The notes below the pieces were generated by a model. That model saw nothing but the letters and a program-made list of their open reading frames with translations, made no database searches and had not been told where the DNA came from. A stretch of DNA of 64,000 nucleotides from an uncultured Verrucomicrobiae bacterium (lineage in GTDB: Bacteria > Verrucomicrobiota > Verrucomicrobiia > Limisphaerales > DASXHY01). The stretch covers positions 5,150,456-5,214,455 of the forward strand of contig OY969416.1 of assembly GCA_963699145.1 (NCBI GenBank), in the 5' to 3' direction. The translations under genes were made by a program, and so were the position numbers. This document shows, piece by piece, positions 1 through 64,000 of this stretch (position 1 is the stretch's first letter; every line of letters begins with the position of its first letter).

Positions 1-1
1 G

Positions 2-487
2 CGAACCCTCGCGGCTAAAAAAATCGATGATTCCGACAAGCTCGCGCAAATCGAAAACACGAGTAAAAACAGCAAACTGACCGAATCCCAATTACAGGTG
101 GTCAACAAGCAACTCACCAACGAGGAGCGCGACATGCCCTCCGGCGATCTCTACCTGTCGCTGGTCAACACGATTCGCCAGTTCCGCACCAATTATAATA
201 TCCAAATCACCCAATTCACGCCCAACGGCGGTGACACCGCGGTGAATCTGTTGCCGTCATTCCCCTACCGCCAGGTGACCGTCTCCATCACCGGCACGGC
301 GCACTATCATGACCTGGGAAAATTTCTGTCCGATTTCGAAAACCAATTCCCTACGTCCCGCGTTCTGAACCTGGACCTGATGCCGGGCGTGGTCACCACA
401 CCCGAAACCAAGGAAACGTTGGCGTTTAGAATGGATATCGTCTCCCTGGTCGCCAGCGCCGGCGCCCGCACCTCCAGCAATCCATGA
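2..487 (+). CDS. pilO: type IV pilus assembly protein PilO-like, 5' end outside window
   Basis: The frame is open from base 2 with no stop before TGA at 485-487. The C-terminal TGTAHYHDLGKFLSDFENQFPTSRV resembles the PilO core. There is an ATGA overlap with the next gene, and PilP-like and secretin genes follow. Confidence 0.6.
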   Translation, partial: RTLAAKKIDDSDKLAQIENTSKNSKLTESQLQVVNKQLTNEERDMPSGDLYLSLVNTIRQFRTNYNIQITQFTPNGGDTAVNLLPSFPYRQVTVSITGTAHYHDLGKFLSDFENQFPTSRVLNLDLMPGVVTTPETKETLAFRMDIVSLVASAGARTSSNP

Positions 488-933
488 AAAAGTCATTTTA
501 TTTCTTCAGCACTGTCACCCTGCTGGCCCTCAGTGCCGCGCCGCTCGGCACGCAGGCGGAGCCGGCCAAAACTGCCCCGGCTTCCACCAATGCGATTCCC
601 CAATCGGTCTTCACCCTGCCGGCGAACCGAACCGAGGGAATCGATCCGTTCTTTCCGAAGTCCGACCGGCTATGGGCCAGGGCCGAAGCGGCGCCGGCAG
701 TTGTTAAGCCCAAAGCCACGGGCATGGATTGCCTCACTTTAAAGGGCTTGTCCGGCACGCCGTCCAGTCCGTTGGCAATGGTCAATGGCCGCACCATGGC
801 TCCCGGCGAGGACGCCGAGATCGTGACCGATTGTGGCCGCCTGCTCGTCCATTGCGTGGACATTACGACCAACTCCGCGATCATCGAGGTCTCGGGCGAA
901 CGGCGCGAATTGCGCCTGCGGTCGGATTTCTAA
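484..933 (+). CDS. PilP-like pilus assembly protein with signal peptide
   Basis: N-terminal signal peptide MKKSFYFFSTVTLLALSAAPLGTQA. The C-terminal segment LKGLSG..LAMVNGRTMAPGEDAEIV..IIEVSGERRELRL has a PilP/GspC-HR-like pattern. It sits between the pilO-like gene and pilQ. Confidence 0.45.
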   Translation: MKKSFYFFSTVTLLALSAAPLGTQAEPAKTAPASTNAIPQSVFTLPANRTEGIDPFFPKSDRLWARAEAAPAVVKPKATGMDCLTLKGLSGTPSSPLAMVNGRTMAPGEDAEIVTDCGRLLVHCVDITTNSAIIEVSGERRELRLRSDF

Positions 934-1113
934 TTTCTCGTTTCCCCGTAAAAAGCAAAAGGTGCTGGTTTGATGCGTCTTATAGCAGGACAAACACTGC
1001 CTGAAAACTCAAACGAGGACACTATCAGAGATTGCAATCAGAAGGTTGGCACCGCGTCTGCTCAAGGGTTATCGATGAAAATTGCCGGTTCAACTCAGAG
1101 AAATGTAAAACGA

Positions 1114-2859
1114 ATGAAAACTAGTGATCTGAAAACCATCTCGACCTGCGGCCTGGCGGCCTTGTTGATCGCCGTTGGACCTGCATGCTTCCGCGCCGGC
1201 GCGCAGCCTGTATACGCGCCGATTGATTTGTCCACCAACTCCACTACGGCCGCGCCGGCGACAACGGTGACACCTGACGCGACTGCCAATGTGGTGGTGA
1301 CAACCAACTCCGCCGCCGTTGACACCGCAACCATTCCAGCCGCCGCCGCGCCCGCCGCTGCCACGCCCGCCGCCGCCCCGGCCACAACCCCAACGCCCTC
1401 CCAGGCCGACACTGTCTCCGCCGCCACGACCATCGTGCCCGTCGAAGCCACCGGCACCAACGCCGAACCGGTGGTCGCCGCCGTCGTGATTCCGACCATT
1501 GTCATGGACGAAGTCCCATTAACGGACGCGATCAAGAATTTGGCGCGCCAGGCCGGGTTGAATTACATCCTCGACCCGAAAGTCACGTTCGGACCCGTCG
1601 GCCCCGATGGCAAAACGACTGTCCCGAATATTTCTATCCGTTGGGAAAATGTGACAGCCGAACAGGCGCTCACCACCCTGCTCACCACTTACAGCCTGCA
1701 ATTGATTGAAGATCCCAAGACCAAGATCGCGCGCATCACCGTCCGCGACCCCGCCGCTCCCGATCCGCTCTTGAACAAAATCATCCAGCTCAAATACTCC
1801 AGCCCGAGCAACATGCTCGTGGCCGCTTCCACCGCGCTCGTCGACAAACGCAGCAAGGTCATGGGCGACGTCCGCACCAGCCAATTGGTGATCCTCGCCA
1901 CGGAAAAAGAAATCGACGCCATCGACAAAATGGTCGCCAGCCTCGACACGCCGACCAAACAGGTGTTGATCGAAGCGCGCCTGCTCGAAACTTCAATCAA
2001 CCCGAGCACGGTCAAAGGTCTCGACTGGACCGGCACACTGCAAGCCCAGCACCTCGCGTTCGGCAACAACCTGCAGGTGAATTCCCCTTCCCTCTCGGCC
2101 AACAACACCTTGTCCCAGACCTTCCCCAAGGCATTGTTTGATACCGCCAAAGGTTTTAATCCCGCCACCGCGTTCCTGGATGCGGACGGCGTGAACGCCG
2201 TGTTCTCGTTCATCAACCAGAACTCCGAAGCCCGCGTCATCTCCGCTCCGCGCACCGTGACGTTGGACAACGAGCCCGCCGTACTCTCGGTCACCCGCGC
2301 CACGCCCATCATCAACGTGACGGCCGGCACCGCGAATACGACCGGCGGTTCGACCATCACTTACACCAACCTCGGCATCATCCTGCATGTCACGCCCCGC
2401 ATCTCCGCCAACAACTACGTCAACCTCACGGTTGAACCGGAAGTGTCCCGCGTGTTCGACACCGTCACCAAAGTCGTGAATGGCTCGACCTCGCAGGCGG
2501 ACGAATATGATGTGCGCCGCATGGAGACGAAAGTCATGGTCCCGAGCGGCAACACCCTCGTGCTCGGCGGCCTCGTCCAGGACGACACCCGCACCGCCAA
2601 CACCAAGGTCCCCGTCCTCGGCGACATTCCTTTCATCGGCAATGCCTTCCGCAGCGACAGCAAATCACGCCAGAAAAACAATCTGCTCGTGTTCATCACG
2701 CCCACGATTGTCACCGACGACGATTATCAACCGACCAAGAGCTCATTCCTCAAGACCCCGCTCCAGACCACGGAAGAGAAACCCTGGTCCGCGTGGGACA
2801 GTGGAAAACCGGTGGACTGGCATAGCGTTGTGCACGGCGGTTACGCCACGCAAGAATAA
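1114..2859 (+). CDS. pilQ: type IV pilus secretin PilQ (type II/III secretion system secretin family)
   Basis: Signal peptide from the ATG at 1114 (MKTSDLKTISTCGLAALLIAVGPACFRAGA). An Ala/Thr/Pro-rich linker follows, then a secretin-N-like DEVPLTDAIKNLARQAGLNYILDP. The C-terminal secretin signature is VPVLGDIPFIGNAFRSDSKSRQKNNLLVFITPTIV. Confidence 0.85.
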   Translation: MKTSDLKTISTCGLAALLIAVGPACFRAGAQPVYAPIDLSTNSTTAAPATTVTPDATANVVVTTNSAAVDTATIPAAAAPAAATPAAAPATTPTPSQADTVSAATTIVPVEATGTNAEPVVAAVVIPTIVMDEVPLTDAIKNLARQAGLNYILDPKVTFGPVGPDGKTTVPNISIRWENVTAEQALTTLLTTYSLQLIEDPKTKIARITVRDPAAPDPLLNKIIQLKYSSPSNMLVAASTALVDKRSKVMGDVRTSQLVILATEKEIDAIDKMVASLDTPTKQVLIEARLLETSINPSTVKGLDWTGTLQAQHLAFGNNLQVNSPSLSANNTLSQTFPKALFDTAKGFNPATAFLDADGVNAVFSFINQNSEARVISAPRTVTLDNEPAVLSVTRATPIINVTAGTANTTGGSTITYTNLGIILHVTPRISANNYVNLTVEPEVSRVFDTVTKVVNGSTSQADEYDVRRMETKVMVPSGNTLVLGGLVQDDTRTANTKVPVLGDIPFIGNAFRSDSKSRQKNNLLVFITPTIVTDDDYQPTKSSFLKTPLQTTEEKPWSAWDSGKPVDWHSVVHGGYATQE

Positions 2860-2882
2860 ACCGGAATTTGGGATTCTTTGAG

Positions 2883-3989
2883 ATGCCTATGAAAACTCTG
2901 AAACAAATCCTCCTGTCCAGCCTCTCCCTGAGGGGCATGGCGGTGGCCGCGCTGCTCCTCGGCGCGTCCGCTCAAACCAGCCGCGCCGGCTCGGCCGATC
3001 CTTCCACGGGAAGCTCCTTCACGTGGGACTTGATTTCCAGCGGCGCCGGCCAGCGCGGCATGGCGTTTATCACCTTTTCGAACGACGGCACGTTTCGCGG
3101 CTACCAGCTCCTGGCTGCCCTTCCCGCGAATACCAACCTCATCGTTGTGGGCCGCGGTGGCGGGAACGTCGGCCGCGATGGCAGCGGCGGCGGCTCCACC
3201 AACACCGTGGTGAAAAATGTCATCTTCGGATTCGGTCCCATTGATGGCACCTGGACCCGCAATTCCAGGGGCAAAATCCTCGGCTTCTTCAGCGAGGCGC
3301 TGAACGTCACTTCGATCGTCACGAATTATTTCGCGTCGACAAACTCGTACTTCCTTGTCAACAGCCAGGATGGTCTCGACACCACCAATGTGACGGTCGC
3401 CTTCACCAACGGTCAGGCCAGCCAGGCAGTCACGATCTCGTGGCCCGACCCGGCCCCCGGCTTCAACCAGGAATACACGCTGGCCAATACCAACTTCACC
3501 ACCCAGGTCGGCACGGCGGAGAACACCAATGCCGTCAGCTTCTCCGGCACCTCGGTGCTCGCCAAACGGCTGACGCTGTTGTGCACGACCACGTTCGGCA
3601 AGGTGACTTATAGCGGCGTGGCAGCACAGACCGGCGCCGACGTCTCCGGAGACTGGATCGGCAGCAAAAAGGAAAACGGGCTTTCGCAGAACGAGTTTTT
3701 CAGCCTCGCCTCGTTCTCGACCGGCAATCCCTTCCCCTCGGATTTCCCGGACATCGCTAATTTCCCGAACATGTACTTTACCACGAACGGTCTCGGCGCA
3801 GGTTACCAATTCAGCGGCGTCGCCATGGTATCGCATCAAAAGCAGATGGGCTTTATCTTCGTCAACAACGACGGCACCATGCGCACCATGATGGGCCCCC
3901 TCAAACCGACCAAGTTCGGCCCCACCGCGAAGACCAAGGGCATCGAAGAGCCCCTCAACCTGGTGAACTTCACTGCGACCTTGCAGTAA
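2883..3989 (+). CDS. secreted protein of unknown function, last gene of the pilus operon
   Basis: A long ORF with signal peptide MPMKTLKQILLSSLSLRGMAVAALLLGASAQT starts 24 nt after pilQ and is followed by a strong terminator. I recognise no family. Confidence 0.6.
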   Translation: MPMKTLKQILLSSLSLRGMAVAALLLGASAQTSRAGSADPSTGSSFTWDLISSGAGQRGMAFITFSNDGTFRGYQLLAALPANTNLIVVGRGGGNVGRDGSGGGSTNTVVKNVIFGFGPIDGTWTRNSRGKILGFFSEALNVTSIVTNYFASTNSYFLVNSQDGLDTTNVTVAFTNGQASQAVTISWPDPAPGFNQEYTLANTNFTTQVGTAENTNAVSFSGTSVLAKRLTLLCTTTFGKVTYSGVAAQTGADVSGDWIGSKKENGLSQNEFFSLASFSTGNPFPSDFPDIANFPNMYFTTNGLGAGYQFSGVAMVSHQKQMGFIFVNNDGTMRTMMGPLKPTKFGPTAKTKGIEEPLNLVNFTATLQ

Positions 3990-4007
3990 AAAAACTCTGA
4001 AACTTCA

Positions 4008-4037
4008 AGCCGCCCGACCTCGGGCGGCTTTTTTTTT
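4008..4037 (+). terminator. rho-independent terminator
   Basis: agccgcccg / acct / cgggcggct followed by a run of 8-9 T. Confidence 0.75.
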
Positions 4038-4115
4038 GCCCCCGGCGATTCCCAACAGATTTTCCAAAATGACGTAGATCTCCGAAACGACGTCTGGGGT
4101 TCGCCGGATTTATAT

Positions 4116-4308
4116 CGATTGCCAAAATAGATTTCCGAAAAGAACGGCTCAGTCGAGAACCCCGACATCTTGTGAAGCGTTCGAACCATCCACAGCCTCC
4201 GTCTCCCTCTCCGCCGCGCAGCGGGGGAGAGGGTCAGGGGAGAGGTGGGGCTTAGGGTTCAGGGGGCGAAGCTTCGGCCTTCTATCCGGAAATCTATTTT
4301 GGCAATCG
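4116..4308. mobile_element. MITE-like element with 22-bp perfect terminal inverted repeats
   Basis: cgattgccaaaatagatttccg (4116-4137) is the exact reverse complement of 4287-4308. The interior carries a ccctctcc...ggagaggg hairpin. A diverged second copy lies at 7156-7314. Confidence 0.6.
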
Positions 4309-4360
4309 CTATAGTGGAAGGTTGGAAGAAGTGATGCCCGTGGGTCAGGGGGCAAATATA

Positions 4361-4383
4361 TTGGATGTTGGATGTTGGATGTT
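4361..4383. repeat. GGATGTT word repeat
   Basis: ttggatgttggatgttggatgtt belongs to the same word family as the long hairpin at 56967-57052. Confidence 0.7.
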
Positions 4384-4426
4384 CTTCTGCCTTCGACTCG
4401 GAAATTCATTTTGACAACCACTCTAA

Positions 4427-4747
4427 TTATTCTTCCGAAACTCCGTCTGCAGCCTCCCCTACCCGCTTCAAATATTCGTAGGAAAAGAGCCCCGTGGAAT
4501 GCCCATCCGCCCAGACCGGCTGCACCGCGTAACCGCCCACATTCATGATGCGCACCAACCGAAACGCCTCGGTAGTGAGCGGCTTCGCCGGGTTCTTATA
4601 AAGGTTGCCCATGATGTCCACCTCGCCCTTGCATCCGGCGCACGGGCAATGCCGCCGCAGCGCCTCCAGGGGCACAAACGTCTCCGTCCCATCATCCCAT
4701 TTCACCGCCAGCTCCGCGCCGATCTGCTGAATATCCGTTGGTCGCAT
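4427..4747 (-). CDS. DUF971 (gamma-butyrobetaine hydroxylase-like N-terminal domain) protein
   Basis: 106 aa with LAVKWDDGTE..LRRHCPCAGCKGE...YAVQPVWADGHSTGLFSYEYL, a typical DUF971 pattern. Confidence 0.75.
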   Translation of the reverse strand: MRPTDIQQIGAELAVKWDDGTETFVPLEALRRHCPCAGCKGEVDIMGNLYKNPAKPLTTEAFRLVRIMNVGGYAVQPVWADGHSTGLFSYEYLKRVGEAADGVSEE

Positions 4748-4792
4748 AACGCATCCTACAATCCAAATAACCTAGGCACAATTGCGAGCATA

Positions 4793-4806
4793 TTAGACAA
4801 GTCTAA
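4793..4806. promoter_or_regulatory. candidate operator palindrome in divergent promoter region
   Basis: TTAGAC-AA-GTCTAA is a perfect 6-bp inverted repeat. It lies in the 107-bp spacer between the DUF971 gene and the OM-channel/mntH operon. A TTGACC -35-like hexamer follows at 4815-4820. Confidence 0.3.
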
Positions 4807-4854
4807 CTTTTATAGTTGACCTTAAACCTAATTTGTGGCAATTCTTCCATTGTA

Positions 4855-5721
4855 ATGGGTCAAACCGGATTCAGGTTGCTGGCGGTCGTCCTTCCGTTCT
4901 GCCTCGTGCCGGGGATCGTCAGCGCGGTGGAAAATGACGCCTCACCGGACAAGTGGGGCTACTCTCTTTTCAACCCCGTCCCACAGCCTTTGATGCGCGA
5001 ACTGGAACCCGACCGCCCGGATGCCACCGAGAATCCTCATACAGTCGATGCCGGGCATTTTCAACTCGAAATGGACTTTGCGAATTTCACTTACAACAAA
5101 ACCGACGGCAAAACGCTGGACGCCTGGAATATCGCTCCCTTCAATCTCAAGATGGGTTTGTTGAATAACGTGGATCTGCAGTTTGTGTATGACAATTACC
5201 TTCAGAGCCACACCCGGGACCGTTCCAACGGCGCGGCCAACCAATCCGGCTTCGGCGATTTTACCACACGCTTGAAAATCAACCTGTGGGGCAATGACGG
5301 CGGCAAAACTGCCTTCGCGCTGTTGCCTTACGTAAAATTTCCCACCAGCACCAGCCAACTCGGCAATGACGCCGTGGAAGGCGGGATCCTTTTTCCCTTA
5401 TCAGTGGAATTGCCCGCAAACTTTGAATTGGGAACGGAAGTCGGCGCCGGAATTTTTCAGAACCAAGTTGACCATGGGTATCATGCGGAATTCATCGGCT
5501 CCGTCACCATCGACCATGCGATTGTTGGCAATCTCAGCGGCTACCTGGAATTCTTCAGCAACATCAGCACGGAATCCCCTTCCCAATGGATTGGCACCGC
5601 GGACCTCGGCTTGGAATTTCTGCTGACGAAGAATGTGCAGTTGGATTGTGGTTGCAATATCGGGCTCACGTCCGCTGCCGATACCGCGCATGTGTTCTCA
5701 GGAATAACCGTCCGGTTTTAG
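4855..5721 (+). CDS. outer-membrane beta-barrel channel (MetA-pathway/transporter-type putative porin family)
   Basis: Signal peptide from the ATG at 4855. DRPDATENPHTVDAGHFQLEMDFANFTY and the C-terminal aromatic ...GITVRF are typical of this OM barrel family. mntH starts 11 nt downstream. Confidence 0.65.
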   Translation: MGQTGFRLLAVVLPFCLVPGIVSAVENDASPDKWGYSLFNPVPQPLMRELEPDRPDATENPHTVDAGHFQLEMDFANFTYNKTDGKTLDAWNIAPFNLKMGLLNNVDLQFVYDNYLQSHTRDRSNGAANQSGFGDFTTRLKINLWGNDGGKTAFALLPYVKFPTSTSQLGNDAVEGGILFPLSVELPANFELGTEVGAGIFQNQVDHGYHAEFIGSVTIDHAIVGNLSGYLEFFSNISTESPSQWIGTADLGLEFLLTKNVQLDCGCNIGLTSAADTAHVFSGITVRF

Positions 5722-5731
5722 CCGGCGCAAA

Positions 5732-7138
5732 ATGATTCCAGAAAATCCAAAAGACCAAATCCAGCCCCCCTCTGAAACGAGCCACCCCTCGTTGGAAGGC
5801 ATGCACGGCACCGTGGACGTCCCGCACAGCACTGCGGGATTTTGGAAACAATGGCGCGCGTTCGTGGGCCCCGCCATTCTCGTCAGCGTCGGTTACATGG
5901 ACCCCGGCAATTGGGGCACGGACCTGGCCGCCGGCGCGCAATTCAAATACGGCCTCCTCTGGGTCGTCGCGCTGGCCAGCCTCATGGCCATTTTCATGCA
6001 GGTCATCGCCGCGCGGTTGGGCGTCGTGGCCGGCAAAGATCTCGCCCAATGCTGTCGCGATTGGTATCCGCGCTGGACGCGCTGGCCGATGTGGCTGTTC
6101 TGCGAAATGGCCATCGGCGCCTGCGATCTCGCGGAAGTGCTCGGCAGCGCCGTCGCGCTCAACCTCATGTTCCACATTCCCCTGCTCTGGGCCGTCGTCA
6201 TCACCGGTTTCGATGTCCTCCTGCTGCTCACCCTGCAACGCTTCGGGATGCGCACCATCGAAGCCGTCGTGCTCGTGCTCGTCGCCACCATTTCCGCCTG
6301 TTACTTGATCGAAATTTTCGTGCTCCCGCAAACGCGCCCGGACCTGCTGGAAATGGGTCACGCTCTCATCACGCCCAGCCTCGCCAAACCCGGCATGATC
6401 TTTGTGGCCATCGGCATCATCGGCGCCACCGTCATGCCGCATAATCTTTACCTGCACTCGGCGCTGGTCCAGAGCCGGAAATTTCAGAAAGACGAAGCCT
6501 CCATTCGCGGCGCGATTCGTTTCAACAGCATCGATTCCGTCGCGGCGCTGACCGTCGCTTTCCTGGTGAACGCGGCCATCCTGGTGCTCGCGGCGCTCGT
6601 GTTCTACGGCAAATCCAGCGTGACCATCGCCGGGGGCGGCGTGGTGACCTTTGGCGCGGACACCGATTGGATTCGCATGGCTTACCTCACGCTCGCGCCG
6701 CTGCTCGGCACCGCGGCGGGCAGCGCCTTATTCGTCATCGCCCTGCTCGCCAGCGGCCAAAGCAGCACCATCACCGGCACACTCGCCGGCCAGGTGGTCA
6801 TGGAAGGCTTCATGCACTGGCGCATGCGTCCGTGGTTGCGCCGACTGATCACGCGCCTTTTAGCCATCATTCCCGCCATCCTCGTGATCGGCATCCGCGG
6901 CGACGGCAGCGTGAACGATCTGCTCACCTTGAGCCAGGTCGTGCTCGCGCTCCAACTGCCGTTCGCGATGTTTCCGCTGTTGCAATTCACCAGTTCCCGC
7001 AAAAGAATGGGCGCCTGGAAGCTCGGCTGGTTTTTGTTGCTTGCGGGTTGGGGCAGCGCGATAGTTATTACCGCCCTGGATGCGTACGGCCTGCCCGAAT
7101 CCCTCAAATCCGCCTGGCAGGTAATTTTCGGCCCATAA
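5732..7138 (+). CDS. mntH: Nramp-family divalent metal (Mn2+/Fe2+) transporter MntH
   Basis: GPAILVSVGYMDPGNWGTDLAAGAQFKYGLLWVV and ATVMPHNLYLHSALV are Nramp signatures. The protein has multiple TM helices. Confidence 0.9.
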   Translation: MIPENPKDQIQPPSETSHPSLEGMHGTVDVPHSTAGFWKQWRAFVGPAILVSVGYMDPGNWGTDLAAGAQFKYGLLWVVALASLMAIFMQVIAARLGVVAGKDLAQCCRDWYPRWTRWPMWLFCEMAIGACDLAEVLGSAVALNLMFHIPLLWAVVITGFDVLLLLTLQRFGMRTIEAVVLVLVATISACYLIEIFVLPQTRPDLLEMGHALITPSLAKPGMIFVAIGIIGATVMPHNLYLHSALVQSRKFQKDEASIRGAIRFNSIDSVAALTVAFLVNAAILVLAALVFYGKSSVTIAGGGVVTFGADTDWIRMAYLTLAPLLGTAAGSALFVIALLASGQSSTITGTLAGQVVMEGFMHWRMRPWLRRLITRLLAIIPAILVIGIRGDGSVNDLLTLSQVVLALQLPFAMFPLLQFTSSRKRMGAWKLGWFLLLAGWGSAIVITALDAYGLPESLKSAWQVIFGP

Positions 7139-7155
7139 AGCGTGTGAAGGAACAG

Positions 7156-7314
7156 TTCCAAGAAAACATCAAATTTTTGTGAAGCCACCTAAGAACCCAC
7201 AACGCTCCGTCACCCTCTCCGTCCCGAAGCGGGGGAGAGGGCTGGGGAGAGGTGGTGCTTCAGGGTTCAGGGGGCGAAGCTTCGGTCTTTTATCGGAGAA
7301 ATTTGTTTTTGGAA
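7156..7314. mobile_element. diverged second copy of the 4116-4308 MITE-like element
   Basis: About 105 nt (7207-7318) align with 4198-4310, including the ccctctcc..gggggagaggg hairpin and cagggttcagggggcgaagcttcgg. Degenerate termini are ttccaagaaaacatcaaattt and aaatttgtttttggaa. Confidence 0.5.
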
Positions 7315-7347
7315 ACGATTTAGCCATTCTGTTCGGGAAAGGCTGCC

Positions 7348-7764
7348 ATGTATAAAACCATTCTACTGACCTTGGACGGCACGCCCACCGACCGCGCGAT
7401 GATCGACCACGTCAAGCCGCTCGCCAAGCTGGGCTCGAGCCGGGTGGTTTTATTTCACGTGGCCGACGGCTGGGCCGCGCGCACGTACGGAAAAGACGCC
7501 GTCAGCCCCGAAATCAACGAAGACACCGCCTACCTGGAAAAAATCCGGGGCGAATTTTCCGCGGAAGGAATCAACGCCGATTTCGAACTGGCCTTTGGCG
7601 ATCCCGCGACTGAAATCGTGAAATGGGTCAAAAGCAACAGCTGCGATCTCGTCGCCATGAGCACCCACGGTCATCGATTCTTCGCCGACTTATTTTTCGG
7701 CACCACCGCCAGCCGCGTGCAGCACAACATCAGCGTCCCCGTGCTGTTGCTGCGAGCGAAATAG
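7348..7764 (+). CDS. universal stress protein (UspA family)
   Basis: 138 aa with MYKTILLTLDGT...VLFHV...LVAMSTHGHRFFADLFFGTTASRVQHNISVPVLLL. Confidence 0.85.
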   Translation: MYKTILLTLDGTPTDRAMIDHVKPLAKLGSSRVVLFHVADGWAARTYGKDAVSPEINEDTAYLEKIRGEFSAEGINADFELAFGDPATEIVKWVKSNSCDLVAMSTHGHRFFADLFFGTTASRVQHNISVPVLLLRAK

Positions 7765-7867
7765 TTCTCGCAGCGCCAAATCGCCCCCGGTTGGTAGGGC
7801 GCGTCGCTCCGCGCGCGCCGTCATTTCACTGCCACCAAACGGCGCGCGCGGAGCGACGCGCCCCCAC

Positions 7868-9025
7868 CTAAACCAGTTCGAGCACCTTCCCCAACTCCTC
7901 ATCCGTGTTGTAAAAATGCGGCGATAGCCGGATGTAATTCTGCGCTTTGCGATCCACGCGCAGCGACGTGACAATGTTCGCATCCCACAACTTCTGATGC
8001 ACGGGACCGAGATCCTTGCCGGGCGTATAAAATGAAACAATGCCGCTGGCGTTCTCCATCGGCGCATCCGCGTTCAGCACGGTGTAGCCCTTGCCCTGCA
8101 ACGCCGGCACGAGCAGCTTGCGTTTGCGCAGCAGTTCGCGCGCGATGTTTTCCACACCGATTTCCATCAGCAAATTCAACCCCGCCAGCAATCCAACAAT
8201 GCCCAGCAGGTTGAACGTGCCGGCCTCGTATTTGCGCGCGTCATTGCGGAACTCAATCAATTCCTGCGCCACAAAATTCGGGTTGTTCACGTTGTGCCAG
8301 CCGTAAATCGGCGGGTTCAACTTTTCCTGCACTTCCCGCCGAACATACATGATGCCCGCCCCGCACGGCCCCAGCATCCACTTGTGCGCATCCGCCGCCA
8401 GGAAATCGATATATTCCACCGTCGTCGGAAACGCGCCGACCGTCTGGATCGCGTCCACGCAAAACAAAATGCCGCGCTGCCGCAAATATTTTCCGATCTT
8501 CTCGATCTCGATGCGCCAGCCGCTGATGAAATGGCACGATGCCAGCGCCACCAGCCGCGTGTTTTCATCCACCTGCCCCATCACATCGATGGCCCGAATT
8601 GTGCCCAGCGCTTTGGTATTCATCAACCGCACCTGCACGCCCTGCTCCGCCAGCGCCGTCCACGGGTAAACGTTCGAAGGATAATCGTCGAAATAAACGA
8701 GGACGTTATCGCCGCGCCGGAACTTGAGTCCGCTCGCCACAAAGCTCAACGCGAGCGAGGTCGGCCCCACAAACGCCACTTCCTCCGGTTGGCAATTCAA
8801 CAGCCCGGAGATAATTTTGCGTCCGTCGGTAAGAATCTGCGGGTAAACAAAGCGCTCCTGGTCATTAGTCGTCGCGCGTTGCACGTATTCCGCGACTTCA
8901 TCGGCCACGCGCCTGGGCAACGGACAATCGCCCGCGTGCGCGAGAAAAATTTTCTTCTCCGCCACCGGAAACTCGCGGCGCCGCAGGCTCTCATCGGACA
9001 GAATTTCTTGTAAATTCATTCGCAC
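7868..9025 (-). CDS. class V aminotransferase-fold PLP-dependent enzyme (cysteine desulfurase/lyase-like)
   Basis: 385 aa with DFLAADAHKWMLGPCGAG (PLP-lysine motif) and a class V fold pattern. The substrate is not assignable. Confidence 0.8.
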   Translation of the reverse strand: MRMNLQEILSDESLRRREFPVAEKKIFLAHAGDCPLPRRVADEVAEYVQRATTNDQERFVYPQILTDGRKIISGLLNCQPEEVAFVGPTSLALSFVASGLKFRRGDNVLVYFDDYPSNVYPWTALAEQGVQVRLMNTKALGTIRAIDVMGQVDENTRLVALASCHFISGWRIEIEKIGKYLRQRGILFCVDAIQTVGAFPTTVEYIDFLAADAHKWMLGPCGAGIMYVRREVQEKLNPPIYGWHNVNNPNFVAQELIEFRNDARKYEAGTFNLLGIVGLLAGLNLLMEIGVENIARELLRKRKLLVPALQGKGYTVLNADAPMENASGIVSFYTPGKDLGPVHQKLWDANIVTSLRVDRKAQNYIRLSPHFYNTDEELGKVLELV

Positions 9026-9060
9026 AAAACTATTGGCTCGCGTCCCGAGTGCAAGCTTCG

Positions 9061-9260
9061 TTTAGTGGCACGGGCGTCCCGCCCGTGCGAACCGAAAGAC
9101 ACAAGCATCTCAAAAACTACGCAAAAACTGGTGATTCGCTGAAGGTTTTACAATTGAACGGGACCGTTTGAATTGTTCCGAAGGAACGACTGACGCGGCT
9201 GTCTCACAACTTCTACCCACGTTTCGATCCGCACGGGCGAGACGCCCGTGCCACTAAAAC
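9061..9260. mobile_element. MITE-like element bounded by inverted GC-hairpin termini
   Basis: tttagtggcacgggcgtcccgcccgtgcgaaccgaaa (9061-9097) matches the reverse complement of cgtttcgatccgcacgggcgagacgcccgtgccactaaaac (9220-9260). Each terminus is itself a hairpin of the form gcacgggcg-nnn-cgcccgtgc. Confidence 0.55.
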
Positions 9261-10252
9261 CCGCCCACCGCCTCCGAAACCTTGTTGAAGTACGTGATCC
9301 AGAACCAAATTACAAACCCGCCGCCGCCAATCAGGATCAGCAGGTAAATGCTCAAGGGAACCCATCGTGACAGCGTGCGGACTCGCTGCCCGCCGTCTTC
9401 CTGGTAATAATCCCGCAACCGCTCCAGCGTCTCGTCCAACTTGCCGCTGACTTCGCCCGCGACGTATTGGCTCGTGAAAATGTCGGGAAACTTGCGCGTT
9501 TGCTGGAGCATTTCCGCCGGCGTTTTTCCCGCCCGCAAATTGGGGATCCACGAATCCACCGTCCTTTGCAGCGCCATCGAACCGCTGGCTCTGCCCGCCA
9601 GCACCCAGGCTTCAATAATACTCACGCCCGCACTGATCAGCGCCTCGAGCGCCGCGGATAATCGCGCCACCGCCAGATGCCTCCGCGCTTTGCCCACCAG
9701 CGGAATCATGCCGAGCAAAAATTCCACCTTCGCGCGCCACGCTTCGCTGTGTTTGTTTTGCGTGGAATAAATCAACCCAAATGTCACCACGTAAACCACC
9801 AGCAATCCCACTAATGGCAGCACGGCAATGACAAGTGGAAACCAGAAAAAGAGCACCAGCGCGGCAACGAACGCGAGCATATGCAGCAAAAACGCGGGAT
9901 ACGCCAGTCCGCCAATAACCCGCCGGGCCACCTTCGCGCGCTCAACATAATAATCCCCCAACATGCGGAAGCACCGATCGAGCCGCCCGCTTTGTTCCCC
10001 CGCCTCGATGAGCGTAATATCAAAATCCGGCAGCCAATCGGGAATTGCGCGCATCGATTCGCCGAGCGCCTGCCCCCGTTGAATCAACCCCAGCAAATGT
10101 CCGGTCGCAACGCGATAACGTCGCGACGGAGAATTTTTCTGGAGCTGATCGAGGGAGTGGACAATGCCCAGCCCGGCGGAAGTCAGTTGCTGGAGCTGAT
10201 GATAAAAATCCGCCCGGCGATTGAGTTCGCTGGGCGTGACGATGAAAGGCAT
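9254..10252 (-). CDS. type II secretion system F-family (GspF/PilC-like) inner-membrane protein
   Basis: 332 aa containing two T2SSF-like repeats (LIEAGEQSGRLDRCFRMLGDYY and YVAGEVSGKLDETLERLRDYY) with TM helices. Confidence 0.8.
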   Translation of the reverse strand: MPFIVTPSELNRRADFYHQLQQLTSAGLGIVHSLDQLQKNSPSRRYRVATGHLLGLIQRGQALGESMRAIPDWLPDFDITLIEAGEQSGRLDRCFRMLGDYYVERAKVARRVIGGLAYPAFLLHMLAFVAALVLFFWFPLVIAVLPLVGLLVVYVVTFGLIYSTQNKHSEAWRAKVEFLLGMIPLVGKARRHLAVARLSAALEALISAGVSIIEAWVLAGRASGSMALQRTVDSWIPNLRAGKTPAEMLQQTRKFPDIFTSQYVAGEVSGKLDETLERLRDYYQEDGGQRVRTLSRWVPLSIYLLILIGGGGFVIWFWITYFNKVSEAVGGF

Positions 10253-10274
10253 AACCCGTTTAGGGTCCGGAGCG

Positions 10275-10607
10275 CTAGACCGCCACGCGGTCGAAGCTGG
10301 CCTTCAGATCGCGCTTGCTGCGCAGGCCAACAATCTGGTCCGCCACCTGGCCCTTGTCGAAGAGCAGCAGCGTGGGAATCGCGCGAATGCCGTATTCGGA
10401 GGCGAGGCCTTGCTGCTCGTCAATGTTGACCTTGCCGATCTTCACGCGGCCCTCGTATTCATCAGCCAGTTCGCCGAGAATCGGCGTGATCGCCTTGCAC
10501 GGTCCACACCATTCGGCCCAAAAATCCACAAGCACCGGCGTCGTGGATTGCAACACTTCACTCGCAAAATTCTCCTGGGTCAAAACAACGATATTCGGCG
10601 ACGCCAT
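10275..10607 (-). CDS. trxA: thioredoxin
   Basis: 110 aa with VLVDFWAEWCGPCK (WCGPC active site). Confidence 0.92.
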   Translation of the reverse strand: MASPNIVVLTQENFASEVLQSTTPVLVDFWAEWCGPCKAITPILGELADEYEGRVKIGKVNIDEQQGLASEYGIRAIPTLLLFDKGQVADQIVGLRSKRDLKASFDRVAV

Positions 10608-10622
10608 AAAATCCTTTAATCC

Positions 10623-11066
10623 TTAAACCGTGTCCTTGAACAAAAACGCGAGGTAAACCGTCGTGCCGGCAGCAGCCAGCGCCGCGACCAAAGCCAGGAT
10701 GGCCAGAACTTTATCCACGGTGCCGATTGTCTGCGGCCGGGGAGCAACCGCGGGAGCGACCGGACGTTGCGCCGCCGACTGCGCGGGAACGGAGGTCGGA
10801 CGCTGCGTCGTCATCGGCGCCGGCGCAGCGGCGCGCGGAGCAGCCGGGGCGGCGGCGGGAGCGGCGGCGGCGGGTGGCGACATGGACGGCAAGCCGGTCG
10901 GTCCGCCGGGCGGCAACGTGGGCAACTTGATCGTCGGCGCCGCAGACGGCTTCGGCGGCAAATTGATGCGCACCGTTTCTTTTTTCGGCTGCACCTTGCC
11001 GGTGGACTTCTTCATCGGCTCCGCACCCTGCGGTGCGCCTGGAATATTCGAGGGAATTTCGGCCAT
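10623..11066 (-). CDS. Pro/Ala-rich tail-anchored membrane protein, unknown function
   Basis: 147 aa of low-complexity P/A-rich sequence ending in the single C-terminal TM VLAILALVAALAAAGTTVYLAFLF. It is 16 nt upstream of trxA on the same strand. Confidence 0.5.
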   Translation of the reverse strand: MAEIPSNIPGAPQGAEPMKKSTGKVQPKKETVRINLPPKPSAAPTIKLPTLPPGGPTGLPSMSPPAAAAPAAAPAAPRAAAPAPMTTQRPTSVPAQSAAQRPVAPAVAPRPQTIGTVDKVLAILALVAALAAAGTTVYLAFLFKDTV

Positions 11067-11270
11067 AGCTTTGCTTCAAGATAATTTGGCGTTAAGCACT
11101 GTCAAACTCTTAATCAATAAAACAAGAACCCGCCCTCAAAATTTTCCACCAGATTCTTACCTAATGGTTATCCCCATTTTCTGGCATTTTCAAATCCTCG
11201 TATGCATTGTTATACAATCGTTGTCGTAAATCTCACGGCCACTTTATACCGCGCGAAGCGCGCATTCTGA

Positions 11271-11398
11271 CAACACCAAAGGTGTTGAAGCATCTAGCCC
11301 AGGGTTGCCCGAGTCTGCGAGGACTACCCTGGGTAACGAGCAGCCCTTTAAACCCATCCATTTCGAGCGTAGCGAGGCGAGCGCAGCGAGCATCTCGG
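11271..11398. repeat. structured ~128-nt intergenic repeat, copy 1
   Basis: Aligns along its whole length, in the same orientation, with 12751-12875. Contains the stems caacacc/ggtgttg and cccaggg/ccctggg. Confidence 0.7.
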
Positions 11399-11455
11399 TT
11401 GCCGCGGAATTAAAACCATAGATCTCTTTTTTGTAAGTACCATGGATCGCGAGGA

Positions 11456-11503
11456 ACAAAAAAACAAAGCCGGACCGGCAGGCAATTTGCCCGCAAGTCC
11501 GGC
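11456..11503 (-). terminator. rho-independent terminator downstream of the RRM protein gene
   Basis: On the minus strand, stem gccggac...gtccggc (11469-11503) is followed by tttgttttttt. Confidence 0.6.
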
Positions 11504-11522
11504 CAAAACACTTCCGCCCGGA

Positions 11523-11855
11523 TTAACGGCGCTCGCGGCGCTCGTATCCCCCGCCATCGCGGCCACCGCCGCCCCCGCTCCAGCGCTGTTGCGGAGCGCG
11601 TTCCTCGCGCGGACGCGCGATATTCACCGTCAAGGCCCGGCCTTGAAAGTCCTTATTGTGGAATTGCTCGATGGCTTTGTTCGCATCCTCCGAGTTGGCG
11701 AACTCAATGAAAGCAAAGCCGCGGGATTTGCCGGTCATTTTGTCCATCATGAGATTGACCGAATTGACAGCGCCAGCCTGGGCAAAATAATCCTGAAGAT
11801 CATTTTCCATGGTCTGGTAGGACAAGTTGCCTACGAAGAGCCGGGTGGGATTCAT
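11523..11855 (-). CDS. RRM-type RNA-binding protein with Arg/Gly-rich tail
   Basis: LFVGNLSY (RNP2) and SRGFAFIEF (RNP1), with the C-terminal tail GGGGGRDGGGYERRERR. Confidence 0.88.
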   Translation of the reverse strand: MNPTRLFVGNLSYQTMENDLQDYFAQAGAVNSVNLMMDKMTGKSRGFAFIEFANSEDANKAIEQFHNKDFQGRALTVNIARPREERAPQQRWSGGGGGRDGGGYERRERR

Positions 11856-12191
11856 AATAGAAGTCTCGTTAAAAAAACCGCGTGGAGGACTGCATCGGCA
11901 GGATCACTGAATGTCGTTTAAGGTTTACTGACAGTCTGTCTTCGGACACCAGCACTGTTTGTTCAACTGAGTGCCGCTATTTGTAACAAACCCATAACGC
12001 CCGTCAATACCGTTCCATTACGGAGTTTTGCGGATGCTGCCAGGAGCGCGGCGTTCACGCCGCTTCAATTCTCACAATGAATAAACTTCAAAATCTCCCG
12101 AAGTCTCCAACGATCCTCGCCGCGTGACCCTCTCATTAACACCCTGCTTTAGCTGGGTGTTTGCAAACGTTAGAGAACGTCTTCAACCGCT

Positions 12192-12668
12192 TCAGCGGTT
12201 TTCCGCGTCGAGATGCGAGCCCCCCTGCCGCCGCACGTGCTCGAAAAATTCCTCCGCCACGATATAACCCACACACGCCTTCGCCCCACAACGACACGGA
12301 TGCTCGCGATAATCAATCAGGTCGTAACTATAATTAAACGTCAACTCCTCCCCCGCCCTCACATCGCGAATCGCAACGATCCAAATGCGCCCCTCCAGAA
12401 ACTGCGCCTCGCAATTCGGCTCGCAACTGTGATTCAAAAATCGCGCCGGATTCCAATCCACATTGCCGTCCAAATCATGCTCCTCATCAATCGCAAAAAT
12501 ATATTCATTGCTCCGCTCACACCGCGCGAGTGATTCCTGTTTCGAAATAATATCACCCACATACTCAATCACGCGCGCACCGGATGGAATATCAGCGCGC
12601 GCAAACCCGCCCGTACCGTGAATCGGCGAGGATTTGAAGAGCAGAAATTCGGCTTTAGCAAAATTCAT
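12192..12668 (-). CDS. SET-domain protein (putative protein lysine methyltransferase)
   Basis: 158 aa with FLNHSCEPNCEAQ, GEELTFNYSYD and a post-SET-like Cys cluster CRCGAKACVGY. Confidence 0.8.
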   Translation of the reverse strand: MNFAKAEFLLFKSSPIHGTGGFARADIPSGARVIEYVGDIISKQESLARCERSNEYIFAIDEEHDLDGNVDWNPARFLNHSCEPNCEAQFLEGRIWIVAIRDVRAGEELTFNYSYDLIDYREHPCRCGAKACVGYIVAEEFFEHVRRQGGSHLDAENR

Positions 12669-12750
12669 CTCAAGTTCTAGCGCGGAGTCAGGCTAGTGCT
12701 ACGCACGACCTCAGTTACAAGATTCTCTTCCGCGTAGCGCGGCATATTGG

Positions 12751-12875
12751 CAACACCAAAGGTGTTGAAGCCTCCAGCCCGGGGTTGCCCGATTCTTAGA
12801 GGGCTACCCCGGGTAAAAAGTCCCCTCAACCCATCATTTTCGCGCGGAGCGCGGCGAGCGAAGCGAGTATCTCGG
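12751..12875. repeat. structured intergenic repeat, copy 2
   Basis: Homologous to 11271-11398. The second stem here is cccgggg/ccccggg, a compensatory change relative to copy 1. Confidence 0.7.
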
Positions 12876-12923
12876 ATGCATCGCACGGATCGATAATCGG
12901 CATTATCTCCCAGCCCTGGCATA

Positions 12924-13679
12924 TCACTGCGCTGCGCCCGAAGACGGGCGTACCCCGCCATTCAAATCGGGCGCTTGGAACCCATACCTCCGGCAAAACT
13001 CCTCGATCGGCGCGCGAATCTTCACTGGCCGCTTCGTAAACGGGTCCTGATACGCCAACCCAATCGCCCGCAGCCCCAATTCCTTCCGCGCCGGCGAACC
13101 ATACATTTCATCACCCACGATCGGATGCCCCGACTCCGCTAAATGCACACGAATCTGATGCGTCCGCCCCGTGTAAGGCCGCGCTTCAATCAGGGCCGCA
13201 TTGCCCACCACCTGCAACACGCGAAAAGTCGTCTCCGCCTCCTTGCCCTCGTGCGGGTCCACTCGCATTTTTCCCAGTTGATCCAAATCCGGCCCGAGCT
13301 TTAACCGGCAAACCCACTCGTTTTCTTTCGGCGCGCCATGCGCGACCGCCAGATACGTCTTCTCCATTTTTCGGCCCTCGAACATATCGCCGAACGTGTT
13401 CACCGCGCCGTTGCTCTTGGCGAACAATAAAATTCCCGTCGTGTCGCCATCCAGCCGGTGCACGAACCGCAGAAATTTCAAATTACGCGACCGCGCCCAA
13501 AAATCCTTCGCCGCGATGGACGACGTAATCGCCATTTGCAAATTGCGATTCGTCTTTTGCCACGAAGCCGGCACGAGCATCCACCCACGCGGCTTGTCGA
13601 TCGCCAGCACCGAGCGATCCTCGTAAAGAATGGAAATCTTCTCCCCCGTCGGCAATTCAATGTAATCCGTTTTCGGCAT
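12924..13679 (-). CDS. RluA-family pseudouridine synthase
   Basis: 251 aa with VHRLDGDTTGILLFAK (catalytic Asp motif) and GRTHQIRVHL. Confidence 0.88.
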   Translation of the reverse strand: MPKTDYIELPTGEKISILYEDRSVLAIDKPRGWMLVPASWQKTNRNLQMAITSSIAAKDFWARSRNLKFLRFVHRLDGDTTGILLFAKSNGAVNTFGDMFEGRKMEKTYLAVAHGAPKENEWVCRLKLGPDLDQLGKMRVDPHEGKEAETTFRVLQVVGNAALIEARPYTGRTHQIRVHLAESGHPIVGDEMYGSPARKELGLRAIGLAYQDPFTKRPVKIRAPIEEFCRRYGFQAPDLNGGVRPSSGAAQ

Positions 13680-13749
13680 GTCGATTTACGATATACGATT
13701 TACGATTGACGAGCCTCAACAAATTTCGACACGTAGATATCTCATGCCC

Positions 13750-14027
13750 AAAGCGGCAGAGGGCTCTGAGCATTACCCACATCATGTTCAATCTTTTCAG
13801 GAATCCCAAAGGGATTCAGTCAATCAGCCCAGGGTTGCCGAGTCTGCGAGGCTACCCTGGGAGGTGGCTCGTAAAACCGTATTCAACCCTGAAGGGGTTG
13901 CATCGAAAGCCTTTCGCGCCGCAACCCGGGTGGGGTTGGTGGGCTTTTTGCCGCCAACTGCGGAATCCCTTTGGGATTCAATAATGAAGTTGAGATGTGA
14001 GTAATGCTCAGAGCCCTCTGCCGCTTT
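13750..14027. mobile_element. ~280-bp nested-palindrome (MITE-like) element
   Basis: The outer 34-nt arms (13750-13783 and 13994-14027) are reverse complements with one mismatch. Inner complementary hairpins are gaatcccaaagggattc (13801-13817) and gaatccctttgggattc (13963-13979). The centre carries the cagcccagggttgcc...ccctggg module. Confidence 0.65.
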
Positions 14028-14167
14028 TCGCGATATTCCAGCCGCCCAATTACCGCGCCGCTTCGCCTTCCGCTGGATTTGGCTTCAGGCAATCGAACAT
14101 CGGAGAGCGCGACACAATTTGAAATTTCAAATGTTAAATGAGTCATTTGCAATGCCCCGCCCGCCAG

Positions 14168-15553
14168 CTACGGAATGACTTCCTTCCCCTGCTCCCCCCT
14201 TACCGCCTCAATCTCCCCAATCAACTCCGCCCGCATCGCCAGTAATCGTTTCGCCGCCAGCGGCGCGCGCAACAACACCATCGTCGTCCGCACCGCCGCC
14301 CACAGCCGCCGCACCTCGCGCAAATAATAATGCGCCAGAATTCCCGTCACCGGCAACGACAGCGCATACCACAAACTCGCCGGCCAGCCGAAAATCCATT
14401 GGAATATCGCGATATAAATCCCGTAACAAACCCCAAACCCCACCGCTCCCGCCGCAATCGCCGTCGTCGACGCCTGCGCCTTGCGTTTTCCCTCCATCGT
14501 AAACTTGTGCGCCGACCATTTGACCAACGCAAACGGAATCAACCGATGCAGCCACCCATACAGCGCAATCGGCGCCCCGACGATGGCAATAAACGCCCAT
14601 TCCGCCGTTTGACCCGCCAGCCTTTTCGTCTGCGGAAATATTTCGAGCGCGTCGTTGGAAATGCTCAACCGCGCCAGCCAGCGTTCGTAGAAATTCAGCT
14701 TCGCCGCGAATGCCGCCGCGCGTTCCGGTTGCGTGCGATACACGCGATCCACCGCTTCGGCAACCTGCTGCGCCAGCATCAATCCCCTCGCCTGCTTCGC
14801 CGCCGGATCAATCGCGATGCGATCTCCCAGCAGCAATTCATCGAAATAAAGCCGCTTCACGCCCTCCACCACTCGCGTCTCCTCCAGCTTCGGAATGTGT
14901 ACAATCAGCGATTGAATCCGCCGCTCGATTTCCTCCGTCAGCCGCACGATGCACTCCTTGCGTCGCTCGCCGTAACCCTCGAGAAATTCCGCCGCCAGAA
15001 TCGGCTCGCCAAAATTCGCCAGCACATAGCTGCGATAAATTTCCTTCGCGGAATACGTCAACCCCACCGGCGCCACGCGCAAACCCAGCTTCCCGCCATG
15101 CCGATTTTCCAATTCCAACGCCATGCGCGCCGCGCCGGATTTCACCTCCTTCAACGCCGAATCATCGTATGTGATGCCCTCCGGAAAAATCCCCACAGCC
15201 TCGCCGCGTTCCAGCACCGCGTAAACGGCCTCAAACGTATCCGCCACACTGCGCATCGCCTTCGGATTATCCTTCACGCGATTGATCGGAATCACGCCGC
15301 ACTGCCTCAGCAGCCATTTCACCGGCTTGAATTGAAACAGTTGCACGGTCCCGATGAAATTCACCTTGCGCGGCACCGAACTCCCGATCACAAACGAATC
15401 CGTCAACGAATTGGGATGATTGGAAACGAACAACACCGGCCCGCTCACCGGCACGCGCTCAACGTGAAACCGCTCGATGCGCCGAAAATAAAACCCGAGC
15501 GCTACCCCGATCACCCGGCGCATGACCCCATAAAGTCCAGTGTGGTTGCTCAA
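14168..15553 (-). CDS. lysophospholipid/glycerol-phosphate acyltransferase family protein with C-terminal membrane domain
   Basis: 461 aa with an N-terminal acyltransferase region (FVSNHPNSLTDS, GIFPEGITYDD) followed by several hydrophobic helices. Confidence 0.75.
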   Translation of the reverse strand: MSNHTGLYGVMRRVIGVALGFYFRRIERFHVERVPVSGPVLFVSNHPNSLTDSFVIGSSVPRKVNFIGTVQLFQFKPVKWLLRQCGVIPINRVKDNPKAMRSVADTFEAVYAVLERGEAVGIFPEGITYDDSALKEVKSGAARMALELENRHGGKLGLRVAPVGLTYSAKEIYRSYVLANFGEPILAAEFLEGYGERRKECIVRLTEEIERRIQSLIVHIPKLEETRVVEGVKRLYFDELLLGDRIAIDPAAKQARGLMLAQQVAEAVDRVYRTQPERAAAFAAKLNFYERWLARLSISNDALEIFPQTKRLAGQTAEWAFIAIVGAPIALYGWLHRLIPFALVKWSAHKFTMEGKRKAQASTTAIAAGAVGFGVCYGIYIAIFQWIFGWPASLWYALSLPVTGILAHYYLREVRRLWAAVRTTMVLLRAPLAAKRLLAMRAELIGEIEAVRGEQGKEVIP

Positions 15554-16055
15554 TTTAAGTTGGCGGTAACGAGGAAACAGCTCTCAACGAAGGGTTACCC
15601 GTAACCACCAGAAATGCAATTCAAACCCAGCCAACTTTGTAGTGCGGCCGCAAAGTGCAGCGACGATGGCGCTTTCGAACTTTAGAACCAGCCAGCCGCT
15701 CCGTGCCTTGACACCCATGATATAACGAGCCCGCAAAGGAGACAAAAAGGGAAGGGACTAAATGGAAAACAGTTACCGATCATTCCTCGTAGCGCGGGCT
15801 GACAGCTTGCTGTATCGCCGACTGGCAGTCGGCAAGCGTCAAAACCGCCTGCCACGCATGAATTCATTTTCACCGCCCCAAAACCCGACGCCATCACGCC
15901 TCTCGCGCACGATCGAGGTCCCGTCGTGCAATCGCAAGCTACTGCCTATCAACGTCCGTCGTGCCCGATCGTGCCAGATCGTAGTTCGGCACCCCCTCCA
16001 ATTATCCTCCGCAAAATGCTTTGAGCGCCACGCCATTTGCCGGTATCTCATATCT

Positions 16056-18464
16056 ATGTTCGCACGCCATTGCTTCGCCGCCGCGCTCCTCGCCTCGCTT
16101 CCCATCCTCGTCGCCCACGCGGCAGAACCGAAAACCGTGGCCATTTCACCACAAACTCCGGCCAAACTCTATCCACTGTCCGCCGTCCGCCTGCTCGAAA
16201 GCCCGTTCACCAAGGCCGCGGATGCCGACCGCAAATACATGCTAGCCCTCGACCCCGATCGTTTGCTCGCGCCCTTCCGGACGGAAGCCGGGTTGCAGCC
16301 AAAAAAGCCGCACTACGGCAATTGGGAAGGCGAAGGCCTCGGCGGCCAGACTGCCGGACACTATCTCTCCGCACTCTCGGACATGATCGCCGCCGGCCAC
16401 GACAAAAACGGCGAACTGCACCGCCGCTTGGATTACATGATCGACGAGTTGGAAATTTGCCAGCGCACCAACGGCGACGGCTACGTCGGCGGCGTGCCGG
16501 ACAGTCACGCGTTCTGGAAACAAATTTCCGAGGGCCACATCGAGGCATTCCGCGGCAAATGGGTGCCGTGGTATAACCTGCACAAAACCTTCGCCGGCCT
16601 GCGCGACGCCTACCTCGTCGCCGGAAACGAAAAGGCGCGCAATATCCTCATCGCTCTCGGCGATTGGTGCGATCACATCACGGCCGGTTTGTCCGACACC
16701 CAGATGCAGCAGATGCTCGGCACCGAGCAAGGCGGCATGAACGAAGTGCTCGCGGACATTTATTCCATCACCGGCGACGAAAAATATCTCAAGCTCTCGC
16801 GCCGTTTCTGCCACCAGGCGGTTCTCGGCCCGCTTGAGCACCAGGAAGATCATCTCACCGGCCTGCACGCAAACACGCAGATTCCCAAAGTCATCGGCCT
16901 CGAACGCATCGCGACGTTGACCGGCGATAAGGAAGCGGACACCGGCGCGCGCTATTTTTGGGCGAACGTCACCGGCCATCGCACCGTCGCCTTCGGCGGC
17001 AATAGCGTGTCCGAACATTTCAATCCCACCAACAATTTCCAGGGCATGCTGCAGAGCCGCGAAGGTCCGGAAACGTGCAACACTTACAACATGCTGCGCC
17101 TGACCGAGCAACTCTTCGCCAGCCAGCCCCGCGCCGCCTACGCGGATTATTACGAACGCGCTCTCTACAATCACATCCTCGCGTCCATCGATCCCGACAC
17201 GCCCGGCTTCGTCTATTTCACTCCCATCCGGCCCGAGCATTACCGCGTTTATTCCCAACCCACTGAATGCTTCTGGTGCTGCGTCGGCACCGGCATGGAA
17301 AACCCCGGCCGCTACGGGCAATTCATCTACGGCCAGGCCGGCGACGGCGTTTACGTGAACCTGTTCATCGCTTCCGAACTCACCGACACCAATCTCGGTC
17401 TCACACTCCGCCAGGAAACGAAGTTCCCCGACGAAGAAAGCACGCGCCTGGTGTTGCGTCTCAAAAAATCCGCCACGTTCACTCTCCACCTCCGCCATCC
17501 CGACTGGGTGGCAGCGAGCGAATTTTTTGTGCGCGTGAATGGCAAAGCCGTTGAGTCGACTTCCGCCCCCTCCTCCTACCTCGATTTGAATCGCGAATGG
17601 AACAATCGCGACACCGTGGAAATCGATTTGCCGATGCACACCACCGTGGAGCGCTTGCCGGACGGTTCGGATTGGGTGGCGATTTTGCGCGGCCCGATCG
17701 TGCTCGCCTCGCCCAACGGCACGAACGACATGCGCGGTTTTCGCGCCGACGATGGCCGCATGGCTCACGTCGCCAGCGGCGCGATGGTTCCGCTGGATCA
17801 AGTGCCGGTGTTGCTCGCCAGCGCTGGCGATCTGCCCTCTCACATTGTGCCCGCCGCGAAAAAGAGCGGACCCATGGAGTTCAAAATTATGGACGTCGCT
17901 GACCCAGCGGCGAAGGATGGCATCACGCTATTGCCATTTTTTCGGCTGGAGGATCAACGGTATCAAATGTATTGGCAACTGACGACCAAGGCGGACCTCG
18001 ACGCCCGCAGCGATAAACTCGCCTCCGAAGAACGCCACCGCGCTGCGCGCGAAGCCGCGACCCTGGATTCCGTCGCCATCGGCGAGCAACAATCCGAAGT
18101 GGAACACGACTTAAGCGGCAACGATACGAAAACCGGCCTCGCCATGGATCGCCGCTGGCGCGACGGCCAATCCTTCCAATATACCCTCGCCACCCACGGC
18201 GAAAAAGCTGCGGAACTGGCGATCACTTATTTTGGATCGGACAGCGGCCGCACCTTTGACATCCTCGTCAACGGCATCGTCATCGCCACCGAAACCCTCA
18301 AGGGAGAAAAGCCGGATGAATTTTTTGAAAGAACCTATCCCATCGCCGGCCAGGCCATGGCCAAAGCCGCCAACGGCCGCATCACCGTCAAATTCGTCAG
18401 CAAAGAAAACGTCGCCGGCGGAATCTACGGCCTGCGCCTTATGCGCGCCGACGCGGCGCAATAA
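16056..18464 (+). CDS. glycoside hydrolase family 127 (DUF1680, beta-L-arabinofuranosidase-like) with C-terminal extra domain
   Basis: The ATG at 16056 gives signal peptide MFARHCFAAALLASLPILVAHA. HANTQIPKVIG, ETCNTYNMLRL and CFWCCVGTGMENPGRYG match the Cys-rich GH127 catalytic region. The track start at 15762 is an unsupported upstream extension. Confidence 0.8.
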   Translation: MFARHCFAAALLASLPILVAHAAEPKTVAISPQTPAKLYPLSAVRLLESPFTKAADADRKYMLALDPDRLLAPFRTEAGLQPKKPHYGNWEGEGLGGQTAGHYLSALSDMIAAGHDKNGELHRRLDYMIDELEICQRTNGDGYVGGVPDSHAFWKQISEGHIEAFRGKWVPWYNLHKTFAGLRDAYLVAGNEKARNILIALGDWCDHITAGLSDTQMQQMLGTEQGGMNEVLADIYSITGDEKYLKLSRRFCHQAVLGPLEHQEDHLTGLHANTQIPKVIGLERIATLTGDKEADTGARYFWANVTGHRTVAFGGNSVSEHFNPTNNFQGMLQSREGPETCNTYNMLRLTEQLFASQPRAAYADYYERALYNHILASIDPDTPGFVYFTPIRPEHYRVYSQPTECFWCCVGTGMENPGRYGQFIYGQAGDGVYVNLFIASELTDTNLGLTLRQETKFPDEESTRLVLRLKKSATFTLHLRHPDWVAASEFFVRVNGKAVESTSAPSSYLDLNREWNNRDTVEIDLPMHTTVERLPDGSDWVAILRGPIVLASPNGTNDMRGFRADDGRMAHVASGAMVPLDQVPVLLASAGDLPSHIVPAAKKSGPMEFKIMDVADPAAKDGITLLPFFRLEDQRYQMYWQLTTKADLDARSDKLASEERHRAAREAATLDSVAIGEQQSEVEHDLSGNDTKTGLAMDRRWRDGQSFQYTLATHGEKAAELAITYFGSDSGRTFDILVNGIVIATETLKGEKPDEFFERTYPIAGQAMAKAANGRITVKFVSKENVAGGIYGLRLMRADAAQ

Positions 18465-18557
18465 ATTTTATTTGTAGCCGCCGACGTCAGTCGGCGCACT
18501 TTTATGACTCCCAGGAGAAATTTGACGAGCGCGGACCCCACGTCCGCGACTTCGAGT

Positions 18558-19682
18558 TCACGTTTTTACCGGAAGGCGCTTTAAGACTTCCACACAAACC
18601 GTCTTCGCCGCATTCGGCCGTCCCAACGCCTTCGCCGCCGACGCCATTTGCCCCAGCTTTTTCGAGCCCAACAATTGCTCGATCCGATACGGCAAATCCT
18701 CCACGCGATTCACCTTTCCCGCCGCGCCGCGTTCCAGCAGGAAATCACTGTTCGCCGCCTCCTGCCCGGGAATGGGATTCAATATAAACAACGGCTTGCC
18801 CATCGCCAGCGCCTCCGACGACGTCAACCCGCCCGGCTTCGTGATCACCAAATCCGAAATCGCCATCAACTCATGCATGTTCGATGCGAACCCGAGCACG
18901 TGCGTGGGATGCTTGCGATCCTCCGCGGCGAGGTCGCGGCGCAATTCCTCGTTGCGTCCGGTCACCACGACCGTTTGGAATTCTTCCGACACCTTGTCCA
19001 GTTGCTCAAGAATTTCGGCGACCGGCCCCATGCCAAAACCGCCGCTCAGCACCAGCATGACCCGCATGTCATCTCGCAGCCCGTATTGCTTCCGCACCGC
19101 TTTGGGGTCGACCTTCGAAGTAAATTTCGCCGCGATCGGAATCCCCGTCGCCACGATGTTTTCCGCCGCCGCTCCCCGCGCGACGAGCCGCGCTTTGGTT
19201 TCCTCCGCGGCCACGCAATACAGGTCCACGCACGAATCCATCCACAACGCATGCGCCTCGAAATCGGTAATCACACTCACGGTCATCGGTGCCGGGCAAT
19301 CGTCTTTCTTGCGCCGATGTCCGAGCAATTCGAGCGGCAGATAATGCGTGCACAGCACCACATCCGGTTTGAAATGCTTCACATGCCGCTCAAACTTCTG
19401 GCGCGAACTGCTGGGGAAAAGACGCTTCAACTTATTCATGGTGCGCGCCACCTTCGGATTATCCGTCTTCGCAAAAACCATTCCCCACAATTCCGGCGCG
19501 CGCTCGACCAATTGCAGGTAACCGTCCGAATGAATCTTCCGATGCAGCGGCGAAAAGAACTTCAGCAGATCGATCCGTTCCACGACATCGTCCGGCCGCG
19601 CGGCACGCCACGCCTCCTCCAAAGCCGATGCCGCCGCCAGATGTCCACCTCCGGCCGTAATGGTCGCAATCAGGATTCTCAT
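18558..19682 (-). CDS. GT28-type glycosyltransferase (monogalactosyl/diglucosyl-diacylglycerol synthase-like)
   Basis: MRILIATITAGGGHLAAASALEEAW from the ATG at 19682, plus the C-terminal ITKPGGLTSSEALAMGKPL nucleotide-sugar binding pattern. Confidence 0.75.
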   Translation of the reverse strand: MRILIATITAGGGHLAAASALEEAWRAARPDDVVERIDLLKFFSPLHRKIHSDGYLQLVERAPELWGMVFAKTDNPKVARTMNKLKRLFPSSSRQKFERHVKHFKPDVVLCTHYLPLELLGHRRKKDDCPAPMTVSVITDFEAHALWMDSCVDLYCVAAEETKARLVARGAAAENIVATGIPIAAKFTSKVDPKAVRKQYGLRDDMRVMLVLSGGFGMGPVAEILEQLDKVSEEFQTVVVTGRNEELRRDLAAEDRKHPTHVLGFASNMHELMAISDLVITKPGGLTSSEALAMGKPLFILNPIPGQEAANSDFLLERGAAGKVNRVEDLPYRIEQLLGSKKLGQMASAAKALGRPNAAKTVCVEVLKRLPVKT

Positions 19683-19748
19683 CGGGCGCAGTCTGATCAC
19701 CTGCCCCCGATTGCAAAAGAATTGTTTGCGCCCGCGAACAATGTCCGA

Positions 19749-20018
19749 CTACCTGGTTTCCGCATCTCGCCACACAACCACCCCATCGCTGCGCAACCCG
19801 ATTTGCACCTGGCGCATGGGCGTGGGAAACGGCCCGCGTGCCATGTTATCGAAGGCATCACCCTTCCCCACCACAAGGCATCCGACCCAATTCGTCGTAA
19901 CCGATGGCGAACCCGTCCCACCCGCCGCCGGTTGCGCCTTCGTCCCCGCGATCCACACCAAACCCAAAATCCCCAGTGCGCTCAACAACCCCACTCCTTT
20001 CATCAAGTTGGTTTTCAT
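19749..20018 (-). CDS. small secreted protein, unknown function
   Basis: The ATG at 20018 gives signal peptide MKTNLMKGVGLLSALGILGLVWIAG. The longer track ORF (to 20252) overlaps cutA on the opposite strand. Confidence 0.45.
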   Translation of the reverse strand: MKTNLMKGVGLLSALGILGLVWIAGTKAQPAAGGTGSPSVTTNWVGCLVVGKGDAFDNMARGPFPTPMRQVQIGLRSDGVVVWRDAETR

Positions 20019-20111
20019 ACCGGTACGACACGCGCGTCGGCAGTTTCTTAGATTATTTTTGCATTTTGCGCGCAAACCCTTGAAGCCAGCCAAACCTTTT
20101 GCAAAGATGCC

Positions 20112-20468
20112 TTGGACACCATGACCTCCGCCGGATTTCGCATCGCGCTCGTCACCGCGCCCGACATTAAAGTCGCTCGCACGTTGGCCCGCGCGGCTTT
20201 GGAGGCCCGGCTCATCGCCTGCGCCAATCTCATTCCCCGCGTCGAATCGCATTACCGCTGGCAGGGAAAACTCGAACGCGGCTCGGAGGTGCTAATGATT
20301 TTGAAGACCACAGCAAAATGCGTGCGAAAGCTGGAAAGATTGATTACCGACAAACATCCGTATGATACGCCCGAATTTTTGATTTTGAATCTAAACGGCG
20401 GCAATCAACGATATCTGGACTGGCTGCACACGGGCTGTCTACCCAGTGAAACTGGGGTTAACGTCTGA
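20112..20468 (+). CDS. cutA: divalent-cation tolerance protein CutA
   Basis: LIACANLIPRVESHYRWQGKLERGSEVLMILKT...HPYDTPEFLIL is the CutA1 signature. Confidence 0.88.
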   Translation: MDTMTSAGFRIALVTAPDIKVARTLARAALEARLIACANLIPRVESHYRWQGKLERGSEVLMILKTTAKCVRKLERLITDKHPYDTPEFLILNLNGGNQRYLDWLHTGCLPSETGVNV

Positions 20469-20478
20469 TTGAACTAAT

Positions 20479-21252
20479 ATGGGCGAAGCGTACTCTGACA
20501 ACATGGCAAACGTTGGAACCTTGATTCCCGCTCTGCTCATCGTGCTGTTCCTGGGGGCGGTGGTCGGGGGCACACTCGTCGCTTTTCTGGTCGCCGGTTG
20601 GCGCCGGAAACAAATCGCGGCCGAAGAAGCGTTTTCTCACAGCTTCTCGGATCTCACCATGTCGCTGAAACCCTCCCACGTGCAACGCCCTACCACCTGG
20701 CTCGCCGTGCGCAGCCGGAACGTTCACGCCGTGCAAGTCGCGCTTGGGCTCAACAATGTCCAGCCCTGCACCTGGCTGGAAGGGCTTTCCGGCGATGAAA
20801 AACTCTTTATCGCCCCGCCGGTGAAAGGCTGGGTGCTGATCATCGGCACCGGCCTTCCCGATCCGGCGGATGACGTGGATGTCTGCTTCCGCTTCCTGAC
20901 CAGCCTCAGCCAAAAGCTCGGTCAGGTGCAATTTTTCAAAGCCAATCGCGTCCTCGGCCATCACGCCTGGGTGCGCGTGGAAAACGGCCTCGTGACGCGC
21001 GGTTATGCCTGGGCCGGCAAAACGCTGTGGAACCAAGGCGCTCCCACCCGCGCGGAATCGGAATTTGGGCTGAAATGTTTTCAATATTTCGAATCGCCGG
21101 ATCAAACCTTCGAAGAATCCGAAATCGCCGCCGCCAACGTCGAAAAAGTTTCTTCCCTCGCCGCGCGTTGGAGCCTCGATCCCGCCAGCGTGGATGAAGA
21201 ACTGTTCGAACACGCATACGGAATTGCGGGCGAACCGCCAAGATTGTTTTAA
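20479..21252 (+). CDS. membrane-anchored protein of unknown function
   Basis: 257 aa with a single N-terminal TM (LIPALLIVLFLGAVVGGTLVAFLVAGW). No family recognised. Confidence 0.5.
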   Translation: MGEAYSDNMANVGTLIPALLIVLFLGAVVGGTLVAFLVAGWRRKQIAAEEAFSHSFSDLTMSLKPSHVQRPTTWLAVRSRNVHAVQVALGLNNVQPCTWLEGLSGDEKLFIAPPVKGWVLIIGTGLPDPADDVDVCFRFLTSLSQKLGQVQFFKANRVLGHHAWVRVENGLVTRGYAWAGKTLWNQGAPTRAESEFGLKCFQYFESPDQTFEESEIAAANVEKVSSLAARWSLDPASVDEELFEHAYGIAGEPPRLF

Positions 21253-21379
21253 AAGCTCCAAATCCCAAGCGTCCACGCTTCAGAGAAATTTCAGACATCA
21301 AACTCCAACACCGCATGTTTAGATTGGAGCTTGGGATTTGGCGCTTCTCTGGAGCTTGGACGCTTGGATTTTGGAGCTT
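21253..21379. repeat. GCTTGGGATTTGG word-repeat inverted pair
   Basis: aagctccaaatcccaagcgtcca (21253-21275) pairs with tggacgcttggattttggagctt (21356-21378) with 2 mismatches. An extra tggagcttgggatttgg lies at 21325-21341. Confidence 0.6.
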
Positions 21380-21441
21380 CTGAGCGCAGTTGACATCCTG
21401 CGCGTCTGGTGCAAAGACTGGGATGAATCGAAAGCAATCCT

Positions 21442-22026
21442 ATGTCTCTCGAACTCGAACTCCAAAAATTCCCCAAGAAAATCGCCTTGAAGGATGGCCT
21501 TCAATGCACGCTCCGTCCCCTCAAGAAAGACGACGAGAAAAAATTCCACGAATTTTTCCTCGCTGTTCCGGAGGAGGAACGCATGTTCATCAAACACCGC
21601 GTCACGCAGCAGGAAGTGATTCGCGAATGGTGCCAGCATATTGATCTCGGCCGCAATCTGCCCCTGCTCGCCATCGCGGACGGGAAAATTGTCGGCGACG
21701 CCACCCTGCACCAGCAACTGGGCGGCTGGAAACGCCACATCGGCCGCGTGAGCGTGCTCGTGTTGCCGAAATATCGCGGCCGCGGACTCGCGCGCGCGAT
21801 GGTTACCGAAATCGTGCGGATCGCGCGCAGTCTCGGTTTGGAACGTGTCGAAGCCGAATTCATCGGCGAACAGGAAGCGGCGATCAAAATGTTCGCGCTG
21901 CTCGGCTTCAGCAACCTCGTTCGCCTCGAGGATTACGTGAAAGACATGCAGGCCATCTCGCACGATTACGTATTGATGGGTGTGGATTTGAAAGTGGATG
22001 AGGATTACGCGGGGGTTGGGGGCTGA
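21442..22026 (+). CDS. GNAT-family N-acetyltransferase
   Basis: 194 aa with VLPKYRGRGLARAMV (acetyl-CoA binding R-x-x-G-x-G/A motif). Confidence 0.85.
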   Translation: MSLELELQKFPKKIALKDGLQCTLRPLKKDDEKKFHEFFLAVPEEERMFIKHRVTQQEVIREWCQHIDLGRNLPLLAIADGKIVGDATLHQQLGGWKRHIGRVSVLVLPKYRGRGLARAMVTEIVRIARSLGLERVEAEFIGEQEAAIKMFALLGFSNLVRLEDYVKDMQAISHDYVLMGVDLKVDEDYAGVGG

Positions 22027-22037
22027 ATTTACGGCTG

Positions 22038-22102
22038 GCGATTTACGATATACGAACGCTTGAAAAAATCCAAACGGTCGTAAATCGTATATCGTAAATC
22101 GC
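22038..22102. repeat. TACGATTT-family hairpin with 18-bp perfect stem
   Basis: gcgatttacgatatacga (22038-22055) is the exact reverse complement of 22085-22102. It ends 2 nt before the ATG at 22105. Confidence 0.8.
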
Positions 22103-22104
22103 AA

Positions 22105-22377
22105 ATGACACCCGAGATTTGCCCAGTCTGCGGCGCGGAAGTCCCGCCGAACGCCAAAGCCTGCCCCGAATGCGGCGCGGACGAACACACCGGCTGGTCC
22201 GAAGAATCGGACGCGGACAAATTAGGTTTGCCGGAAGCAGATTCTGATTACGAAGAATTCGTCAAACGCGAATTCGGCGGCGGGAAAAATCCTGTGCCCC
22301 ACGGAATTCATTGGTTCTGGTGGCTGGTGGCCCTTCTAGTAGCGGTGGCTTTTGTGTGGGGATTGCTGCGGCTATAA
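22105..22377 (+). CDS. zinc-ribbon protein with C-terminal TM helix
   Basis: CPVCGAEVPPNAKACPECG followed by FWWLVALLVAVAFVWGLL. Confidence 0.6.
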   Translation: MTPEICPVCGAEVPPNAKACPECGADEHTGWSEESDADKLGLPEADSDYEEFVKREFGGGKNPVPHGIHWFWWLVALLVAVAFVWGLLRL

Positions 22378-22700
22378 AACGTTCGCAAAATATTTGGGAG
22401 CGTTTTCAAAAATGTTCCAGCGCGTTTGCATCATTCCGTTTTGAAAAAAAGTGGCCCGCTTTTCCCCCTTCACGCAGATTTCCCGAAAGAACAACCACCC
22501 GAAAAAATCAGCCCAACCCATCCTGAACCGTTGCCGGCGCTTCGGAAAGATGAGCTTTTCAAGCAAACTGAAGACCAGCTAAGCGGCGCCGGGAACCGAT
22601 TGGTTCCCAAAAACCAGCTTTTTCGCCTTCCGCAATTGACCGCCAAAAAATCGCAAAGGAACGGCAGCGCCGCGCCGCATCTCCCGTTAAGTACTAGCTC

Positions 22701-23519
22701 ATGAAACGATATCGGAATTCCGGTTTTACCTTGATTGAGTTGCTCGTAGTGATCGCGATCATCACCATCCTGGCCGCGATGCTTTTGCCCGCGCTGGCCA
22801 AGGCCAAGCAAAAAGCGCAGGTCGCCGCCTGCACCAATAATCTGCGACAATGGGGTCTTGCACAAAACATGTATCTGGAAGACAACCACGATGTTTTTCC
22901 GTTGCCCAAAATCCCCACCGCCACTCCCGGCTCGCCCGGCTATAATGAAAACACGCCCGGCTGGAGCAACTTTGCTGATTTCCACGACGCCGGCCAGGGT
23001 GACAATGCCTGGTTCAACGGCCTTCCGGCCTACGTCGGCGCCAAGCCGCTCTGGGAAATTGCCCTGAACGGCTCCGGAACGGGCTTTACGGACAGCAAAA
23101 AGATTTTTGATTGCCCCGGCGTGACGCAGCCGCCGGAAACGACCGATCCGAACCGCGTGGTTTTTAATTATGGGATGAATCCCAAAGGCAACACGGGATT
23201 GGATGTCAGCATCGCCTACGGAATCAACTTCAAATCAACCATGGTGGCGAATCCTTCGGCGTTCGTATTTATGGGAGATGGCCGCGCTCGTTCAACGGAT
23301 CTTCCTTATTTCGGCACACCGACCAAAGAAGTTGGTGTCCAGCATTGCTGGGTGCAGCAATTTTCCGCCCGCCATAACATTGGTGGAAACCTGACTTTTG
23401 CCGACGGCCATGTCGCTCACTTTAAATACACCTACGTGGCGGCCGATGGCGGCACGAAGCCCGTGGATACAGGCGTTTCCGATATCAATTGGGCGTACAA
23501 TGGCGTGAAAATTCAATAG
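22701..23519 (+). CDS. prepilin-type N-terminal cleavage/methylation domain protein with H-X9-DG motif (DUF1559-like)
   Basis: [25 protein letters not shown] at the N-terminus, and [12 protein letters not shown] near the C-terminus, which is exactly H-X9-DG. Confidence 0.88.
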
Positions 23520-23557
23520 CACTTAAATAATCATTACCGGTAAATCATGACAAAGTG

Positions 23558-24133
23558 CTATCGTGATTTCTTGTGCCGAAAACAATCGACGGCGTGATCA
23601 TTCACCATCCCCACCGCTTGCATAAACGCGTAGCAAATGGTCGAACCAACAAATTTAAATCCGCGCTTCAGCAAATCCTTGCTCATGGCATCCGATTCTT
23701 TCGTCTTCGCCGGTGTTTGCCCCTTCTTCCACGAATTCTGAATCGTTTTGCCGTTCACGAATTGCCAGATGTATTTGTCGAAGCTTCCGAATTCCTTTTG
23801 TACCTCGAGAAAGGCTTTCGCGTTTTGAATCGCGGCATTCACCTTCAGTTTGTTCCGCACAATTCCCGGATCCGTCAGCAGCTTCTGAACTTTGCGCGCA
23901 TCATAACGCGCAATTTTTTGGGCATCAAAATTATCAAATGCGCGGCGGTAGTTTTCGCGCTTCTTTAGAATTGTGATCCAACTCAGGCCGGCTTGCGCGC
24001 CCTCAAGAATGATCATCTCGAACAAATGCCGGTCGTCGTGCACCGGCACGCCCCACTCTTTGTCGTGATATTCAATGTAAAGATCGCCGTTGGCCCAGGA
24101 ACAGCGCGTTTTGGAACCTTTCGTAGCAGTCAT
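23558..24133 (-). CDS. tag: DNA-3-methyladenine glycosylase I
   Basis: YHDKEWGVPVHDDRHLFEMIILEGAQAGLSWITILKKRENYRRAF. Confidence 0.9.
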   Translation of the reverse strand: MTATKGSKTRCSWANGDLYIEYHDKEWGVPVHDDRHLFEMIILEGAQAGLSWITILKKRENYRRAFDNFDAQKIARYDARKVQKLLTDPGIVRNKLKVNAAIQNAKAFLEVQKEFGSFDKYIWQFVNGKTIQNSWKKGQTPAKTKESDAMSKDLLKRGFKFVGSTICYAFMQAVGMVNDHAVDCFRHKKSR

Positions 24134-24140
24134 TTTCTGT

Positions 24141-24512
24141 TTACTCGGCAGTATTTGGAGCGACTAATTCAACAGCGTGACCATCAAAATCTTTCACCAC
24201 CGCGCGGCGTCCCCATTCCGATTCAGTCGGAGGCGTCACTACGGTAGCGCCGATTTTGGATAGTTTCGCGACAGCTTCATCAAGGGACGCAACCTCAAAA
24301 CCAATTCTCGTCCCGCTTGTCGGCAAGGACTTAGCCGAAGTGGGATAAATTTCAAACACCATGCCATTCACTTCCGAGGCGAAGTGCTCCGGTCCCGAAC
24401 CATGCGTGTGACGAGTAAAAATGAACCCTATCTCACGATAAAACTTTGCAGCCTCCTCCAAATTCGAGGAACGCAATACAACCAAGTTCAACTGAGGAAA
24501 CGGCACTTGCAT
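24141..24512 (-). CDS. VOC/glyoxalase-family protein
   Basis: Pattern LNLVVLRSSNLEEAAKFYREIGF...GHAVELV. The ATG at 24512 is preferred over the 24581 extension. The stop lies 8 nt upstream of tag. Confidence 0.7.
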   Translation of the reverse strand: MQVPFPQLNLVVLRSSNLEEAAKFYREIGFIFTRHTHGSGPEHFASEVNGMVFEIYPTSAKSLPTSGTRIGFEVASLDEAVAKLSKIGATVVTPPTESEWGRRAVVKDFDGHAVELVAPNTAE

Positions 24513-24585
24513 AGGGCCGTGAAAGAGTAACTCGGAACCACAAAAGCAACAATCCTGTTCGACGGCGGATTCACCAACCAACGCG

Positions 24586-24667
24586 GAGGTGCAGAGAACG
24601 CAGAGTTTCGCAGAGAATGATGAAAGGATGTTTCTCGGCGATCCTCTGCATTCTCTGCGCCTCTGCG
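24586..24667. repeat. GCAGAGA word-repeat inverted pair
   Basis: gaggtgcagagaacgcagagtttcgcagagaatg pairs with cctctgcattctctgcgcctctgcg. Confidence 0.55.
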
Positions 24668-24751
24668 TTAATTCGAGAGGTAAGACTCCGTCAGATCGGT
24701 TCTCAAAATAGATTTCCGAATATAGAGAGACTCGTCAGCTCGTCTCCCATG

Positions 24752-24783
24752 AAAAAGAAAAAGCCCGTTCTTGCGAACGGGCT
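24752..24783 (-). terminator. rho-independent terminator after rplQ
   Basis: Minus strand: agcccgttc/gcaa/gaacgggct followed by tttttctttttc. Confidence 0.75.
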
Positions 24784-24804
24784 TTGCAATTTTATTCAGG
24801 CTGC

Positions 24805-25290
24805 TTAAGCCTTGGCTTCTTCGCCTTCGGCCTTTTTCTTGCGGCCTTTGGTCTTCTTTTCGGCGTTGCCTTCCTTCGGCTCCTCCGCCTTGGTTTCGCC
24901 AGCGGGGGTTTCCGCAGGCGCCGGAGTCACGGAGGTAATGTCCACCCATTCCAGGATCGCGAGCTGCGAAGCGTCGCCCTGGCGTTGGTGCATTTTCACG
25001 ATGCGTGTATAACCGCCGTTGCGCTCCTTCTGCGCGGGTGCGATTTCGGCGAACAGGATTTTCGTCGCGTCTTCCTGGTGCAGGCGGGCTGCCACGAGGC
25101 GGCGGGCGTGAACCGTGTCCTTCTTGCCGAGCGTGACGAGTTTTTCCGCCACCGAACGCGCGGCTTTCGCCTTCGCGAGCGTGGTGGTCACGCGTTTATG
25201 TTTGATGAGGCTGCAAACCAGGTTGGCCAGCATCGCATTCCGGTGTTCGCCGGTGCGGCCCAACTTGGCGGTGCGTTTTAAATGTCGCAT
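24805..25290 (-). CDS. rplQ: 50S ribosomal protein L17 with Lys/Glu-rich C-terminal extension
   Basis: MRHLKRTAKLGRTGEHRNAMLANLVCSLIKHKRVTTT. Confidence 0.92.
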   Translation of the reverse strand: MRHLKRTAKLGRTGEHRNAMLANLVCSLIKHKRVTTTLAKAKAARSVAEKLVTLGKKDTVHARRLVAARLHQEDATKILFAEIAPAQKERNGGYTRIVKMHQRQGDASQLAILEWVDITSVTPAPAETPAGETKAEEPKEGNAEKKTKGRKKKAEGEEAKA

Positions 25291-25299
25291 AAAACTTCC

Positions 25300-26322
25300 T
25301 TACCGATTGACCAGGGTCGTGTTGTCTTCCTTCGGCGCGTCGAGCAAATCCGGCTCGAAGCTCATGCCGAGGGACAGGCCCAGCGCCTGGAGCTTGTCCT
25401 TGATTTCGTTCAACGACTTCTTGCCGAAGTTGCGATACTTGAGCATTTCGCTCTCGGTCTTCATCGCCAACTGGCCGACGGTCGTGATATTCGCGTTGTT
25501 CAGGCAATTCGCCGCGCGGACGCTCAGCTCGATTTCGTTCACGCTCATGTTGAGCAGCTTCTTGAGCTTGGACTTCTCTTCGTCCTGCTTGTCCACAACT
25601 TCCTCGAATTCCACCGCGCTCTTGTCGTAGCCGACAAACACATCGAGGTGATGCGCGAGAATCGCCGAAGCCTGGGTGAGCGCGTCATCGGGCGAGATGC
25701 GGCCGTCGGTCCAAACTTCCAGGACCAATCGATCGTAATCGGTGCGCTGGCCGACGCGGGCGCTTTCCACCATGTAACGCACGCGCGTCACCGGCGAGAA
25801 CAACGAATCAATCGCCACCACGCCAATGGCCTGGTTGGGCTTCTTGTTTTCGTCGCCCGGCAAAAATCCGCGGCCAACCTTCACTTCGAGTTCCATCTCG
25901 AACTTCTTTTTCTTGTCAAGCGTGCAGATGTGCTGGGTCGGGTTCACCAATTCAACGTTTTGGTTGAGCTGGATGTCCGCCGCAGTCACTTCGCCTTCCT
26001 TGTTCGCGGAAAGCAGGAGCGTCTGCGGGTCGCGCGTGTGCGCCTTGAACAAAACTTTCTTAAGATTCAAAACGATATCGGTCACGTCTTCCACCACGCC
26101 TTCGACGGTGGCGAATTCGTGCATCGCGCCGTCGATCTTGATGGAAGTGATGGCCGCGCCTTCGAGCGAGCTCAGGAGCACGCGGCGAATCGAGTTGCCG
26201 ATGGTGTGGCCGTAGCCGGTTTCAAAAGGTTCCGCGATGAATTTCGCGTAGGTCTCTGTGGCGGTCGACTCATCCTTGGTCAACCGTTTGGGCATTTCAA
26301 AACGTCCTAGACGTACTGGCAT
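25300..26322 (-). CDS. rpoA: DNA-directed RNA polymerase alpha subunit
   Basis: 340 aa with FIAEPFETGYGHTIGNSIRRVLLSSL and the C-terminal domain LSVRAANCLNNANITTVGQL. Confidence 0.95.
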   Translation of the reverse strand: MPVRLGRFEMPKRLTKDESTATETYAKFIAEPFETGYGHTIGNSIRRVLLSSLEGAAITSIKIDGAMHEFATVEGVVEDVTDIVLNLKKVLFKAHTRDPQTLLLSANKEGEVTAADIQLNQNVELVNPTQHICTLDKKKKFEMELEVKVGRGFLPGDENKKPNQAIGVVAIDSLFSPVTRVRYMVESARVGQRTDYDRLVLEVWTDGRISPDDALTQASAILAHHLDVFVGYDKSAVEFEEVVDKQDEEKSKLKKLLNMSVNEIELSVRAANCLNNANITTVGQLAMKTESEMLKYRNFGKKSLNEIKDKLQALGLSLGMSFEPDLLDAPKEDNTTLVNR

Positions 26323-26408
26323 GGTTTCCTTTCAACAATTTTAATCTGGCCGCTTCAGCTTATTTATTCCCGCGGCTGCAGCAGCCCGTATAATTGTTTT
26401 GTGAGTTC

Positions 26409-26464
26409 CAAGTTTTCAGTTTCAAGTTTTCAGAACTGAAAACTGAACCCTTGAAACTTGAAAC
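26409..26464. repeat. GTTTTCAG word-repeat hairpin in the rpsD-rpoA spacer
   Basis: caagttttcagtttcaagttttcag-aa-ctgaaaactgaacccttgaaacttg. The central 9-bp stem is perfect. Confidence 0.65.
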
Positions 26465-26480
26465 CCACGTTTGGTTTTAC

Positions 26481-27089
26481 TTAGCGGGAATAAAATTCGA
26501 CGACCGCTTGTTCGTTGGCGATCGGGTTGATCTCGTCGCGAGTCGGAATGCGCATCACGACGCCTTTAAATTCTTCCTTGTTCAACGACATCCAATCCGG
26601 CACCGCGCGACTGGTCGAGATTTCAAGGTTCTTGGTCGCCAACTGGCGCGACACGTTATTGTTCTTCACGGTGATGACCTCATTCACCTTCAGCGCGTAC
26701 GAAGGCACATTCACCTTGCGGCCATTCACCTGGATGTGACCATGGCAAACCATCTGGCGCGCCGCGGCGCGCGTGTTCGCGAGGCCGAGGTGATACACCA
26801 CGTTGTCGAGACGGGTCTCGAGAATCTGCAGCATCTGCTCGCCCGTGACGCCACGGCGGCGCAGCGCCTTCTCATAAACACCGCGGAACTGCCGCTCCAG
26901 CAGGCCGTAGTAATAACGGAGCTTCTGCTTCTCGATCAGGCCGAGGCCGTAATCGGTGTGCTTGCGGCGGGACTTCGGGCCATGAACGCCCGGACCGTAA
27001 TTGCGGCGTTCCAAATATTTTGTCGGGCCGAAAATCGGAATTCCGAATCGGCGGCTGATACGAACGCGGGGACCTGTATAACGAGCCAT
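26481..27089 (-). CDS. rpsD: 30S ribosomal protein S4
   Basis: MARYTGPRVRISRRFGIPIFG... Confidence 0.95.
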   Translation of the reverse strand: MARYTGPRVRISRRFGIPIFGPTKYLERRNYGPGVHGPKSRRKHTDYGLGLIEKQKLRYYYGLLERQFRGVYEKALRRRGVTGEQMLQILETRLDNVVYHLGLANTRAAARQMVCHGHIQVNGRKVNVPSYALKVNEVITVKNNNVSRQLATKNLEISTSRAVPDWMSLNKEEFKGVVMRIPTRDEINPIANEQAVVEFYSR

Positions 27090-27118
27090 AAATTATTAAA
27101 CGTTTTACGTGTTGCTGA

Positions 27119-27730
27119 TTAGACGCGGCGTTTCTTGCGCGGACGGCAACCATTATGCGGCACCGGTGTCACGTCTTTGATCGTCGTGATTTCCAAGCCG
27201 ATCGCCTGCAACGCGCGGATGGCGGATTCACGGCCCGAGCCGGGACCCTTCACGCGGATTTCCACTTCCTTCATGCCGTGCGACATCGCCTGGCGCGCGG
27301 CATCCTGGGCGACCTGTTGCGCCGCGTAAGCCGTGCTTTTGCGGGAGCCCTTGAAACCCACACGGCCCGCGCTCGACCAGCCGAGCAGGTTGCCCTGCAT
27401 GTCGGTGATGGTGACCTGGGTATTGTTGAACGTCGCCAAAATGTTGGCGATGCCCACTGAAATGTTCTTCGCGCCCTTGGCCTTGACGATCTTTTTGCCG
27501 GCCATATCGTCGGCCAGCAATTCGGCGGCAGTGGGAGCGGAACCAGCGACCGGACCCGCGCCTTCCGCGGGCTTCGGAGCTTCGGCCACGGCAGCAGGAG
27601 CAGCGCCCGCAGCGGCCGGAGCTTTTTTGGCTTTGGTTTCGTCAGCAGCCTTGGCTGGCTTTTCAGCGGCAGCAGCGCCTTCGGGCTTTCCCTCTTTTTT
27701 CGGCGCTGGTTTCTTCTTTTCTTCGGCCAT
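27119..27730 (-). CDS. rpsK: 30S ribosomal protein S11 with ~75-aa Lys/Ala/Pro-rich N-terminal extension
   Basis: The core is [46 protein letters not shown]. The N-terminal extension begins [18 protein letters not shown]... Confidence 0.9.
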
Positions 27731-27763
27731 AAATCGTAAATCCTAAATCGTAAATCGTAAATG
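27731..27763. repeat. TACGATTT-family repeat filling the rpsM-rpsK spacer
   Basis: aaatcgtaaatcctaaatcgtaaatcgtaaatg. Confidence 0.7.
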
Positions 27764-28159
27764 TTAGTGAATACCGGCCTTCGCGCCCGGATTGCGGGTC
27801 ACACCGACCGTCTTGCGCGGACCTTTGCGCGTGCGGGAATTGGTTTGCGTGCGTTGACCGCGCACCGGCAGGCCGCGCATGTGGCGGATGCCACGATAGC
27901 ACTTGATGCCCTGCAGGCGCTTGAGGTTCATGCCGATTTCGCGGCGCAGATCACCTTCAATGACATACTTGCCGTCCTGGATCGCGTGAACGATCTGCGA
28001 AAGCTGCGCTTCGCTCAGGTCCTTCGCGCGAATCTTCGGGTCGATGTTGGCCTTCGCCAAAATCTCCACCGCGTTCGCCGGGCCGATGCCATAAATATAC
28101 CGCAGCGCGATATCAATGCGCTTATTCGGCGGAACTTCTACACCAATAATACGTGCCAT
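27764..28159 (-). CDS. rpsM: 30S ribosomal protein S13
   Basis: [30 protein letters not shown]... Confidence 0.95.
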
Positions 28160-28166
28160 AAATTAA

Positions 28167-28280
28167 TTATCCTTGCCGCTGCTTGTGGCGTTTGTTGCTG
28201 CAAATGACCCGAATGACGCCCTTGCGCCGGACGATTTTGCAATTTTCGCAAAGCTTTTTGACTGATGCGCGAACTTTCAT
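28167..28280 (-). CDS. rpmJ: 50S ribosomal protein L36 (not in the ORF track; 37 aa)
   Basis: My own minus-strand translation is [37 protein letters not shown], then TAA. It lies between rpsM and infA as expected. Confidence 0.88.
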
Positions 28281-28367
28281 TGTTAGTTAAATCGTTAAAT
28301 CAATTAAACAAGTTAAATGAGCAATTGGGGCCGGCGCCTTCGCCTTCTTGACCATTTAACCAATCAC

Positions 28368-28589
28368 TTATTTAACCGGCTCTTCCACCACTATCCGCCC
28401 TTCCGCCAAATCGTAAGGCGACATCTGCAATTTGACCCGGTCTCCGACCCCGGCCGCGAAGCTCAACTTCGCTCTGCCCGTCGCGTAGGCCAGGACTTTG
28501 TGGCCATTCGACAATTCCACCCGATACAATCGGTTGGGCAATGTCTCGACCACTACACCTTCAACTTTGAAGGCACTTTCTCCGGCCAT
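28368..28589 (-). CDS. infA: translation initiation factor IF-1
   Basis: FKVEGVVVETLPNRLYRVELSNGHKVLAYATGR...SPYDLAEGRIV. Confidence 0.9.
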   Translation of the reverse strand: MAGESAFKVEGVVVETLPNRLYRVELSNGHKVLAYATGRAKLSFAAGVGDRVKLQMSPYDLAEGRIVVEEPVK

Positions 28590-29335
28590 GTCAAAATCTC
28601 CGGTTCACCGTCAGTCACCAGCACCGTATGCTCAAAATGGGCAGATAATGAACCATCTTGCGTGACCACTGTCCAGTCATCATTCAAGATTTTTACGTTC
28701 GGCCGGCCGGCATTGACCATCGGCTCAATCGCCAACGTCATGCCTGCTTCCAGCTTCGTGTTGCTGCGAGGATCCACGAAATTCGGGATCTGCGGCTCTT
28801 CATGCATCGATTTCCCGACGCCATGCCCCACAAACTCGCGCACCACACTAAAACCATTGCTTTCCACGTAGTTCTGGACCACCCGTGAAATGTCCGTAAC
28901 CCGATTTCCCGGAACAGCTTGCGCAATACCTTCGTAAAGCGCCTTTTCCGTCACGTCCATCAGCTTCTGCGCCAGCACTCCGCAACCGCCCACGGCCACC
29001 GTTTTGGCCGTATCCCCAATAAATCCATTGTAAACCACGCCCACGTCCAAGCTTACAATATCACCGAACTTCAGCACCCGCGGCCCGGCCAGCCCGTGAA
29101 CAACCTGTTCGTTCACCGAGATGCACGCCTGGCACGGATACTTCCGATAACCAAGAAACGCGCTTCGGGCACCGTAACTCTTGATCCGCTGTTCGGCGTA
29201 ATCATCCACCTGCTTCGTCGTCAGGCCCGGCTTGATAAATGCCGCCAAGTCATTCAGCACCGCACCGGCAATCGCACACGCCGGCCGCATCAATTCCAAA
29301 TCCTGCTCCCCTTTTAAAATGACTCTCTTTTTCAC
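28553..29335 (-). CDS. map: type I methionine aminopeptidase
   Basis: 260 aa with VVHGLAG, DVGVVYNGFIGD, VGHGVGKSMHEEP and EHTVLVT. The 3' end overlaps the infA start by 37 nt. Confidence 0.9.
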   Translation of the reverse strand: MKKRVILKGEQDLELMRPACAIAGAVLNDLAAFIKPGLTTKQVDDYAEQRIKSYGARSAFLGYRKYPCQACISVNEQVVHGLAGPRVLKFGDIVSLDVGVVYNGFIGDTAKTVAVGGCGVLAQKLMDVTEKALYEGIAQAVPGNRVTDISRVVQNYVESNGFSVVREFVGHGVGKSMHEEPQIPNFVDPRSNTKLEAGMTLAIEPMVNAGRPNVKILNDDWTVVTQDGSLSAHFEHTVLVTDGEPEILTWPEKVPSKLKV

Positions 29336-29397
29336 TTTAAATCTTAACCCCGAAACGGCGCCGATGCATGGCCTCCTTCAGGCTAAGAGCAGGAATT

Positions 29398-30780
29398 CTA
29401 GAACCGGCCCTTCAGTCGGCCTTTCTTCAAAAATCCATCATAGTGGCGCATCAACAGATGTGCTTCCATTTGGCGCATGGTATCCAGCATCACGCCGACT
29501 GCGATCAGCATGCTCGTGCCGCCAAAGAACTGCGACACCGTCCACGGAATGTGCATCAGGCGGCCCAGAATAATCGGGATCACCGAAATGATGACCAGGA
29601 AGATCGCGCCCGCGAGCGTGATGCGGCTCATCGTGTTATGCAGGTAATCGCTGGTCGCCTGCCCCGGACGCACGCCCGGAATGTAACCACCGTTTTTCTT
29701 CAAATCATCGGCGATCTGCAATTCATTGAACTGCGTGGCCACCCAGAAATACGAGAAGAACAGGATCAAAATCGAATACAGCGCAATGTAAAGGCCTGCG
29801 CCTTCGTTCAGATAAGTCGCGATATCCGTGAAAAATTTGATGTTCAGCCCTCTGCCGATGAACATCGCCGCCTTCTGCGGGAACAACAAAATCGATTGCG
29901 CAAAGATGACCGGCATGACGCCCGCGTAATTCACCCGCAACGGCATGTAATTCGTGCCGCCGGCAAACACCTTGCGCCCTACCGCCCGCTGCGCGTAGGT
30001 GACCGGAATCTTCCGTTGCGCCTGCGTGACGGCGACGATACCCGCGATGACACCCGCCAGCAACAGCAACAAGGCAATCGCATGGCCGATGTTCGCCTTG
30101 GATTCGGCGTCTGCGCCCGAGAACATGTCCTTGACGCCATACACGGCGTTCGGCAAGCGCGACAAAATGTTGATCGTAATGATCAGCGAAACACCGTTGC
30201 CAATCCCGCGATCGGTGATTTGTTCACCCAACCACATCAGCAGCATCGTGCCGGTCGTCAACACAATCGTCGTCTGGATGCGATACCACCAGATCCAGCT
30301 ATCCGGATACAAAATCAACCGGCTGATCGGCACCTGCAGCACCGCTTCCGGATGCTCATAGCCGATGGCCGTGAACAAGCCTTGCCCCAAGCACAGCAAC
30401 ACCGTCAAATACCGCCCGTATTGAACGATCTTCGCGCGGCCGCCTTCTTCGCGGGCCATCTTGCTCAATTGCGGCACCACCGCGGTGAGCAATTGAATGA
30501 TAATCGTGGCGCTGATGTACGGGATGATCGTCAACGCACCGATGGCGCAATTCTGGATGGCGCCGCCCGAAAACGCTCCAAGCAGGCCGAGCACGCCGCC
30601 GCTTCCGTTTCTCGAAGCCTTGTCAAAGGCATCGTTCAAAGCCGAAGCATCCAATCCGGGGATGTGGATGTAAGCGGTGAGCCGGCAAACTGCGAGCACA
30701 ACAACCGTAAAAATAATCCGGGATTTCAACTCCGGGATTTTGAAGCAGTTGCTGAAAGTGTTAACGATGTTGCGAAACAT
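29398..30780 (-). CDS. secY: preprotein translocase subunit SecY
   Basis: 460 aa and polytopic, with ALGIMPYISA-like GALTIIPYISATIIIQLL and WLGEQITDRGIGNGVSLII. Confidence 0.95.
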   Translation of the reverse strand: MFRNIVNTFSNCFKIPELKSRIIFTVVVLAVCRLTAYIHIPGLDASALNDAFDKASRNGSGGVLGLLGAFSGGAIQNCAIGALTIIPYISATIIIQLLTAVVPQLSKMAREEGGRAKIVQYGRYLTVLLCLGQGLFTAIGYEHPEAVLQVPISRLILYPDSWIWWYRIQTTIVLTTGTMLLMWLGEQITDRGIGNGVSLIITINILSRLPNAVYGVKDMFSGADAESKANIGHAIALLLLLAGVIAGIVAVTQAQRKIPVTYAQRAVGRKVFAGGTNYMPLRVNYAGVMPVIFAQSILLFPQKAAMFIGRGLNIKFFTDIATYLNEGAGLYIALYSILILFFSYFWVATQFNELQIADDLKKNGGYIPGVRPGQATSDYLHNTMSRITLAGAIFLVIISVIPIILGRLMHIPWTVSQFFGGTSMLIAVGVMLDTMRQMEAHLLMRHYDGFLKKGRLKGRF

Positions 30781-30788
30781 GGCGCGAC

Positions 30789-31262
30789 TTAAGCCTTCGC
30801 AGGTTCAGCCTTTTTAACTGAGATCACTTCGCAAGTCCCGCCCTTGGCCTCGATCTTCGCCTTGGCTGAGGCGCTGAAAGCATGCGCGCTGACGGAAAGC
30901 TTCTTGGTCACATCACCACCACCGAGGATCTTGATGCCCGCGCCTTTGCCGTTGGCCAGGCCAACGCTGCGCAGCGCCTCGAAATCCACGCGCGCGCCGT
31001 CTTCAAAAACATTCAGCGATTCCAGGTTCACCGGGATGTAAACCGTGGCATGACGGGCATTGTTGAAACCGCGCTTCGGGATGCGGCGAATCAGCGGCAT
31101 CTGGCCGCCTTCGAAACCGATGCGGATCGAGCTGCCGGAGCGGGCCGTCTGGCCCTTGCCACCGCGCCCGGACGTTTTGCCGTGACCGCTGGATTCACCC
31201 TGGCCGAGCCGCTTGCGGCGGTGCTTCGCGCCCGGACGAGGTTTTAAATCATGTAAACGCAT
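30789..31262 (-). CDS. rplO: 50S ribosomal protein L15
   Basis: MRLHDLKPRPGAKHRRKRLGQGESSGHGKTSGRGGKGQ. Confidence 0.92.
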   Translation of the reverse strand: MRLHDLKPRPGAKHRRKRLGQGESSGHGKTSGRGGKGQTARSGSSIRIGFEGGQMPLIRRIPKRGFNNARHATVYIPVNLESLNVFEDGARVDFEALRSVGLANGKGAGIKILGGGDVTKKLSVSAHAFSASAKAKIEAKGGTCEVISVKKAEPAKA

Positions 31263-31363
31263 ATTCGTAATTCGTTAAATGAGTGATTGGTTAAATAAGG
31301 ATTTTGTTCAATTTTTTACCTATTTAACTGCTTTAACCAGTTACCAATCACCTTTCATCATCA

Positions 31364-32068
31364 TCAGGCTGCCGGCGCCTTCGGGGCATCGACCTTCTTG
31401 ATGTCGATTCCGCGGCTCTTATAGATGTCTTCGCGCAAGCGCAGGCTCAACAACGCGTGCAGCGTCGCTTTCACCACGTTCGCTGCGTTCTTGGAACCGA
31501 GCGATTTGGTGAGAATGTCTTTCACACCGGCGGATTCCAGCACCGAGCGGACGGTTTTGCCGGCGATAATCCCGGTTCCGGGAGACGCCGGGCGCAGCAA
31601 CACCCTCGCGCCGCCGTAATGATAGAAAACTTCGTGCGGAATCGTCGCACCCTTCAGGGACACGCCGACCATGTTGCCGCGGGCAGCTTCGCCGCCTTTG
31701 CGAATCGCATCCGCAACTTCGCCAGCTTTGCCCAGACCCACGCCCACGCGGCCCTTTTTGTCCCCCACCACGACCAGCGCGCTGAAATTGAAACGGCGTC
31801 CGCCTTTCACGACCTTCGCGGAACGGTTGATGAACACGACCTTCTCAACCAGCTCTTCACCGCTCTGCGCGTCGTAATTCACTTCCGGTTCCGGCCGGCG
31901 ACGACCGCGTGGACCACCACCGCCACCACCGCGTCCGCCACGATCGTTGCGCTGTTGCTGCTGCGGTGCCTGTTGTTGCTGTTGCGGCGCCTGCTGTTGC
32001 TCGGGAGCGCGCTCAGGTGCCGGTTGCCCTTCAGCGCCGCCTGCTAAATTATTATTTTCGTCAGCCAC
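31364..32068 (-). CDS. rpsE: 30S ribosomal protein S5 with Gln-rich / Arg-Gly-rich N-terminal extension
   Basis: The core is [39 protein letters not shown]. The N-terminal extension contains [35 protein letters not shown]. Confidence 0.9.
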
Positions 32069-32089
32069 AATATTCTCTCTTCTTCGTTG

Positions 32090-32449
32090 TTAAAATTGCA
32101 AACCGGCTTCCCGGGCGGCATCGGCCAAAGCTTTGACCTTGCCGTGAAAACGCGCACCGCCGCGGTCAAACACCACGGCCTTGATACCCTTGTCCAAAGC
32201 GGTCTTGGCGGCGAGAGTGCCGATGGTCTTCGCGCTGGCCACGTTCGCACCGAGTTTTTCCCGATCCGGCGTCGCCTTGCTCAGGGTCGATGTCGCCGCG
32301 AGCGTCTTGCCGGCCGCGTCATCGATGAATTGGACGTGAATATTCTCGTTCGAGAAATAAACACTCATGCGCGGACGTTCTTTGGTGCCGCTGACTTTTT
32401 TGCGCACGCGCCAGTGGCGCAGTTGCGCGAGTTGTCGTTTCGATTTCAT
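32090..32449 (-). CDS. rplR: 50S ribosomal protein L18
   Basis: The ATG at 32449 gives MKSKRQLAQLRHWRVRKKVSGT. The track start at 32482 is a TTG extension. Confidence 0.9.
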   Translation of the reverse strand: MKSKRQLAQLRHWRVRKKVSGTKERPRMSVYFSNENIHVQFIDDAAGKTLAATSTLSKATPDREKLGANVASAKTIGTLAAKTALDKGIKAVVFDRGGARFHGKVKALADAAREAGLQF

Positions 32450-32491
32450 TCTTTTGGTTCCCACGGATTTGGCCGTGGGCAAATTTAATTG

Positions 32492-33028
32492 TTACTGAAC
32501 TGTCTTGCCTTCCTTGCGTTGGACATGTTCGCCCACATAACGCACGCCTTTGCCTTTGTAAGGTTCCGGCGGATAGAACGAGCGCAACTCGGCGGCCACC
32601 AGGCCGACAACCTGTTTGTCCGGCCCTTCAATCGTGAGCTTCGTGTTTTCTTCCACGGTCACCTTGATCTGGTCCGGTATGGGATAATTGATCGGGTGCG
32701 AATAGCCCAACGTCATGTTCACGGTTTTGCCCTGGACGGCGGCCTTGAAGCCGACACCCTGGATCTCGAGCTTTTTCACGAAACCTTCGCTCACGCCCTT
32801 GACCATGTTGTTGACCAGCGCCCGGCTCAGGCCGTGCAACGCCCGCGCCTGCGCATCATCGCCCTGGCGGCTGACGAGCACATTCCCGCCCTCCACTTTC
32901 AAGCTGGTGTGGCGCGGCAGGTCGAATTGCAGCTTGCCCTTCGGGCCTTCCACGGAAACTTTCTGGCCTTTGACTTCCACCTTGACCTTCGGCGGAATGG
33001 CTATCGGTTGTTTTCCAATTCGCGACAT
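32492..33028 (-). CDS. rplF: 50S ribosomal protein L6
   Basis: The ATG at 33028 gives MSRIGKQPIAIPPKVKVEVKGQKVSVEGPKG. Confidence 0.92.
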   Translation of the reverse strand: MSRIGKQPIAIPPKVKVEVKGQKVSVEGPKGKLQFDLPRHTSLKVEGGNVLVSRQGDDAQARALHGLSRALVNNMVKGVSEGFVKKLEIQGVGFKAAVQGKTVNMTLGYSHPINYPIPDQIKVTVEENTKLTIEGPDKQVVGLVAAELRSFYPPEPYKGKGVRYVGEHVQRKEGKTVQ

Positions 33029-33038
33029 AACAAATTCC

Positions 33039-33425
33039 TTACCAGATATAGCAGAGCAATTCTCCGCCAAGATTTTTCTTCCGGGCCGCATTGCCCGTCA
33101 TTACGCCTTCCGGCGTCGAAACTACTGACACACCCAGGCCGCCGCGCACGCGCGGAATATCCGTCGAGCCGACATAATGGCGCAACCCCGGCCGGCTGAT
33201 GCGTTTGATGCCTTCGATCACGCTCTTCTTGCCTTGGTACTTGAGCTGAAGCTTGATCGTTTTGAACGGCTTGCCCGCCACGGTGATCTCCGCGACATAG
33301 CCTTCCTTCTTCAGGATGTGCGCGATGCTCTCCTTCATTTTGGAGTGCGGAATTTCCACGGCCGGCAACAACGCGCGCTGCGCATTGCGGATCCGGGTCA
33401 ACATGTCAGAAATCGGGTCTATCAT
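33039..33425 (-). CDS. rpsH: 30S ribosomal protein S8
   Basis: MIDPISDMLTRIRNAQRA... Confidence 0.93.
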   Translation of the reverse strand: MIDPISDMLTRIRNAQRALLPAVEIPHSKMKESIAHILKKEGYVAEITVAGKPFKTIKLQLKYQGKKSVIEGIKRISRPGLRHYVGSTDIPRVRGGLGVSVVSTPEGVMTGNAARKKNLGGELLCYIW

Positions 33426-33429
33426 AAAA

Positions 33430-33699
33430 TTACCAGCTTGCCTTCGTCACACCGGGGATCAATCCGTTCAACGCGCCTTCGCGGAACGTCAACCGCGAGC
33501 AGCCGAACTTGCGCCAATAACCACGACGGCGGCCGCTGAACGAGCAGCGATTGACCACGCGGGTTGGGCTCGCGTCACGCGGCAACTGCGCTAGGCCCGC
33601 GTAATCGCGTTTCGCTTTCAATTCGGCGCGGAGCGCGGCGTATTTCTTCACCGTCTCCTGCTTGCGCTTATTGCGTTCTTTCCATGCTTTCTTCGCCAT
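33430..33699 (-). CDS. rpsN: 30S ribosomal protein S14 (long form)
   Basis: 89 aa with [40 protein letters not shown]. Confidence 0.9.
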
Positions 33700-33720
33700 A
33701 AATCTTTTTCGTTCTCGTCG

Positions 33721-33768
33721 TCGTCCTCGGCTGCTCGTCCTCGATTACGAGGAAGAGGACGAGGACGA
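33721..33768. repeat. CGAGGACGA word-repeat hairpin in the rpsN-rplE spacer
   Basis: tcgtcctcggctgctcgtcctcg-atta-cgaggaagaggacgaggacga. The outer 9-bp stem is tcgtcctcg/cgaggacga. Confidence 0.55.
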
Positions 33769-33772
33769 AATC

Positions 33773-34360
33773 TTACTTCGTCGCTCCCGCGGCTTCCGCC
33801 GCGGCCTTCGGAGCTTCCTTCGCTTCCGCGAGCGGGAACCCCATCAGTTTCAACAAATCCAGCGCTTCCGCATCCGTCCGTGCGCTGGTCACAATCGTCA
33901 CATCCATGCCCTGCGTCCGCTTGATCTTGTCCAGCTCGATCTCCGGAAAAATCGTCTGGTCCGAAATGCCGAACGTATAGTTGCCGCGGCCGTCAAATTT
34001 GCGGGGCGACAATCCGCGGAAGTCGCGAATACGCGGCAGCGCCGCCGCGACCAGGCGGTCGAAAAACTCATACATCGCATCCGCGCGCAGCGTCACGCGG
34101 CAGCCAATCGGCTGGCCTTCGCGCAATTTGAAATTCGCGATGCTGTGCGTCGACTTGCTGATCGCCGGCTTGCGCCCGGTGATCTGCTGCAAATCCTTCG
34201 TCGCGTCATCGATCGCGCTCTTTTCCAGCGAGGCGCTGACACCCATGTTCACCACGATTTTCTCGAGCTTCGGAATCTGGTGGACGTTGGTGTACTTGTG
34301 CTTTTCCTTCAGCGCTGGCAGCACTTCTTTTGCGTATTTTTCGTAAAGTCTGGCTTTCAT
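33773..34360 (-). CDS. rplE: 50S ribosomal protein L5
   Basis: MKARLYEKYAKEVLPALKEKHKYTNVHQIPKLEKIVVNMGV. Confidence 0.95.
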   Translation of the reverse strand: MKARLYEKYAKEVLPALKEKHKYTNVHQIPKLEKIVVNMGVSASLEKSAIDDATKDLQQITGRKPAISKSTHSIANFKLREGQPIGCRVTLRADAMYEFFDRLVAAALPRIRDFRGLSPRKFDGRGNYTFGISDQTIFPEIELDKIKRTQGMDVTIVTSARTDAEALDLLKLMGFPLAEAKEAPKAAAEAAGATK

Positions 34361-34394
34361 TTTTGGTCATCACGGATTTTGCCGTGAACTAAAA

Positions 34395-34673
34395 TCATTC
34401 TTTCGTTTCCGCCGGCGTGTTGCCGCGTTTCGCCGCGCGGGCATCAAACACTTCGGCCTTCATTAAATTCGAAATATGAACGGTCCCTTCCCGCTCGACA
34501 ATGGCGCCCTGCGGATTGTTCTCGTTCTTACGCGTATGGCGCTTGATCATCTTCACGCCTTCCACAATCGCGCGGTTGCTCTTGGAGCTCACGGAAATAA
34601 TCTTGCCGCGTTTGCCGCGTTCGGCTCCCGCCAGCACCACTACCTCTTCGCCCTTTTTCAAATGCAATTTCAT
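34395..34673 (-). CDS. rplX: 50S ribosomal protein L24
   Basis: MKLHLKKGEEVVVLAGAERGKRGKIISV (KOW motif). Confidence 0.9.
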   Translation of the reverse strand: MKLHLKKGEEVVVLAGAERGKRGKIISVSSKSNRAIVEGVKMIKRHTRKNENNPQGAIVEREGTVHISNLMKAEVFDARAAKRGNTPAETKE

Positions 34674-34778
34674 TGTCTTAAATCGTTAAATCAGTAACTG
34701 GTTAAATCGGTTAAATGAGTCTTCGTATCGTTTCTTGCCTGTTTAACTTATTTAACCATTTAACTTGTTTAACCGTCT

Positions 34779-35144
34779 TCAAATCACTTCCGGCGCCAGC
34801 GAGATGATCTTCATGAACTTCTTGTCGCGCAATTCGCGGGCGACTGGTCCGAAGATGCGCGTCCCGCGCGGATTCTGTTCCTTGTCGATGATCACGCAGG
34901 CATTGCGGTCGAACCGCAGATACGAGCCGTCACTGCGGCGGATAATTTGCCGGGTGCGCACAATCACCGCGTCCACCACTTCGCCCTTTTTCACCGTGCC
35001 ATCCGGCGCGGCTTCTTTGATATGGGCCTTGATGACATCGCCGATGCCGGCATACCTCTGGTTCTTGCCGAGCACACCGATCGCCCAGGCGACTTTCGCG
35101 CCGGTATTATCCGCGACATCCAAATGAGAACGAACTTGCAACAT
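34779..35144 (-). CDS. rplN: 50S ribosomal protein L14
   Basis: [17 protein letters not shown]... Confidence 0.95.
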
Positions 35145-35154
35145 AAATGTATCC

Positions 35155-35403
35155 TTAAACAGCCACCGGCGTCACGCCGCTGCTGCGTTCCAACACCTTC
35201 GTCAACCGCCAGCGCTTCAATTTCGAAACCGGGCGCGTTTCTTCAATCAGCACGACATCGCCGATTTTCGCCTCGGCCTTTTCGTCATGCGCGTAAAACT
35301 TGCTGTAGCCGGTCACGACTTTCTTGAACTTCGGGTGCGGGAACCGGCGTTCCACCTGCACCACGATGGTCTTGGTCATCTTGTTGGAGATGACTTTGCC
35401 CAA
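35155..35403 (-). CDS. rpsQ: 30S ribosomal protein S17 (true N-terminus probably further upstream; see finding)
   Basis: [28 protein letters not shown]. The in-frame sequence upstream, NAASRGTRKER, looks like genuine S17 N-terminus but has no canonical in-frame start. Confidence 0.8.
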
Positions 35404-35553
35404 CCGTTCTTTACGAGTGCCGCGCGAAGCGGCGTTTCTAATTTTCGTTTCTTAGCCATGGTCTTAAAATGAAATAGTGATTGTTAAATCAGTTAAATAA
35501 GTCTGTCATCCGGCCATCTTAACCTATTTAACTCGTTTAACTCATTACAATCC

Positions 35554-35757
35554 TCATGCCGCTTTGTTGCGCAACTGTGAAATGCGGGTTTCGACACGCG
35601 CAATGTCCTTGCGCAGCGCACGCAGACGCGCCGGCTTTTCGAGCTGCGAGCTCGCCTGCTGCAAACGCAGGTTGAACATCTCCTGGCGCAGGTCGCGGCC
35701 CATCACCGTGAGCTCCACCAGCGTCGCGTCTTTGAGTTTCGGATCGGACATCTTCAT
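35554..35757 (-). CDS. rpmC: 50S ribosomal protein L29
   Basis: 67 aa, helical, with ELTVMGRDLRQEMFNLRLQQASSQLEKPARLRALRKDIARVETR. Confidence 0.88.
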   Translation of the reverse strand: MKMSDPKLKDATLVELTVMGRDLRQEMFNLRLQQASSQLEKPARLRALRKDIARVETRISQLRNKAA

Positions 35758-35768
35758 AAAATTATCTC

Positions 35769-36194
35769 TTAAGCCGCAGCCAAACGATGGCGCGAAATAA
35801 ACTTCGTCTTGATCGGCAGCTTCGTCGCCGCCAAACGCAGCGATTCACGCGCGATCGCCTCAGTCACACCATCCACCTCGAACAACACGTTCGCCGGACG
35901 GATGACCGCCACCCACGATTCCAGCGGACCTTTGCCCTTGCCCATTCGGGTTTCCAGCGGCTTCTTCGTAAAGGATTTCTGCGGGAAAATGCGGATCCAC
36001 ATTTTGCCGTGGCGCTTCATGTTACGGGCAATGGCCACGCGCGCAGCTTCAATCTGCTTCGTATCCAGCCAGCAACGCTCCGTCGCCATCAAACCATACT
36101 CGCCAAAGGCCACCGTGTTGCCGCGATACGCCAATCCGGCGCGATTGCCGCGGTGCATTTTGCGAAACTTAACTCTTGCGGGCTGTAATGGCAT
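35769..36194 (-). CDS. rplP: 50S ribosomal protein L16
   Basis: [35 protein letters not shown]. Confidence 0.95.
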
Positions 36195-36315
36195 ACTTCG
36201 TAAAAATCGTTAAATTGTTAAATCAGTGATTTGTTAAATAAGTGATTTCTCTTTTTCGTTCGCGTTCGTTTTTGAACTTATTTAACTCATTTAACTCATC
36301 ACTAGTTACTATCTC

Positions 36316-37008
36316 TTACTTCACCGGCATCGCTTCGGCACCCTGGGGCACCGGCGCTGACTGCGGCTGTTCCGCCTTCTGCGGCTTGTTTTCACCTTTG
36401 CAAATCCAGCACTTGATGCCGAGCTTGCCGTAAACCGTGAGCGCTTCCGCGAAACCGTAATCGATGTTCGCGCGCAGCGTGTGCAACGGAACCCGGCCCC
36501 AATGATATTGTTCCACCCGCGCGAGCTCCGCGCCGCCCAAACGTCCGGCACAACGGATCTTGATGCCTTCCGCGCCAAAATCCTTCGCCGTCTGCAACGC
36601 CTTCTTCATCGCGCGTCTAAACGAAACGCGGCGTTCCAATTGGAGCGCCACATTTTCCGCCACGAGCTGCGCATCGATTTCCGGCTGCTTGATTTCAACG
36701 ATGTCGACGTAAATTTCCTTGCCGGTCATCTTGCTGAGCTCTTCCTTGATCTTGTCGATCTCCGCGCCTTTGCGGCCGATGACAACACCGGGACGAGCCG
36801 TATGAATCGTGATGCGGCAGCGGTTGGCGGCGCGCTCAATCTGGATTTTCGGCACAGACGCCGTCTCCAGCTTCTTCTTCAGCAATTCGCGAATCTGGCG
36901 GTCTTCCGTCAGCAACTTGCCGAATTCTTTTTTGCCGGCATACCACTTCGAGCGCCAGTCTTTGTTGACCGCGAGGCGCAGACCGATTGGATTAGTTTTT
37001 TGACCCAT
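36316..37008 (-). CDS. rpsC: 30S ribosomal protein S3
   Basis: [24 protein letters not shown]... Confidence 0.95.
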
Positions 37009-37012
37009 ACAA

Positions 37013-37351
37013 TTACTTACTCTCGTCCGTCAGAACAATTTTAACGTGGCAATTACGCTTCAAAATCGGGCCGGCCGAACCGCGCGCCTTGGGCGTGAAA
37101 CGCTTCAAAGTCGTCGCCGTCTGCGCCACCGCTTCCTTGATGATCAAGGTTTCGATATTGGCCTTGTTGTTGTTTTCCGCGTTAGCGATGGCCGACTTCA
37201 GCGTCTTGGCCACGACCCGCGCGCCCTTGCGAGGCACCACCGCGAGAATCGCCTGCGCCTGCACGGCCGGCAATCCCTGGATCTGGCGCACCACTTCGCG
37301 CATCTTCTGCGCCGACATGCGGACGTTTTTGGTAATGGCGTGAACTTGCAT
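37013..37351 (-). CDS. rplV: 50S ribosomal protein L22
   Basis: [22 protein letters not shown]... Confidence 0.9.
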
Positions 37352-37355
37352 ATAA

Positions 37356-37637
37356 CTATTTCGCCTCCGCTTTCGCCGTGTGCGCGCCGTGTTTCTTGAA
37401 TGTGCGCGTCAGTGAAAATTCTCCCAAACGGTGACCCACCATGTTTTCCGTCACAAACACCGGGTTGAAAACCTTCCCGTTGTGGACGTTGAACGTCAGG
37501 CCGACAAATTCCGGAGTGATCATCGAACGGCGCGACCAGGTCTTGATCGGCGTCTTCTGGTTTGTGCTCTTGGCCTTCTGGACTTTTTCCTGAAGGTGCA
37601 GATCGACAAACGGGCCTTTTTTAAGTGAGCGTCCCAT
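37356..37637 (-). CDS. rpsS: 30S ribosomal protein S19
   Basis: [15 protein letters not shown]...[23 protein letters not shown]. Confidence 0.95.
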
Positions 37638-37640
37638 AAA

Positions 37641-38495
37641 TTATTTGTGCTTCATTGGCCGGCCATCGCGACGGACCAAAATAAATCGGTTGGAAATCTT
37701 CTTCTTATCGCGCGTGCGATAACCCTTCGCGATCAAACCCCAGGGCGACGTCAACTGCTGCCAACCACCGCCCGACTTGGATTTACCTGCGCCACCACCA
37801 TTCGGATGGTCCACCGGGTTACGCGCAACACCGCGGTTAATCGGGCGAATGCCCCGATGCCGTGAACGACCGGCTTTGCCGAGAATCACATTTTCGTGTT
37901 CCGCATTGCCAACCTGGCCGATGGTCGCATAGCAATTCTCATTGACCCGGCGGATTTCGCCCGAAGGCAAACGAACCTGCGCATAACCCTCATCGCGCGA
38001 CATCAAACTCGCCGCGCCGCCCGCCGTGCGCACCATCTGGCCGCCGCGACCCGGAGTGATTTCGATATTGTGAATACTGCTCGCCAGCGGAATGGCCTTG
38101 AGCGGCAGGCAATTGCCAAGATCCGGGGGAGCCGAAGGGCCGCTCATCAACTTCGCGCCCACCTGCAAACCAGCCGGCGCGATCATATACGCCTTCTCGC
38201 CATCCTTATATTGGAGCAACGCCAGGCGGGCCGTGCGGATCGGATCATACTCGATGCCCAGCACCGTCGCCTCCACCCCATGCTTCTGACGCTTGAAATC
38301 GACGATCCGGATTTTTTGCTTGTGACCGCCGCCGATACCGCGAGCCGTGGCGCGGCCATAATGATTGCGCCCGCCGGTCTTCTTGCGAATCTCGACCAGG
38401 CTCTTCTCAGGCTTGGACTTTGTAATATCGCTGTTATCGGCGAACGTTATATAGCGCGTCGACGGCGTCAGCGGTCTAAATGTCTTAACTGGCAT
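37641..38495 (-). CDS. rplB: 50S ribosomal protein L2
   Basis: 284 aa with GRNHYGRATARGIGGGHKQKIRIVDF and NPVDHPNGGGAGKS. Confidence 0.95.
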   Translation of the reverse strand: MPVKTFRPLTPSTRYITFADNSDITKSKPEKSLVEIRKKTGGRNHYGRATARGIGGGHKQKIRIVDFKRQKHGVEATVLGIEYDPIRTARLALLQYKDGEKAYMIAPAGLQVGAKLMSGPSAPPDLGNCLPLKAIPLASSIHNIEITPGRGGQMVRTAGGAASLMSRDEGYAQVRLPSGEIRRVNENCYATIGQVGNAEHENVILGKAGRSRHRGIRPINRGVARNPVDHPNGGGAGKSKSGGGWQQLTSPWGLIAKGYRTRDKKKISNRFILVRRDGRPMKHK

Positions 38496-39108
38496 AAAAT
38501 CAAATCAGTTACCAAATCAACCAAGTCAGTTGCGTTCAATGCTGTAGAGCGCGAAAACCTCGACGCCTTTCGGCGAACCTGCCGACGCTACAACCATCTA
38601 ACACTTCCATCAGCTTGGAGAGCGGAGCCATCAATCCTGGACCCAGATGGGCCGTCAGTTATCGGTCCCGCAAATTATGCTGCCCGTCCCTTTTGGGGAA
38701 ACGGGAGCCGGAATATAGGCAAACCCAATCCACTGCGCAATAGGTTTTTTCAGAAATTTTCACTGTGCCGCCCAAAACTCCGTCCCGAAGCCAAAACCCC
38801 GTGTTTTCAGCCAATTTTCAACCTCGGCCCATCGCCAAGCCCCGCAAATCCGAAAACCTTTAAGCGAAATCTGAAACAAATCCGAAATATCGCCACGCTG
38901 ATATTGAATCGACTCGTTCTCCCTTCCCTGAAAAATCCAAACCTTCGCGAAAGCGCCAAACAAAGCCCCAGAGGGGCAACCGATACTAGATGGCATGGCT
39001 ATTAGCGGGTGAGCGAAATCGCGCTACACCAAGGTTCGTATGATAAATAAAACCAACACCAATACCCACCAAGCAAATCAACCACAAACTCTGCTCAACA
39101 CCAAAAGC

Positions 39109-39281
39109 ATCAAGCTGGGCATCGACTTTCATACCGACAACTATTGGATGGTCCGCCAAGTGGATCATGCCACTCCGCAACCGGCCCCAAATTTTCTTCT
39201 GCAGGATTTATGCTTGGGGTCAAAAAACAACTCGCGCTGGCTGAAGAAATCCACAACTCCTATGAGACCGACCCCTACTGA
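39109..39281 (+). pseudogene. IS110-family transposase N-terminal remnant (frameshifted and truncated)
   Basis: Frame A reads IKLGIDFHTDNYWMVRQVDHATPQPAP. It continues in another frame from 39189 as KFSSAGFMLGVKKQLALAEEIHNSYETDPY, then a stop. This matches, from memory, the G-I-D-x-H ... C/S-Y-E-x-G/D-P-x-GY N-terminal layout of IS110-type DEDD transposases. About 250-300 aa of the protein are missing. Confidence 0.45.
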
Positions 39282-39305
39282 CCACTGACCACTGACTACT
39301 GACCA
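39277..39305. repeat. ACTGACC tandem heptamer (about 4 units)
   Basis: actgacc actgacc actgact actgacc, starting at the truncation point of the transposase remnant. Confidence 0.7.
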
Positions 39306-39441
39306 CTCCGACTAATTCCGGCCAAAAAAACTTCCAAATGAAAATTCCAAGTCGGCCTTCACCCCAGTTGTGACGCAAAAAATTTCATGGAGGTTCAAGC
39401 GAGACATCACTCAAAAAAACTTAAACAACGAATAAAATATT

Positions 39442-39993
39442 ATGGCAAAAAATAAATCCAATCGCATGCCCTCCAACGAAGACACGGGATCCGAGTCCAA
39501 AATGGACAATGATCTCCATGAACTTTTCCTCGACGAACTCGCGGACCTCTACAGCGCCGAACAGCAACTCACCAAGGCCCTGCCCAAAATGGCCAAAGCC
39601 GCCCAGTCCGATGAATTGCGCGAAGCCCTCGAGCAACATCTGGAAGAAACCGAGGAACACATCTCCCGACTCGAGCAAGTCGCCGAATCACTGGACGAAA
39701 CCCTCAAGAAGAAAACCTGCGAGGCGATGAAAGGCCTGCTCAAAGAAGGCGACGAAATCGTCAAGGAACAGAAAGACTCCACCGCGCTGGACGCCGGCAT
39801 CATCGCTGCGTGCCAAAAAGTGGAGCACTACGAAATCGCCAGCTACGGCACCGTTTGCGCCTGGGCCGAACAAATGGGCCACGACGAAGCCTTGAAACTC
39901 CTGCGCCAAACCGAAGAGGAAGAATCCGCTGCCGATGAAAAATTGACGGAGATCGCGGAGAACATCGCCAACGAACGAGCGCAGTCGGAATAA
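39442..39993 (+). CDS. DUF892 / YciE-YciF-type ferritin-like stress protein
   Basis: LHELFLDELADLYSAEQQLTKALPKMAKAAQSDELREALEQHLEETEEHISRLEQV. Confidence 0.82.
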   Translation: MAKNKSNRMPSNEDTGSESKMDNDLHELFLDELADLYSAEQQLTKALPKMAKAAQSDELREALEQHLEETEEHISRLEQVAESLDETLKKKTCEAMKGLLKEGDEIVKEQKDSTALDAGIIAACQKVEHYEIASYGTVCAWAEQMGHDEALKLLRQTEEEESAADEKLTEIAENIANERAQSE

Positions 39994-40020
39994 TCGCGGC
40001 GAAAATTATCGAACACCAAG

Positions 40021-40063
40021 CCTGGGAGCGCCGGCGTCTCGCCGGCCCGGCGGCGCTCCCAGG
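40021..40063. terminator. GC-rich hairpin between convergent genes (possible bidirectional terminator)
   Basis: cctgggagcgccg (40021-40033) pairs with cggcgctcccagg (40051-40063), a 13-bp perfect stem. There is no clear U-tract. Confidence 0.4.
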
Positions 40064-40073
40064 TGATTTCACT

Positions 40074-41504
40074 TCACGGCGACTTCAGCCGATAAAACCT
40101 TTGCCGGCCCGAAATTCCATTCGTCACCGCATATTGCCCCGCAAGCGGATCCCACGTCCCGGCGAGATTCGTGGTCGTCTCCAAACTGAACCCCACCACG
40201 TCGGAAGGCCACGTCACCACCGCGTTCGTTCCGACCCGCGCGATGGATAGCGCCGGCGCAAAGCTAATCTTGAAAATAGAGCCCAATCCAAACATGCCAC
40301 CGTCGCTGGCCGTGCCATACAACACCCCATTGGTGTATAGCAAGCCGCCCACGGGATGCGCCCCGTCATTGTTCGTCCCTCCGCCATTGGGTCCCACGCC
40401 GTTCGTCGCGCTGAACTCATACAAGGTCGAAAAACCCGTGCCATCCGTGTTGATTTTAAAGAGCGTGCCGCTGCCGGAACCGCCTCCGGTAAACGTGGTC
40501 CCGTAAAGCACGTTGCCGGACAAAGCCAGGCCGGACTTGGGACGCGCCCCGCCTGCATTGATCCCGGCAGGCCCATTGGTTGTGGCAAAAGAATGCAGAA
40601 CAGTGAACGTCGTTCCGTTGGTATCGATCGCGAAAATCGTTCCGCCGCCCAACTTGCCGCCCTCTCCGGCTGTGCCATACAGATTCGTGCCCGAGAGAAC
40701 GAGATTGCACGATGGAAATGCTCCATCGCCATTGGTGAAGTCAGGGCCGGAATCAGGCGAAAAACTATAGAAGTTCGTGTAGCCGGTGCCGTTCGTGTTG
40801 ATCTTGAAAATCGTTCCGTTATGAAAAGTGCCGCCGCCCGGAGTCGTGCCGTAGAGAGCGCCGTCAGCGAATATCAAATCGGCGCTGGGATATTGCCCGT
40901 TCGTGAAATTGAAATTGTGCAGGTTGCTAAATCCTGTCCCGTTGGTGCTCAGGGCAAACAAAGTTCCCCATCCAAAAGCGCCGCCGCTATTCGCCGAGCC
41001 ATACAATTCTCCTCCCTGGAGAATCAATCCGGCGTCCGGATAAGCGCCCACATTATTCGTGAACGGAAACGTGCTGTCGGTGACCGGAAAACTGAACAGA
41101 TTGGTCAAACCCGAACCGTCAATGTTCATCGCAATCACACACCCGTAATTCGAGCCGCCGCCGAATGTCGCCGTGGTATAAAGCGTGTTTCCCGAAAGGA
41201 GCAGGCTGCCATTCATGTTGCCGCCCTCCGGTGCAATCGCCGAGAAAGTATGCAGGTTAGTGAAACCGGAACCATCGATATTCATCCGAAAAATGGAACC
41301 CTCTCCGCCTGCCGTCCCGCCGCCATAGATCCGGGTCGTTCCATACAGAGTGTTTCCGGACAAGAGCAAGCTGGCGACCGGGCCAGTGCCATTCGTGAAG
41401 GCCAAACTATGAAGCGCAGTGAAGACCTGCGCCCGGACTGAAAGATGCAAAAACAAAACCAAAGCCGCGATGCTGACCGAAAAACGCTTGCCAGTAATGG
41501 TCAT
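40074..41504 (-). CDS. Gloeo_Verruco (GloVer)-type tandem-repeat secreted protein
   Basis: The ATG at 41504 gives a signal peptide (MTITGKRFSVSIAALVLFLHLSVRAQ). About 8 repeats follow the pattern LHSF....G..P...L.L.GN.LYGTT..GG..G.GT.F.I.T.GTGFT. Confidence 0.8.
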   Translation of the reverse strand: MTITGKRFSVSIAALVLFLHLSVRAQVFTALHSLAFTNGTGPVASLLLSGNTLYGTTRIYGGGTAGGEGSIFRMNIDGSGFTNLHTFSAIAPEGGNMNGSLLLSGNTLYTTATFGGGSNYGCVIAMNIDGSGLTNLFSFPVTDSTFPFTNNVGAYPDAGLILQGGELYGSANSGGAFGWGTLFALSTNGTGFSNLHNFNFTNGQYPSADLIFADGALYGTTPGGGTFHNGTIFKINTNGTGYTNFYSFSPDSGPDFTNGDGAFPSCNLVLSGTNLYGTAGEGGKLGGGTIFAIDTNGTTFTVLHSFATTNGPAGINAGGARPKSGLALSGNVLYGTTFTGGGSGSGTLFKINTDGTGFSTLYEFSATNGVGPNGGGTNNDGAHPVGGLLYTNGVLYGTASDGGMFGLGSIFKISFAPALSIARVGTNAVVTWPSDVVGFSLETTTNLAGTWDPLAGQYAVTNGISGRQRFYRLKSP

Positions 41505-41586
41505 ACCGGAAATGTGCCTTTGCACACTGCAGGTGACGAGAAAATTCTGGCGCCAAACCCGGATAGCGAACGCCGGGTTGCGAGCG

Positions 41587-42549
41587 TTAACGATGCATCC
41601 CGCCACCGCCACCACCACCGCCGCCGTGGAATCCACCACCGCCGCCACCACCCATTCCGCCGTGGAACCCGCCACCGATTGTGCCGCCATGAAATCCTCC
41701 ACCACCGATCGCGGCGCCATGAAACCCTCCGCCAACCACGCTGCCGTGAAATCCCCCGCCCATTGGGGAACTATGAAAACTGCTTACCGAGCCGTGGAAA
41801 CCACTGGAGCTAACAGTTCCCGCGTGGAACCCTCCGCTGACCCCGGCATGAAATCCCGTGCTCCCATGAAATCCAGCATGAACTCCTCCGTCATGCACAT
41901 GGAAGCCGTCGTGGATAAAACCTCCATGCGGGAAGAAACAACCGTGCGCGTAAAAGACTCCGCCAAACCAGCACGGGAAGGGATAAAAGAATGGGCTCGC
42001 ATAATAGCCGCTGGCATAATAGTAAGGGTAATAAGGATACGGATTGCCATAATCCCCGCCGATGTAGGCCACCGTCGATGCCGGCGGCGTGGACGGCGGT
42101 GTCGCGTATGCGGAATCATCTGCGCCGGCAGAGTTGCCGGGCGGCATGTCGCTAATTACCGGCGCCTGGCTGGGATTGGCACTGCCCTGGTCCTGCGCAA
42201 TTGCGGCTGTATGAGCTTGATCGTGCAATTCACCGCCGCGTTCCAACATCGCAGTCAATACCGGTGTGGAAATACCCATATCACGCAGCTTGATAATCTC
42301 ATCGGCCGACGGCTGGAATGGCCCGGGCGAGTTTTTGATGAACGACAACACAATGGATTGATCCACACCAGACTTGCTCAACGCAACGATTTCGTTGATG
42401 CGTCCGGAAAACTGGGGAGCAGCGCTGGCAGGAACCGCGCTGACGGTATCGCTTGGTTGAGTGGGATTGGGTTCAATCGCGCGCGCGGCAAGGCTGACAC
42501 TGGCAACCAGGCCGCAAAGGGCAAAGAGTGACAAAAACCGCGTTTTCAT
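41587..42549 (-). CDS. secreted protein with Tyr/Pro-rich and (G)GFHG-repeat C-terminal low-complexity region
   Basis: The ATG at 42549 gives signal peptide MKTRFLSLFALCGLVASVSLAARA. The C-terminal ~110 aa consist of about eleven G-F-H units ending GGGGGGGFHGGGGGGGGGMHR. Confidence 0.6.
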   Translation of the reverse strand: MKTRFLSLFALCGLVASVSLAARAIEPNPTQPSDTVSAVPASAAPQFSGRINEIVALSKSGVDQSIVLSFIKNSPGPFQPSADEIIKLRDMGISTPVLTAMLERGGELHDQAHTAAIAQDQGSANPSQAPVISDMPPGNSAGADDSAYATPPSTPPASTVAYIGGDYGNPYPYYPYYYASGYYASPFFYPFPCWFGGVFYAHGCFFPHGGFIHDGFHVHDGGVHAGFHGSTGFHAGVSGGFHAGTVSSSGFHGSVSSFHSSPMGGGFHGSVVGGGFHGAAIGGGGFHGGTIGGGFHGGMGGGGGGGFHGGGGGGGGGMHR

Positions 42550-42719
42550 ACTATCCATTCGACGTTCCAAACTGGTTCAGTATTCAGAACATTCTGCAAA
42601 ATCAGAATACACCAGAAACCTCTGATTTTCAATGAAAAACGTTTTTTAAATGGAGCGTGGAATTCATTCCGCAAAAATGCAAATTACCATGGCTTGGGCC
42701 ATTCATTTTTAACGGGCAT

Positions 42720-44810
42720 TCACGCCTCCTGCAATTGCTGCTTGAGCTTTTTGCTTTCCTCCATCACGCGTTGCTCCGCTTCGCGCGGCATTTCTTCGTA
42801 ATGGCTGAATTCTTCCGTATGCACACCGCGCCCCCCGGTCAGCGACCGCAATGTGCTCGAGTACCGATACAATTCCTTCGTCGGCACATGCGCCTTGATG
42901 ACCTGGAAAGCGCCGTCGGTATCCATGCCCTGAATTTTCCCGCGTCGGCTCGAAAGATCGCCCATCACCTTGCCCATGAATTCCTCGGGAATCCTGATTT
43001 CCACGGTGTCGATCGGCTCCAGCATGCATGGCTTCGCTGCGGCGAACGCTTCCTTGAACGCGAAATAGCCCGCGATTTGAAACGCGATATCCTTCGAATC
43101 CACCGGATGCATTTTGCCGTCGTAAAAATCAATCTTGAGATCGACGATGCGATAACCGGCCACGATACCTTCCTCGCAAGCCTTGTTCGCACCCTTCTCC
43201 ACCGACGGCACGAACACTCGGTCCACGTTCTGGCCGACCAGCGATTGCGTAAACTCCACGCCCGTGTCGCGCGGCTTCGGTTCGATGCGCATCCAAACCT
43301 CGGCGAATTGTCCGGAGCCGCCGGTTTGCTTTTTGTGCCGGTATTTAGATTCACCGCGCCCCTTGATCGTCTCCCGATAACGCACGCGTGGTTCGTGCAA
43401 TTCCACGTGCACGCCGTACCGCCGCCGCAATCGTTCGGCGATGACCTCCAGGTGCAACTCGCCCTGGGCCGACAAAACCGTCTGGTGCAATTCCGCATCC
43501 ACATGGTGCAAAAAAGTCGGGTCCTCGTGATGCAACGCCTGCAAACCGGAGGCGATTTTATCCTCCTCGCCCTTGCTCGTGCTCTTCAAGGCGGCGTGAA
43601 TATTTGGCTTGGGGTAAACCACTTTTGGCAACGACACCGGGTGCTTCGCGTTGCACAGCGTGTTGCCCGTGTGCGTGTCCTTCAATTTCACCACTGCGCC
43701 AATGTCCCCCGGCCCGAGCGACGGCGCCGTCTCTCGATTTTTTCCGTTCAAAATATAAATCTGCCCGATCTTTTCCGTCGTGCGACGGTCGGTGTTATAC
43801 AACTCCGAACCCAATTTCACGTGTCCGGAATAAACGCGAAAAAACGACAACTCGCCGAACTGCGCCTCGCTCATGGTTTTGAAAACGTAGCAAACCGGAT
43901 CGGCATCGTGCAGCGCCACCTCCACGTCCTTGCCCTTCGCATCCTGCGCCGCCACCTTCTCGCGATCCACCGGCGAAGAGCCGTACTTCGCGATGAAATC
44001 CATCATCCGCGCCACCCCGACGTTGTTTTCCGCCGACGCGCAAAACACCGGCACGAACGATTGTTTCTGCACGGCCGCGTGCAACCCCGCGCGCAACTCC
44101 TCTTCGCTCAATGTGCCTTTGTCCATCCATTTCTCCAGGAGCGAGTCGTCTGCTTCCGCAATGTATTCGATCAATTCCTTGTGCAACTCGGACACCCGCT
44201 CCGCCAATTCGCCCGACGCCGGCGCTTCAGTAAATTTACCGCTGCGATCGCCCGCATACGTGATGACTTCGCTGCGAATCGTGTCCAGCAATTGATTGAA
44301 GCCCGGGCCGGGATTGATCGGCAGACTCACCGGAAACACGCGCGCGCCAAAATGTTCGCGCAACTGGGTCAACACGCTCTCAAAACTGGCGCCCTGTTTG
44401 TCGAACGCGTTGATGACAATCATTTTTGGAATGTCATCCTCGGTCGCATATTTCCACGCCGCGTCAGTGCCGATGCTGACACCGTGGGCGGCATTGACGA
44501 CCATCAAAGCAAAATCGCCGACCCGCAACGCGCCCAAACCTTCGCTGATAAAATCCGCGTAACCGGGGCAGTCGAGGATATTGAATTTCTTCCCCAGCCA
44601 CTCGAGATGCATGAGCGTGGCCGAGACGGAAATCTGCCGCTGTTTTTCGCTCTCGTGATAATCGGAAACCGTCGTGCCGGACTGAATGCTGCCCATGCGA
44701 TTGATGACGCCCGCGCACGCGAGCATCGCCTCACTGAGCATGGTTTTACCGGAAGAAGCGTGGCCGACGATGGCGAAGTTACGGATATCAGCTGGTTGGT
44801 ATTCTTTCAT
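42720..44810 (-). CDS. elongation factor G paralogue (EF-G2-like translational GTPase)
   Basis: 696 aa with IRNFAIVGHASSGKTMLSEAML (G1), DCPGYADF (G3) and the domain II-V layout. It lies outside any str operon context. Confidence 0.88.
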   Translation of the reverse strand: MKEYQPADIRNFAIVGHASSGKTMLSEAMLACAGVINRMGSIQSGTTVSDYHESEKQRQISVSATLMHLEWLGKKFNILDCPGYADFISEGLGALRVGDFALMVVNAAHGVSIGTDAAWKYATEDDIPKMIVINAFDKQGASFESVLTQLREHFGARVFPVSLPINPGPGFNQLLDTIRSEVITYAGDRSGKFTEAPASGELAERVSELHKELIEYIAEADDSLLEKWMDKGTLSEEELRAGLHAAVQKQSFVPVFCASAENNVGVARMMDFIAKYGSSPVDREKVAAQDAKGKDVEVALHDADPVCYVFKTMSEAQFGELSFFRVYSGHVKLGSELYNTDRRTTEKIGQIYILNGKNRETAPSLGPGDIGAVVKLKDTHTGNTLCNAKHPVSLPKVVYPKPNIHAALKSTSKGEEDKIASGLQALHHEDPTFLHHVDAELHQTVLSAQGELHLEVIAERLRRRYGVHVELHEPRVRYRETIKGRGESKYRHKKQTGGSGQFAEVWMRIEPKPRDTGVEFTQSLVGQNVDRVFVPSVEKGANKACEEGIVAGYRIVDLKIDFYDGKMHPVDSKDIAFQIAGYFAFKEAFAAAKPCMLEPIDTVEIRIPEEFMGKVMGDLSSRRGKIQGMDTDGAFQVIKAHVPTKELYRYSSTLRSLTGGRGVHTEEFSHYEEMPREAEQRVMEESKKLKQQLQEA

Positions 44811-44968
44811 AACGAAAAATCCTCAAGCTAGTCCGCGTTGGGTGGCTGCGCGTACATTCGGAATTTATTCCCGACTGGGCCGTTCGCCAAGTGAATATAA
44901 TGCAGGATAGACTACTGACTGCCGAGTCGCCGAAGCCAGGTAAGCGGGTCGGAGGCGCTCGGAATCAC

Positions 44969-45232
44969 TTAACGAAATACGAGCAAATCTTCCTGAACAC
45001 CGTACAAAACGAAAAAAGGGAAAGAGACCAAATTGCGCCTTCTGACTTCTTTCACGACCCTTGAACCGGTATTCAAAAAGTGGCCGGCCGAACTCGGCTG
45101 CTTTTTGATTTGCGCAATAGCTTCGTCCAAATCCGCTCGGAAACGCAATGCGAGTCTTTCCGAAACTTCGCGGTATTGGAATTCCAAAGCTTTAATCTCC
45201 TTCGGAAAATCCGGGTGGAAAACCACCCTCAT
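44969..45232 (-). CDS. RelE/ParE-family toxin
   Basis: 87 aa with a 4-nt overlap with the upstream antitoxin-like gene. The pattern is HPDFPKEIKAL...FPFFVLYGVQEDLLVF. Confidence 0.65.
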   Translation of the reverse strand: MRVVFHPDFPKEIKALEFQYREVSERLALRFRADLDEAIAQIKKQPSSAGHFLNTGSRVVKEVRRRNLVSFPFFVLYGVQEDLLVFR

Positions 45233-45432
45233 TTGAGAGCGTCGCGAAATTCCGTTTCCGTCAGGCCGACAACCTTTCCAGTCACAACGTCCTCAATTCC
45301 TCGCACTGCTTCAGCAACACGCGCGGAAACCTTATGTTCCGATTCTATACTGGCAACTATCTGCCGAGCCAAATCCAGACGCTCCTTTTCCGGCAGCGCC
45401 ATGACAGCTTCGGCAATCTCCTGCGTGCTCAT
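45229..45432 (-). CDS. putative addiction-module antitoxin component
   Basis: 67 aa with MSTQEIAEAVMALPEKERLDLARQIVASI, the typical N-terminus of the small addiction-module component family. Confidence 0.6.
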   Translation of the reverse strand: MSTQEIAEAVMALPEKERLDLARQIVASIESEHKVSARVAEAVRGIEDVVTGKVVGLTETEFRDALK

Positions 45433-45552
45433 GTCCTAATCTTAGTCCCCTCACAGGCGATTCGCCAAGTCAATATACGAATCAGTGTTAACCTTGAAAC
45501 GTGAACAATGTCCCAGGCTTGAATCAATATTCACGTTTAACGCATCACGTCC

Positions 45553-48381
45553 CTAATGCGCCTCCAGCCACGTTTTGCCCACGCCCATTTCCACTTCAAT
45601 CGGCACGTCCAGCGGGATGGCCGTCTTCATTTTCTCTTCGACCAGTGCCAACACCTCCTTTTGTTCGGATTTCACTAAATCAAAAACCAGTTCGTCATGA
45701 ACCTGCAGCAACATTTTGGTCTTCAACTTCCGCCGGACCAGTTCCGCGTGGATGTTGATCATCGCGAGTTTGATCATATCTGCCGCCGTGCCCTGGATGG
45801 GTGCGTTGATGGCGTTGCGTTCCGCGCTGCCGCGAACGGTGGCGTTCGATGAACGAATATCGCGCAGATAACGGCGCCTGCCCGTGACGGTTTCCACGTA
45901 ACCGTTTGCGCGGGCAAATTCGATGGTCTGGTCCATGTATTTGCGGATGCCGGCGAACTGCTTGAAATAATTATCGATGATTTCGGCCGCTTCGCGCCGA
46001 GGAATGTTGAGCCGCTGCGCCAACCCGAATGCCGACATCCCGTACGCGAGACCGAAGTTCACCATCTTTGCCTTGCTGCGCATTTCCGGAGTCACTGCCT
46101 CGGGCGCCACGCCATAGACCTTCGCAGCGGTCGCGGTGTGGACATCTCCGCCCGTTCGAAACGCCTCCAGCAATCCCGCTTCACGGCTCAATCCGGCGAT
46201 GATACGCAGTTCGATTTGCGAATAATCCGCCGAAAGCAACACGTGCTTGTCATCACGCGGCACGAAGGCCTTGCGAATTTCCTGGCCGCGCTCGCTGCGG
46301 ATGGGGATGTTCTGCAAATTTGGGTTCTGCGAATTCAACCGTCCGGTGGCCGTCGCCACCTGGTTGTAAGTCGTGTGAACGCGCTTCGTTTTCGGCCAGA
46401 TCGCGGTGGGCAAAGCATCCGCGTAAGTCGATTTCAATTTCGATGCCGCGCGAAAATCGAGCAATTGCCGCACGACTTCATGCTCCGGCGCCAGCGCCAT
46501 GAGGGTTTGTTCGTCCGTGGCGTACTGGCCCGTTTTGGTTTTCTTCGGCGCCTCGCAAATCTTCATCACGTCGAAAAGAATCTCGCCCAATTGGCGCGGT
46601 GAATTGAGATTGAACTCGCGCCCCGCCGCCTGGCAGAGCGATTTCTGCAATTGCTCCATCTCGCGCGAAAGTTGCGCCGAAAATTCCCCCAGCGCTGCGG
46701 ATTCCACACGAACGCCGGCGAACTCCATGTCCACCAACACCGAGATCAACGGCGATTCGATTTCGTAAAACACGCGTTCCTGCGCCTTCTCCTTCAGCAG
46801 CGGTTCGAGCACCGCGCGCAATTGCAGCGCGACATCCACCGCCTCCATAGCGCGCTCGGCGGTTTTTTCCGATGCTACCTCGCCGAGACTCAATTGCTCC
46901 TCTTTGCTTCCCTCCGCCGCGACGCTCAGGCTGTAACCGAGATGCGCCTCGGACAAATAACCGAGCGAATGCCGCATGTCGGGCTCGATGAGGCTGTGCG
47001 CCACCATCAGGTCGAACAGTTTTCCGCGCAGCGAAATCCCGCGCCACTTCAACGCGGTCGCGTCAAATTTCAAATTGTGCCCGACTTTCTCGATCGATTC
47101 GGATTCGAGCAACGGGCGAAACTCCTCGAGAATTTTTTCCGCAGACTTCTCATCCGGCAGCAGCACATAAAACCCCGCGTGTGCTTTCGTGGAAAACGCG
47201 AGGCCTGACAGACGTGAATCTTTTGCGTCATCGCCGCTGGTGTCTGCTTTGAAACAAAAGGTGGGCAAAGCGGAGAGCGTTTTGATGAGCTTCGCGCGTT
47301 CGGCGGCGGTCGAAATAATTTTGTATTCGTGCGGGACGTCGGTGAGATGTTTGAGCGGCGCGGCGGGCCCTTTGCTCGCTTCCCCCTCACCCTTGCCCTC
47401 TCCCTCGGGGAGAGGGGGAAGTGGTTCCTGGGTTGAGGCTTGTTTAGCATCGCTGGACGGTTCGGGAGCGGGCGCGGCGGGAGACTGAAATCCCCTGCCC
47501 GCTTTGAAATCATCGCCGAATAATCTTTTCCCGATGGAATTGAATTCCCATTCGATCAGCATTTCCTTCACCTTCGGCTCGTCCGGCGGACGCAACTTCA
47601 GCTCGTCCAATTTGTATTGGCACGGCGCGTCACAATCCAGCGTCACGAGTTTTTTGGACAGCAACGCCGCCTCGCGATGCGCCTCAATATTTTCCTTCAG
47701 CTTGCCCTTCAATTCACTCGTCTTCGCCAGCAGATTTTCCACGCTGCCGAATTGCGCGATCAATTTCGTCGCCGTTTTTTCGCCCACCCCCGGCACGCCG
47801 GGAACGTTGTCCACCGAGTCGCCCATGAGCGCGAGGATGTCGATGACCTGCTCCGTGCGCTCGATGCCCCAGCGCGCGCGAATTTCCGGGATGCCCATGA
47901 TTTCCACGCCGTCGCCCTGGCGGGAGGGTCGGTAAAGAAACGTGTTTTCGTCCACGAGCTGGCCGAAATCCTTGTCCGGCGTGACCATGAACGTCTGGAA
48001 GCCATCCTTTTCCGCGCGCCGCGCGAGCGTGCCGATGATGTCGTCCGCCTCGTAGCCGTCGCATTCCAGAACCGGCACGCGGAAGGCTTCCAACATACGG
48101 CGCACGTGCGGCAGCGCCGCGGACAAATCCTCGGGCATGGCCTGGCGGGTGGCTTTGTAATCAGGATAAACCGTGTGGCGCGGCGTGGGGGCGTCCGTGT
48201 CGAAAGCGACGGCGAGGTGCGTGGGCTGTTGCTTGCTCAGGATTTCGAGCAGCGTTTGCGTGAAGCCGTAGAGCGCGGAGCTGTTCACGCCTTTCGAGGT
48301 AAAGATCGGCCGCGCGATGAGCGCGAAATGGGCGCGATACACGAGCGCCATGCCGTCGAGGAGAAAAAGCCGTTTCGCCAT
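45553..48381 (-). CDS. polA: DNA polymerase I
   Basis: 942 aa. The 5'-nuclease N-terminus is LFLLDGMALVYRAHFA. The polymerase motifs are DYSQIELRIIAGLS and QVHDELVF. Confidence 0.96.
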   Translation of the reverse strand: MAKRLFLLDGMALVYRAHFALIARPIFTSKGVNSSALYGFTQTLLEILSKQQPTHLAVAFDTDAPTPRHTVYPDYKATRQAMPEDLSAALPHVRRMLEAFRVPVLECDGYEADDIIGTLARRAEKDGFQTFMVTPDKDFGQLVDENTFLYRPSRQGDGVEIMGIPEIRARWGIERTEQVIDILALMGDSVDNVPGVPGVGEKTATKLIAQFGSVENLLAKTSELKGKLKENIEAHREAALLSKKLVTLDCDAPCQYKLDELKLRPPDEPKVKEMLIEWEFNSIGKRLFGDDFKAGRGFQSPAAPAPEPSSDAKQASTQEPLPPLPEGEGKGEGEASKGPAAPLKHLTDVPHEYKIISTAAERAKLIKTLSALPTFCFKADTSGDDAKDSRLSGLAFSTKAHAGFYVLLPDEKSAEKILEEFRPLLESESIEKVGHNLKFDATALKWRGISLRGKLFDLMVAHSLIEPDMRHSLGYLSEAHLGYSLSVAAEGSKEEQLSLGEVASEKTAERAMEAVDVALQLRAVLEPLLKEKAQERVFYEIESPLISVLVDMEFAGVRVESAALGEFSAQLSREMEQLQKSLCQAAGREFNLNSPRQLGEILFDVMKICEAPKKTKTGQYATDEQTLMALAPEHEVVRQLLDFRAASKLKSTYADALPTAIWPKTKRVHTTYNQVATATGRLNSQNPNLQNIPIRSERGQEIRKAFVPRDDKHVLLSADYSQIELRIIAGLSREAGLLEAFRTGGDVHTATAAKVYGVAPEAVTPEMRSKAKMVNFGLAYGMSAFGLAQRLNIPRREAAEIIDNYFKQFAGIRKYMDQTIEFARANGYVETVTGRRRYLRDIRSSNATVRGSAERNAINAPIQGTAADMIKLAMINIHAELVRRKLKTKMLLQVHDELVFDLVKSEQKEVLALVEEKMKTAIPLDVPIEVEMGVGKTWLEAH

Positions 48382-48393
48382 GAGAGGAATTTA

Positions 48394-48416
48394 CGATTTA
48401 CGATATACGATTTACG
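48394..48416. repeat. TACGATTT-family 23-mer 12 nt upstream of the polA start
   Basis: The plus strand reads cgatttacgatatacgatttacg. The mRNA sense is cgtaaatcgtatatcgtaaatcg. Confidence 0.8.
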
Positions 48417-48483
48417 AGTTCAGATTCAAATTGGCGCAAGCTTGCCAAATGGCAATCGTAATTCATTTTGTCGAGGTTGATCG

Positions 48484-49626
48484 TCATTGCGGCAGCCATT
48501 TGAAAACCATTGCGGTCACGGCGTCATCGCAGGCTTTTTCGGCGCCATTCCCATAGATGTTGGTGGCGGCGATCACCGCGAAATTTTTCTCCGGCGCGAG
48601 CCACATGACGATGTACCACATGGTATTTGAGCCATTGTGCATCAAGGCCGCGCCGCCCGCCCAATCGCGCTGGTACACCACCCAACCGCAGGCGTAATTG
48701 TCTCCTTCACTCTGAATCTTCAAGTCTTTCGGCAACGCATGAAGTTTCGCCACTGTTTCCGCTTTCAACAATCCGCTGGTCCCGGGCCGCAAATGAAGCA
48801 TCGCAAATCGCGCGAGGTCATCGAGCGAGCAATGAACGCGGGCGGCGGGAGCGATCGCGGGCGGGTTGTCGAACTGCACCGGAACAATGCTTCCGAGCCG
48901 GTCCACGTGCCCCCACGGTTGATCGACTTTGCCGGCGGTGCCGGGCGGCCCGAAACCGGCGGTGTCCATGTGCAGTGGTTTGAACAGTTTTTCCGTGATC
49001 AAGGATTCGTAGTCGCGGCCGGTGATTTTTTCCAACATTGCGCCGGCAATGGTATAACCCTGGTTGGAGTAGATCATTTTCGTTCCGGGCGGCGCTTCCG
49101 GCGGGAGCGCGAGGACGGCTTCGATGAATTCACGGCGCTGCTCCATCGGCGTGCCTTGTTGCTGAAGTGCCCGCGCCCACGCAGCGGGCGGCGGTTTGCC
49201 GGGAACGCCGCCGCGCTGCTGCAGCAGTTGCTCGACGGTGACATTCTCATATTGCTTGTCCATCTTGCCCTTCAACTCGGGAAACGCCTCGGCAATGGTC
49301 GTGTCCCAGCGCAATTTGCCTGCTTCAATCAGAATGGCAGCGAGCGTGGCCGTCATGGATTTGGTGCAGGAGCCAATGTGGAAGACGTCGTTCGTCGTGA
49401 CCGGGGTTGGATCGCCGATTTTGCGGACGCCGGCGGCGTCGCGCTCGCAGATTTTTCCGTCTTTGACGACCACCACGGCCAAGGCGGGCAAGTCGTATTT
49501 TTTGCGGATGGCTTCCATGGATGGATCGGGGGTGGAATTGGTTGGCGAGGCCGCGGCGATGAGCGCGCCGGGCGCGAGGGTCAGGATTGCCAAGGCGGCT
49601 TTTTTTAGATGATTGGCGAGGGTCAT
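48484..49626 (-). CDS. serine hydrolase, beta-lactamase (class C/PBP4*-like) family
   Basis: The ATG at 49626 gives signal peptide MTLANHLKKAALAILTLAPGALIAAAS. It has the S-x-x-K motif SCTKS and the Y-x-N motif YSN. Confidence 0.8.
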   Translation of the reverse strand: MTLANHLKKAALAILTLAPGALIAAASPTNSTPDPSMEAIRKKYDLPALAVVVVKDGKICERDAAGVRKIGDPTPVTTNDVFHIGSCTKSMTATLAAILIEAGKLRWDTTIAEAFPELKGKMDKQYENVTVEQLLQQRGGVPGKPPPAAWARALQQQGTPMEQRREFIEAVLALPPEAPPGTKMIYSNQGYTIAGAMLEKITGRDYESLITEKLFKPLHMDTAGFGPPGTAGKVDQPWGHVDRLGSIVPVQFDNPPAIAPAARVHCSLDDLARFAMLHLRPGTSGLLKAETVAKLHALPKDLKIQSEGDNYACGWVVYQRDWAGGAALMHNGSNTMWYIVMWLAPEKNFAVIAATNIYGNGAEKACDDAVTAMVFKWLPQ

Positions 49627-50187
49627 TGCAAGGCGGATGTTATGAAAATGGCTCTCTACAGTCCACAGCCCCCCACCCCGCACGGGTTGGAATGGGCTGG
49701 CACTTCGGTAAACGCTTGTGGTGAGGGTGACAGCACGATTAGGCACGATTGGGCACGACGGGCGTTGAGACACAATGTGTTGTGAAAGCTTCCAAATGCC
49801 AGGATCCGAGCTCCAAGGCACTTCCCAGCGCCAAACACCAACGACAGATGTCCGGCCCGCGAGACGGGTCGCGGAGACGAAGCTGCTGATGTGAAATCCG
49901 ATTGCTTCCCTTTTTAGTTGGCAGGCCAATTTTCCCTTTCCGTTCCTCCCGTTCTCTCCTCGCCACGGTTTTAGCATGGTTGGGGAATGGTTCAATGATT
50001 TTTTCGCCAGGCGGAATTAAATTGTCGCCTTTTCGTGGGAAGCGCCAGAGGGCTGGCGCAGTCCGGGACGCTGGCGCGGGTCAGGGGTGCAAGACATTCG
50101 CTGCGGTTTTGGAGCGGGGTAGTTCGTTCCGTTTGAAAATGAAATCCGATGGAGACGTGGTTCAAAAACACCAACCACCCTTGAATA

Positions 50188-50216
50188 ATAAAAAGGGACG
50201 CATTTGATTGCGTCCC
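50188..50216 (-). terminator. rho-independent terminator after the PEP-CTERM gene
   Basis: Minus strand: gggacgca/atcaaa/tgcgtccc followed by tttttat. Identical to the one at 50996-51026. Confidence 0.7.
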
Positions 50217-50240
50217 GACCGCGACATTTTAAAATTGAGA

Positions 50241-50933
50241 TCAGCGCCGATTTGAACGGCAGCGGCGCACCATCCAGAAGGCCGGGAGGGCCAAACCGAT
50301 TAAAGAAAGCGAAGAGGGTTCAGGAACCGGGGAAACGCTGATGTCGGTAAAATACACCCCCACCGGCGGCGCGGTGCCGTTGCCATTTTCGATGAGCCCC
50401 AACCGGAAAAAAGTGTCCGCCGGGGGCATATCAAAACCAACCGCGCCCATGTTCACCGTCACTGTGCCGGTAAATACCTGGCCGCTGGCCATTTGGGTGC
50501 CGTTCAGTTGGACCTCGGTACCATCCTGCGCATAATAACTGCTACCCGTGTTAACAAAGGATCCAATTTGGAGGAACGTGCCGGAGTTGGCTCCAAAGGT
50601 GGAGGTGTCCACACGCCAGTTATAACTGAGATTGTAACCGTTTGGGTTGGCAGCCGCGGCTTGCATCGCCTTGTAGAAATCAGAACCATCCGCGCCATGC
50701 CCCACGTTCGCTACCTGGAAGCCGCCCAGGGGAATGAAAATATAGTTGCTACCCCCAATGGTCGAAACGGTGGCGGGTGGGGTGCTGCCAAAACCTGAAT
50801 TCGACCAACCGTCGGGGGTGCCATCGGAGAAATCAAAATTAACCGACTGACTGTGCGCTTGAAACGCGCCCAAAAGAAGAGCAGCCAATGAGGCCAAGGC
50901 AACGGGGGACTTCATAAGTGCCAGAATAGTCAC
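50241..50933 (-). CDS. PEP-CTERM sorting-domain protein
   Basis: It has a signal peptide. The C-terminus is VPEPSSLSLIGLALPAFWMVRRCRSNRR (PEP motif, TM helix, basic tail). Confidence 0.78.
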   Translation of the reverse strand: MTILALMKSPVALASLAALLLGAFQAHSQSVNFDFSDGTPDGWSNSGFGSTPPATVSTIGGSNYIFIPLGGFQVANVGHGADGSDFYKAMQAAAANPNGYNLSYNWRVDTSTFGANSGTFLQIGSFVNTGSSYYAQDGTEVQLNGTQMASGQVFTGTVTVNMGAVGFDMPPADTFFRLGLIENGNGTAPPVGVYFTDISVSPVPEPSSLSLIGLALPAFWMVRRCRSNRR

Positions 50934-50995
50934 ACCTTTGATAAAATGGAAGAAAAAGATGGCGGCAAGCTGTCCTTAATTCTCATGACAAAGGG

Positions 50996-51026
50996 ATAAA
51001 AAAAGGGACGCATTTGATTGCGTCCC
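50996..51026 (-). terminator. rho-independent terminator after the PepSY-like lipoprotein gene
   Basis: Same gggacgcatttgattgcgtccc hairpin with an adjacent A-run on the plus strand. Confidence 0.7.
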
Positions 51027-51075
51027 GGTTTGGGATAGAATGAGGCGCCGAAGCGGCGTCCCTCCCGGTTCTAGT

Positions 51076-51621
51076 TTACTTCTGAAGGTCTTGCACCAGG
51101 GTGCCGTCTTCCGCCACGCGGAGGGACGGATTTTTGCCGGTGTCCTGGAAGGAAACATCGTAAATCACCCGACCATTGGCCGTGCTGCGCGAGACGTCGG
51201 CAACCGGCGCGTCCGGAGCATGCGCTTTAATGGTCTTTTGGACGGCTTCCGGCAAGGCGCTGAATTTGGTGCCCACCGCGCCAGTCGGCGTCAACGCTTT
51301 CTTCACGTCCTGCACGACGCCGTTCGGATTGTTGGCCATGTCGCTGCTCACGACCCTGCCGTCCATGGTGATGATCATTTCGTTGTCTTTATCGGCACCC
51401 TGGTTTCGGATATCCACTTTATAGGCGTCCATGCCGTTCTCCGTGGTCTTCGACACTCCGGTGATTTCGCCATTGGGCGATTGCGCGCGGACGGTTTTTT
51501 GCACCGCCGGCGGGAGGGTGTTGAAGGCTTGCGAATTGCTTTCGACGCTCTGGTTGCAACCGACTGCCAAACCGGCAGCGGCAATCAAGGTCACTGCATA
51601 TACTTTGATAGGCATTTTCAT
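51076..51621 (-). CDS. putative lipoprotein with two PepSY-like repeats
   Basis: MKMPIKVYAVTLIAAAGLAVGC contains a lipobox. There are two repeats, LPPAVQKTVRAQSPNGEITGVSKTTENGMDAYKVDI and LPEAVQKTIKAHAPDAPVADVSRSTANGRVIYDVSF. Confidence 0.6.
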   Translation of the reverse strand: MKMPIKVYAVTLIAAAGLAVGCNQSVESNSQAFNTLPPAVQKTVRAQSPNGEITGVSKTTENGMDAYKVDIRNQGADKDNEMIITMDGRVVSSDMANNPNGVVQDVKKALTPTGAVGTKFSALPEAVQKTIKAHAPDAPVADVSRSTANGRVIYDVSFQDTGKNPSLRVAEDGTLVQDLQK

Positions 51622-51741
51622 AAACAAAAGATAAGCGGTCCTCCCCTCTGGCACCATTCGGGTGAGTTGCTACCGGACGGTGGGTTGATTGACGATTGAG
51701 GGGTTTACGGAGGGGAATTTAGCCGCAAGGAACGCGAAGAA

Positions 51742-51981
51742 TTACAGCAATCCCAAACGTTGCAACATAATACGCAATCGCAGTCGCTCCGTGGAATTCA
51801 TATCCAACAGCCAAGCCGTTGTGCGGCCAATTGCGGTTTTTCCACGGATATTCGCGCCCTCAAAAAGGAAGTGTTCGTCCCAGATATCTTTTCGGGGATT
51901 AAAAAGGAGCGAAGGGAGGCGGCAATATTTGCAGCGGTTCCCCGCGCGCTGGCGGATGAACTGGCTCGTCGCCGCGTCCAT
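51742..51981 (-). pseudogene. HNH-endonuclease-like gene lacking the catalytic HNH core (in-frame internal deletion)
   Basis: IRQRAGNRCKYCRLPS runs directly into LLFNPRKDIWDEHFLFEGANIRGKTAIGRTT. In intact members of this family, about 45 aa including H..H...N..C..CN lie between these two segments (from memory). Confidence 0.5.
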
Positions 51982-52250
51982 CAGCTCGCTTTCGTATGAC
52001 TTAAAACCAATCGCGCTTCCGCCTGAAGCAGCCCCAGCAAAGTGTTGGCGCGCACCATGGCTTCCAATTCCTCTACTTCCGCTGGAGTTAAAGTTCCTTC
52101 GGTGCGCTGTTCTGAAAGCTGGTCGTAACGGGATTGGACTTCTGAATCGGCACGAAGATTAACCAAGGCACGGGCCAGATCAGTCGTGAATTGAAGCGGC
52201 AGTGGCCGGAGCAACTTCTCGAGAGCCGTGGTTTCGCCATCAGTCTTCAT
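51981..52250 (-). CDS. small helical protein, unknown function, coupled to the HNH-like gene
   Basis: 89 aa with a 1-nt overlap with the downstream gene. It starts 45 nt after the ATPase stop on the same strand. Confidence 0.5.
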   Translation of the reverse strand: MKTDGETTALEKLLRPLPLQFTTDLARALVNLRADSEVQSRYDQLSEQRTEGTLTPAEVEELEAMVRANTLLGLLQAEARLVLSHTKAS

Positions 52251-52295
52251 GGGGCAAATACTATCATTCCATCAAGTTCGCCGCCATATTTTCCT

Positions 52296-55200
52296 TTAGG
52301 ACGCCCCGCCCTTCAACTGCCCCGTGACGCGCTCAATCCATTCGTTGCCGGGGCGCGCGTAGGGGCGGAACATTTCGGTGTAGCCTTCGCGGTCGTTGTA
52401 GTAGAGGGCGCGATGCATGCCGAGCGTGGCGGCGTCTGGGGAATCGATGAGGCTCGCGGAGTCGCTGGCGCTCATCTGGAAGAGGACGCGCATTTCGAAT
52501 TCGCTCAGGTTTTTGCGGCCGAGGAAACGGTTGATGTTGTTGAAGCTGTCGCAGGTGGCGATGACGTGGATTCCGTGGGCGGGACCGTCGCTGATCAAGC
52601 TCAACAAAATGCTCGCGGGGGAAGCTGTGTCCGTGGTGGAGAAACTGAACTCGTCTTCCTGGCGGAGCTTTTTGTAGTTCTGCAGATCCTGGATGAGCAC
52701 GAAGGTTTCCGGGCCGTTGTTCGATTGCTCATCGCCGCTGCGGCGTTTCAATTCTTCCGCGAGTGCGTTCATGGCGTCGCCCACGTCGCCGCCTTTGACG
52801 CGGGTGAGTTCGTGCGGAATGCCTTGCACGATGCGGTCGAGGAATTCGCGCTCGGGCGATTCGGGCGCCGTGCTGTCGAGCAAAACGAAGCGCACGGCGC
52901 CGCGCGGATATTGCGCGCTCAACGCGACCAGCGCCACAGCGAGCATGGAGAGTGAGGCTTCGGCATTCTGACCGACGACCAGCAGGTTGTTGCCGCTTTG
53001 TTTTTGGAACACGGCTTCGGTGGGGCCTTTGATGGAATTGGGCGCACCGAGCCAGGCGCGCGATTGTGCGAGGGCTTTCGCGGGTTTCGTTTCGAGAAAA
53101 ATGCGCAACGGGAGATTTTCGTTCACGTCGGCGGGCGCGTTACCTTCAAACACGAATGGGCCGGGAAAATTCTTGCCGGTGCGATCGGCGCGTTCGCGAA
53201 TTTGCGCGAGATAATTGTCGCGCACGCTCTCGGGCAGCCACACGGCCTGGAAGGGGCTGTTGCCTTCGATGGCGCCGGCGGAATCGTTGTAGATGCCTTC
53301 GCCGGGGCGCGAGAGCAAGCGCGGTGCGGGATTATCCTGGTCCATGATGAGGTAGGCGTCGGCTTCGTTGCATTGCAGCGCGATGCGAATCACCATCTGG
53401 CCGAGCGTGGCGCGCGCGAGGGTGTAAGCGCCGCCGAGCGTTTGCGAGCCGAGAATCACGTGGATGCCGAACGCGCGGCCCTGACGCACGATGCGGTCCA
53501 GCAGGACCGCCGCCTGTTGCGAGACGTGATCTTCCTCGGTGAAGAATTCCTGGAACTCGTCAATCATCAGCAGCGAGCGGGGCATGGGCTCCGTGCCGCC
53601 GGAACGTTTGTAACCGGCTACGTCCTGCACGCCTTGCGCGCGAAATAAATCACCGCGACGGCGCAATTCCATGTCGATGCGCTCCAGCACGCTCAGGCCG
53701 AATTGGCGATCGCTCTCGATGGCCACGACTCTCGCGTGCGGTAAATGGCGGTTGGCGTAGCTCTTGAACTCGACGCCTTTTTTGAAGTCGACGAGATAAA
53801 ATTCCACCTGCTCGGGGCTGCACCAGAGCGCGAGGTTGGTGATCATCACATGAAACAGCGTGGATTTGCCGGAACCAGTTTTGCCCGCGATAAGCGCGTG
53901 CTGGCGGGTGGCTTTGCCGATTTCGAGGTACTGCAATTTCGTGGCGCCCGAGCGGCCAATCGGCACGCGCAATTCCTGGCTGGTTTCCTCGCTCCAAATC
54001 TGGCCGTTTTTCGGCGCGATTTGTTCGAACGGCACTTCGACGCGATTGGAGTCCTTCCCTTTCTTGCCGACTTCACGCAGGAAATGCGTGGCGAATTCGG
54101 GCGACGGCGGCGGGTCGAGTTGGATTTGCGAGCCGGGCACACGCCAGTTCGCGAGCACGAAATCATTTTCGCGCCGCACGAGCGTGACGCTGTTTTTGCG
54201 CAGTTCATCCGCCACGAAATCCTGCGGCACCGCATTGCGCTGGTCCCAATGCATGAGCGTGTAAACGCCGCAACGCGCGCCGCTGGTGGCGATGTTGCGC
54301 AGCCGCTTGGCGGCGGTGTCGCTGAAGTTCACGGGGAATGAGGCGATGACGAGGATGTGATATTTTTCCGCGATGGTGCCGGCCTGCGCGTTGTATTCAG
54401 CGATGGTCTCGTATTCGTTGCGCAGATACATCTGGATGACTTTTTCCATGTGCTCGTTCAACTCGGCGAGCTTCTCCTCGAACTGCGCCGCTTGCGTCCA
54501 GATGCGGCTGTTGATGTGGCTCTCCTCGAAGTCGGCGAGGTGCATGAGGCCGGCGAAATTCTGGCCGAGGCCGACGGGATCGAAAATCGTGAAGCTTAAT
54601 TTCCCGGCGGGGTTCGTCGAGAGCAGCCGGAAAATAATGTTGTTGATGGCGGCGATGGCCTCCTCGTGGCCGACTTTCGGCGTCTCAAAAAGAATGGAGC
54701 CTTGCAGCGGATAGGTCAGGAGCAGCGGCACGGAGAAGTTGGCGGGGCCGGGCAACGCGAGGCGCGGGTCTTTCGGCATGGCTTCGGCGGCCTTGGACAT
54801 ATCGACGTCCAGCGAGCCGAACTTGGCGGCGTTTTTGAATTCGAGCGGCGGATCCCAGTCTTTCCAGAGCGGAATTTCCCACGGCGGAAACATTTTTTCC
54901 GAGAACTCATTCGCGGCGCGAATGGAAGCGTAAATGGGTTCCACGATGCCCTTCCATTCGGCGACCATCGCGTCCCACAGGCCCTTAAATTCCGACTCAA
55001 GCCGGCTCATTTTCGCGCGATGCGTGTCTAACATTTCCTTCGCTTCCGCATCCGTGCCTGAGCGCAACCGCGCGAGGGTCAGGGTGCGGTCGCGTTCGAC
55101 TTCGCGCATGCGCTGGTCGTGAGTGGCTTCGTTTTTCGCAAAGGCGCGGCGGGCTTTTTCGTCGACTTTGACCGGGCGGGTGCCGCGCAATTCGATGGCG

Positions 55201-56183
55201 TCCTTCACCGATTGTTTCCATTTCTGGTTCATCGCGGCGATGGCATCGGCGGTTTCATTGCGGAGGCGGACTTGTTCGTGCTGATTGGTCGCCTTCGCCT
55301 TGTCCAAACACGCCCCCATGAGCCAGCGGGATTTGGCGAGGTTGCCGGCAATCTCCCGGGCGCGCTCGCTCGCCTGTGAACCGCCCACGAGGTAGACAAT
55401 GAAGACCAGCACGAAGACGCCGGCGGAAATACCGGCATACATCATGGGGATATTTTTAATGCCCATTTGCGGCAGGAAGGGCACCGCAACCGCAAAACCC
55501 AGCAGCAAGATTGCCCAGAGCCAGATCGGCAGGGCGCGAAAAATCGAGGCTGGAAAGAGGCCGCGGAATTTTCCGATATCATCGCCGGCTTTTTTTTCCA
55601 ACCGGTTCAGCTCGTCGAGCAGTTGGTTTTCGTCGCCGGACAAATCGGGCTGCGGCCATTCGCGGTCGGGGGCGAGGAATTTGCGAAAGCGGCCGTAGCC
55701 GCCGAAGGCGTTGTGCGCCGAAACTTCCAATTCCGCGAAGCGATTCTGGCTTTCGCCGACGCGGCGGTTGAAATCTTCGAAGGCGGCGGCGGTCGCGGTC
55801 AACTTTTCATCGCGCACGCGTTCGGCCTCGAGCGAGCCGGTCTGGACGCTGTATTTGATGTCGGCTTCCTGCTGGGTGATTGCGTCCAGAACGCGTTTGC
55901 GGGCGTTGATGTGCGCCTGGTTCAAGCGCGCCTTGCGCTGCTCGAACCCGGTGTTGATCCGGCTGCTGGTGGCGTCAAAATCAGCAGTGGTTTTGGCGAT
56001 TGTTTCCGTCGCGGTTGTGGATTGCGCGCCTTTCGCGGTATCGAACGCCCTGGTTTCCACGGCGGAGCGCGTGCGGAAATCGGCGTTTAATTTTTCTTCG
56101 CGCGCGGCGAAATCGCGCAGCGCGTTTTTCAGCGTCTCCAACAACGCTACCATGTCCTTGGCACCAAAATTATTATTACTCAC
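52296..56183 (-). CDS. membrane-anchored FtsK/SpoIIIE-family ATPase with three P-loop-type modules (EssC/EccC-like)
   Basis: 1295 aa. There are two TM helices at aa ~217-268 (nt 55380-55535). The intact Walker A is IAGKTGSGKST (GKTGSGKS = 53862-53885) and the Walker B is LLMIDEFQEF. Degenerate FtsK-like modules flank the active one. The GTG start overlaps the stop of the upstream small gene. Confidence 0.9.
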   Translation of the reverse strand: MSNNNFGAKDMVALLETLKNALRDFAAREEKLNADFRTRSAVETRAFDTAKGAQSTTATETIAKTTADFDATSSRINTGFEQRKARLNQAHINARKRVLDAITQQEADIKYSVQTGSLEAERVRDEKLTATAAAFEDFNRRVGESQNRFAELEVSAHNAFGGYGRFRKFLAPDREWPQPDLSGDENQLLDELNRLEKKAGDDIGKFRGLFPASIFRALPIWLWAILLLGFAVAVPFLPQMGIKNIPMMYAGISAGVFVLVFIVYLVGGSQASERAREIAGNLAKSRWLMGACLDKAKATNQHEQVRLRNETADAIAAMNQKWKQSVKDAIELRGTRPVKVDEKARRAFAKNEATHDQRMREVERDRTLTLARLRSGTDAEAKEMLDTHRAKMSRLESEFKGLWDAMVAEWKGIVEPIYASIRAANEFSEKMFPPWEIPLWKDWDPPLEFKNAAKFGSLDVDMSKAAEAMPKDPRLALPGPANFSVPLLLTYPLQGSILFETPKVGHEEAIAAINNIIFRLLSTNPAGKLSFTIFDPVGLGQNFAGLMHLADFEESHINSRIWTQAAQFEEKLAELNEHMEKVIQMYLRNEYETIAEYNAQAGTIAEKYHILVIASFPVNFSDTAAKRLRNIATSGARCGVYTLMHWDQRNAVPQDFVADELRKNSVTLVRRENDFVLANWRVPGSQIQLDPPPSPEFATHFLREVGKKGKDSNRVEVPFEQIAPKNGQIWSEETSQELRVPIGRSGATKLQYLEIGKATRQHALIAGKTGSGKSTLFHVMITNLALWCSPEQVEFYLVDFKKGVEFKSYANRHLPHARVVAIESDRQFGLSVLERIDMELRRRGDLFRAQGVQDVAGYKRSGGTEPMPRSLLMIDEFQEFFTEEDHVSQQAAVLLDRIVRQGRAFGIHVILGSQTLGGAYTLARATLGQMVIRIALQCNEADAYLIMDQDNPAPRLLSRPGEGIYNDSAGAIEGNSPFQAVWLPESVRDNYLAQIRERADRTGKNFPGPFVFEGNAPADVNENLPLRIFLETKPAKALAQSRAWLGAPNSIKGPTEAVFQKQSGNNLLVVGQNAEASLSMLAVALVALSAQYPRGAVRFVLLDSTAPESPEREFLDRIVQGIPHELTRVKGGDVGDAMNALAEELKRRSGDEQSNNGPETFVLIQDLQNYKKLRQEDEFSFSTTDTASPASILLSLISDGPAHGIHVIATCDSFNNINRFLGRKNLSEFEMRVLFQMSASDSASLIDSPDAATLGMHRALYYNDREGYTEMFRPYARPGNEWIERVTGQLKGGAS

Positions 56184-56388
56184 AATCTTGTTGGACCTTT
56201 TTCAATAGTTCATCGAGTTTTTCCACCACGCCGACCGTTTTGTCGACGCCGGCGAACAGTTCCTGCAAATATTTCCGCTCGAACTCCTGGGCTTTAGCGT
56301 CGCGCCAGTAATTTTTCGTGTCCTCCCATTTCAAGGAAAGCTCTTTCGACAGGCCGACCAGGCGCGCTTTGCTGCCGGACATGCTCAT
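56176..56388 (-). CDS. 70-aa helical WXG100-like protein (W-x-D variant)
   Basis: MSMSGSKARLVGLSKELSLKWEDTKNYWRDAKAQEFERKYLQELF... A strong SD (AAGGAGG) lies 7 nt upstream. There is an ATGA overlap with the upstream gene and an 8-nt overlap with the ATPase start. Confidence 0.65.
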   Translation of the reverse strand: MSMSGSKARLVGLSKELSLKWEDTKNYWRDAKAQEFERKYLQELFAGVDKTVGVVEKLDELLKKVQQDCE

Positions 56389-56945
56389 GGGGTTCCCTCC
56401 TTTGGCGGTTCGGGCGCGCCAGACGGCTCCGCGGGAGTTTCGGGAGGCGGCGAGGCATCGCCGGCGCTGCCCATGCGGACGTCGGCGTAGGCTTCGAGCG
56501 AGCGAACGACGTTGTTGAGATAGGCAAGCGCCTTGGGCCCCTCGCTGGTCACGAAACTTTGGAATTGATCCACCTGTTTGACCAGGGGTTCGGAGCGATT
56601 CTCCAACTCGCGATCCCACTTTTTCAACAGGGCGAGTTTTTCCTGCGCTTCATCACAAGCCTGCTTGGCGCGGCGCACCAACAACTGTTGCGCGGACGAA
56701 ATCTCCTGAAATTTCGACATGGAAACGCTGAACAACTCCGCCTGGGCGCGCTCCAATTTTTTGCCGCGCGCTTTCATTTCGCCTTCCCACTTACGGCGCT
56801 GGTCGTTTTGGAGCCATTGCTTGGCGCGGGCGACTTCGTTGGCCATTTCCTCCAACGCGGGGCGCGCTTTGCTCAAGTAAATGACCAAGGCCGATCGAAA
56901 AGCCTCGATGGCTTCGACGGAAGTAACTTGAGCGCGATCGGCCAT
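56385..56945 (-). CDS. 186-aa all-helical protein with W-E-G motif and Pro-rich tail
   Basis: The ATG at 56945 gives MADRAQVTSVEAIEAFRSAL...QWLQNDQRRKWEGEMKARGKKLERAQAEL... The tail is PPPETPAEPSGAPEPPKEGTP. Confidence 0.65.
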   Translation of the reverse strand: MADRAQVTSVEAIEAFRSALVIYLSKARPALEEMANEVARAKQWLQNDQRRKWEGEMKARGKKLERAQAELFSVSMSKFQEISSAQQLLVRRAKQACDEAQEKLALLKKWDRELENRSEPLVKQVDQFQSFVTSEGPKALAYLNNVVRSLEAYADVRMGSAGDASPPPETPAEPSGAPEPPKEGTP

Positions 56946-56966
56946 GCTAGAATTGCAAAAACATCC

Positions 56967-57052
56967 AACATCCAACAACCAACATCGAACATCCAATGAC
57001 TCCAACACGCCAAATCTGGATGTTGGATGTTCGATGTTGGTTGTTGGATGTT
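56967..57052. repeat. 30-bp perfect inverted repeat (GGATGTT word family) inside the operon
   Basis: aacatccaacaaccaacatcgaacatccaa (56967-56996) is the exact reverse complement of 57023-57052, with a 26-nt loop. It lies between the first and second genes of the operon. Confidence 0.9.
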
Positions 57053-57059
57053 CCCATTC

Positions 57060-57332
57060 CTATCGTTGATTAAGATACTCCTCAATCCGTTGCGCCTTGC
57101 GCAGCAGATACGGCGTGTGCTCCTTGGAGAGGTCGATGAATTTTTTCAGCGCTTTCATCGCGGTCTTGAATTCATCGGCAAATTTCGCGTGCTCCTGGTC
57201 GCCCCAGGTGTCGCCGAGGGCGGCGAAACGCGCGTGCAGGAGGGTGAGGCGGTTTTCGAGATCGGTGTTGAATCGCTGCAATTCGTCCGCGAAGCGGCGG
57301 ACTTTCTCGGGATCCATGATTGCCTGGGCCAT
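57060..57332 (-). CDS. 90-aa WXG100-superfamily-like helical hairpin protein (W-G-D variant)
   Basis: MAQAIMDPEKVRRFADELQRFNTDLENRLTLLHARFAALGDTWGDQEHAKFADEFKTAMKALKKFIDLSKEH... An SD (GAAAGGAA) precedes the ATG at 57332. Size and helix-turn-helix layout match WXG100. Confidence 0.7.
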   Translation of the reverse strand: MAQAIMDPEKVRRFADELQRFNTDLENRLTLLHARFAALGDTWGDQEHAKFADEFKTAMKALKKFIDLSKEHTPYLLRKAQRIEEYLNQR

Positions 57333-57717
57333 GCTATTCCTTTCGTTGAATGACTGACACACTATCGCGAAGAATTGTCCATCGCGCTATCAGAAATCTT
57401 CGCGGCGGAAAAACCCTGCCGAGGCTCGGAAATTCCCAACGTCGCGGCGCAAGTGTCGTTCGCATTCGATGTCAGTATATGAATAAACCCACAAATCGTT
57501 AGCGTCCAATTTGGCGGGAGGTCGAGCGGGCGAGACGGAAATTTAAGGTAATTGCCGATTCCTGTGCGCGAAATGAATCTGAGAATTGAAGCAGGTTGAA
57601 TCCTCACGCGCCCTTCCCCCTCACCCTGCCCCTTGGGGAGAGAATTCCCCGAAAGATTCGCTCATTAACCCCTGAGCCGATAAGAAGGAATGGGATTTCG
57701 ACATTGGCGACGAGTTC

Positions 57718-57738
57718 GCACGGGCGAGACGCCCGTGC
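57718..57738. repeat. GC hairpin element (gcacgggcg-aga-cgcccgtgc)
   Basis: Same family as 9068-9088, 9231-9251 and 59939-59959. Confidence 0.75.
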
Positions 57739-57891
57739 CACCAGGGTTCGGGGAGGTTTCTACGATTCATCCGGGGAGGACATTCGTCACTTATTAGCTC
57801 ATCGACAATGCCTGTGAATAAATCTTATCTTATTTCAGTAGACAATTTATATTTTTTTTATATTCATTGTCGCCCGAATCTGCAAACCACT

Positions 57892-59925
57892 ATGAAAAAG
57901 ACGAGTCTTGTTCTTTGTACCGTTTGTTTGTTGGCCTTCCAATCCGCGTTCGCGGAGCCATCCACGATCTCGGGCGATTTCTTTGCTGCGCTGCGCAATG
58001 GTGATGCGCGGGGGATTCGCCAGGCGCTCGACAGCGGCGCTTCGGTCAAAGCGCATGATGAGCGCGGCAATACGCCTCTAATGCTCGCGGCGGTTTATGG
58101 CGACGTGGCTTCGATGAAACTGCTTTTGGAACGCGGCGCGCAGGTGAATGTGGCCAATGCGGAAGGCGCGACTCCGCTGATTCGCGCGGCGTATGATTTT
58201 GACAAGGCGCGCTTGCTCGTGGAGCGCGGCGCCGATGTGAACGCTCGCTCGGCGATGGGCCAGACGGCATTGATGCTGGCGGCGCGACCGGTTAATTCGC
58301 ATCGCACGGTGAAACTGTTGCTCGACCACGGCGCAGATGCGAAGGCCACGAATAATTGGGGCGCGACCACGCTGATGGCTGCGGCGGCTGGCGGGGATGT
58401 GGAAACGGCGCGGTTGCTCATCGAGCACGGAGCGGATGTGAACGCACAACCGATCCCGGACCACGTGGCGTTTATTTTCAATGGCGCGCGGACGCCGTTG
58501 ATGTGGGCGGCGTATCGCGGCGATTTGGCCATGATCAAGACGTTGATCGCGGCCGGAGCGGATGTGAACGCGGAAGGCACGCTGGGAACGCCGCTGGAGC
58601 AAGCGACGTGGAATGATTCCCTGGAGGCATGCAAATATTTGCTGGAGCACCATGCGAATCCAAATTACGTCTCGCATTTCGACACTTTCACGGCGCTGCA
58701 TTGGGCGTCTTCAACGGAGCAACCGGATGCGCGCATGGTCAGCCTGTTGCTGGCGCATGGCGCGAATCCCAACATCGGCGGTGGTGAAAGCGTGGATGCT
58801 TTTCTCAGCGTGGACCAGACGCCGCTGATGCTCGCGCGGCGTCGCGGCGAGACGCCGATTGTCAAAGCGCTGCTGGCGGCGGGCGCGACCAATGAAACGC
58901 CGGACACTATTTCCAGCGTGACGGCGCCCGCTCGCGCGCTGCCGGCGCGGCTGGATGGCGAAACGGTTCGTTCGGCGATGGCGCGCGCGGTGGGGCCGTT
59001 GCAGACGACGGCGTTGGAATCGAAAAAGGTTTTCGTGAGCCATTCGAGTCACCAGGACTGCGTCTCGTGCCATCAACAATATTTGCCGCTCGCCGCGACC
59101 AGCCTGGCGCGCAAACAGAATGTGGCGGTCGATAGCGAGGCGAACCGCGACCTTATTAAATTGGTCAGCGGCGGTGAGTTGCCGTTGATTGAAGTGGATT
59201 GGCAGCCGCTTTTCCATCCGGACCCGGCGTATGCGAAAGGATATTCCATGCTCGCTTTTTCGCTATCCGATTTGCCGGCGAGCGAATTCACCGACGCGTG
59301 GGTGCATCATCTCGCGGCCATCCAGGAAGCCGACGGCCGTTGGTGCAGCAATCTTCCGCGTCCGCCGATCCAATCCGGCGACATTCCGGCGACTGCACTC
59401 GTGATCAATGCGCTGCAAAAATATCCATTGCCCGGCCGCAAGGCGGAATTCGCGGAACGCGTGGAGCGCGCGGGCAAGTGGCTCGCGAAAGCGAAAACCG
59501 ACAACACCGACGAGGCGATTTACCAAATCCTCGGGCTGAAATGGGCCGGGGAATCGCCCCGGCACATTCAACCGCTCGCGAAGGCGTTGCTGGCGCAACA
59601 GCGCGCGGACGGCGGCTGGGCGCAATTGCCGACGTTGAAGAGCGATGCTTACGCAACCGGCCAGGCGGTTTATTCGTTGTGCGTGGGCGCGGGAATTCCG
59701 ACGAACGATCCGGCCATCGAACGCGCGCGCAAATATTTGCTCGCCACGCAACTCGAGGACGGCACGTGGTATGTGCATCGCCGCGCGTTTCCGTTTCAGC
59801 CGACGATGAAGAGCGGGTTTCCGCATGGGCGTGATGGTTGGATTTCAGCGGCGGGAACAAGTTGGGCGGTGATGGCGCTGAGTTTGCCGGCGCCGGAGAC
59901 GCAGGTGGCGGCGAAGGCGCCGTGA
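57892..59925 (+). CDS. secreted ankyrin-repeat protein with CXXCH motif and prenyltransferase/squalene-cyclase-like alpha-alpha toroid repeats
   Basis: The ATG at 57892 gives signal peptide MKKTSLVLCTVCLLAFQSAFA. Multiple ANK repeats follow (GNTPLMLAA, GATPLIRAA, GQTALMLAA and others). CVSCH lies at 59059-59073. QW-like repeats are QEADGRWCS, QRADGGWAQ and QLEDGTWY. Confidence 0.8.
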   Translation: MKKTSLVLCTVCLLAFQSAFAEPSTISGDFFAALRNGDARGIRQALDSGASVKAHDERGNTPLMLAAVYGDVASMKLLLERGAQVNVANAEGATPLIRAAYDFDKARLLVERGADVNARSAMGQTALMLAARPVNSHRTVKLLLDHGADAKATNNWGATTLMAAAAGGDVETARLLIEHGADVNAQPIPDHVAFIFNGARTPLMWAAYRGDLAMIKTLIAAGADVNAEGTLGTPLEQATWNDSLEACKYLLEHHANPNYVSHFDTFTALHWASSTEQPDARMVSLLLAHGANPNIGGGESVDAFLSVDQTPLMLARRRGETPIVKALLAAGATNETPDTISSVTAPARALPARLDGETVRSAMARAVGPLQTTALESKKVFVSHSSHQDCVSCHQQYLPLAATSLARKQNVAVDSEANRDLIKLVSGGELPLIEVDWQPLFHPDPAYAKGYSMLAFSLSDLPASEFTDAWVHHLAAIQEADGRWCSNLPRPPIQSGDIPATALVINALQKYPLPGRKAEFAERVERAGKWLAKAKTDNTDEAIYQILGLKWAGESPRHIQPLAKALLAQQRADGGWAQLPTLKSDAYATGQAVYSLCVGAGIPTNDPAIERARKYLLATQLEDGTWYVHRRAFPFQPTMKSGFPHGRDGWISAAGTSWAVMALSLPAPETQVAAKAP

Positions 59926-59938
59926 GGCGCGTTTGGTG

Positions 59939-59959
59939 GCACGGGCATCCTGCCCGTGC
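59939..59959. repeat. GC hairpin element, inverted relative to the 57718 copy
   Basis: ggtggcacgggcatcctgcccgtgcgaa starts 11 nt after the stop codon of the ankyrin gene. Confidence 0.75.
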
Positions 59960-59972
59960 GAATCGAAGCTCA

Positions 59973-61025
59973 TCAATCCCGCGCGCCCATTAGCTCCACC
60001 ACGTCGGCAACGAGGGCGCTGATATCCGCTTCGGTGGTTTGCCACGAGCACATCAGGCGCGCGGTGCCGCCGGGGAAATTGTAGAAGACCCAACCGCGAT
60101 CGTGCAGGGCCTGCTCCAACGCCGTCGGCAGGTTCAGGAAAATTCCGTTGGCATCGACGGGAAGCGCCGGCGTGAGGTTCGCATCGGTTTTCAGTCGGGA
60201 GGCAAGGAGGGCGGCGCAGCGATTTGCGTGTTGCGCGTGTTTGAGCCACACGCCGTTTTCCAGCATGGCCAGCCACGGCGCGGCGTGAAAGCGCATCTTG
60301 GACGCCAATTGCCCGGCTTGCTTGCAGCGGTATTCGAATTCGGCCGACAGGTTGCGATCGAAGAAAATCACGGCTTCGGTGTTGGCCATGCCAAGCTTCG
60401 TGCCGCCGAAGGTCAGCACGTTCACGCCGGCCTGCCAGGTCACGGCTTTGGGCGCGACGTTCAATGAGGCGACGCTGTTCGCAAAACGCGCGCCGTCCAT
60501 GTGCGTCAATAATTTGAAGCGGCCGGTCGCTTCGCGAATTTCCGCAAGTTCTTTCAATTGATACACCGTGCTGAGCTCGGTGCATTGCGTGAGGCTCACG
60601 ACGCGCGGTTTGTGATAATGAATGTCCACGCATTTGTCGGCGATGGAGGCGATGGACGCAGGGGTCAGTTTTCCATTCACGCCGGGTGCGCCGAGGACTT
60701 TGGCGCCGTTGGAGAAAAATTCAGGCGCGCCGCATTCGGAAACCAGGATGTGCGCATGCTCGTAGCAAATGATGCTGTGATAGGATTGGCAACAGGCAGC
60801 GAGCGCGAGCGCATTCGCGGCGGTGCCGTTGAAGACGAAGTAGACGTCGCAATCGGTCTCGAACAATTCGCGGAATTTGTTGGCGGCGCGCTCGGTCAGG
60901 GCGTCGTCACCGTACGAGAGGAGGCTGTCTTTGTTGGCGCGGAGGCAGGCGTCCATGGCTTCGGGACACATGCCGGCGGTGTTGTCGCTGGCGAATTGCG
61001 TTTTCTGAATCGCGTCGGCGGACAT
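59973..61025 (-). CDS. ltaE: low-specificity L-threonine aldolase (beta-eliminating lyase family)
   Basis: FASDNTAGMCPEAM...FVFNGTAANALALAA...FGGTKLGM (PLP lysine). Confidence 0.85.
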   Translation of the reverse strand: MSADAIQKTQFASDNTAGMCPEAMDACLRANKDSLLSYGDDALTERAANKFRELFETDCDVYFVFNGTAANALALAACCQSYHSIICYEHAHILVSECGAPEFFSNGAKVLGAPGVNGKLTPASIASIADKCVDIHYHKPRVVSLTQCTELSTVYQLKELAEIREATGRFKLLTHMDGARFANSVASLNVAPKAVTWQAGVNVLTFGGTKLGMANTEAVIFFDRNLSAEFEYRCKQAGQLASKMRFHAAPWLAMLENGVWLKHAQHANRCAALLASRLKTDANLTPALPVDANGIFLNLPTALEQALHDRGWVFYNFPGGTARLMCSWQTTEADISALVADVVELMGARD

Positions 61026-61362
61026 GGCGGCAAGCTATTGAAATGTGCGAATGGGGGCAAACCGTTTTGCGCGAAACCGAAAAAGAATCCAGCCTGGCTC
61101 GCTGGCCGGATTGTGCTGTTCAGAAAAAAGCCCGTTGCTGAAATTAAAAAGAGTGCGACGTTCCCGGACTTCGCGAACAAATGCGAAGCCTTGGAAAGTT
61201 CATTGGTGGTTTGAAGGTGACTCTGGAGGGCATGAACTGTTTCGCTCCTCGTTGGGCGAGAAACAGATTCTCTTCAGGATATTTATTGTAGTCCATCCGC
61301 CGACGGCGAAATCGGACGTCACCCAATTCACCAGCCTTCCGTTGTAACCAACATTTCAGTCA

Positions 61363-63999
61363 ATGCACAAAAGAGTCCAATGGGCGGCGCGTGTGATCGC
61401 GGCTGTTTCATGCTTTGGCGTCGCCAGCAGCGAGGCGGCTCAAGTCGCGTCGTTTCCGGCGGGTGATGGCGGCTGGCAGCTCGGCACGCTGGCGGTGGGC
61501 AATCTCGACGGCGGTTCGCAACTCGAGATCGTGGTGCCGTACCGCAATTCGAGCGGGCAATGGATTCTCGACGCCTATAAAGCCAACGGCACGCGCATGC
61601 CGGGATTCCCTTACGTGGGCAGCGACCAGATCAATGTCTCGCCGACGCTTTACGACCTGGATGGCGACGGTCGCGATGAAATTATTTTCACCTGCGGCAC
61701 GAGTGTGATTGCGTTGCACGGCGATGGTTCGCTGATGTGGTCCAACCAGGTGAACCGGCTGAATTATATTCCCGATAGCGGTTTCATGACGGTGACGAAC
61801 GGGTTTTATTGGTCGAACGGCGGCGGCTTCATTTCGAACCTGCCGACCAATGCGGTTTTTTCCTCGCAAGTCTCCAGCCCGATGATTGCCGATGTGAATG
61901 GCGATGGAAAAAAGGAGGTGGTTACCGCGTGGAAGATCGATCCGGACAGCACGAGTAACGATCAGGATTTCAATCCGTTCATCAGCGACATCTGGGGCTC
62001 GGGCGAATGGGGCACGGTCGGCGAGAGCTGGTCGGGTGGCGTGGTGTTTTTTGACGCGGCGACGGGCGCGAAGCAATACGTTTATCATCTGTTGCAACTG
62101 GTCGAGTCCGGCGTCGCGCTCGGCCATGCGGATACCAACAAGCCGCTCGACACCTACGTGCTGAACGACAGCGGGAGCGTGGTGGCGTTCGACAAAACCA
62201 AACCGCATGGGCTATATGGCAGCGGGAATTTGATCGGGCAATTCGGGAAAAATTCGCAGGTCATCAGCGGTTCATACGAAATCGGCGTGGATGTCTTCAC
62301 CGCCGATCTCAATGGCGATGGCCTCAGCGAAGTGCTGGTGCCCACGACGCAATACACATCCCCCTGGCAGCCGAATGAAACGATTCTCGATCATGATGGC
62401 GCGGTGCTTTGGCGGAAGTGGAAGCAGCACGCTGATTTTCCGCTTAATCAATGGCAGAACAACGCGTGCATGATCCCGGTGAATCCGGATCATGACAATC
62501 ACTTGGACGTTCTTTCCTTCACGCACTCTTACGAAATCAATTACCGGTATTGGAACGGCGTGGAACTCGTGGACCATGCGGGCTGGCCGAAAAGTTTTTA
62601 TCCGTATCTGCCAACGCCGCCGGTGATGGGCGATGTGGATGGCGACGGGCAGGAGGAAATTGTCATCGGCACTTACGATCCGACGGGGACCAATCCCGAC
62701 GGCGCGCTCTACGTGTTCGCGCTGGATGGGACGTTGAAATATTCCGTGCCGGTACCGGGCGGGCTCAAACATATCCCGACGATCGCGAATGTGTTCGGCA
62801 ACGGACTCGATGTGGTTTATCGCTCGCTGGCGGGACGCATTTACATCCAGAATTTTGGTTCGACCAGCAGCGGAGCGGTGTCGTGGGCCACGCATCGCGG
62901 CAATAAACAGCGCGACGGCAATTTTGGGGTTTCGCTGTTTCCACGCGGGACGCCGATGATCACGAGCAAGACCACCGGGAATGGGCACGTGAGTTTTTCA
63001 TGGAGCGTGGGGACGACGAATGCGCCGCAATATTTTCAAATTCTTCGCGCGGAGCAGCCGGAAGGGCCGTTCACGCATATCGTGACGCTTACGCCCGGCG
63101 CGACGTCTTTCACCGACACGACGCTGAAACCCGGCTGCCAGTATATATATGAGGTCGGCGCGGTTTACGGAACGAACACGGTTTTGTCCGCGCCGTTCCC
63201 GATGCTCAGCGGTTTCAACAGCAATCTCGTGGCGAATGCCGGGTTTGAAGAAAACAGCGACAGTCATTGGGACAAATGGTGGGGCTCGATCGACTGGACG
63301 AACATGGTCACGACGACGAACGAGGCGTATCAGGGCACGCGCTCGATGCAGATCACGCTGTCGAACCAGACCGGCGGCGCGACCATTTCGCAATTCAACC
63401 AATACGGCACGCCGTTCTCGGCGCTGCCGGTCGCGCCCGGCACGCTTTACAGCTTCGGCGGATTTTTCAAAAGCGGCGGCATCTCGCAGCCGTCGCAGCA
63501 TTGGTTGCAATGGACTTCGGCGAAGACCGCGGTCAACACCAACGACCGCCCCACCCTGCCCTATCCCAATTATTTCACGCCCTATTTTTCCATCGGCACG
63601 ACGAACACGGATTGGACGTATGCGAATCGCACGTTTGTGATGCCGGCGGGATTTCCGAACGTGGAACTGTCGCATGCCTATTCCGCCAGCGCGCCGGCGA
63701 GCGGCTCCATTTATCTCGACAACATTTTCTTCCGCGCGCTGCCGGCGCCGAATTCCACAGCGTGGACGGAGTTGGTTCCGTTTGGTTCCGCGTGGCGTTA
63801 CAGCAGCAGCACGCCGTCGGCGAATTGGTTCGCGGCGGATTTTGCGGACACGACCTGGCCGATCGGCATCGCGAAGTTTGGCGCAGGCACCGGGCCGGCG
63901 AATATTGTAACGCCGCTGCCGCAACGGCAGCCGGTTTATTATTTCCGACGCAATTTCGCGCTCGGCTTCGAGCCGTGCGAGGAACTGCTGCTGTCCGCC
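61363..63999 (+). CDS. large secreted FG-GAP/VCBS-repeat protein with FN3-like and CBM4/9-like modules, 3' end outside window (not in the ORF track)
   Basis: My own translation from the ATG at 61363 gives 879 codons with no stop to the window end. The signal peptide is MHKRVQWAARVIAAVSCFGVASSEAAQ. FG-GAP calcium-loop motifs are DLDGDGRDEIIF, DVNGDGKKEVV, DLNGDGLSEVLV and DVDGDGQEEIVIG. Later comes NAGFEENSDSHWDKWWG (CBM-like). Confidence 0.85.
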   Translation, partial: MHKRVQWAARVIAAVSCFGVASSEAAQVASFPAGDGGWQLGTLAVGNLDGGSQLEIVVPYRNSSGQWILDAYKANGTRMPGFPYVGSDQINVSPTLYDLDGDGRDEIIFTCGTSVIALHGDGSLMWSNQVNRLNYIPDSGFMTVTNGFYWSNGGGFISNLPTNAVFSSQVSSPMIADVNGDGKKEVVTAWKIDPDSTSNDQDFNPFISDIWGSGEWGTVGESWSGGVVFFDAATGAKQYVYHLLQLVESGVALGHADTNKPLDTYVLNDSGSVVAFDKTKPHGLYGSGNLIGQFGKNSQVISGSYEIGVDVFTADLNGDGLSEVLVPTTQYTSPWQPNETILDHDGAVLWRKWKQHADFPLNQWQNNACMIPVNPDHDNHLDVLSFTHSYEINYRYWNGVELVDHAGWPKSFYPYLPTPPVMGDVDGDGQEEIVIGTYDPTGTNPDGALYVFALDGTLKYSVPVPGGLKHIPTIANVFGNGLDVVYRSLAGRIYIQNFGSTSSGAVSWATHRGNKQRDGNFGVSLFPRGTPMITSKTTGNGHVSFSWSVGTTNAPQYFQILRAEQPEGPFTHIVTLTPGATSFTDTTLKPGCQYIYEVGAVYGTNTVLSAPFPMLSGFNSNLVANAGFEENSDSHWDKWWGSIDWTNMVTTTNEAYQGTRSMQITLSNQTGGATISQFNQYGTPFSALPVAPGTLYSFGGFFKSGGISQPSQHWLQWTSAKTAVNTNDRPTLPYPNYFTPYFSIGTTNTDWTYANRTFVMPAGFPNVELSHAYSASAPASGSIYLDNIFFRALPAPNSTAWTELVPFGSAWRYSSSTPSANWFAADFADTTWPIGIAKFGAGTGPANIVTPLPQRQPVYYFRRNFALGFEPCEELLLSA

Positions 64000-64000
64000 A

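Follow-up and report, generated by a model that had tools for sequence, protein, structure and literature searches.

Does a compact four-gene locus in a diderm bacterium encode a type VII-like export machine, as an earlier note on this DNA proposed, and how much of such a machine is present? The window (the whole stretch of 64,000 nucleotides that was analysed) contains a secretin at 970-2859, which supports a diderm host, as the note had supposed. A check of the ORFs and of the sequence found the four co-directional genes, their overlaps and their motifs all where they had been placed. The features of the locus are as follows:

57360..57368, minus strand: GCGATAGTG, possible -10-like promoter element, ~30 nt upstream of the g1 start
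57060..57332, minus strand: g1, 90 aa, WXG100-family helical hairpin of "W-x-D" type
56967..57052, minus strand: g1-g2 intergenic RNA hairpin, from folding and arm match
56385..56945, minus strand: g2, 186 aa, soluble, with K-W-E-G-E and a Pro-rich tail
56176..56388, minus strand: g3, 70 aa, soluble and helical, with Y-W-R-D
52296..56183, minus strand: g4, 1295 aa, whole gene including the stop codon, GTG start

The start of g3 lies on the stop of g2 in an ATGA overlap (56385-56388), a 4-nt arrangement repeated in ~50 loci, and the stop of g3 lies on the start of g4 in GTGAGTAA (56176-56183). A Shine-Dalgarno-like AAAGGAA is found upstream of g1, while AAGGAGG precedes g3. The GTG start is supported by the conservation of g4 residues 1-10 in tblastn matches. 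Synteny in relatives, which the note had proposed as a check, proved to be phylum-wide, the order g1-g2-g3-g4 being found in ~70 of 80 verrucomicrobial genomes with strict gene order and translational coupling. Since homologues of g1, g2 and g3 occur in this order directly upstream of an ATPase homologue, they are genes and not chance ORFs. The cassette is chromosomal, single-copy per locus and not visibly mobile, and no neighbouring gene other than its own is conserved among the verrucomicrobial loci compared. In particular, no EssA/B, EsaA/B, EccB/D/E or MycP-like neighbour is conserved across the phylum, in line with the stripped-down module first described, and the neighbourhoods compared contain no linked outer-membrane component, nor any other membrane partner. 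The locus is thus a real four-gene operon in which a WXG100 protein is paired with an EssC-like ATPase anchored in the membrane, and appears as a vertically inherited, stand-alone unit.

As for g1, it is a WXG100 protein by sequence, as originally read. It matches Pfam WXG100 (PF06013) above the gathering score (40.6 bits, cut-off 27.3; E 3.2e-10), its relatives already carry the source name "WXG100 family type VII secretion target", and its family profile matches in the PDB Helicobacter pylori HP0062 (5e-10), the closest solved relative, Bacillus anthracis EsxB and Staphylococcus aureus EsxA. T-W-G-D occupies residues 42-45, W43, D45 and F51 are invariant in the family, and the C-terminal tail, which is the most conserved part of the protein, follows an invariant P74-x-L-x-R-K-A-x-x-I-x-x-Y-L-x-Q pattern. 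All 70 homologues are exactly 90 aa long. Identity over 43 verrucomicrobial homologues is 64-90%, compared to 44-67% for the ATPase, which makes g1 the more conserved of the two. Inspection of the g1 alignment against PMC3935865 revealed no clear YxxxD/E or HxxxD/ExxhxxxH signal. Since g1, g2 and g3 have neither a signal peptide nor a hydrophobic segment, any export would have to be Sec-independent.

The RNA hairpin between g1 and g2 has perfectly matching arms of 30 bp made of AACATCC-like heptamers, followed by a GUUUUUG run, and folds with a minimum free energy of -59 kcal/mol (z = -7.0 versus shuffles). The g1-g2 gap is 1-21 nt in ~50 loci and exceeds 80 nt in 19 of 70, and most of the latter fold there into comparable long hairpins whose sequences are unrelated. 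A strong hairpin with a U-run 3' of g1 would suit an operon whose first product is the more abundant. The element may be a partial terminator or may stabilise the mRNA, and might raise g1 expression relative to g2-g4.

The two small partners are helical, with the motifs originally reported, but their proposed WXG100 nature fared less well. In the AF2 model (mean pLDDT 81), g2 is a single long hairpin of two antiparallel helices (2-77 and 84-154), followed by a disordered, variable, Pro/Ser-rich tail (159-186). Foldseek returned generic coiled-coil hairpins only, none at E<=1e-3, and no recurrent Pfam family was found among 44 members. The family, which matches 1864 representative clusters at E<=1e-3, adjoins g1 and g3 in ~70 loci. 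As modelled, g2 is a generic long coiled-coil hairpin from a family without a Pfam model, and cannot be recognised as WXG100. In g3, W21, W28-x-D30, F36 and C69 are invariant and a C-terminal D-C-E is near-invariant, and the W-x-D-(5)-F spacing is common to g3 and g1. Pfam matches are few (WXG100 in 2 of 47 members, 8.7e-4; WXG100_2 in 1 of 47, 5.9e-5) and direct hhalign of g3 to g1 is not significant; in plasmid loci, three of the four top matches of the g3 HMM are their WXG100 proteins (E 0.005-0.04). The likeness of g3 to WXG100 is therefore weak; it is probably a shortened hairpin of this type.

The ATPase g4 can be divided into six regions, all on the minus strand:

55539..56183: residues 1-215, cytoplasmic all-helical, coiled-coil-like N-terminal region
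55380..55535: residues ~217-268, two transmembrane (TM) helices with a ~9-residue loop
54852..55379: residues 269-444, long helical stalk from membrane to ATPase modules
54000..54851: residues 445-728, first alpha/beta module, highly conserved, no Walker A or B
53229..53999: residues 729-985, by its motifs the only catalytically competent FtsK/SpoIIIE module
52299..53228: residues 986-1295, degenerate FtsK-type module

The N-terminal region, which has no Pfam match and is helical over residues 96-215 in the AF2 secondary structure, stands where EssC has its FHA domains. The two TM segments originally reported lie at ~217-238 and 248-268, where Kyte-Doolittle hydropathy averaged over 19 residues peaks at 2.21 and 2.34. 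Of 53 homologues, 51 have two such segments, which would give g4 the N-in/C-in topology of EssC/EccC. In the low-confidence AF2 model of g4 (pLDDT 60), the stalk consists of helices 248-331 and 338-431. The three P-loop-type modules of the earlier description stand as tandem modules, only the middle one of which has intact motifs: a motif scan found a single Walker A (GKTGSGKS at 767-774, DNA 53862-53885) and a single Walker B (LLMIDE at 871-876, DNA 53556-53573), and all Pfam, NCBIfam and PDB alignments fall on this module, pairing it with D1 of EssC/EccCa. A degenerate copy of it makes up the C-terminal module (hhalign probability 93%, E 2.8e-7, 198 columns), with GQNAEASLS for Walker A and FVLIQDL for Walker B; the NCBIfam EccCb alignment extends over residues 731-1213. 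By analogy with D3 of EccC/EssC, it may be the substrate-docking module. The first module has a beta-alpha-beta pattern in the AF2 model and many invariant columns, and is present in plasmid relatives too; hhalign lines up the expected motif positions with those of the other modules, although without statistical significance. This module probably has a degenerate P-loop fold and would correspond to the DUF/pseudo-ATPase domain or to the "D1" of earlier descriptions.

With which ATPases does g4 belong? By HMM, sequence and fold it is nearer EssC/EccC than FtsK or TcpA. NCBIfam scores are 120.5 bits for EssC, 118.2 for EccCa and 96.1 for EccCb versus 35.5 for FtsK, all of them below the equivalog cut-offs (120 bits against 778 in the EssC/EccC comparison). 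By sequence, the PDB matches are EccC (1e-30), EccC5 (1e-27) and YukB (4e-22), with FtsK at 1e-9, and Foldseek aligns the low-confidence model with a three-ATPase fragment of Thermomonospora curvata EccC over 932 columns (E 1.4e-19), compared to 200-400 for FtsK and TcpA. That g4 is a DNA translocase of FtsK, SpoIIIE, TraB or TcpA type, serving chromosome segregation, conjugation or DNA uptake beside unrelated small genes, is highly improbable. While g4 does contain PF01580 (E 9.5e-33) and weakly matches FtsK, TcpA and SspH/HerA-type defence ATPases, EssC/EccC lies ~80 bits above FtsK, g4 has no FtsK gamma, alpha or 4TM domain, a separate FtsK with these domains exists in Verrucomicrobium (PMC12283558), and g4 is strictly coupled to a WXG100 gene. 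Moreover, no relaxase or T4SS component was found among the larger window ORFs scanned against Pfam, which cover part of the window.

Like T7SSb (EssC/YukB with EsxA/YukE) and T7SSa (EccC with EsxA/B), the cassette pairs a WXG100 hairpin (g1 keeps the canonical N-terminal motif M..I.M.PEE[VI]R) with a membrane ATPase having two TM helices toward its N terminus and tandem FtsK-type modules. In contrast to these systems, g4 has a single catalytic module where they have two or three, its P-loop folds number three against their four (DUF plus D1-D3), and it has no FHA domains; the cassette has no linked EssA/EssB/EsaA/EsaB or EccB/D/E/MycP and no recognisable YxxxD/E-type signal, and its host is a classical diderm. 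The T7SSc-j systems of Gram-positives (Garrett, Higginson & Palmer 2024, PMC11217815) resemble the cassette in concept: TsxC, the ATPase, and TsxA, the WXG100 protein, form a core to which individual lineages add their own accessories and additional small partners related to WXG proteins. However, they are confined to Bacillota and Actinomycetota, and most also have a ubiquitin-like TsxB and other membrane proteins (PMC11217815), none of which was found in the cassette.

A closer fit is a class described by comparative genomics, with Verrucomicrobia named, by Zhang et al. 2012 (PMC3482391, Table 1 note 6): a solo WXG100 gene adjoining a YueA/EssC-like ATPase with three FtsK/HerA modules, the middle one active. 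Sutcliffe 2011, as cited in PMC10765036, also noted this class, as did Bell et al. 2024 (PMC11090510), who describe a three-module, middle-active ATPase with an N-terminal coiled coil and no TM helices, inside defence islands. Three tandem modules with Walker A/B in the middle one only match our locus to this class (PMC3482391; PMC11090510), as do the N-terminal helical/coiled-coil region of >200 aa, a second, shorter WXG-like protein without the canonical motif, and an accompanying coiled-coil protein. Differences are the two conserved TM helices of g4, which CoCoNuT-associated and examined plasmid relatives lack, a g2 without a nuclease domain, and a cassette that is not visibly mobile and has no linked Ter, vWA, McrBC or toxin genes. 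Taken jointly with the export mechanism given below, membership in this class is the reading towards which we modestly lean. Anantharaman et al. 2012 is reportedly a further source for the class. Since the exact class was described in 2012 (PMC3482391), the finding is less novel than the earlier note implied; its T7SS-like reading holds for g1, for the EssC/EccC-nearest g4 and for synteny, only weakly for g3 as a WXG100 protein, and not for g2 as one or for a canonical EssC/EccC. To this the present analysis contributes the synteny throughout the phylum, the anchoring of the ATPase in the membrane, the families of g2 and g3, and the finding that g1 is very highly conserved.

Outside the phylum, the nearest relatives of g4 form a distinct "middle-module-active" clade, soluble and on plasmids in Ter or toxin contexts, and not canonical EssC/EccC. 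A Rhodococcus plasmid encodes a relative (31% identity, 88% coverage, E 1e-92) that has a fused TerD-like N terminus and adjoins TerD/DUF475 genes; a Deinococcus plasmid relative lies near helicases. Since these closest relatives have no TM helices and sit in Ter-stress or helicase contexts, export is not obviously ancestral (PMC11090510). The cassette might instead serve remodelling or signalling, as an ATP-driven machine tethered to the membrane and related to Ter/TerY-P/CoCoNuT-associated WXG-FtsK modules, with g1, g3 and g2 as cytoplasmic adaptors or regulators, e.g., in envelope-stress or anti-invader responses, and not as substrates. The solubility of these full-length relatives, the architecture of Bell et al., the very strong purifying selection on g1, expected for an internal partner, and the absence of a linked outer-membrane component speak for such a machine. 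We nevertheless find it doubtful, since the TM pair is kept in nearly all verrucomicrobial ATPases, the flanks of the cassette have no conserved Ter, vWA, McrBC, kinase or phosphatase gene, PADLOC matches g4 only through the generic FtsK/HerA domain, and all experimentally studied WXG100 and EssC/EccC pairs export (established knowledge; PMC10765036). For secretion by members of the class itself, there is no experimental evidence (PMC10765036).

The Helicobacter relatives of this clade bring in toxins. HP0062 (PDB 3FX7/2GTS), found with the FtsK/SpoIIIE protein HP0066, has W-x-D instead of W-x-G, as does g1, and a Helicobacter plasmid homologue shares LGDTWGD with g1. In both lineages the WXG100 gene lies beside a three-module ATPase of the same clade, with a small protein directly upstream of the ATPase. 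The Helicobacter order is WXG100 - HNH endonuclease - SMI1/KNR4 immunity - small protein - ATPase, with a toxin and immunity pair that the verrucomicrobial cassette lacks, no recognisable g2 homologue, and an ATPase of ~820 aa without the long N-terminal region or a clear TM pair. Such neighbours, a cargo type needing export, count in favour of export. They also suggest a T7SS-like system delivering polymorphic toxins with WXG/LXG-type N termini encoded elsewhere, g1-g3 being conserved co-secreted chaperones or "EsxA-like" helpers. An HNH/EndoVII nuclease has been placed together with HP0062/HP0066 in a "WXG100 secretion system" (PMC4978471), EsxA is needed for T7SSb toxin export (PMC13355648), and Zhang et al. 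(PMC3482391) list verrucomicrobial toxins among polymorphic toxin families. Toxin delivery is nonetheless improbable here: the surroundings of the cassette in ~70 genomes show no conserved toxin or immunity gene, there is no second WXG-like ORF in the window and only one g1-like gene per locus, and phylum-wide vertical conservation with little diversification is atypical for conflict systems. A 6-kb insert in one locus (L012) consists of IS, toxin-antitoxin and HNH material and is not cargo.

From the gene content, protein families, domain architecture, membrane anchor, synteny and conservation pattern observed, we slightly favour a T7SS-like cassette with an inner-membrane-anchored ATPase exporting to the periplasm, a plausible destination. 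g4 would form a hexamer, as FtsK/EssC/EccC ATPases do, whose 12 TM helices could form or gate an inner-membrane channel. g1, transcribed in excess owing to the hairpin behind it, would dimerise into a four-helix bundle, either with itself (as HP0062 and S. aureus EsxA do) or with the shortened, WXG-like g3, and may dock through its invariant tail on the degenerate C-terminal module of g4. ATP hydrolysis by the single active module would then export folded helical proteins into the periplasm, with g2 as a possible co-substrate, or adaptor for the N-terminal coiled coil. Against export stand the g1 identity across the phylum, unlike that of typical secreted effectors, the lack of a clear secretion signal in g1 and of a linked outer-membrane partner; the missed EssC/EccC equivalog thresholds and the low confidence of the g4 model also count against the favoured reading.

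Upstream of g1, a sigma-70 consensus scan did not call the weakly supported GCGATAGTG, and TTGCGATAGTG-like strings are found at equal distance from g1 in several close relatives (L008-L011, L018, L019).

The four open reading frames that the earlier note had proposed are all present on the minus strand of the window, where they form a cassette whose genes are referred to here as g1 to g4:

57060-57332, minus strand: g1, WXG100 protein of 90 aa, motif TWGD
56967-57052, between g1 and g2: hairpin with perfect 30-bp arms and AACATCC-like heptamers, then a U-run
56385-56945, minus strand: g2, coiled-coil protein of 186 aa, motif KWEGE
56176-56388, minus strand: g3, small helical protein of 70 aa, motif YWRD
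52296-56183, minus strand: g4, ATPase of 1295 aa, GTG start

In the sequence, g2 overlaps g3 by ATGA and g3 overlaps g4 by GTGAGTAA, and each of the motifs that had been listed (TWGD, KWEGE, YWRD and AAGGAGG) is there too. No hydrophobic segment is found in g1, g2 or g3, and g4 has exactly two such stretches (residues ~217-238 and ~248-268), which agrees with the two TM segments predicted for it.

The four-gene synteny holds in relatives. When one genome per GTDB species was scanned, at least 594 stretches were found to encode relatives, and the best 80 of these are nearly all labelled Verrucomicrobiota, with Limisphaerales/Pedosphaera, Chthoniobacterales, Verrucomicrobiales, Methylacidiphilales and Akkermansiaceae as the groups represented. 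In ~70 of these 80 loci, the ATPase gene is immediately preceded by g1, g2 and g3, arranged as in the window, the loci without the full order being mostly contig ends. Identity to the window protein is 64-90% for g1, 28-58% for g2, 27-74% for g3 and 44-67% for g4, and ATPase identity follows taxonomy. The flanking genes differ from genome to genome, and all-against-all clustering of the ORFs in the 80 loci revealed no accessory gene conserved with the cassette. In the window, the context is one of chromosomal housekeeping (SecY, EF-G, PolA), and the immediate neighbours are a PepSY-like protein, small ORFs without assignment and an Ank/cyclase-like protein.

This last neighbour, divergent from g1 (57808-59925, plus strand), is a 705-aa protein that begins with a signal-like segment and contains several ankyrin repeats; its C-terminal part matches squalene-hopene-cyclase N and C domains, a terpenoid-cyclase/prenyltransferase-like α/α toroid. 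Such a fusion is unusual for an exported bacterial protein, and its position beside the cassette is not conserved in other genomes. Just 3′ of g4 (51742-52250, minus strand), abutting ORFs of 89 aa and then 79 aa (the latter with C-K-Y-C) form a toxin-antitoxin- or HNH-like arrangement that has no Pfam match and is not conserved with the cassette. A 230-aa protein with a signal peptide and a C-terminal PEP-CTERM motif (VPEPSS…RR), encoded at 50241-50933 on the minus strand, is typical of Verrucomicrobiota and agrees with the taxonomic assignment. In six of the 80 loci, of Chthoniobacterales type, a Ser/Thr protein kinase lies upstream of g1 on the opposite strand (positions 62-3034 in locus L051); since T7SS variants of Gram-positives often include kinases and FHA proteins (PMC11217815), it may be regulatory. 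An insertion between g3 and g4 in locus L012 was considered as cargo and rejected because its contents are IS, Vsr, HNH and toxin-antitoxin material. Mis-binning or mislabelling probably explains why the MAGs at L006, L043, L057, L070 and L056, whose cassette is clearly verrucomicrobial, bear the names Bifidobacteriaceae, Bifidobacterium, Klebsiella or Bacteroidetes. The supplements of a V. spinosum Tn-seq essentiality study hold no WXG or SpoIIIE entry.

As for the small proteins, a WXG100 assignment stands for g1, is supported by mixed evidence for g3 and fails for g2, which matches no known family. g1 scores 40.6 bits against Pfam WXG100 (gathering score 27.3, E = 3.2e-10), and the profile of its family (44 members) retrieves H. 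pylori HP0062 (3FX7/2GTS) first from the PDB (E = 5e-10), followed in order by B. anthracis EsxB, S. aureus EsxA and S. agalactiae EsxA-like proteins. Publicly, its homologues are annotated [quoted passage not shown] There is one such gene per locus, and no further g1-, g2- or g3-like ORF occurs in the window. Every homologue is 90 aa long and mean column identity of the family is 81%. Residues W43, D45 and F51 are invariant, with W-Q-D in most members instead of W-x-G, as are an N-terminal motif (M-x-Q-A-I-M-D-P-E-x-V-R-R-F-A) and the C-terminal tail (P74-Y-L-L-R-K-A-Q-R-I-E-E-Y-L-x-Q-R). Inspection of the family alignment did not clearly reveal either the C-terminal WXG100 secretion pattern HxxxD/ExxhxxxH (Poulsen et al. 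2014, PMC3935865) or the Champion/Daleke signal YxxxD/E; the fit is partial only (A80-x3-E84-x2-L87) and overruns the C-terminus.

Neither g2 nor g3 matches a curated family in Pfam or NCBIfam. The predicted structure of g2 (pLDDT 81) is a single long antiparallel hairpin (helices 2-77 and 84-154) followed in the model by a disordered, Pro/Ser-rich tail, and a fold search in the PDB returned generic coiled-coil hairpins and nothing else. On the null Pfam/NCBIfam results and a weak hhalign comparison with g1, we rejected g2 as a WXG100, LXG or other known fold; its family, with 1864 representative clusters at E ≤ 1e-3, has no name. In g3, residues W21, W28-x-D30, F36 and C69 are invariant across the family alignment and the W-x-D-(5)-F spacing is that of g1. 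A W-x-D signature is common to g1, g3 and HP0062, which is a new point. A firm paralogy with g1 was not retained: hhalign of g3 versus g1 gives a probability of 2%, which is not significant, and a profile search of the PDB with g3 found no match. What favours it, besides motif spacing, is sporadic WXG100 matches, namely that 3 of 47 g3 members match Pfam WXG100 or WXG100_2 (best E = 5.9e-5) and that three of the top four matches of the g3 HMM in unrelated plasmid loci are the WXG100 proteins of these loci. We therefore regard g3 as probably a shortened WXG100-like hairpin. The protein ends in a near-invariant Asp-Cys-Glu (window 56179-56187), the Cys (C69) being present in 47 of 47 aligned sequences. 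Since this Cys is kept even where an extra C-terminal residue alters the overlap with the ATPase start, the alignment points to a role for the residue itself (disulfide, metal or modification) and not to a dual-coding constraint alone.

The ATPase g4 carries a single recognisable PF01580 domain (E = 9.5e-33). Against NCBIfam it scores 120.5 bits for EssC (cut-off 778), 118.2 bits for EccCa (cut-off 509), 96.1 bits for EccCb and 35.5 bits for FtsK (cut-off 1566), every score being far under the equivalog cut-off. By sequence, it matches in the PDB T. curvata EccC (E = 1e-30), EccC5 (1e-27), YukB (4e-22), FtsK (1e-9) and TcpA (4e-7; 31 bits, over one module). Judged by these matches, g4 is EssC/EccC-like, and because its scores are so far below the equivalog cut-offs, it is not an EssC/EccC orthologue. 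The earlier note had allowed that g4 might instead be of FtsK or TraB/TcpA type, and a DNA translocase would indeed share its FtsK-type domain; the scores, however, favour EssC/EccC over both FtsK and TcpA. Chromosomal FtsK/SpoIIIE combines a 4TM N-domain, a single α/β motor and a KOPS-binding γ domain, whereas g4 shows PF01580 only; V. spinosum has a separate complete FtsK (PF17854, PF13491 and PF09397, γ domain included; PMC12283558). Conjugative TraB/TcpA/TrwB proteins have a single ATPase domain and relaxase, T4SS or plasmid links, in contrast to g4, which matches TrwB with an E of 0.1 and has no relaxase or T4SS context among the window ORFs examined. We consider a role as DNA translocase hardly credible.

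The layout of g4 is a helical N-terminal region (1-215), two TM helices, a helical stalk and then a degenerate, an active and a degenerate module. In a motif scan, the lone Walker A (GKTGSGKS, 767-774) and the lone Walker B (LLMIDE, 871-876) both fall in the middle module. The C-terminal module (986-1295) is homologous to the active one (hhalign probability 93%, E = 2.8e-7) and degenerate, with GQNAEASLS for Walker A and FVLIQDL for Walker B. The first module (445-728) is α/β in the model and its motif positions align as expected, but hhalign is not significant. Of the three P-loop modules that had been claimed, then, three α/β modules hold up, one has Walker motifs, and the first gives no significant sequence match that would show P-loop ancestry. 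The AF2 model of residues 96-1295 is poor (pLDDT 60, pTM 0.35) and was used for secondary structure and local fold search only; with it, Foldseek aligned 932 columns to a cytoplasmic fragment of T. curvata EccC that holds three ATPase domains (E = 1.4e-19), and matched EssC D2-D3 at ~1e-13 and FtsK and TcpA over one module only (~1e-8). In HMM alignments the active module maps to D1 of EssC/EccCa, in which case the first module would be the DUF/pseudo-ATPase domain and one of D2/D3 would be absent. In another numbering, the three modules are D1-D3, with D2 active (Bell et al., PMC11090510).

Relatives outside the phylum were sought in PLSDB by tblastn with g4 residues 430-1295, and only two records reached a query coverage of 80% or more. 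Canonical EccC/EssC proteins cover about a third of the query, i.e., one module. The first, a Rhodococcus plasmid (NZ_CP126457.1; 31% identity, 88% coverage, E = 1e-92), encodes at 5468-9436 of locus L081 a 1322-aa protein without TM helices in which a TerD-like N-terminus is fused to a three-module ATPase. Its neighbours are TerD, DUF475 (TerC-like), an 87-aa W-K-D WXG100 protein and a 73-aa W-R-D protein, which directly ties this ATPase clade to tellurite-resistance-type stress loci. The second, a Deinococcus plasmid (26% identity, 96% coverage, E = 3e-53), encodes a 947-aa ATPase without TM helices and two adjacent WXG-like genes. A Helicobacter sp. plasmid (29% identity, 52% coverage, E = 4e-41) encodes an 823-aa ATPase, immediately preceded by a 77-aa protein, near an HP0062-like WXG100 protein (LGDTWGD), an HNH endonuclease and an SMI1/KNR4 immunity gene. 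On these alignments, the verrucomicrobial ATPase thus falls in a clade of its own kind, distinct from canonical EccC/EssC, in which most other members are soluble and are found in Ter-stress, helicase or toxin contexts. The Helicobacter locus is the kind of setting expected of a toxin-delivery system, which in Verrucomicrobiota would need cargo unlinked to the cassette; the very high phylum-wide conservation of g1 suggests a cell-biological role rather than a weapon, and we find toxin delivery very doubtful.

How does the cassette compare with known systems? Of the T7SS core, the WXG100 partner (g1) is present, and g4 is a candidate for the membrane ATPase of the EssC/EccC family, with two TM helices and with EssC/EccC as best HMM and fold matches, although its scores are far under the cut-offs and its nearest relatives form a separate clade. 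In contrast to T7SSb of Bacillota, no EssA, EssB/YukC, EsaA/YueB or EsaB/YukD gene is conserved with the cassette in the 80 loci, and neither FHA nor YukD is matched by g1-g4 in Pfam or NCBIfam. In contrast to T7SSa of Actinomycetota, synteny and Pfam reveal no conserved EccB, EccD, EccE or MycP neighbour, and EccC comprises a DUF and three ATPase domains whereas g4 has three modules in total. The earlier reading of the cassette as T7SS-like and minimal is correct. Its closest published counterpart is the class of Zhang et al. 2012 (PMC3482391), in which a solo WXG protein goes with a three-module YueA-like ATPase, and it displays all three structural traits of that class: a stand-alone WXG100 gene beside the ATPase (~70 genomes), three FtsK/HerA-type modules (the P-loop ancestry of the first not being significant by sequence alone) and a middle module that, from its motifs, would alone be catalytically competent. 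The description of that class as "mobile versions of T7SS" does not apply, however, since the cassette is chromosomal and has the same order phylum-wide. In CoCoNuT loci, Bell et al. 2024 (PMC11090510) describe this ATPase architecture, three modules with a central active one and an N-terminal coiled coil of >200 aa, in a form without TM helices that is accompanied by a coiled-coil protein and a pair of WXG100 proteins. A specific assignment to a defence system was rejected, the PADLOC matches (SspH, mad8, HerA) arising through the generic FtsK/HerA domain only. WXG100 proteins in Verrucomicrobia were reported by Sutcliffe 2011, as cited in a review (PMC10765036) that describes Gram-negative systems of this sort as functionally unconfirmed, and the 2024 catalogue of T7SSc-j is confined to Gram-positives (PMC11217815). 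That the class exists, and how it is built, has thus been on record from comparative genomics since 2011-2012, and g1 was already annotated as a T7SS target, so the value of our analysis lies in refining and delimiting the class rather than discovering it. New here are a four-gene order kept across the phylum, g2 and g3 defined as families, the finding that g1 is very highly conserved, a hairpin that recurs behind it, and a conserved TM anchor separating the verrucomicrobial ATPase from its soluble relatives.

Most likely in our view, and held with modest confidence, the cassette would export helical-hairpin proteins in folded form across the inner membrane, driven by ATP and independently of Sec. 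A g1 homodimer, or g1 with g3, would dock on the degenerate C-terminal module of g4, and a g4 hexamer would drive the folded hairpins over the membrane. We go no further because the class is functionally unconfirmed, because the nearest relatives are soluble, and because the very high conservation of g1 and the lack of any outer-membrane factor linked to the cassette are just as compatible with an internal role. Those same two features would suit a stress- or defence-type machine that exports nothing, as would the Ter-stress contexts of the soluble relatives; the verrucomicrobial ATPase itself is membrane-anchored, and we see this alternative as somewhat unlikely. Rather unlikely, in our estimate, is a bolder version of export in which the cassette is a housekeeping, phylum-defining inner-membrane translocon, its membrane part the g4 hexamer alone, and not a conflict or mobile system, g1 being a structural or envelope component (a periplasmic assembly or envelope-integrity factor) and not an effector. 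If true, this would be the simplest natural T7SS-type machine, in a classical diderm; the diderm nature proposed for the host fits the secretin encoded at window 970-2859. If the cassette does export g1, then a WXG100 protein, a single EssC-like membrane ATPase and two small helical proteins suffice for T7SS-type transport, which would extend to classical Gram-negative envelopes and make the periplasmic fate of the substrate a question. Export by the cassette is testable because several cultured genera appear, from MAG labels, to carry it (Prosthecobacter, Chthoniobacter, Pedosphaera and Limisphaera).

The hairpin between g1 and g2 folds with -59 kcal/mol (z = -7). The g1-g2 gap is 1-21 nt in ~50 loci and exceeds 80 nt in 19 of 70, most of which fold into analogous long hairpins (besides the window, at L002, L006, L007, L008, L010, L012, L016, L020, L021, L029, L036, L043, L045, L069 and L075). 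Their sequences are quite different among loci, the arms in most of them consisting of short tandem repeats of ~6-8 nt whose unit varies by lineage (AACATCC, CACGAAT, GGATTTC, CAAACAC, TGACAAG and others), as if a palindromic element had been gained repeatedly, or were turning over quickly, at a single site. We rejected the idea of a cassette-specific element; because similar long palindromes occur elsewhere in the window and loci, the hairpin is one instance of a general feature of the genome, with this junction as a recurrent site. That recurrence suggests that decoupling of g1 from g2-g4 is tolerated or useful, and we infer that g1 is made in excess. Other intergenic palindromes with stems of 20-25 bp lie at window 7797-7863, 21251-21348 and 22036-22104, one of them GC-rich and one made of CGATTTACGATATACGA-like units, and a lone (AACATCC)x3 run without inverted partner is found at 4363-4383. 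The genome thus seems rich in REP-like hairpins. In L012, a palindrome with a 23-bp stem (~11107-11174) lies within the g4 homologue and coincides with extra in-frame sequence (…SLSLAPVGGEGRGEGASVRDGRTPHPAPLPSKGRGEQ…) inserted between its modules 2 and 3, where a REP-like element appears to be tolerated inside coding sequence.

What the first reader, a model, noticed from the sequence alone, without database searches (positions are those of the whole stretch)
52296..56183. Unusual ATPase architecture: coiled-coil N-domain, 2 TM, then degenerate / active / degenerate FtsK modules
Seen in the sequence: aa 1-215 are helical and charged with no motif I can assign. I see no FHA-like signature as in EssC. 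Two hydrophobic helices follow: ALPIWLWAILLLGFAVAVPFLP and MMYAGISAGVFVLVFIVYLVGG (nt 55380-55535). A second helical region spans aa ~270-480, and three ~250-aa modules come after it. Only the middle module has a canonical Walker A, GKTGSGKS (53862-53885), and Walker B, LLMIDEFQEF. Module 1 has ETPKVGHEEA at the P-loop position and HILVIASFP at the Walker B position. Module 3 has VVGQNAEASLS and FVLIQDLQ. Established knowledge: EssC/EccC proteins carry a degenerate ATPase-like DUF followed by three modules, D1-D3, with substrate recognition at the C-terminal module. Inference: this protein is a shortened relative with DUF-like, D1-like and one regulatory or substrate-binding module, plus a novel N-terminal domain.
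Basis: partly seen in the sequence, partly recalled or inferred. Interest (0 to 1): 0.65.

Follow-up and report, generated by a model that had tools for sequence, protein, structure and literature searches.

The report
Minimal WXG100-linked three-module FtsK-like ATPase

Summary
ORF 52296-56183(-) encodes 1295 aa: a long N-terminal helix, a two-helix TM hairpin, a second long helix, then three FtsK-like modules. Only module 2 has Walker A (GKTGSGKS) and Walker B (LLMIDEF). AlphaFold2 (pLDDT 87) with Foldseek (EccC 4nh0, E 5e-32), together with profile comparisons, shows all three modules are FtsK/EccC-like. There is no gamma domain and no FHA domain.

The gene ends a four-gene operon: WXG100, a 186-aa helical protein, a 70-aa WXG-like protein, then the ATPase. 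The order is the same in 70 of 80 related loci and in a Planctomycetota relative. No other flanking gene is conserved.

The architecture is not new. Zhang et al. [quoted passage not shown] Bell et al. 2024 (PMC11090510) described relatives with N-terminal coiled coils over 200 residues.

Not found in the papers I could search: the TM hairpin at the tip of a ~150-residue antiparallel helical stalk, the apparently vertical spread in the two phyla, and a WXG100 more conserved than the ATPase. The most likely role is a minimal inner-membrane exporter of helical-hairpin proteins, unproven. Interest is moderate to low.

The parts
52296..56183 (-). ATPase gene, 1295 aa from GTG 56183 (alternative ATG at 56153 gives 1285 aa, as in the database copy)
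   Evidence: Pfam FtsK_SpoIIIE 113.9 bits
55707..56162 (-). N-terminal long amphipathic helix, aa 8-159 (cytoplasmic arm 1 of the predicted antiparallel stalk)
   Evidence: AF2 pLDDT mostly above 90; 3.65-residue periodicity, 0/2000 shuffles; sequence identity only 13-24% in distant homologues; position of TM1, and so the length of the N-terminal region, conserved
55470..55535 (-). TM helix 1, aa 217-238
   Evidence: hydropathy above 1.6; AF2 helix 220-236
55380..55445 (-). TM helix 2, aa 247-268, separated from TM1 by an 8-residue loop
   Evidence: basic residues flank both cytoplasmic ends (read from the sequence)
54891..55379 (-). Post-TM2 helix, aa 269-431, continuous with TM2 (arm 2 of the stalk)
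   Evidence: AF2 helix 247-431, also seen as H2-32 of the second model; periodicity 3.65; TM2-to-Walker-A distance median 513, SD 9
54057..54830 (-). Module 1, aa ~452-709: degenerate FtsK-like fold with no Walker A lysine; the Walker B position reads LVIASFP (family consensus LVIADFP)
53181..53972 (-). Module 2, aa ~738-1001: the only catalytically competent FtsK-like module (Walker A K773, Walker B D875/E876)
53862..53885 (-). Walker A GKTGSGKS
   Evidence: invariant in 51 sequences
53553..53573 (-). Walker B LLMIDEF
   Evidence: D-E-F-Q invariant
52308..53063 (-). Module 3, aa ~1041-1292: degenerate FtsK-like fold (VGQNAEAS at the P-loop position, LIQDLQ at Walker B), with a highly conserved C-terminal half
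   Evidence: hhalign vs module 2 97.9%, E 5e-13
56176..56388 (-). p70: 70-aa helical protein with invariant W21, W28, D30, F36, C69 and a C-terminal D-C-E. Probably a WXG100-like partner without the WXG motif. Its ATG overlaps the stop codon of p186
   Evidence: conserved in 74/80 loci; p70 profile hits a bona fide WXG100 of a Caballeronia plasmid (17 bits, E 3e-6 in a 16-sequence search); no Pfam or PDB family
56385..56945 (-). p186: 186-aa helical protein with a Pro/Ala/Ser/Glu-rich disordered tail; no known family
   Evidence: conserved in 72/80 loci in the same position
57060..57332 (-). WXG100-family protein, 90 aa; the hinge motif is W-G-D here and W-Q-D in the family
   Evidence: Pfam WXG100 40.2 bits, cut-off 27.3; best solved relative H. 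pylori HP0062, E 1.6e-4, full length; 64-90% identical across 70 loci
56967..57052 (-). 30-bp perfect inverted repeat (RNA hairpin followed by a U-rich tract) between the WXG100 gene and p186
   Evidence: dG -59 kcal/mol, z -7

Best explanation
This is the ATPase of a stand-alone, four-gene 'minimal' WXG100/FtsK-like module: WXG100, p186, p70 and the ATPase. It belongs to the clade of WXG-linked three-domain ATPases noted in 2012 and 2024.

Shown here:
- The protein has a TM hairpin and two ~150-residue amphipathic helices on either side of it.
- It has three FtsK-like modules, of which only the middle, D1-like one keeps its catalytic motifs.
- It is always encoded next to three small helical proteins that lack signal peptides.

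Inferred:
- Both termini are cytoplasmic.
- The two long helices pair into a ~20-nm antiparallel stalk, with the membrane hairpin at one end and the ATPase modules at the other.
- As in FtsK, EccC and EssC, the protein forms a hexamer through module 2, whose ATP hydrolysis is the only power source.
- Modules 1 and 3 act as structural or receptor domains. Module 3 is the best candidate to dock the near-invariant C-terminal tail of the WXG100 protein (P-Y-L-L-R-K-A-Q-R-I-E-E-Y-L), as EccC D3 docks EsxB.
- The machine moves folded helical-hairpin complexes (WXG100, p70, p186) across the cytoplasmic membrane into the periplasm of these diderm bacteria.
For: Fold and homology of the three modules. 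Single Walker A/B. TM hairpin and helices. Foldseek neighbours of the N-terminal model are antiparallel coiled coils (Rad50, MukB elbow, chemoreceptor, dynein stalk). The WXG100 passes the Pfam cut-off and its nearest solved relative is HP0062. HP0062 is the WXG100 of the H. pylori WXG100/FtsK pair, which PMC4978471 calls a minimal type VII set. Operon order is conserved in 70/80 loci and in a Phycisphaerales relative. No other gene is conserved within +/-8 kb. The N- and C-termini of the WXG100 are near-invariant, as expected for a docking signal. Established knowledge, cited in PMC11217815: a T7SS is defined by an EccC/EssC ATPase plus a WXG100 protein, WXG100 C-terminal signals bind ATPase domains, and LXG substrates need small helical partners, some of which lack the WXG motif.
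Against: No secretion has been shown for any member of this clade. The predicted stalk would hold the ATPase ring about 20 nm from the membrane, unlike EccC/EssC, where the ring lies under the pore. The operon encodes no other membrane protein, no ubiquitin-like EsaB/YukD component and no outer-membrane component. Close relatives on plasmids have no TM segment (Caballeronia, 927 aa) or only one weak hydrophobic peak (Rhodococcus). The CoCoNuT-linked relatives also lack TM helices, so the clade does not need a membrane to function. The WXG100 is more conserved than the ATPase in 70 of 70 loci (median 72% vs 50%); I read this as fitting a structural or regulatory core subunit better than an exported effector. 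The helix pairing and the hexamer are model-based inferences; I could not inspect coordinates.
Confidence: 0.5

Rival explanations
1. It is not an exporter. The ATPase and the three helical proteins form a cytoplasmic-face complex. The WXG100-like proteins are regulatory or structural subunits, and the coiled coil is a scaffold or signal-transmitting stalk, as in chemoreceptors or the dynein stalk. The complex would serve stress response or anti-phage defence, as proposed for the TerY-P/CoCoNuT-linked relatives, or a housekeeping envelope process specific to these phyla.
For: TM-less relatives with the same three modules and a homologous WXG100 sit in vWA/PP2C/kinase/CARF neighbourhoods on plasmids. 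PMC11090510 says a mechanism different from EssC is likely for these. The WXG100 is more conserved than the motor. The ATPase is predicted to lie far from the membrane. PADLOC gives only P-loop-level hits to SspH, mad8 and HerA.
Against: The family represented here keeps a TM hairpin in most members: 239 of 256 sequences have at least 2 hydrophobic peaks. No defence, vWA, kinase or nuclease gene is linked in 80 loci. The window neighbours are housekeeping genes such as PolA and an EF-G-like gene. Identity to the window protein falls with taxonomic distance, which fits vertical descent rather than a defence island.
Confidence: 0.3
2. It is a DNA translocase of the FtsK/SpoIIIE/TraB/TcpA type, used in chromosome segregation or conjugation.
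For: FtsK motor domains and the conjugation coupling protein TcpA are structural neighbours. JGI annotations call homologues 'DNA segregation ATPase'.
Against: There is no gamma or winged-helix domain; the chain ends right after module 3. Module 2 scores far higher against EccCa and EssC than against FtsK (122 and 90 vs 38 bits). The gene is strictly linked to a WXG100 gene. No relaxase, integrase or other mobile-element gene is linked. The N-terminus has two TM helices and a coiled coil, not the FtsK four-TM domain.
Confidence: 0.05
3. One reading: a recently shortened EssC/EccC that kept DUF, D1 and one distal module and gained a novel N-terminal domain.
For: The positional analogy holds: a degenerate first module after the stalk, then a D1-like active module.
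Against: The same three-module order occurs in distant lineages: Actinomycetota, Betaproteobacteria, Deinococcus and Helicobacter plasmids, plus Planctomycetota. The design is therefore old and clade-wide. Modules 1 and 3 show no specific similarity to the EccC/EssC DUF, D2 or D3. The N-terminal coiled coil is shared with described relatives.
Confidence: 0.1

Closest known systems
[quoted passage not shown] 2012, PMC3482391, Table 1 footnote 6; per PMC4978471 and PMC11090510, also treated in Anantharaman et al. 2012, which I could not read)
   Same: It has three FtsK-like domains with only the central one active, an adjacent solo WXG100 gene, and occurs in Verrucomicrobia and Planctomycetes. 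This is the family to which the window protein belongs.
   Different: The literature calls these 'mobile versions of T7SS'. Here the operon sits among housekeeping genes with no mobility genes, and identity falls with taxonomic distance across two phyla, which fits vertical descent. The TM hairpin, the stalk geometry and the p186/p70 genes are not mentioned in the passages I could read.
EssC-like ATPases attached to Type III-A CoCoNuT/TerY-P defence operons (Bell et al. 2024, PMC11090510)
   Same: [quoted passage not shown] The Caballeronia plasmid example shares homologous modules 1-3 and a homologous WXG100.
   Different: Those proteins lack TM helices and sit between vWA genes with a coiled-coil nuclease, a DNA-mimic-like protein, and kinase, phosphatase and CARF genes. 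The protein here has a TM hairpin inside the coiled coil, and none of those partners is linked. p186 has no nuclease domain.
EccC (T7SSa) and EssC (T7SSb) secretion ATPases
   Same: They are FtsK/SpoIIIE-family ATPases with two TM helices before tandem ATPase-like domains and a co-encoded WXG100 protein. EccC is the best sequence and structure match (4nh0, 7np7, 4lya). Module 2 resembles D1.
   Different: EccC has four nucleotide-binding-type domains; this protein has three, and only one is active. The scores are far below the NCBIfam equivalog cut-offs (120 vs 778, 118 vs 509, 96 vs 347). There are no FHA domains. A ~150-residue helical stalk lies on both sides of the TM hairpin. No EssA/EssB/EsaA/EsaB or EccB/D/E/MycP genes are nearby. 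The hosts are diderm bacteria.
H. pylori HP0062 (WXG100, PDB 3fx7/2gts) with the HP0066 FtsK/SpoIIIE protein
   Same: HP0062 is the closest solved relative of the window's WXG100: it aligns over its full length and has a W-R-D hinge rather than W-x-G. In H. pylori it is paired with an FtsK/SpoIIIE gene as a 'WXG100 secretion system'.
   Different: Sequence similarity is low (25 bits). I did not examine the architecture of HP0066.
LXG-Lap and PE-PPE substrate complexes of T7SS
   Same: In these, a longer helical protein is combined with one or two ~70-100-aa helical-hairpin partners, some lacking the WXG motif. That matches the sizes and gene order of p186, p70 and WXG100.
   Different: There is no sequence similarity to the LXG, Lap, PE or PPE families. 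p186 has no toxin domain. This is an analogy only.

Membership tests
EssC/EccC type VII secretion ATPase | FtsK/SpoIIIE ATPase domain with Walker A and B | tested here: met
   Pfam PF01580 113.9 bits (cut-off 24), aa 736-914; motifs located
EssC/EccC type VII secretion ATPase | Two TM helices N-terminal to the ATPase domains | tested here: met
   aa 217-238 and 247-268
EssC/EccC type VII secretion ATPase | Four tandem nucleotide-binding-type domains (DUF, D1, D2, D3) | tested here: not met
   The AF2 model has only three modules. About 815 residues follow the stalk.
EssC/EccC type VII secretion ATPase | Score above the NCBIfam equivalog cut-offs (TIGR03928, TIGR03924, TIGR03925) | tested here: not met
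   120.5 vs 778.4, 118.2 vs 509.2, 96.1 vs 346.6 bits
EssC/EccC type VII secretion ATPase | N-terminal FHA domains (EssC only) | tested here: not met
   No FHA hit in Pfam; the N-terminus is a single long helix
EssC/EccC type VII secretion ATPase | Co-encoded WXG100 protein | tested here: met
   57060-57332(-), Pfam WXG100 40.2 bits vs 27.3; conserved in 70/80 loci
EssC/EccC type VII secretion ATPase | Accessory core components nearby (EssA/EssB/EsaA/EsaB or EccB/EccD/EccE/MycP) | tested here: not met
   Neighbour ORFs show no such Pfam families. No further conserved gene family lies within +/-8 kb in 80 loci. The rest of the genome was not available.
EssC/EccC type VII secretion ATPase | ATPase-dependent secretion of WXG100 substrates | not testable with these tools
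   Needs an experiment
WXG-linked three-domain FtsK/HerA ATPase clade (Zhang 2012; Bell 2024) | Three FtsK/HerA-like domains | tested here: met
WXG-linked three-domain FtsK/HerA ATPase clade (Zhang 2012; Bell 2024) | Only the central domain keeps the catalytic motifs | tested here: met
WXG-linked three-domain FtsK/HerA ATPase clade (Zhang 2012; Bell 2024) | Adjacent solo WXG100 gene; Verrucomicrobia and Planctomycetes among the hosts | tested here: met
WXG-linked three-domain FtsK/HerA ATPase clade (Zhang 2012; Bell 2024) | Long N-terminal coiled coil instead of FHA domains | tested here: met
   Helix aa 8-159; periodicity
WXG-linked three-domain FtsK/HerA ATPase clade (Zhang 2012; Bell 2024) | Second WXG100-like protein without the WXG motif | tested here: inconclusive
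   The p70 profile hits the Caballeronia WXG100 at 17 bits. hhalign against the operon's own WXG100 gives only E 0.056, though it aligns at the W-x-D hinge. There is no Pfam hit, and no structure was predicted.
WXG-linked three-domain FtsK/HerA ATPase clade (Zhang 2012; Bell 2024) | Direct homology of all three modules to plasmid or defence-linked members | tested here: met
   Module 1, 2 and 3 profiles hit the Rhodococcus and Caballeronia plasmid proteins in the same order (i-E 5e-34/7e-32, 7e-86/5e-76, 2e-28/9e-11)
WXG-linked three-domain FtsK/HerA ATPase clade (Zhang 2012; Bell 2024) | No TM helices (stated for the CoCoNuT-linked subgroup); mobile element context | tested here: not met
   A TM hairpin is present here and in most relatives sampled. 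No mobility or defence genes are linked. This separates a subgroup; it does not exclude the protein from the clade.
FtsK/SpoIIIE DNA translocases | C-terminal gamma (KOPS-binding winged-helix) domain and a single alpha/beta motor | tested here: not met
   The chain ends 3 residues after module 3. The FtsK equivalog scores 35.5 bits against a cut-off of 1566.
WXG100 family (for the 90-aa upstream protein) | ~100-aa protein passing the Pfam PF06013 threshold | tested here: met
   40.2 bits vs 27.3; also annotated in the Planctomycetota locus
WXG100 family (for the 90-aa upstream protein) | W-x-G hinge motif | tested here: not met
   The hinge is T-W-G-D here and T-W-Q-D in the family consensus. 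HP0062 has W-R-D.

The most novel reading that the evidence does not exclude
In Verrucomicrobiota and Planctomycetota this four-gene module is a vertically inherited, housekeeping protein-export or envelope machine of a new mechanical type. Six TM hairpins would form the membrane pore. Twelve long amphipathic helices would form a ~20-nm cytoplasmic stalk, possibly a TolC-like alpha-barrel conduit or a registry-shifting transmission rod. This stalk would couple a single-motor ATPase ring to the membrane. The ultra-conserved WXG100 would be an essential structural partner rather than an effector. That would make it the simplest known T7SS-like system and the first shown to work in LPS-type diderm bacteria.
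Probability: 0.15. Interest if true: 0.75.

Novelty: new member of a known kind. Interest (0 to 1): 0.38.

Why it matters
A recent T7SS survey says these systems are found across Bacillota and Actinomycetota (PMC11217815). The WXG-linked three-domain ATPases outside those phyla appear, in the papers I could search, only as a table footnote (2012) and as an accessory of defence operons (2024). No experiment on them turned up. This window shows that one subgroup is a membrane-anchored, stand-alone four-gene operon found in at least 594 species-level genomes. The 80 best loci are nearly all Verrucomicrobiota, and it also occurs in Planctomycetota. Its WXG100 partner is under stronger constraint than the motor. 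If it exports proteins, it would define the minimal component set of a type VII-like system and extend that system to diderm bacteria. If it does not, it would show that WXG100/FtsK pairs have a non-secretory core function, which bears on how the defence-linked relatives work. Either outcome is testable with one knockout and one Walker A mutant.

Tried and rejected
- **Sequence assignment of modules 1 and 3 to DUF, D2 or D3.** The module 1 profile found nothing relevant in the PDB. Module 3 alone gave only EccCb at E 9e-4, plus chance calmodulin hits. No assignment is possible.
- **p70 and p186 against Pfam and the PDB.** Only chance coiled-coil hits came back. hhalign of p70 or p186 against the operon's own WXG100 was not significant (E about 0.05).
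- **Defence-system reading from PADLOC.** The hits to SspH, mad8, HerA and ZorA cover only the P-loop module or a coiled-coil stretch. I rejected them as evidence of membership.
- **Foldseek on the N-terminal model.** It returned only generic antiparallel coiled coils at E about 1e-3 with TM-scores of 0.16-0.31. This is useful for geometry but not for homology.
- **Length covariation between the two stalk arms.** The correlation was r = 0.05, which neither supports nor refutes pairing. Start-codon uncertainty adds noise to the N-terminal arm length.
- **Search for further conserved neighbours.** All-vs-all clustering of ORFs from 80 loci found nothing beyond the four genes; the next family occurs in at most 6 of 80 loci. 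The crude ORF filter also produced antisense artefact clusters, which I ignored.
- **Paralogues in the window.** There are none.
- **Literature.** Sutcliffe 2011 could not be read and is cited only through PMC6471051. I did not try to fetch Anantharaman 2012; it is cited only through PMC4978471 and PMC11090510.

Full report
**1. The observation**

ORF 52296-56183 on the minus strand encodes 1295 aa from a GTG codon. The database copy starts at Met11 and is 1285 aa.
- two hydrophobic helices, aa 217-238 and 247-268;
- one canonical Walker A, GKTGSGKS, aa 767-774;
- one Walker B, LLMIDEF, aa 871-877;
- degenerate counterparts in the flanking modules.

Pfam gives one strong FtsK_SpoIIIE match (aa 736-914, 113.9 bits) and no FHA domain. 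NCBIfam matches EssC, EccCa and EccCb far below their cut-offs. The best solved relatives by sequence are EccC of T. curvata, EccC5 and YukB.

**2. The three modules**

AlphaFold2 on aa 400-1295, with a 51-sequence alignment, gave a confident model (pLDDT 87.3, pTM 0.74). It has three tandem alpha/beta modules at aa ~452-709, 738-1001 and 1041-1292, and it ends three residues after the last helix.

Foldseek against the PDB puts the whole model on the three-domain cytoplasmic part of EccC (4nh0, E 5e-32, 960 columns). The next hits are EccC and EssC D2-D3, the FtsK motor and TcpA.

Profile comparisons within the family:
- module 3 vs module 2: 97.9% probability, E 5e-13;
- module 1 vs module 3: 91% probability, E 1e-6;
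- 17 of 18 module-1 sequences weakly match Pfam FtsK_SpoIIIE.

All three modules are therefore FtsK-like, and there is no gamma domain.

Module 2 alone scores best against the D1 part of EccCa (122.5 bits). EssC follows with 90 bits, EccCb D2 with 85 and FtsK with 38. Modules 1 and 3 cannot be assigned to DUF, D2 or D3 by sequence.

**3. The N-terminal half**

AlphaFold2 on aa 1-480 (pLDDT 88.3) predicts these elements in order:
- one continuous helix, aa 8-159;
- short helices;
- TM1;
- an 8-residue loop;
- a continuous helix, aa 247-431, which begins as TM2.

Both long helices show the same amphipathic period of 3.65 residues, and 0 of 2000 shuffles reach the observed power. The Foldseek neighbours are antiparallel coiled coils: Rad50, the MukB elbow, a chemoreceptor and the dynein stalk. 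This match is weak and generic.

Sequence identity in this half falls to 13-24% in distant homologues, yet lengths are conserved. The TM1 centre has a median position of 226 (SD 15). The distance from TM2 to Walker A has a median of 513 (SD 9).

My inference is an antiparallel stalk of roughly 150 residues, about 20 nm long. The membrane hairpin sits at one end, and the N-terminus and ATPase modules at the other. Both ends are cytoplasmic, because basic residues flank the cytoplasmic sides of both TM helices. I could not inspect the coordinates, so the pairing of the two helices is not directly shown.

**4.

Three genes lie directly upstream on the same strand. The last two junctions overlap: the ATG of p70 overlaps the p186 stop, and the GTG start of the ATPase overlaps the end of p70.
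- **WXG100** (57060-57332): a 90-aa protein that passes the Pfam WXG100 cut-off (40.2 vs 27.3 bits). Its closest solved relative is H. pylori HP0062.
- **p186** (56385-56945): a helical protein with a disordered tail.
- **p70** (56176-56388): a small helical protein.

A scan of species-representative genomes found at least 594 loci that encode a relative. The 80 best are nearly all Verrucomicrobiota. In 70 of those 80 loci the order WXG100, p186, p70, ATPase is identical. Most of the remaining loci lack upstream sequence, but L003 has 8 kb upstream and no match to any of the three genes. No other gene family recurs in the flanks; the next most frequent occurs in at most 6 of 80 loci.

More distant relatives of the same length are labelled Planctomycetota. 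One Phycisphaerales contig carries the same four genes: 90, 211, 72 and 1306 aa.

The WXG100 is more conserved than the ATPase in all 70 loci, with median identity 72% vs 50%. Its N- and C-termini are near-invariant, and its hinge is W-Q-D rather than W-x-G.

p70 has an invariant set of residues (W21, W28, D30, F36, C69) and ends in D-C-E. Its profile weakly detects a bona fide WXG100 protein. Neither p70 nor p186 matches any Pfam family or solved structure.

**5. What is already known**

- Zhang et al. [quoted passage not shown] - Bell et al. 2024 (PMC11090510) describe EssC homologues attached to CoCoNuT/TerY-P defence operons. These have three ATPase domains with only the central one active. 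[quoted passage not shown] Two WXG100-type proteins accompany them, one lacking the motif. The authors note that the WXG100/FtsK operon also occurs as a stand-alone system.
- PMC4978471 calls the WxG/FtsK pair a minimal type VII set and names the H. pylori paralogues HP0062 and HP0066.
- Sutcliffe 2011 reported WXG100 proteins in Verrucomicrobia; I know this only through PMC6471051.
- The 2024 survey of T7SS subtypes a-j covers only Bacillota and Actinomycetota, and it describes EccC as having four nucleotide-binding domains.

I confirmed the family link directly. tblastn against plasmids finds Rhodococcus, Deinococcus, Caballeronia and Helicobacter proteins that align across the modules. Profiles of modules 1, 2 and 3 hit the Rhodococcus and Caballeronia proteins in the same order. 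The Caballeronia WXG100 is clearly homologous.

The Caballeronia protein has 927 aa and no TM segment. It sits among vWA, PP2C, kinase and CARF genes.

**6. What is added here**

I found none of these points in the papers I could search:
- In the family sampled here the coiled coil is split by a TM hairpin, so the ATPase is membrane-anchored. 239 of 256 sequences have at least 2 hydrophobic peaks.
- The module is a stand-alone four-gene operon. In the window it lies among housekeeping genes such as PolA and an EF-G-like gene, and no mobility or defence genes are linked.
- Identity to the window protein falls with taxonomic distance: roughly 55-64% in loci labelled Limisphaerales or Pedosphaera, 46-50% in Chthoniobacterales and Verrucomicrobiales, and about 41-42% in Planctomycetota. 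This fits vertical descent rather than mobility.
- The WXG100 partner is under stronger constraint than the motor.

**7. Mechanism**

The best-supported reading is a minimal type VII-like exporter (confidence about 0.5). A hexamer would be driven by module 2. Degenerate modules 1 and 3 would serve as scaffold and receptor. Substrates would be folded helical-hairpin complexes of WXG100, p70 and p186, delivered to the periplasm.

The main rival is a non-secretory complex on the cytoplasmic face, with a defence, stress or envelope role (about 0.3). Three things support it: the TM-less relatives, the predicted 20-nm gap between ring and membrane, and the unusually conserved WXG100.

A DNA-translocase role is unlikely (about 0.05). 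There is no gamma domain, module 2 is much closer to EccC than to FtsK, and the gene is strictly linked to a WXG100 gene.

**8. Verdict**

The core architecture has already been described computationally, so this is a new, membrane-anchored member of a known but experimentally untouched kind. Interest is moderate to low (0.38). A more novel reading, the stalk-coupled minimal exporter in diderm bacteria, remains open at about 15% probability.

Noticed in passing
window 56967-57052 (also 56960-56995/57017-57052) and 4362-4383: A 30-bp perfect inverted repeat built from the heptamer TGGATGT/AACATCC lies between the WXG100 stop and the p186 start. As RNA it folds at -59 kcal/mol (z -7) and is followed by a U-rich tract. 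It could attenuate or stabilise the transcript so that WXG100 is made in excess. The same heptamer repeat occurs in tandem at 4362-4383, so it may be a genome-wide repeat element. Many related loci have only a 7-10-nt gap at this position, so the hairpin is not a conserved part of the operon.
   Followed up: partly
window 56176-56388 (-), p70: The 70-aa protein ends in a near-invariant Asp-Cys-Glu. Cys69 is invariant in 30 sequences, as are W21, W28, D30 and F36. A conserved penultimate cysteine in a small helical protein is unexplained; it could be a docking signal, a metal ligand or a modification site.
   Followed up: partly
window 57060-57332 (-) and loci L001-L080: The WXG100 protein is more conserved than its ATPase in 70 of 70 loci (median 72% vs 50% identity). 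Its first ~20 and last ~17 residues are almost invariant across the phylum. My own expectation was that T7SS substrates diverge faster than the motor; I did not check this against other systems.
   Followed up: yes
L083 (Caballeronia plasmid NZ_CP049321.1) 2528-13461; L082 (Rhodococcus plasmid NZ_CP126457.1): Plasmid-borne relatives have the same three-module ATPase. The Caballeronia one has no TM segment (927 aa); the Rhodococcus one has a single weak hydrophobic peak. In Caballeronia the gene order is vWA, WXG100, 436-aa, 113-aa, 76-aa, ATPase, DUF1887 CARF, vWA, PP2C, Ser/Thr kinase, AAA. In Rhodococcus the ATPase lies next to TerD-family genes, and its WXG100-like gene lies downstream of the ATPase.
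   Followed up: partly
window 57808-59925 (+): A 705-aa protein is transcribed divergently from the operon. It has a signal-peptide-like N-terminus, about eight ankyrin repeats and a C-terminal squalene-hopene-cyclase-like (terpenoid cyclase/prenyltransferase) repeat region. It is not conserved next to the operon in other genomes.
   Followed up: no
window 41587-42570 (-) and 40074-41735 (-): Two unusual ORFs lie here. The first is a 327-aa protein whose C-terminal half is Gly/His-rich with repeated GGFHG units and ends in a poly-Gly run. The second is a 553-aa protein made of repeats of the type 'GTxFxxxxDGSGFTxLHxF', followed by a C-terminal sorting-like domain.
   Followed up: no
window 56153-56183: The start codon of the ATPase is ambiguous. 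The GTG at 56183 overlaps the end of p70, which suggests translational coupling. The public protein copy starts at the ATG at 56153 (Met11). Family alignments become conserved only from about residue 12.
   Followed up: partly
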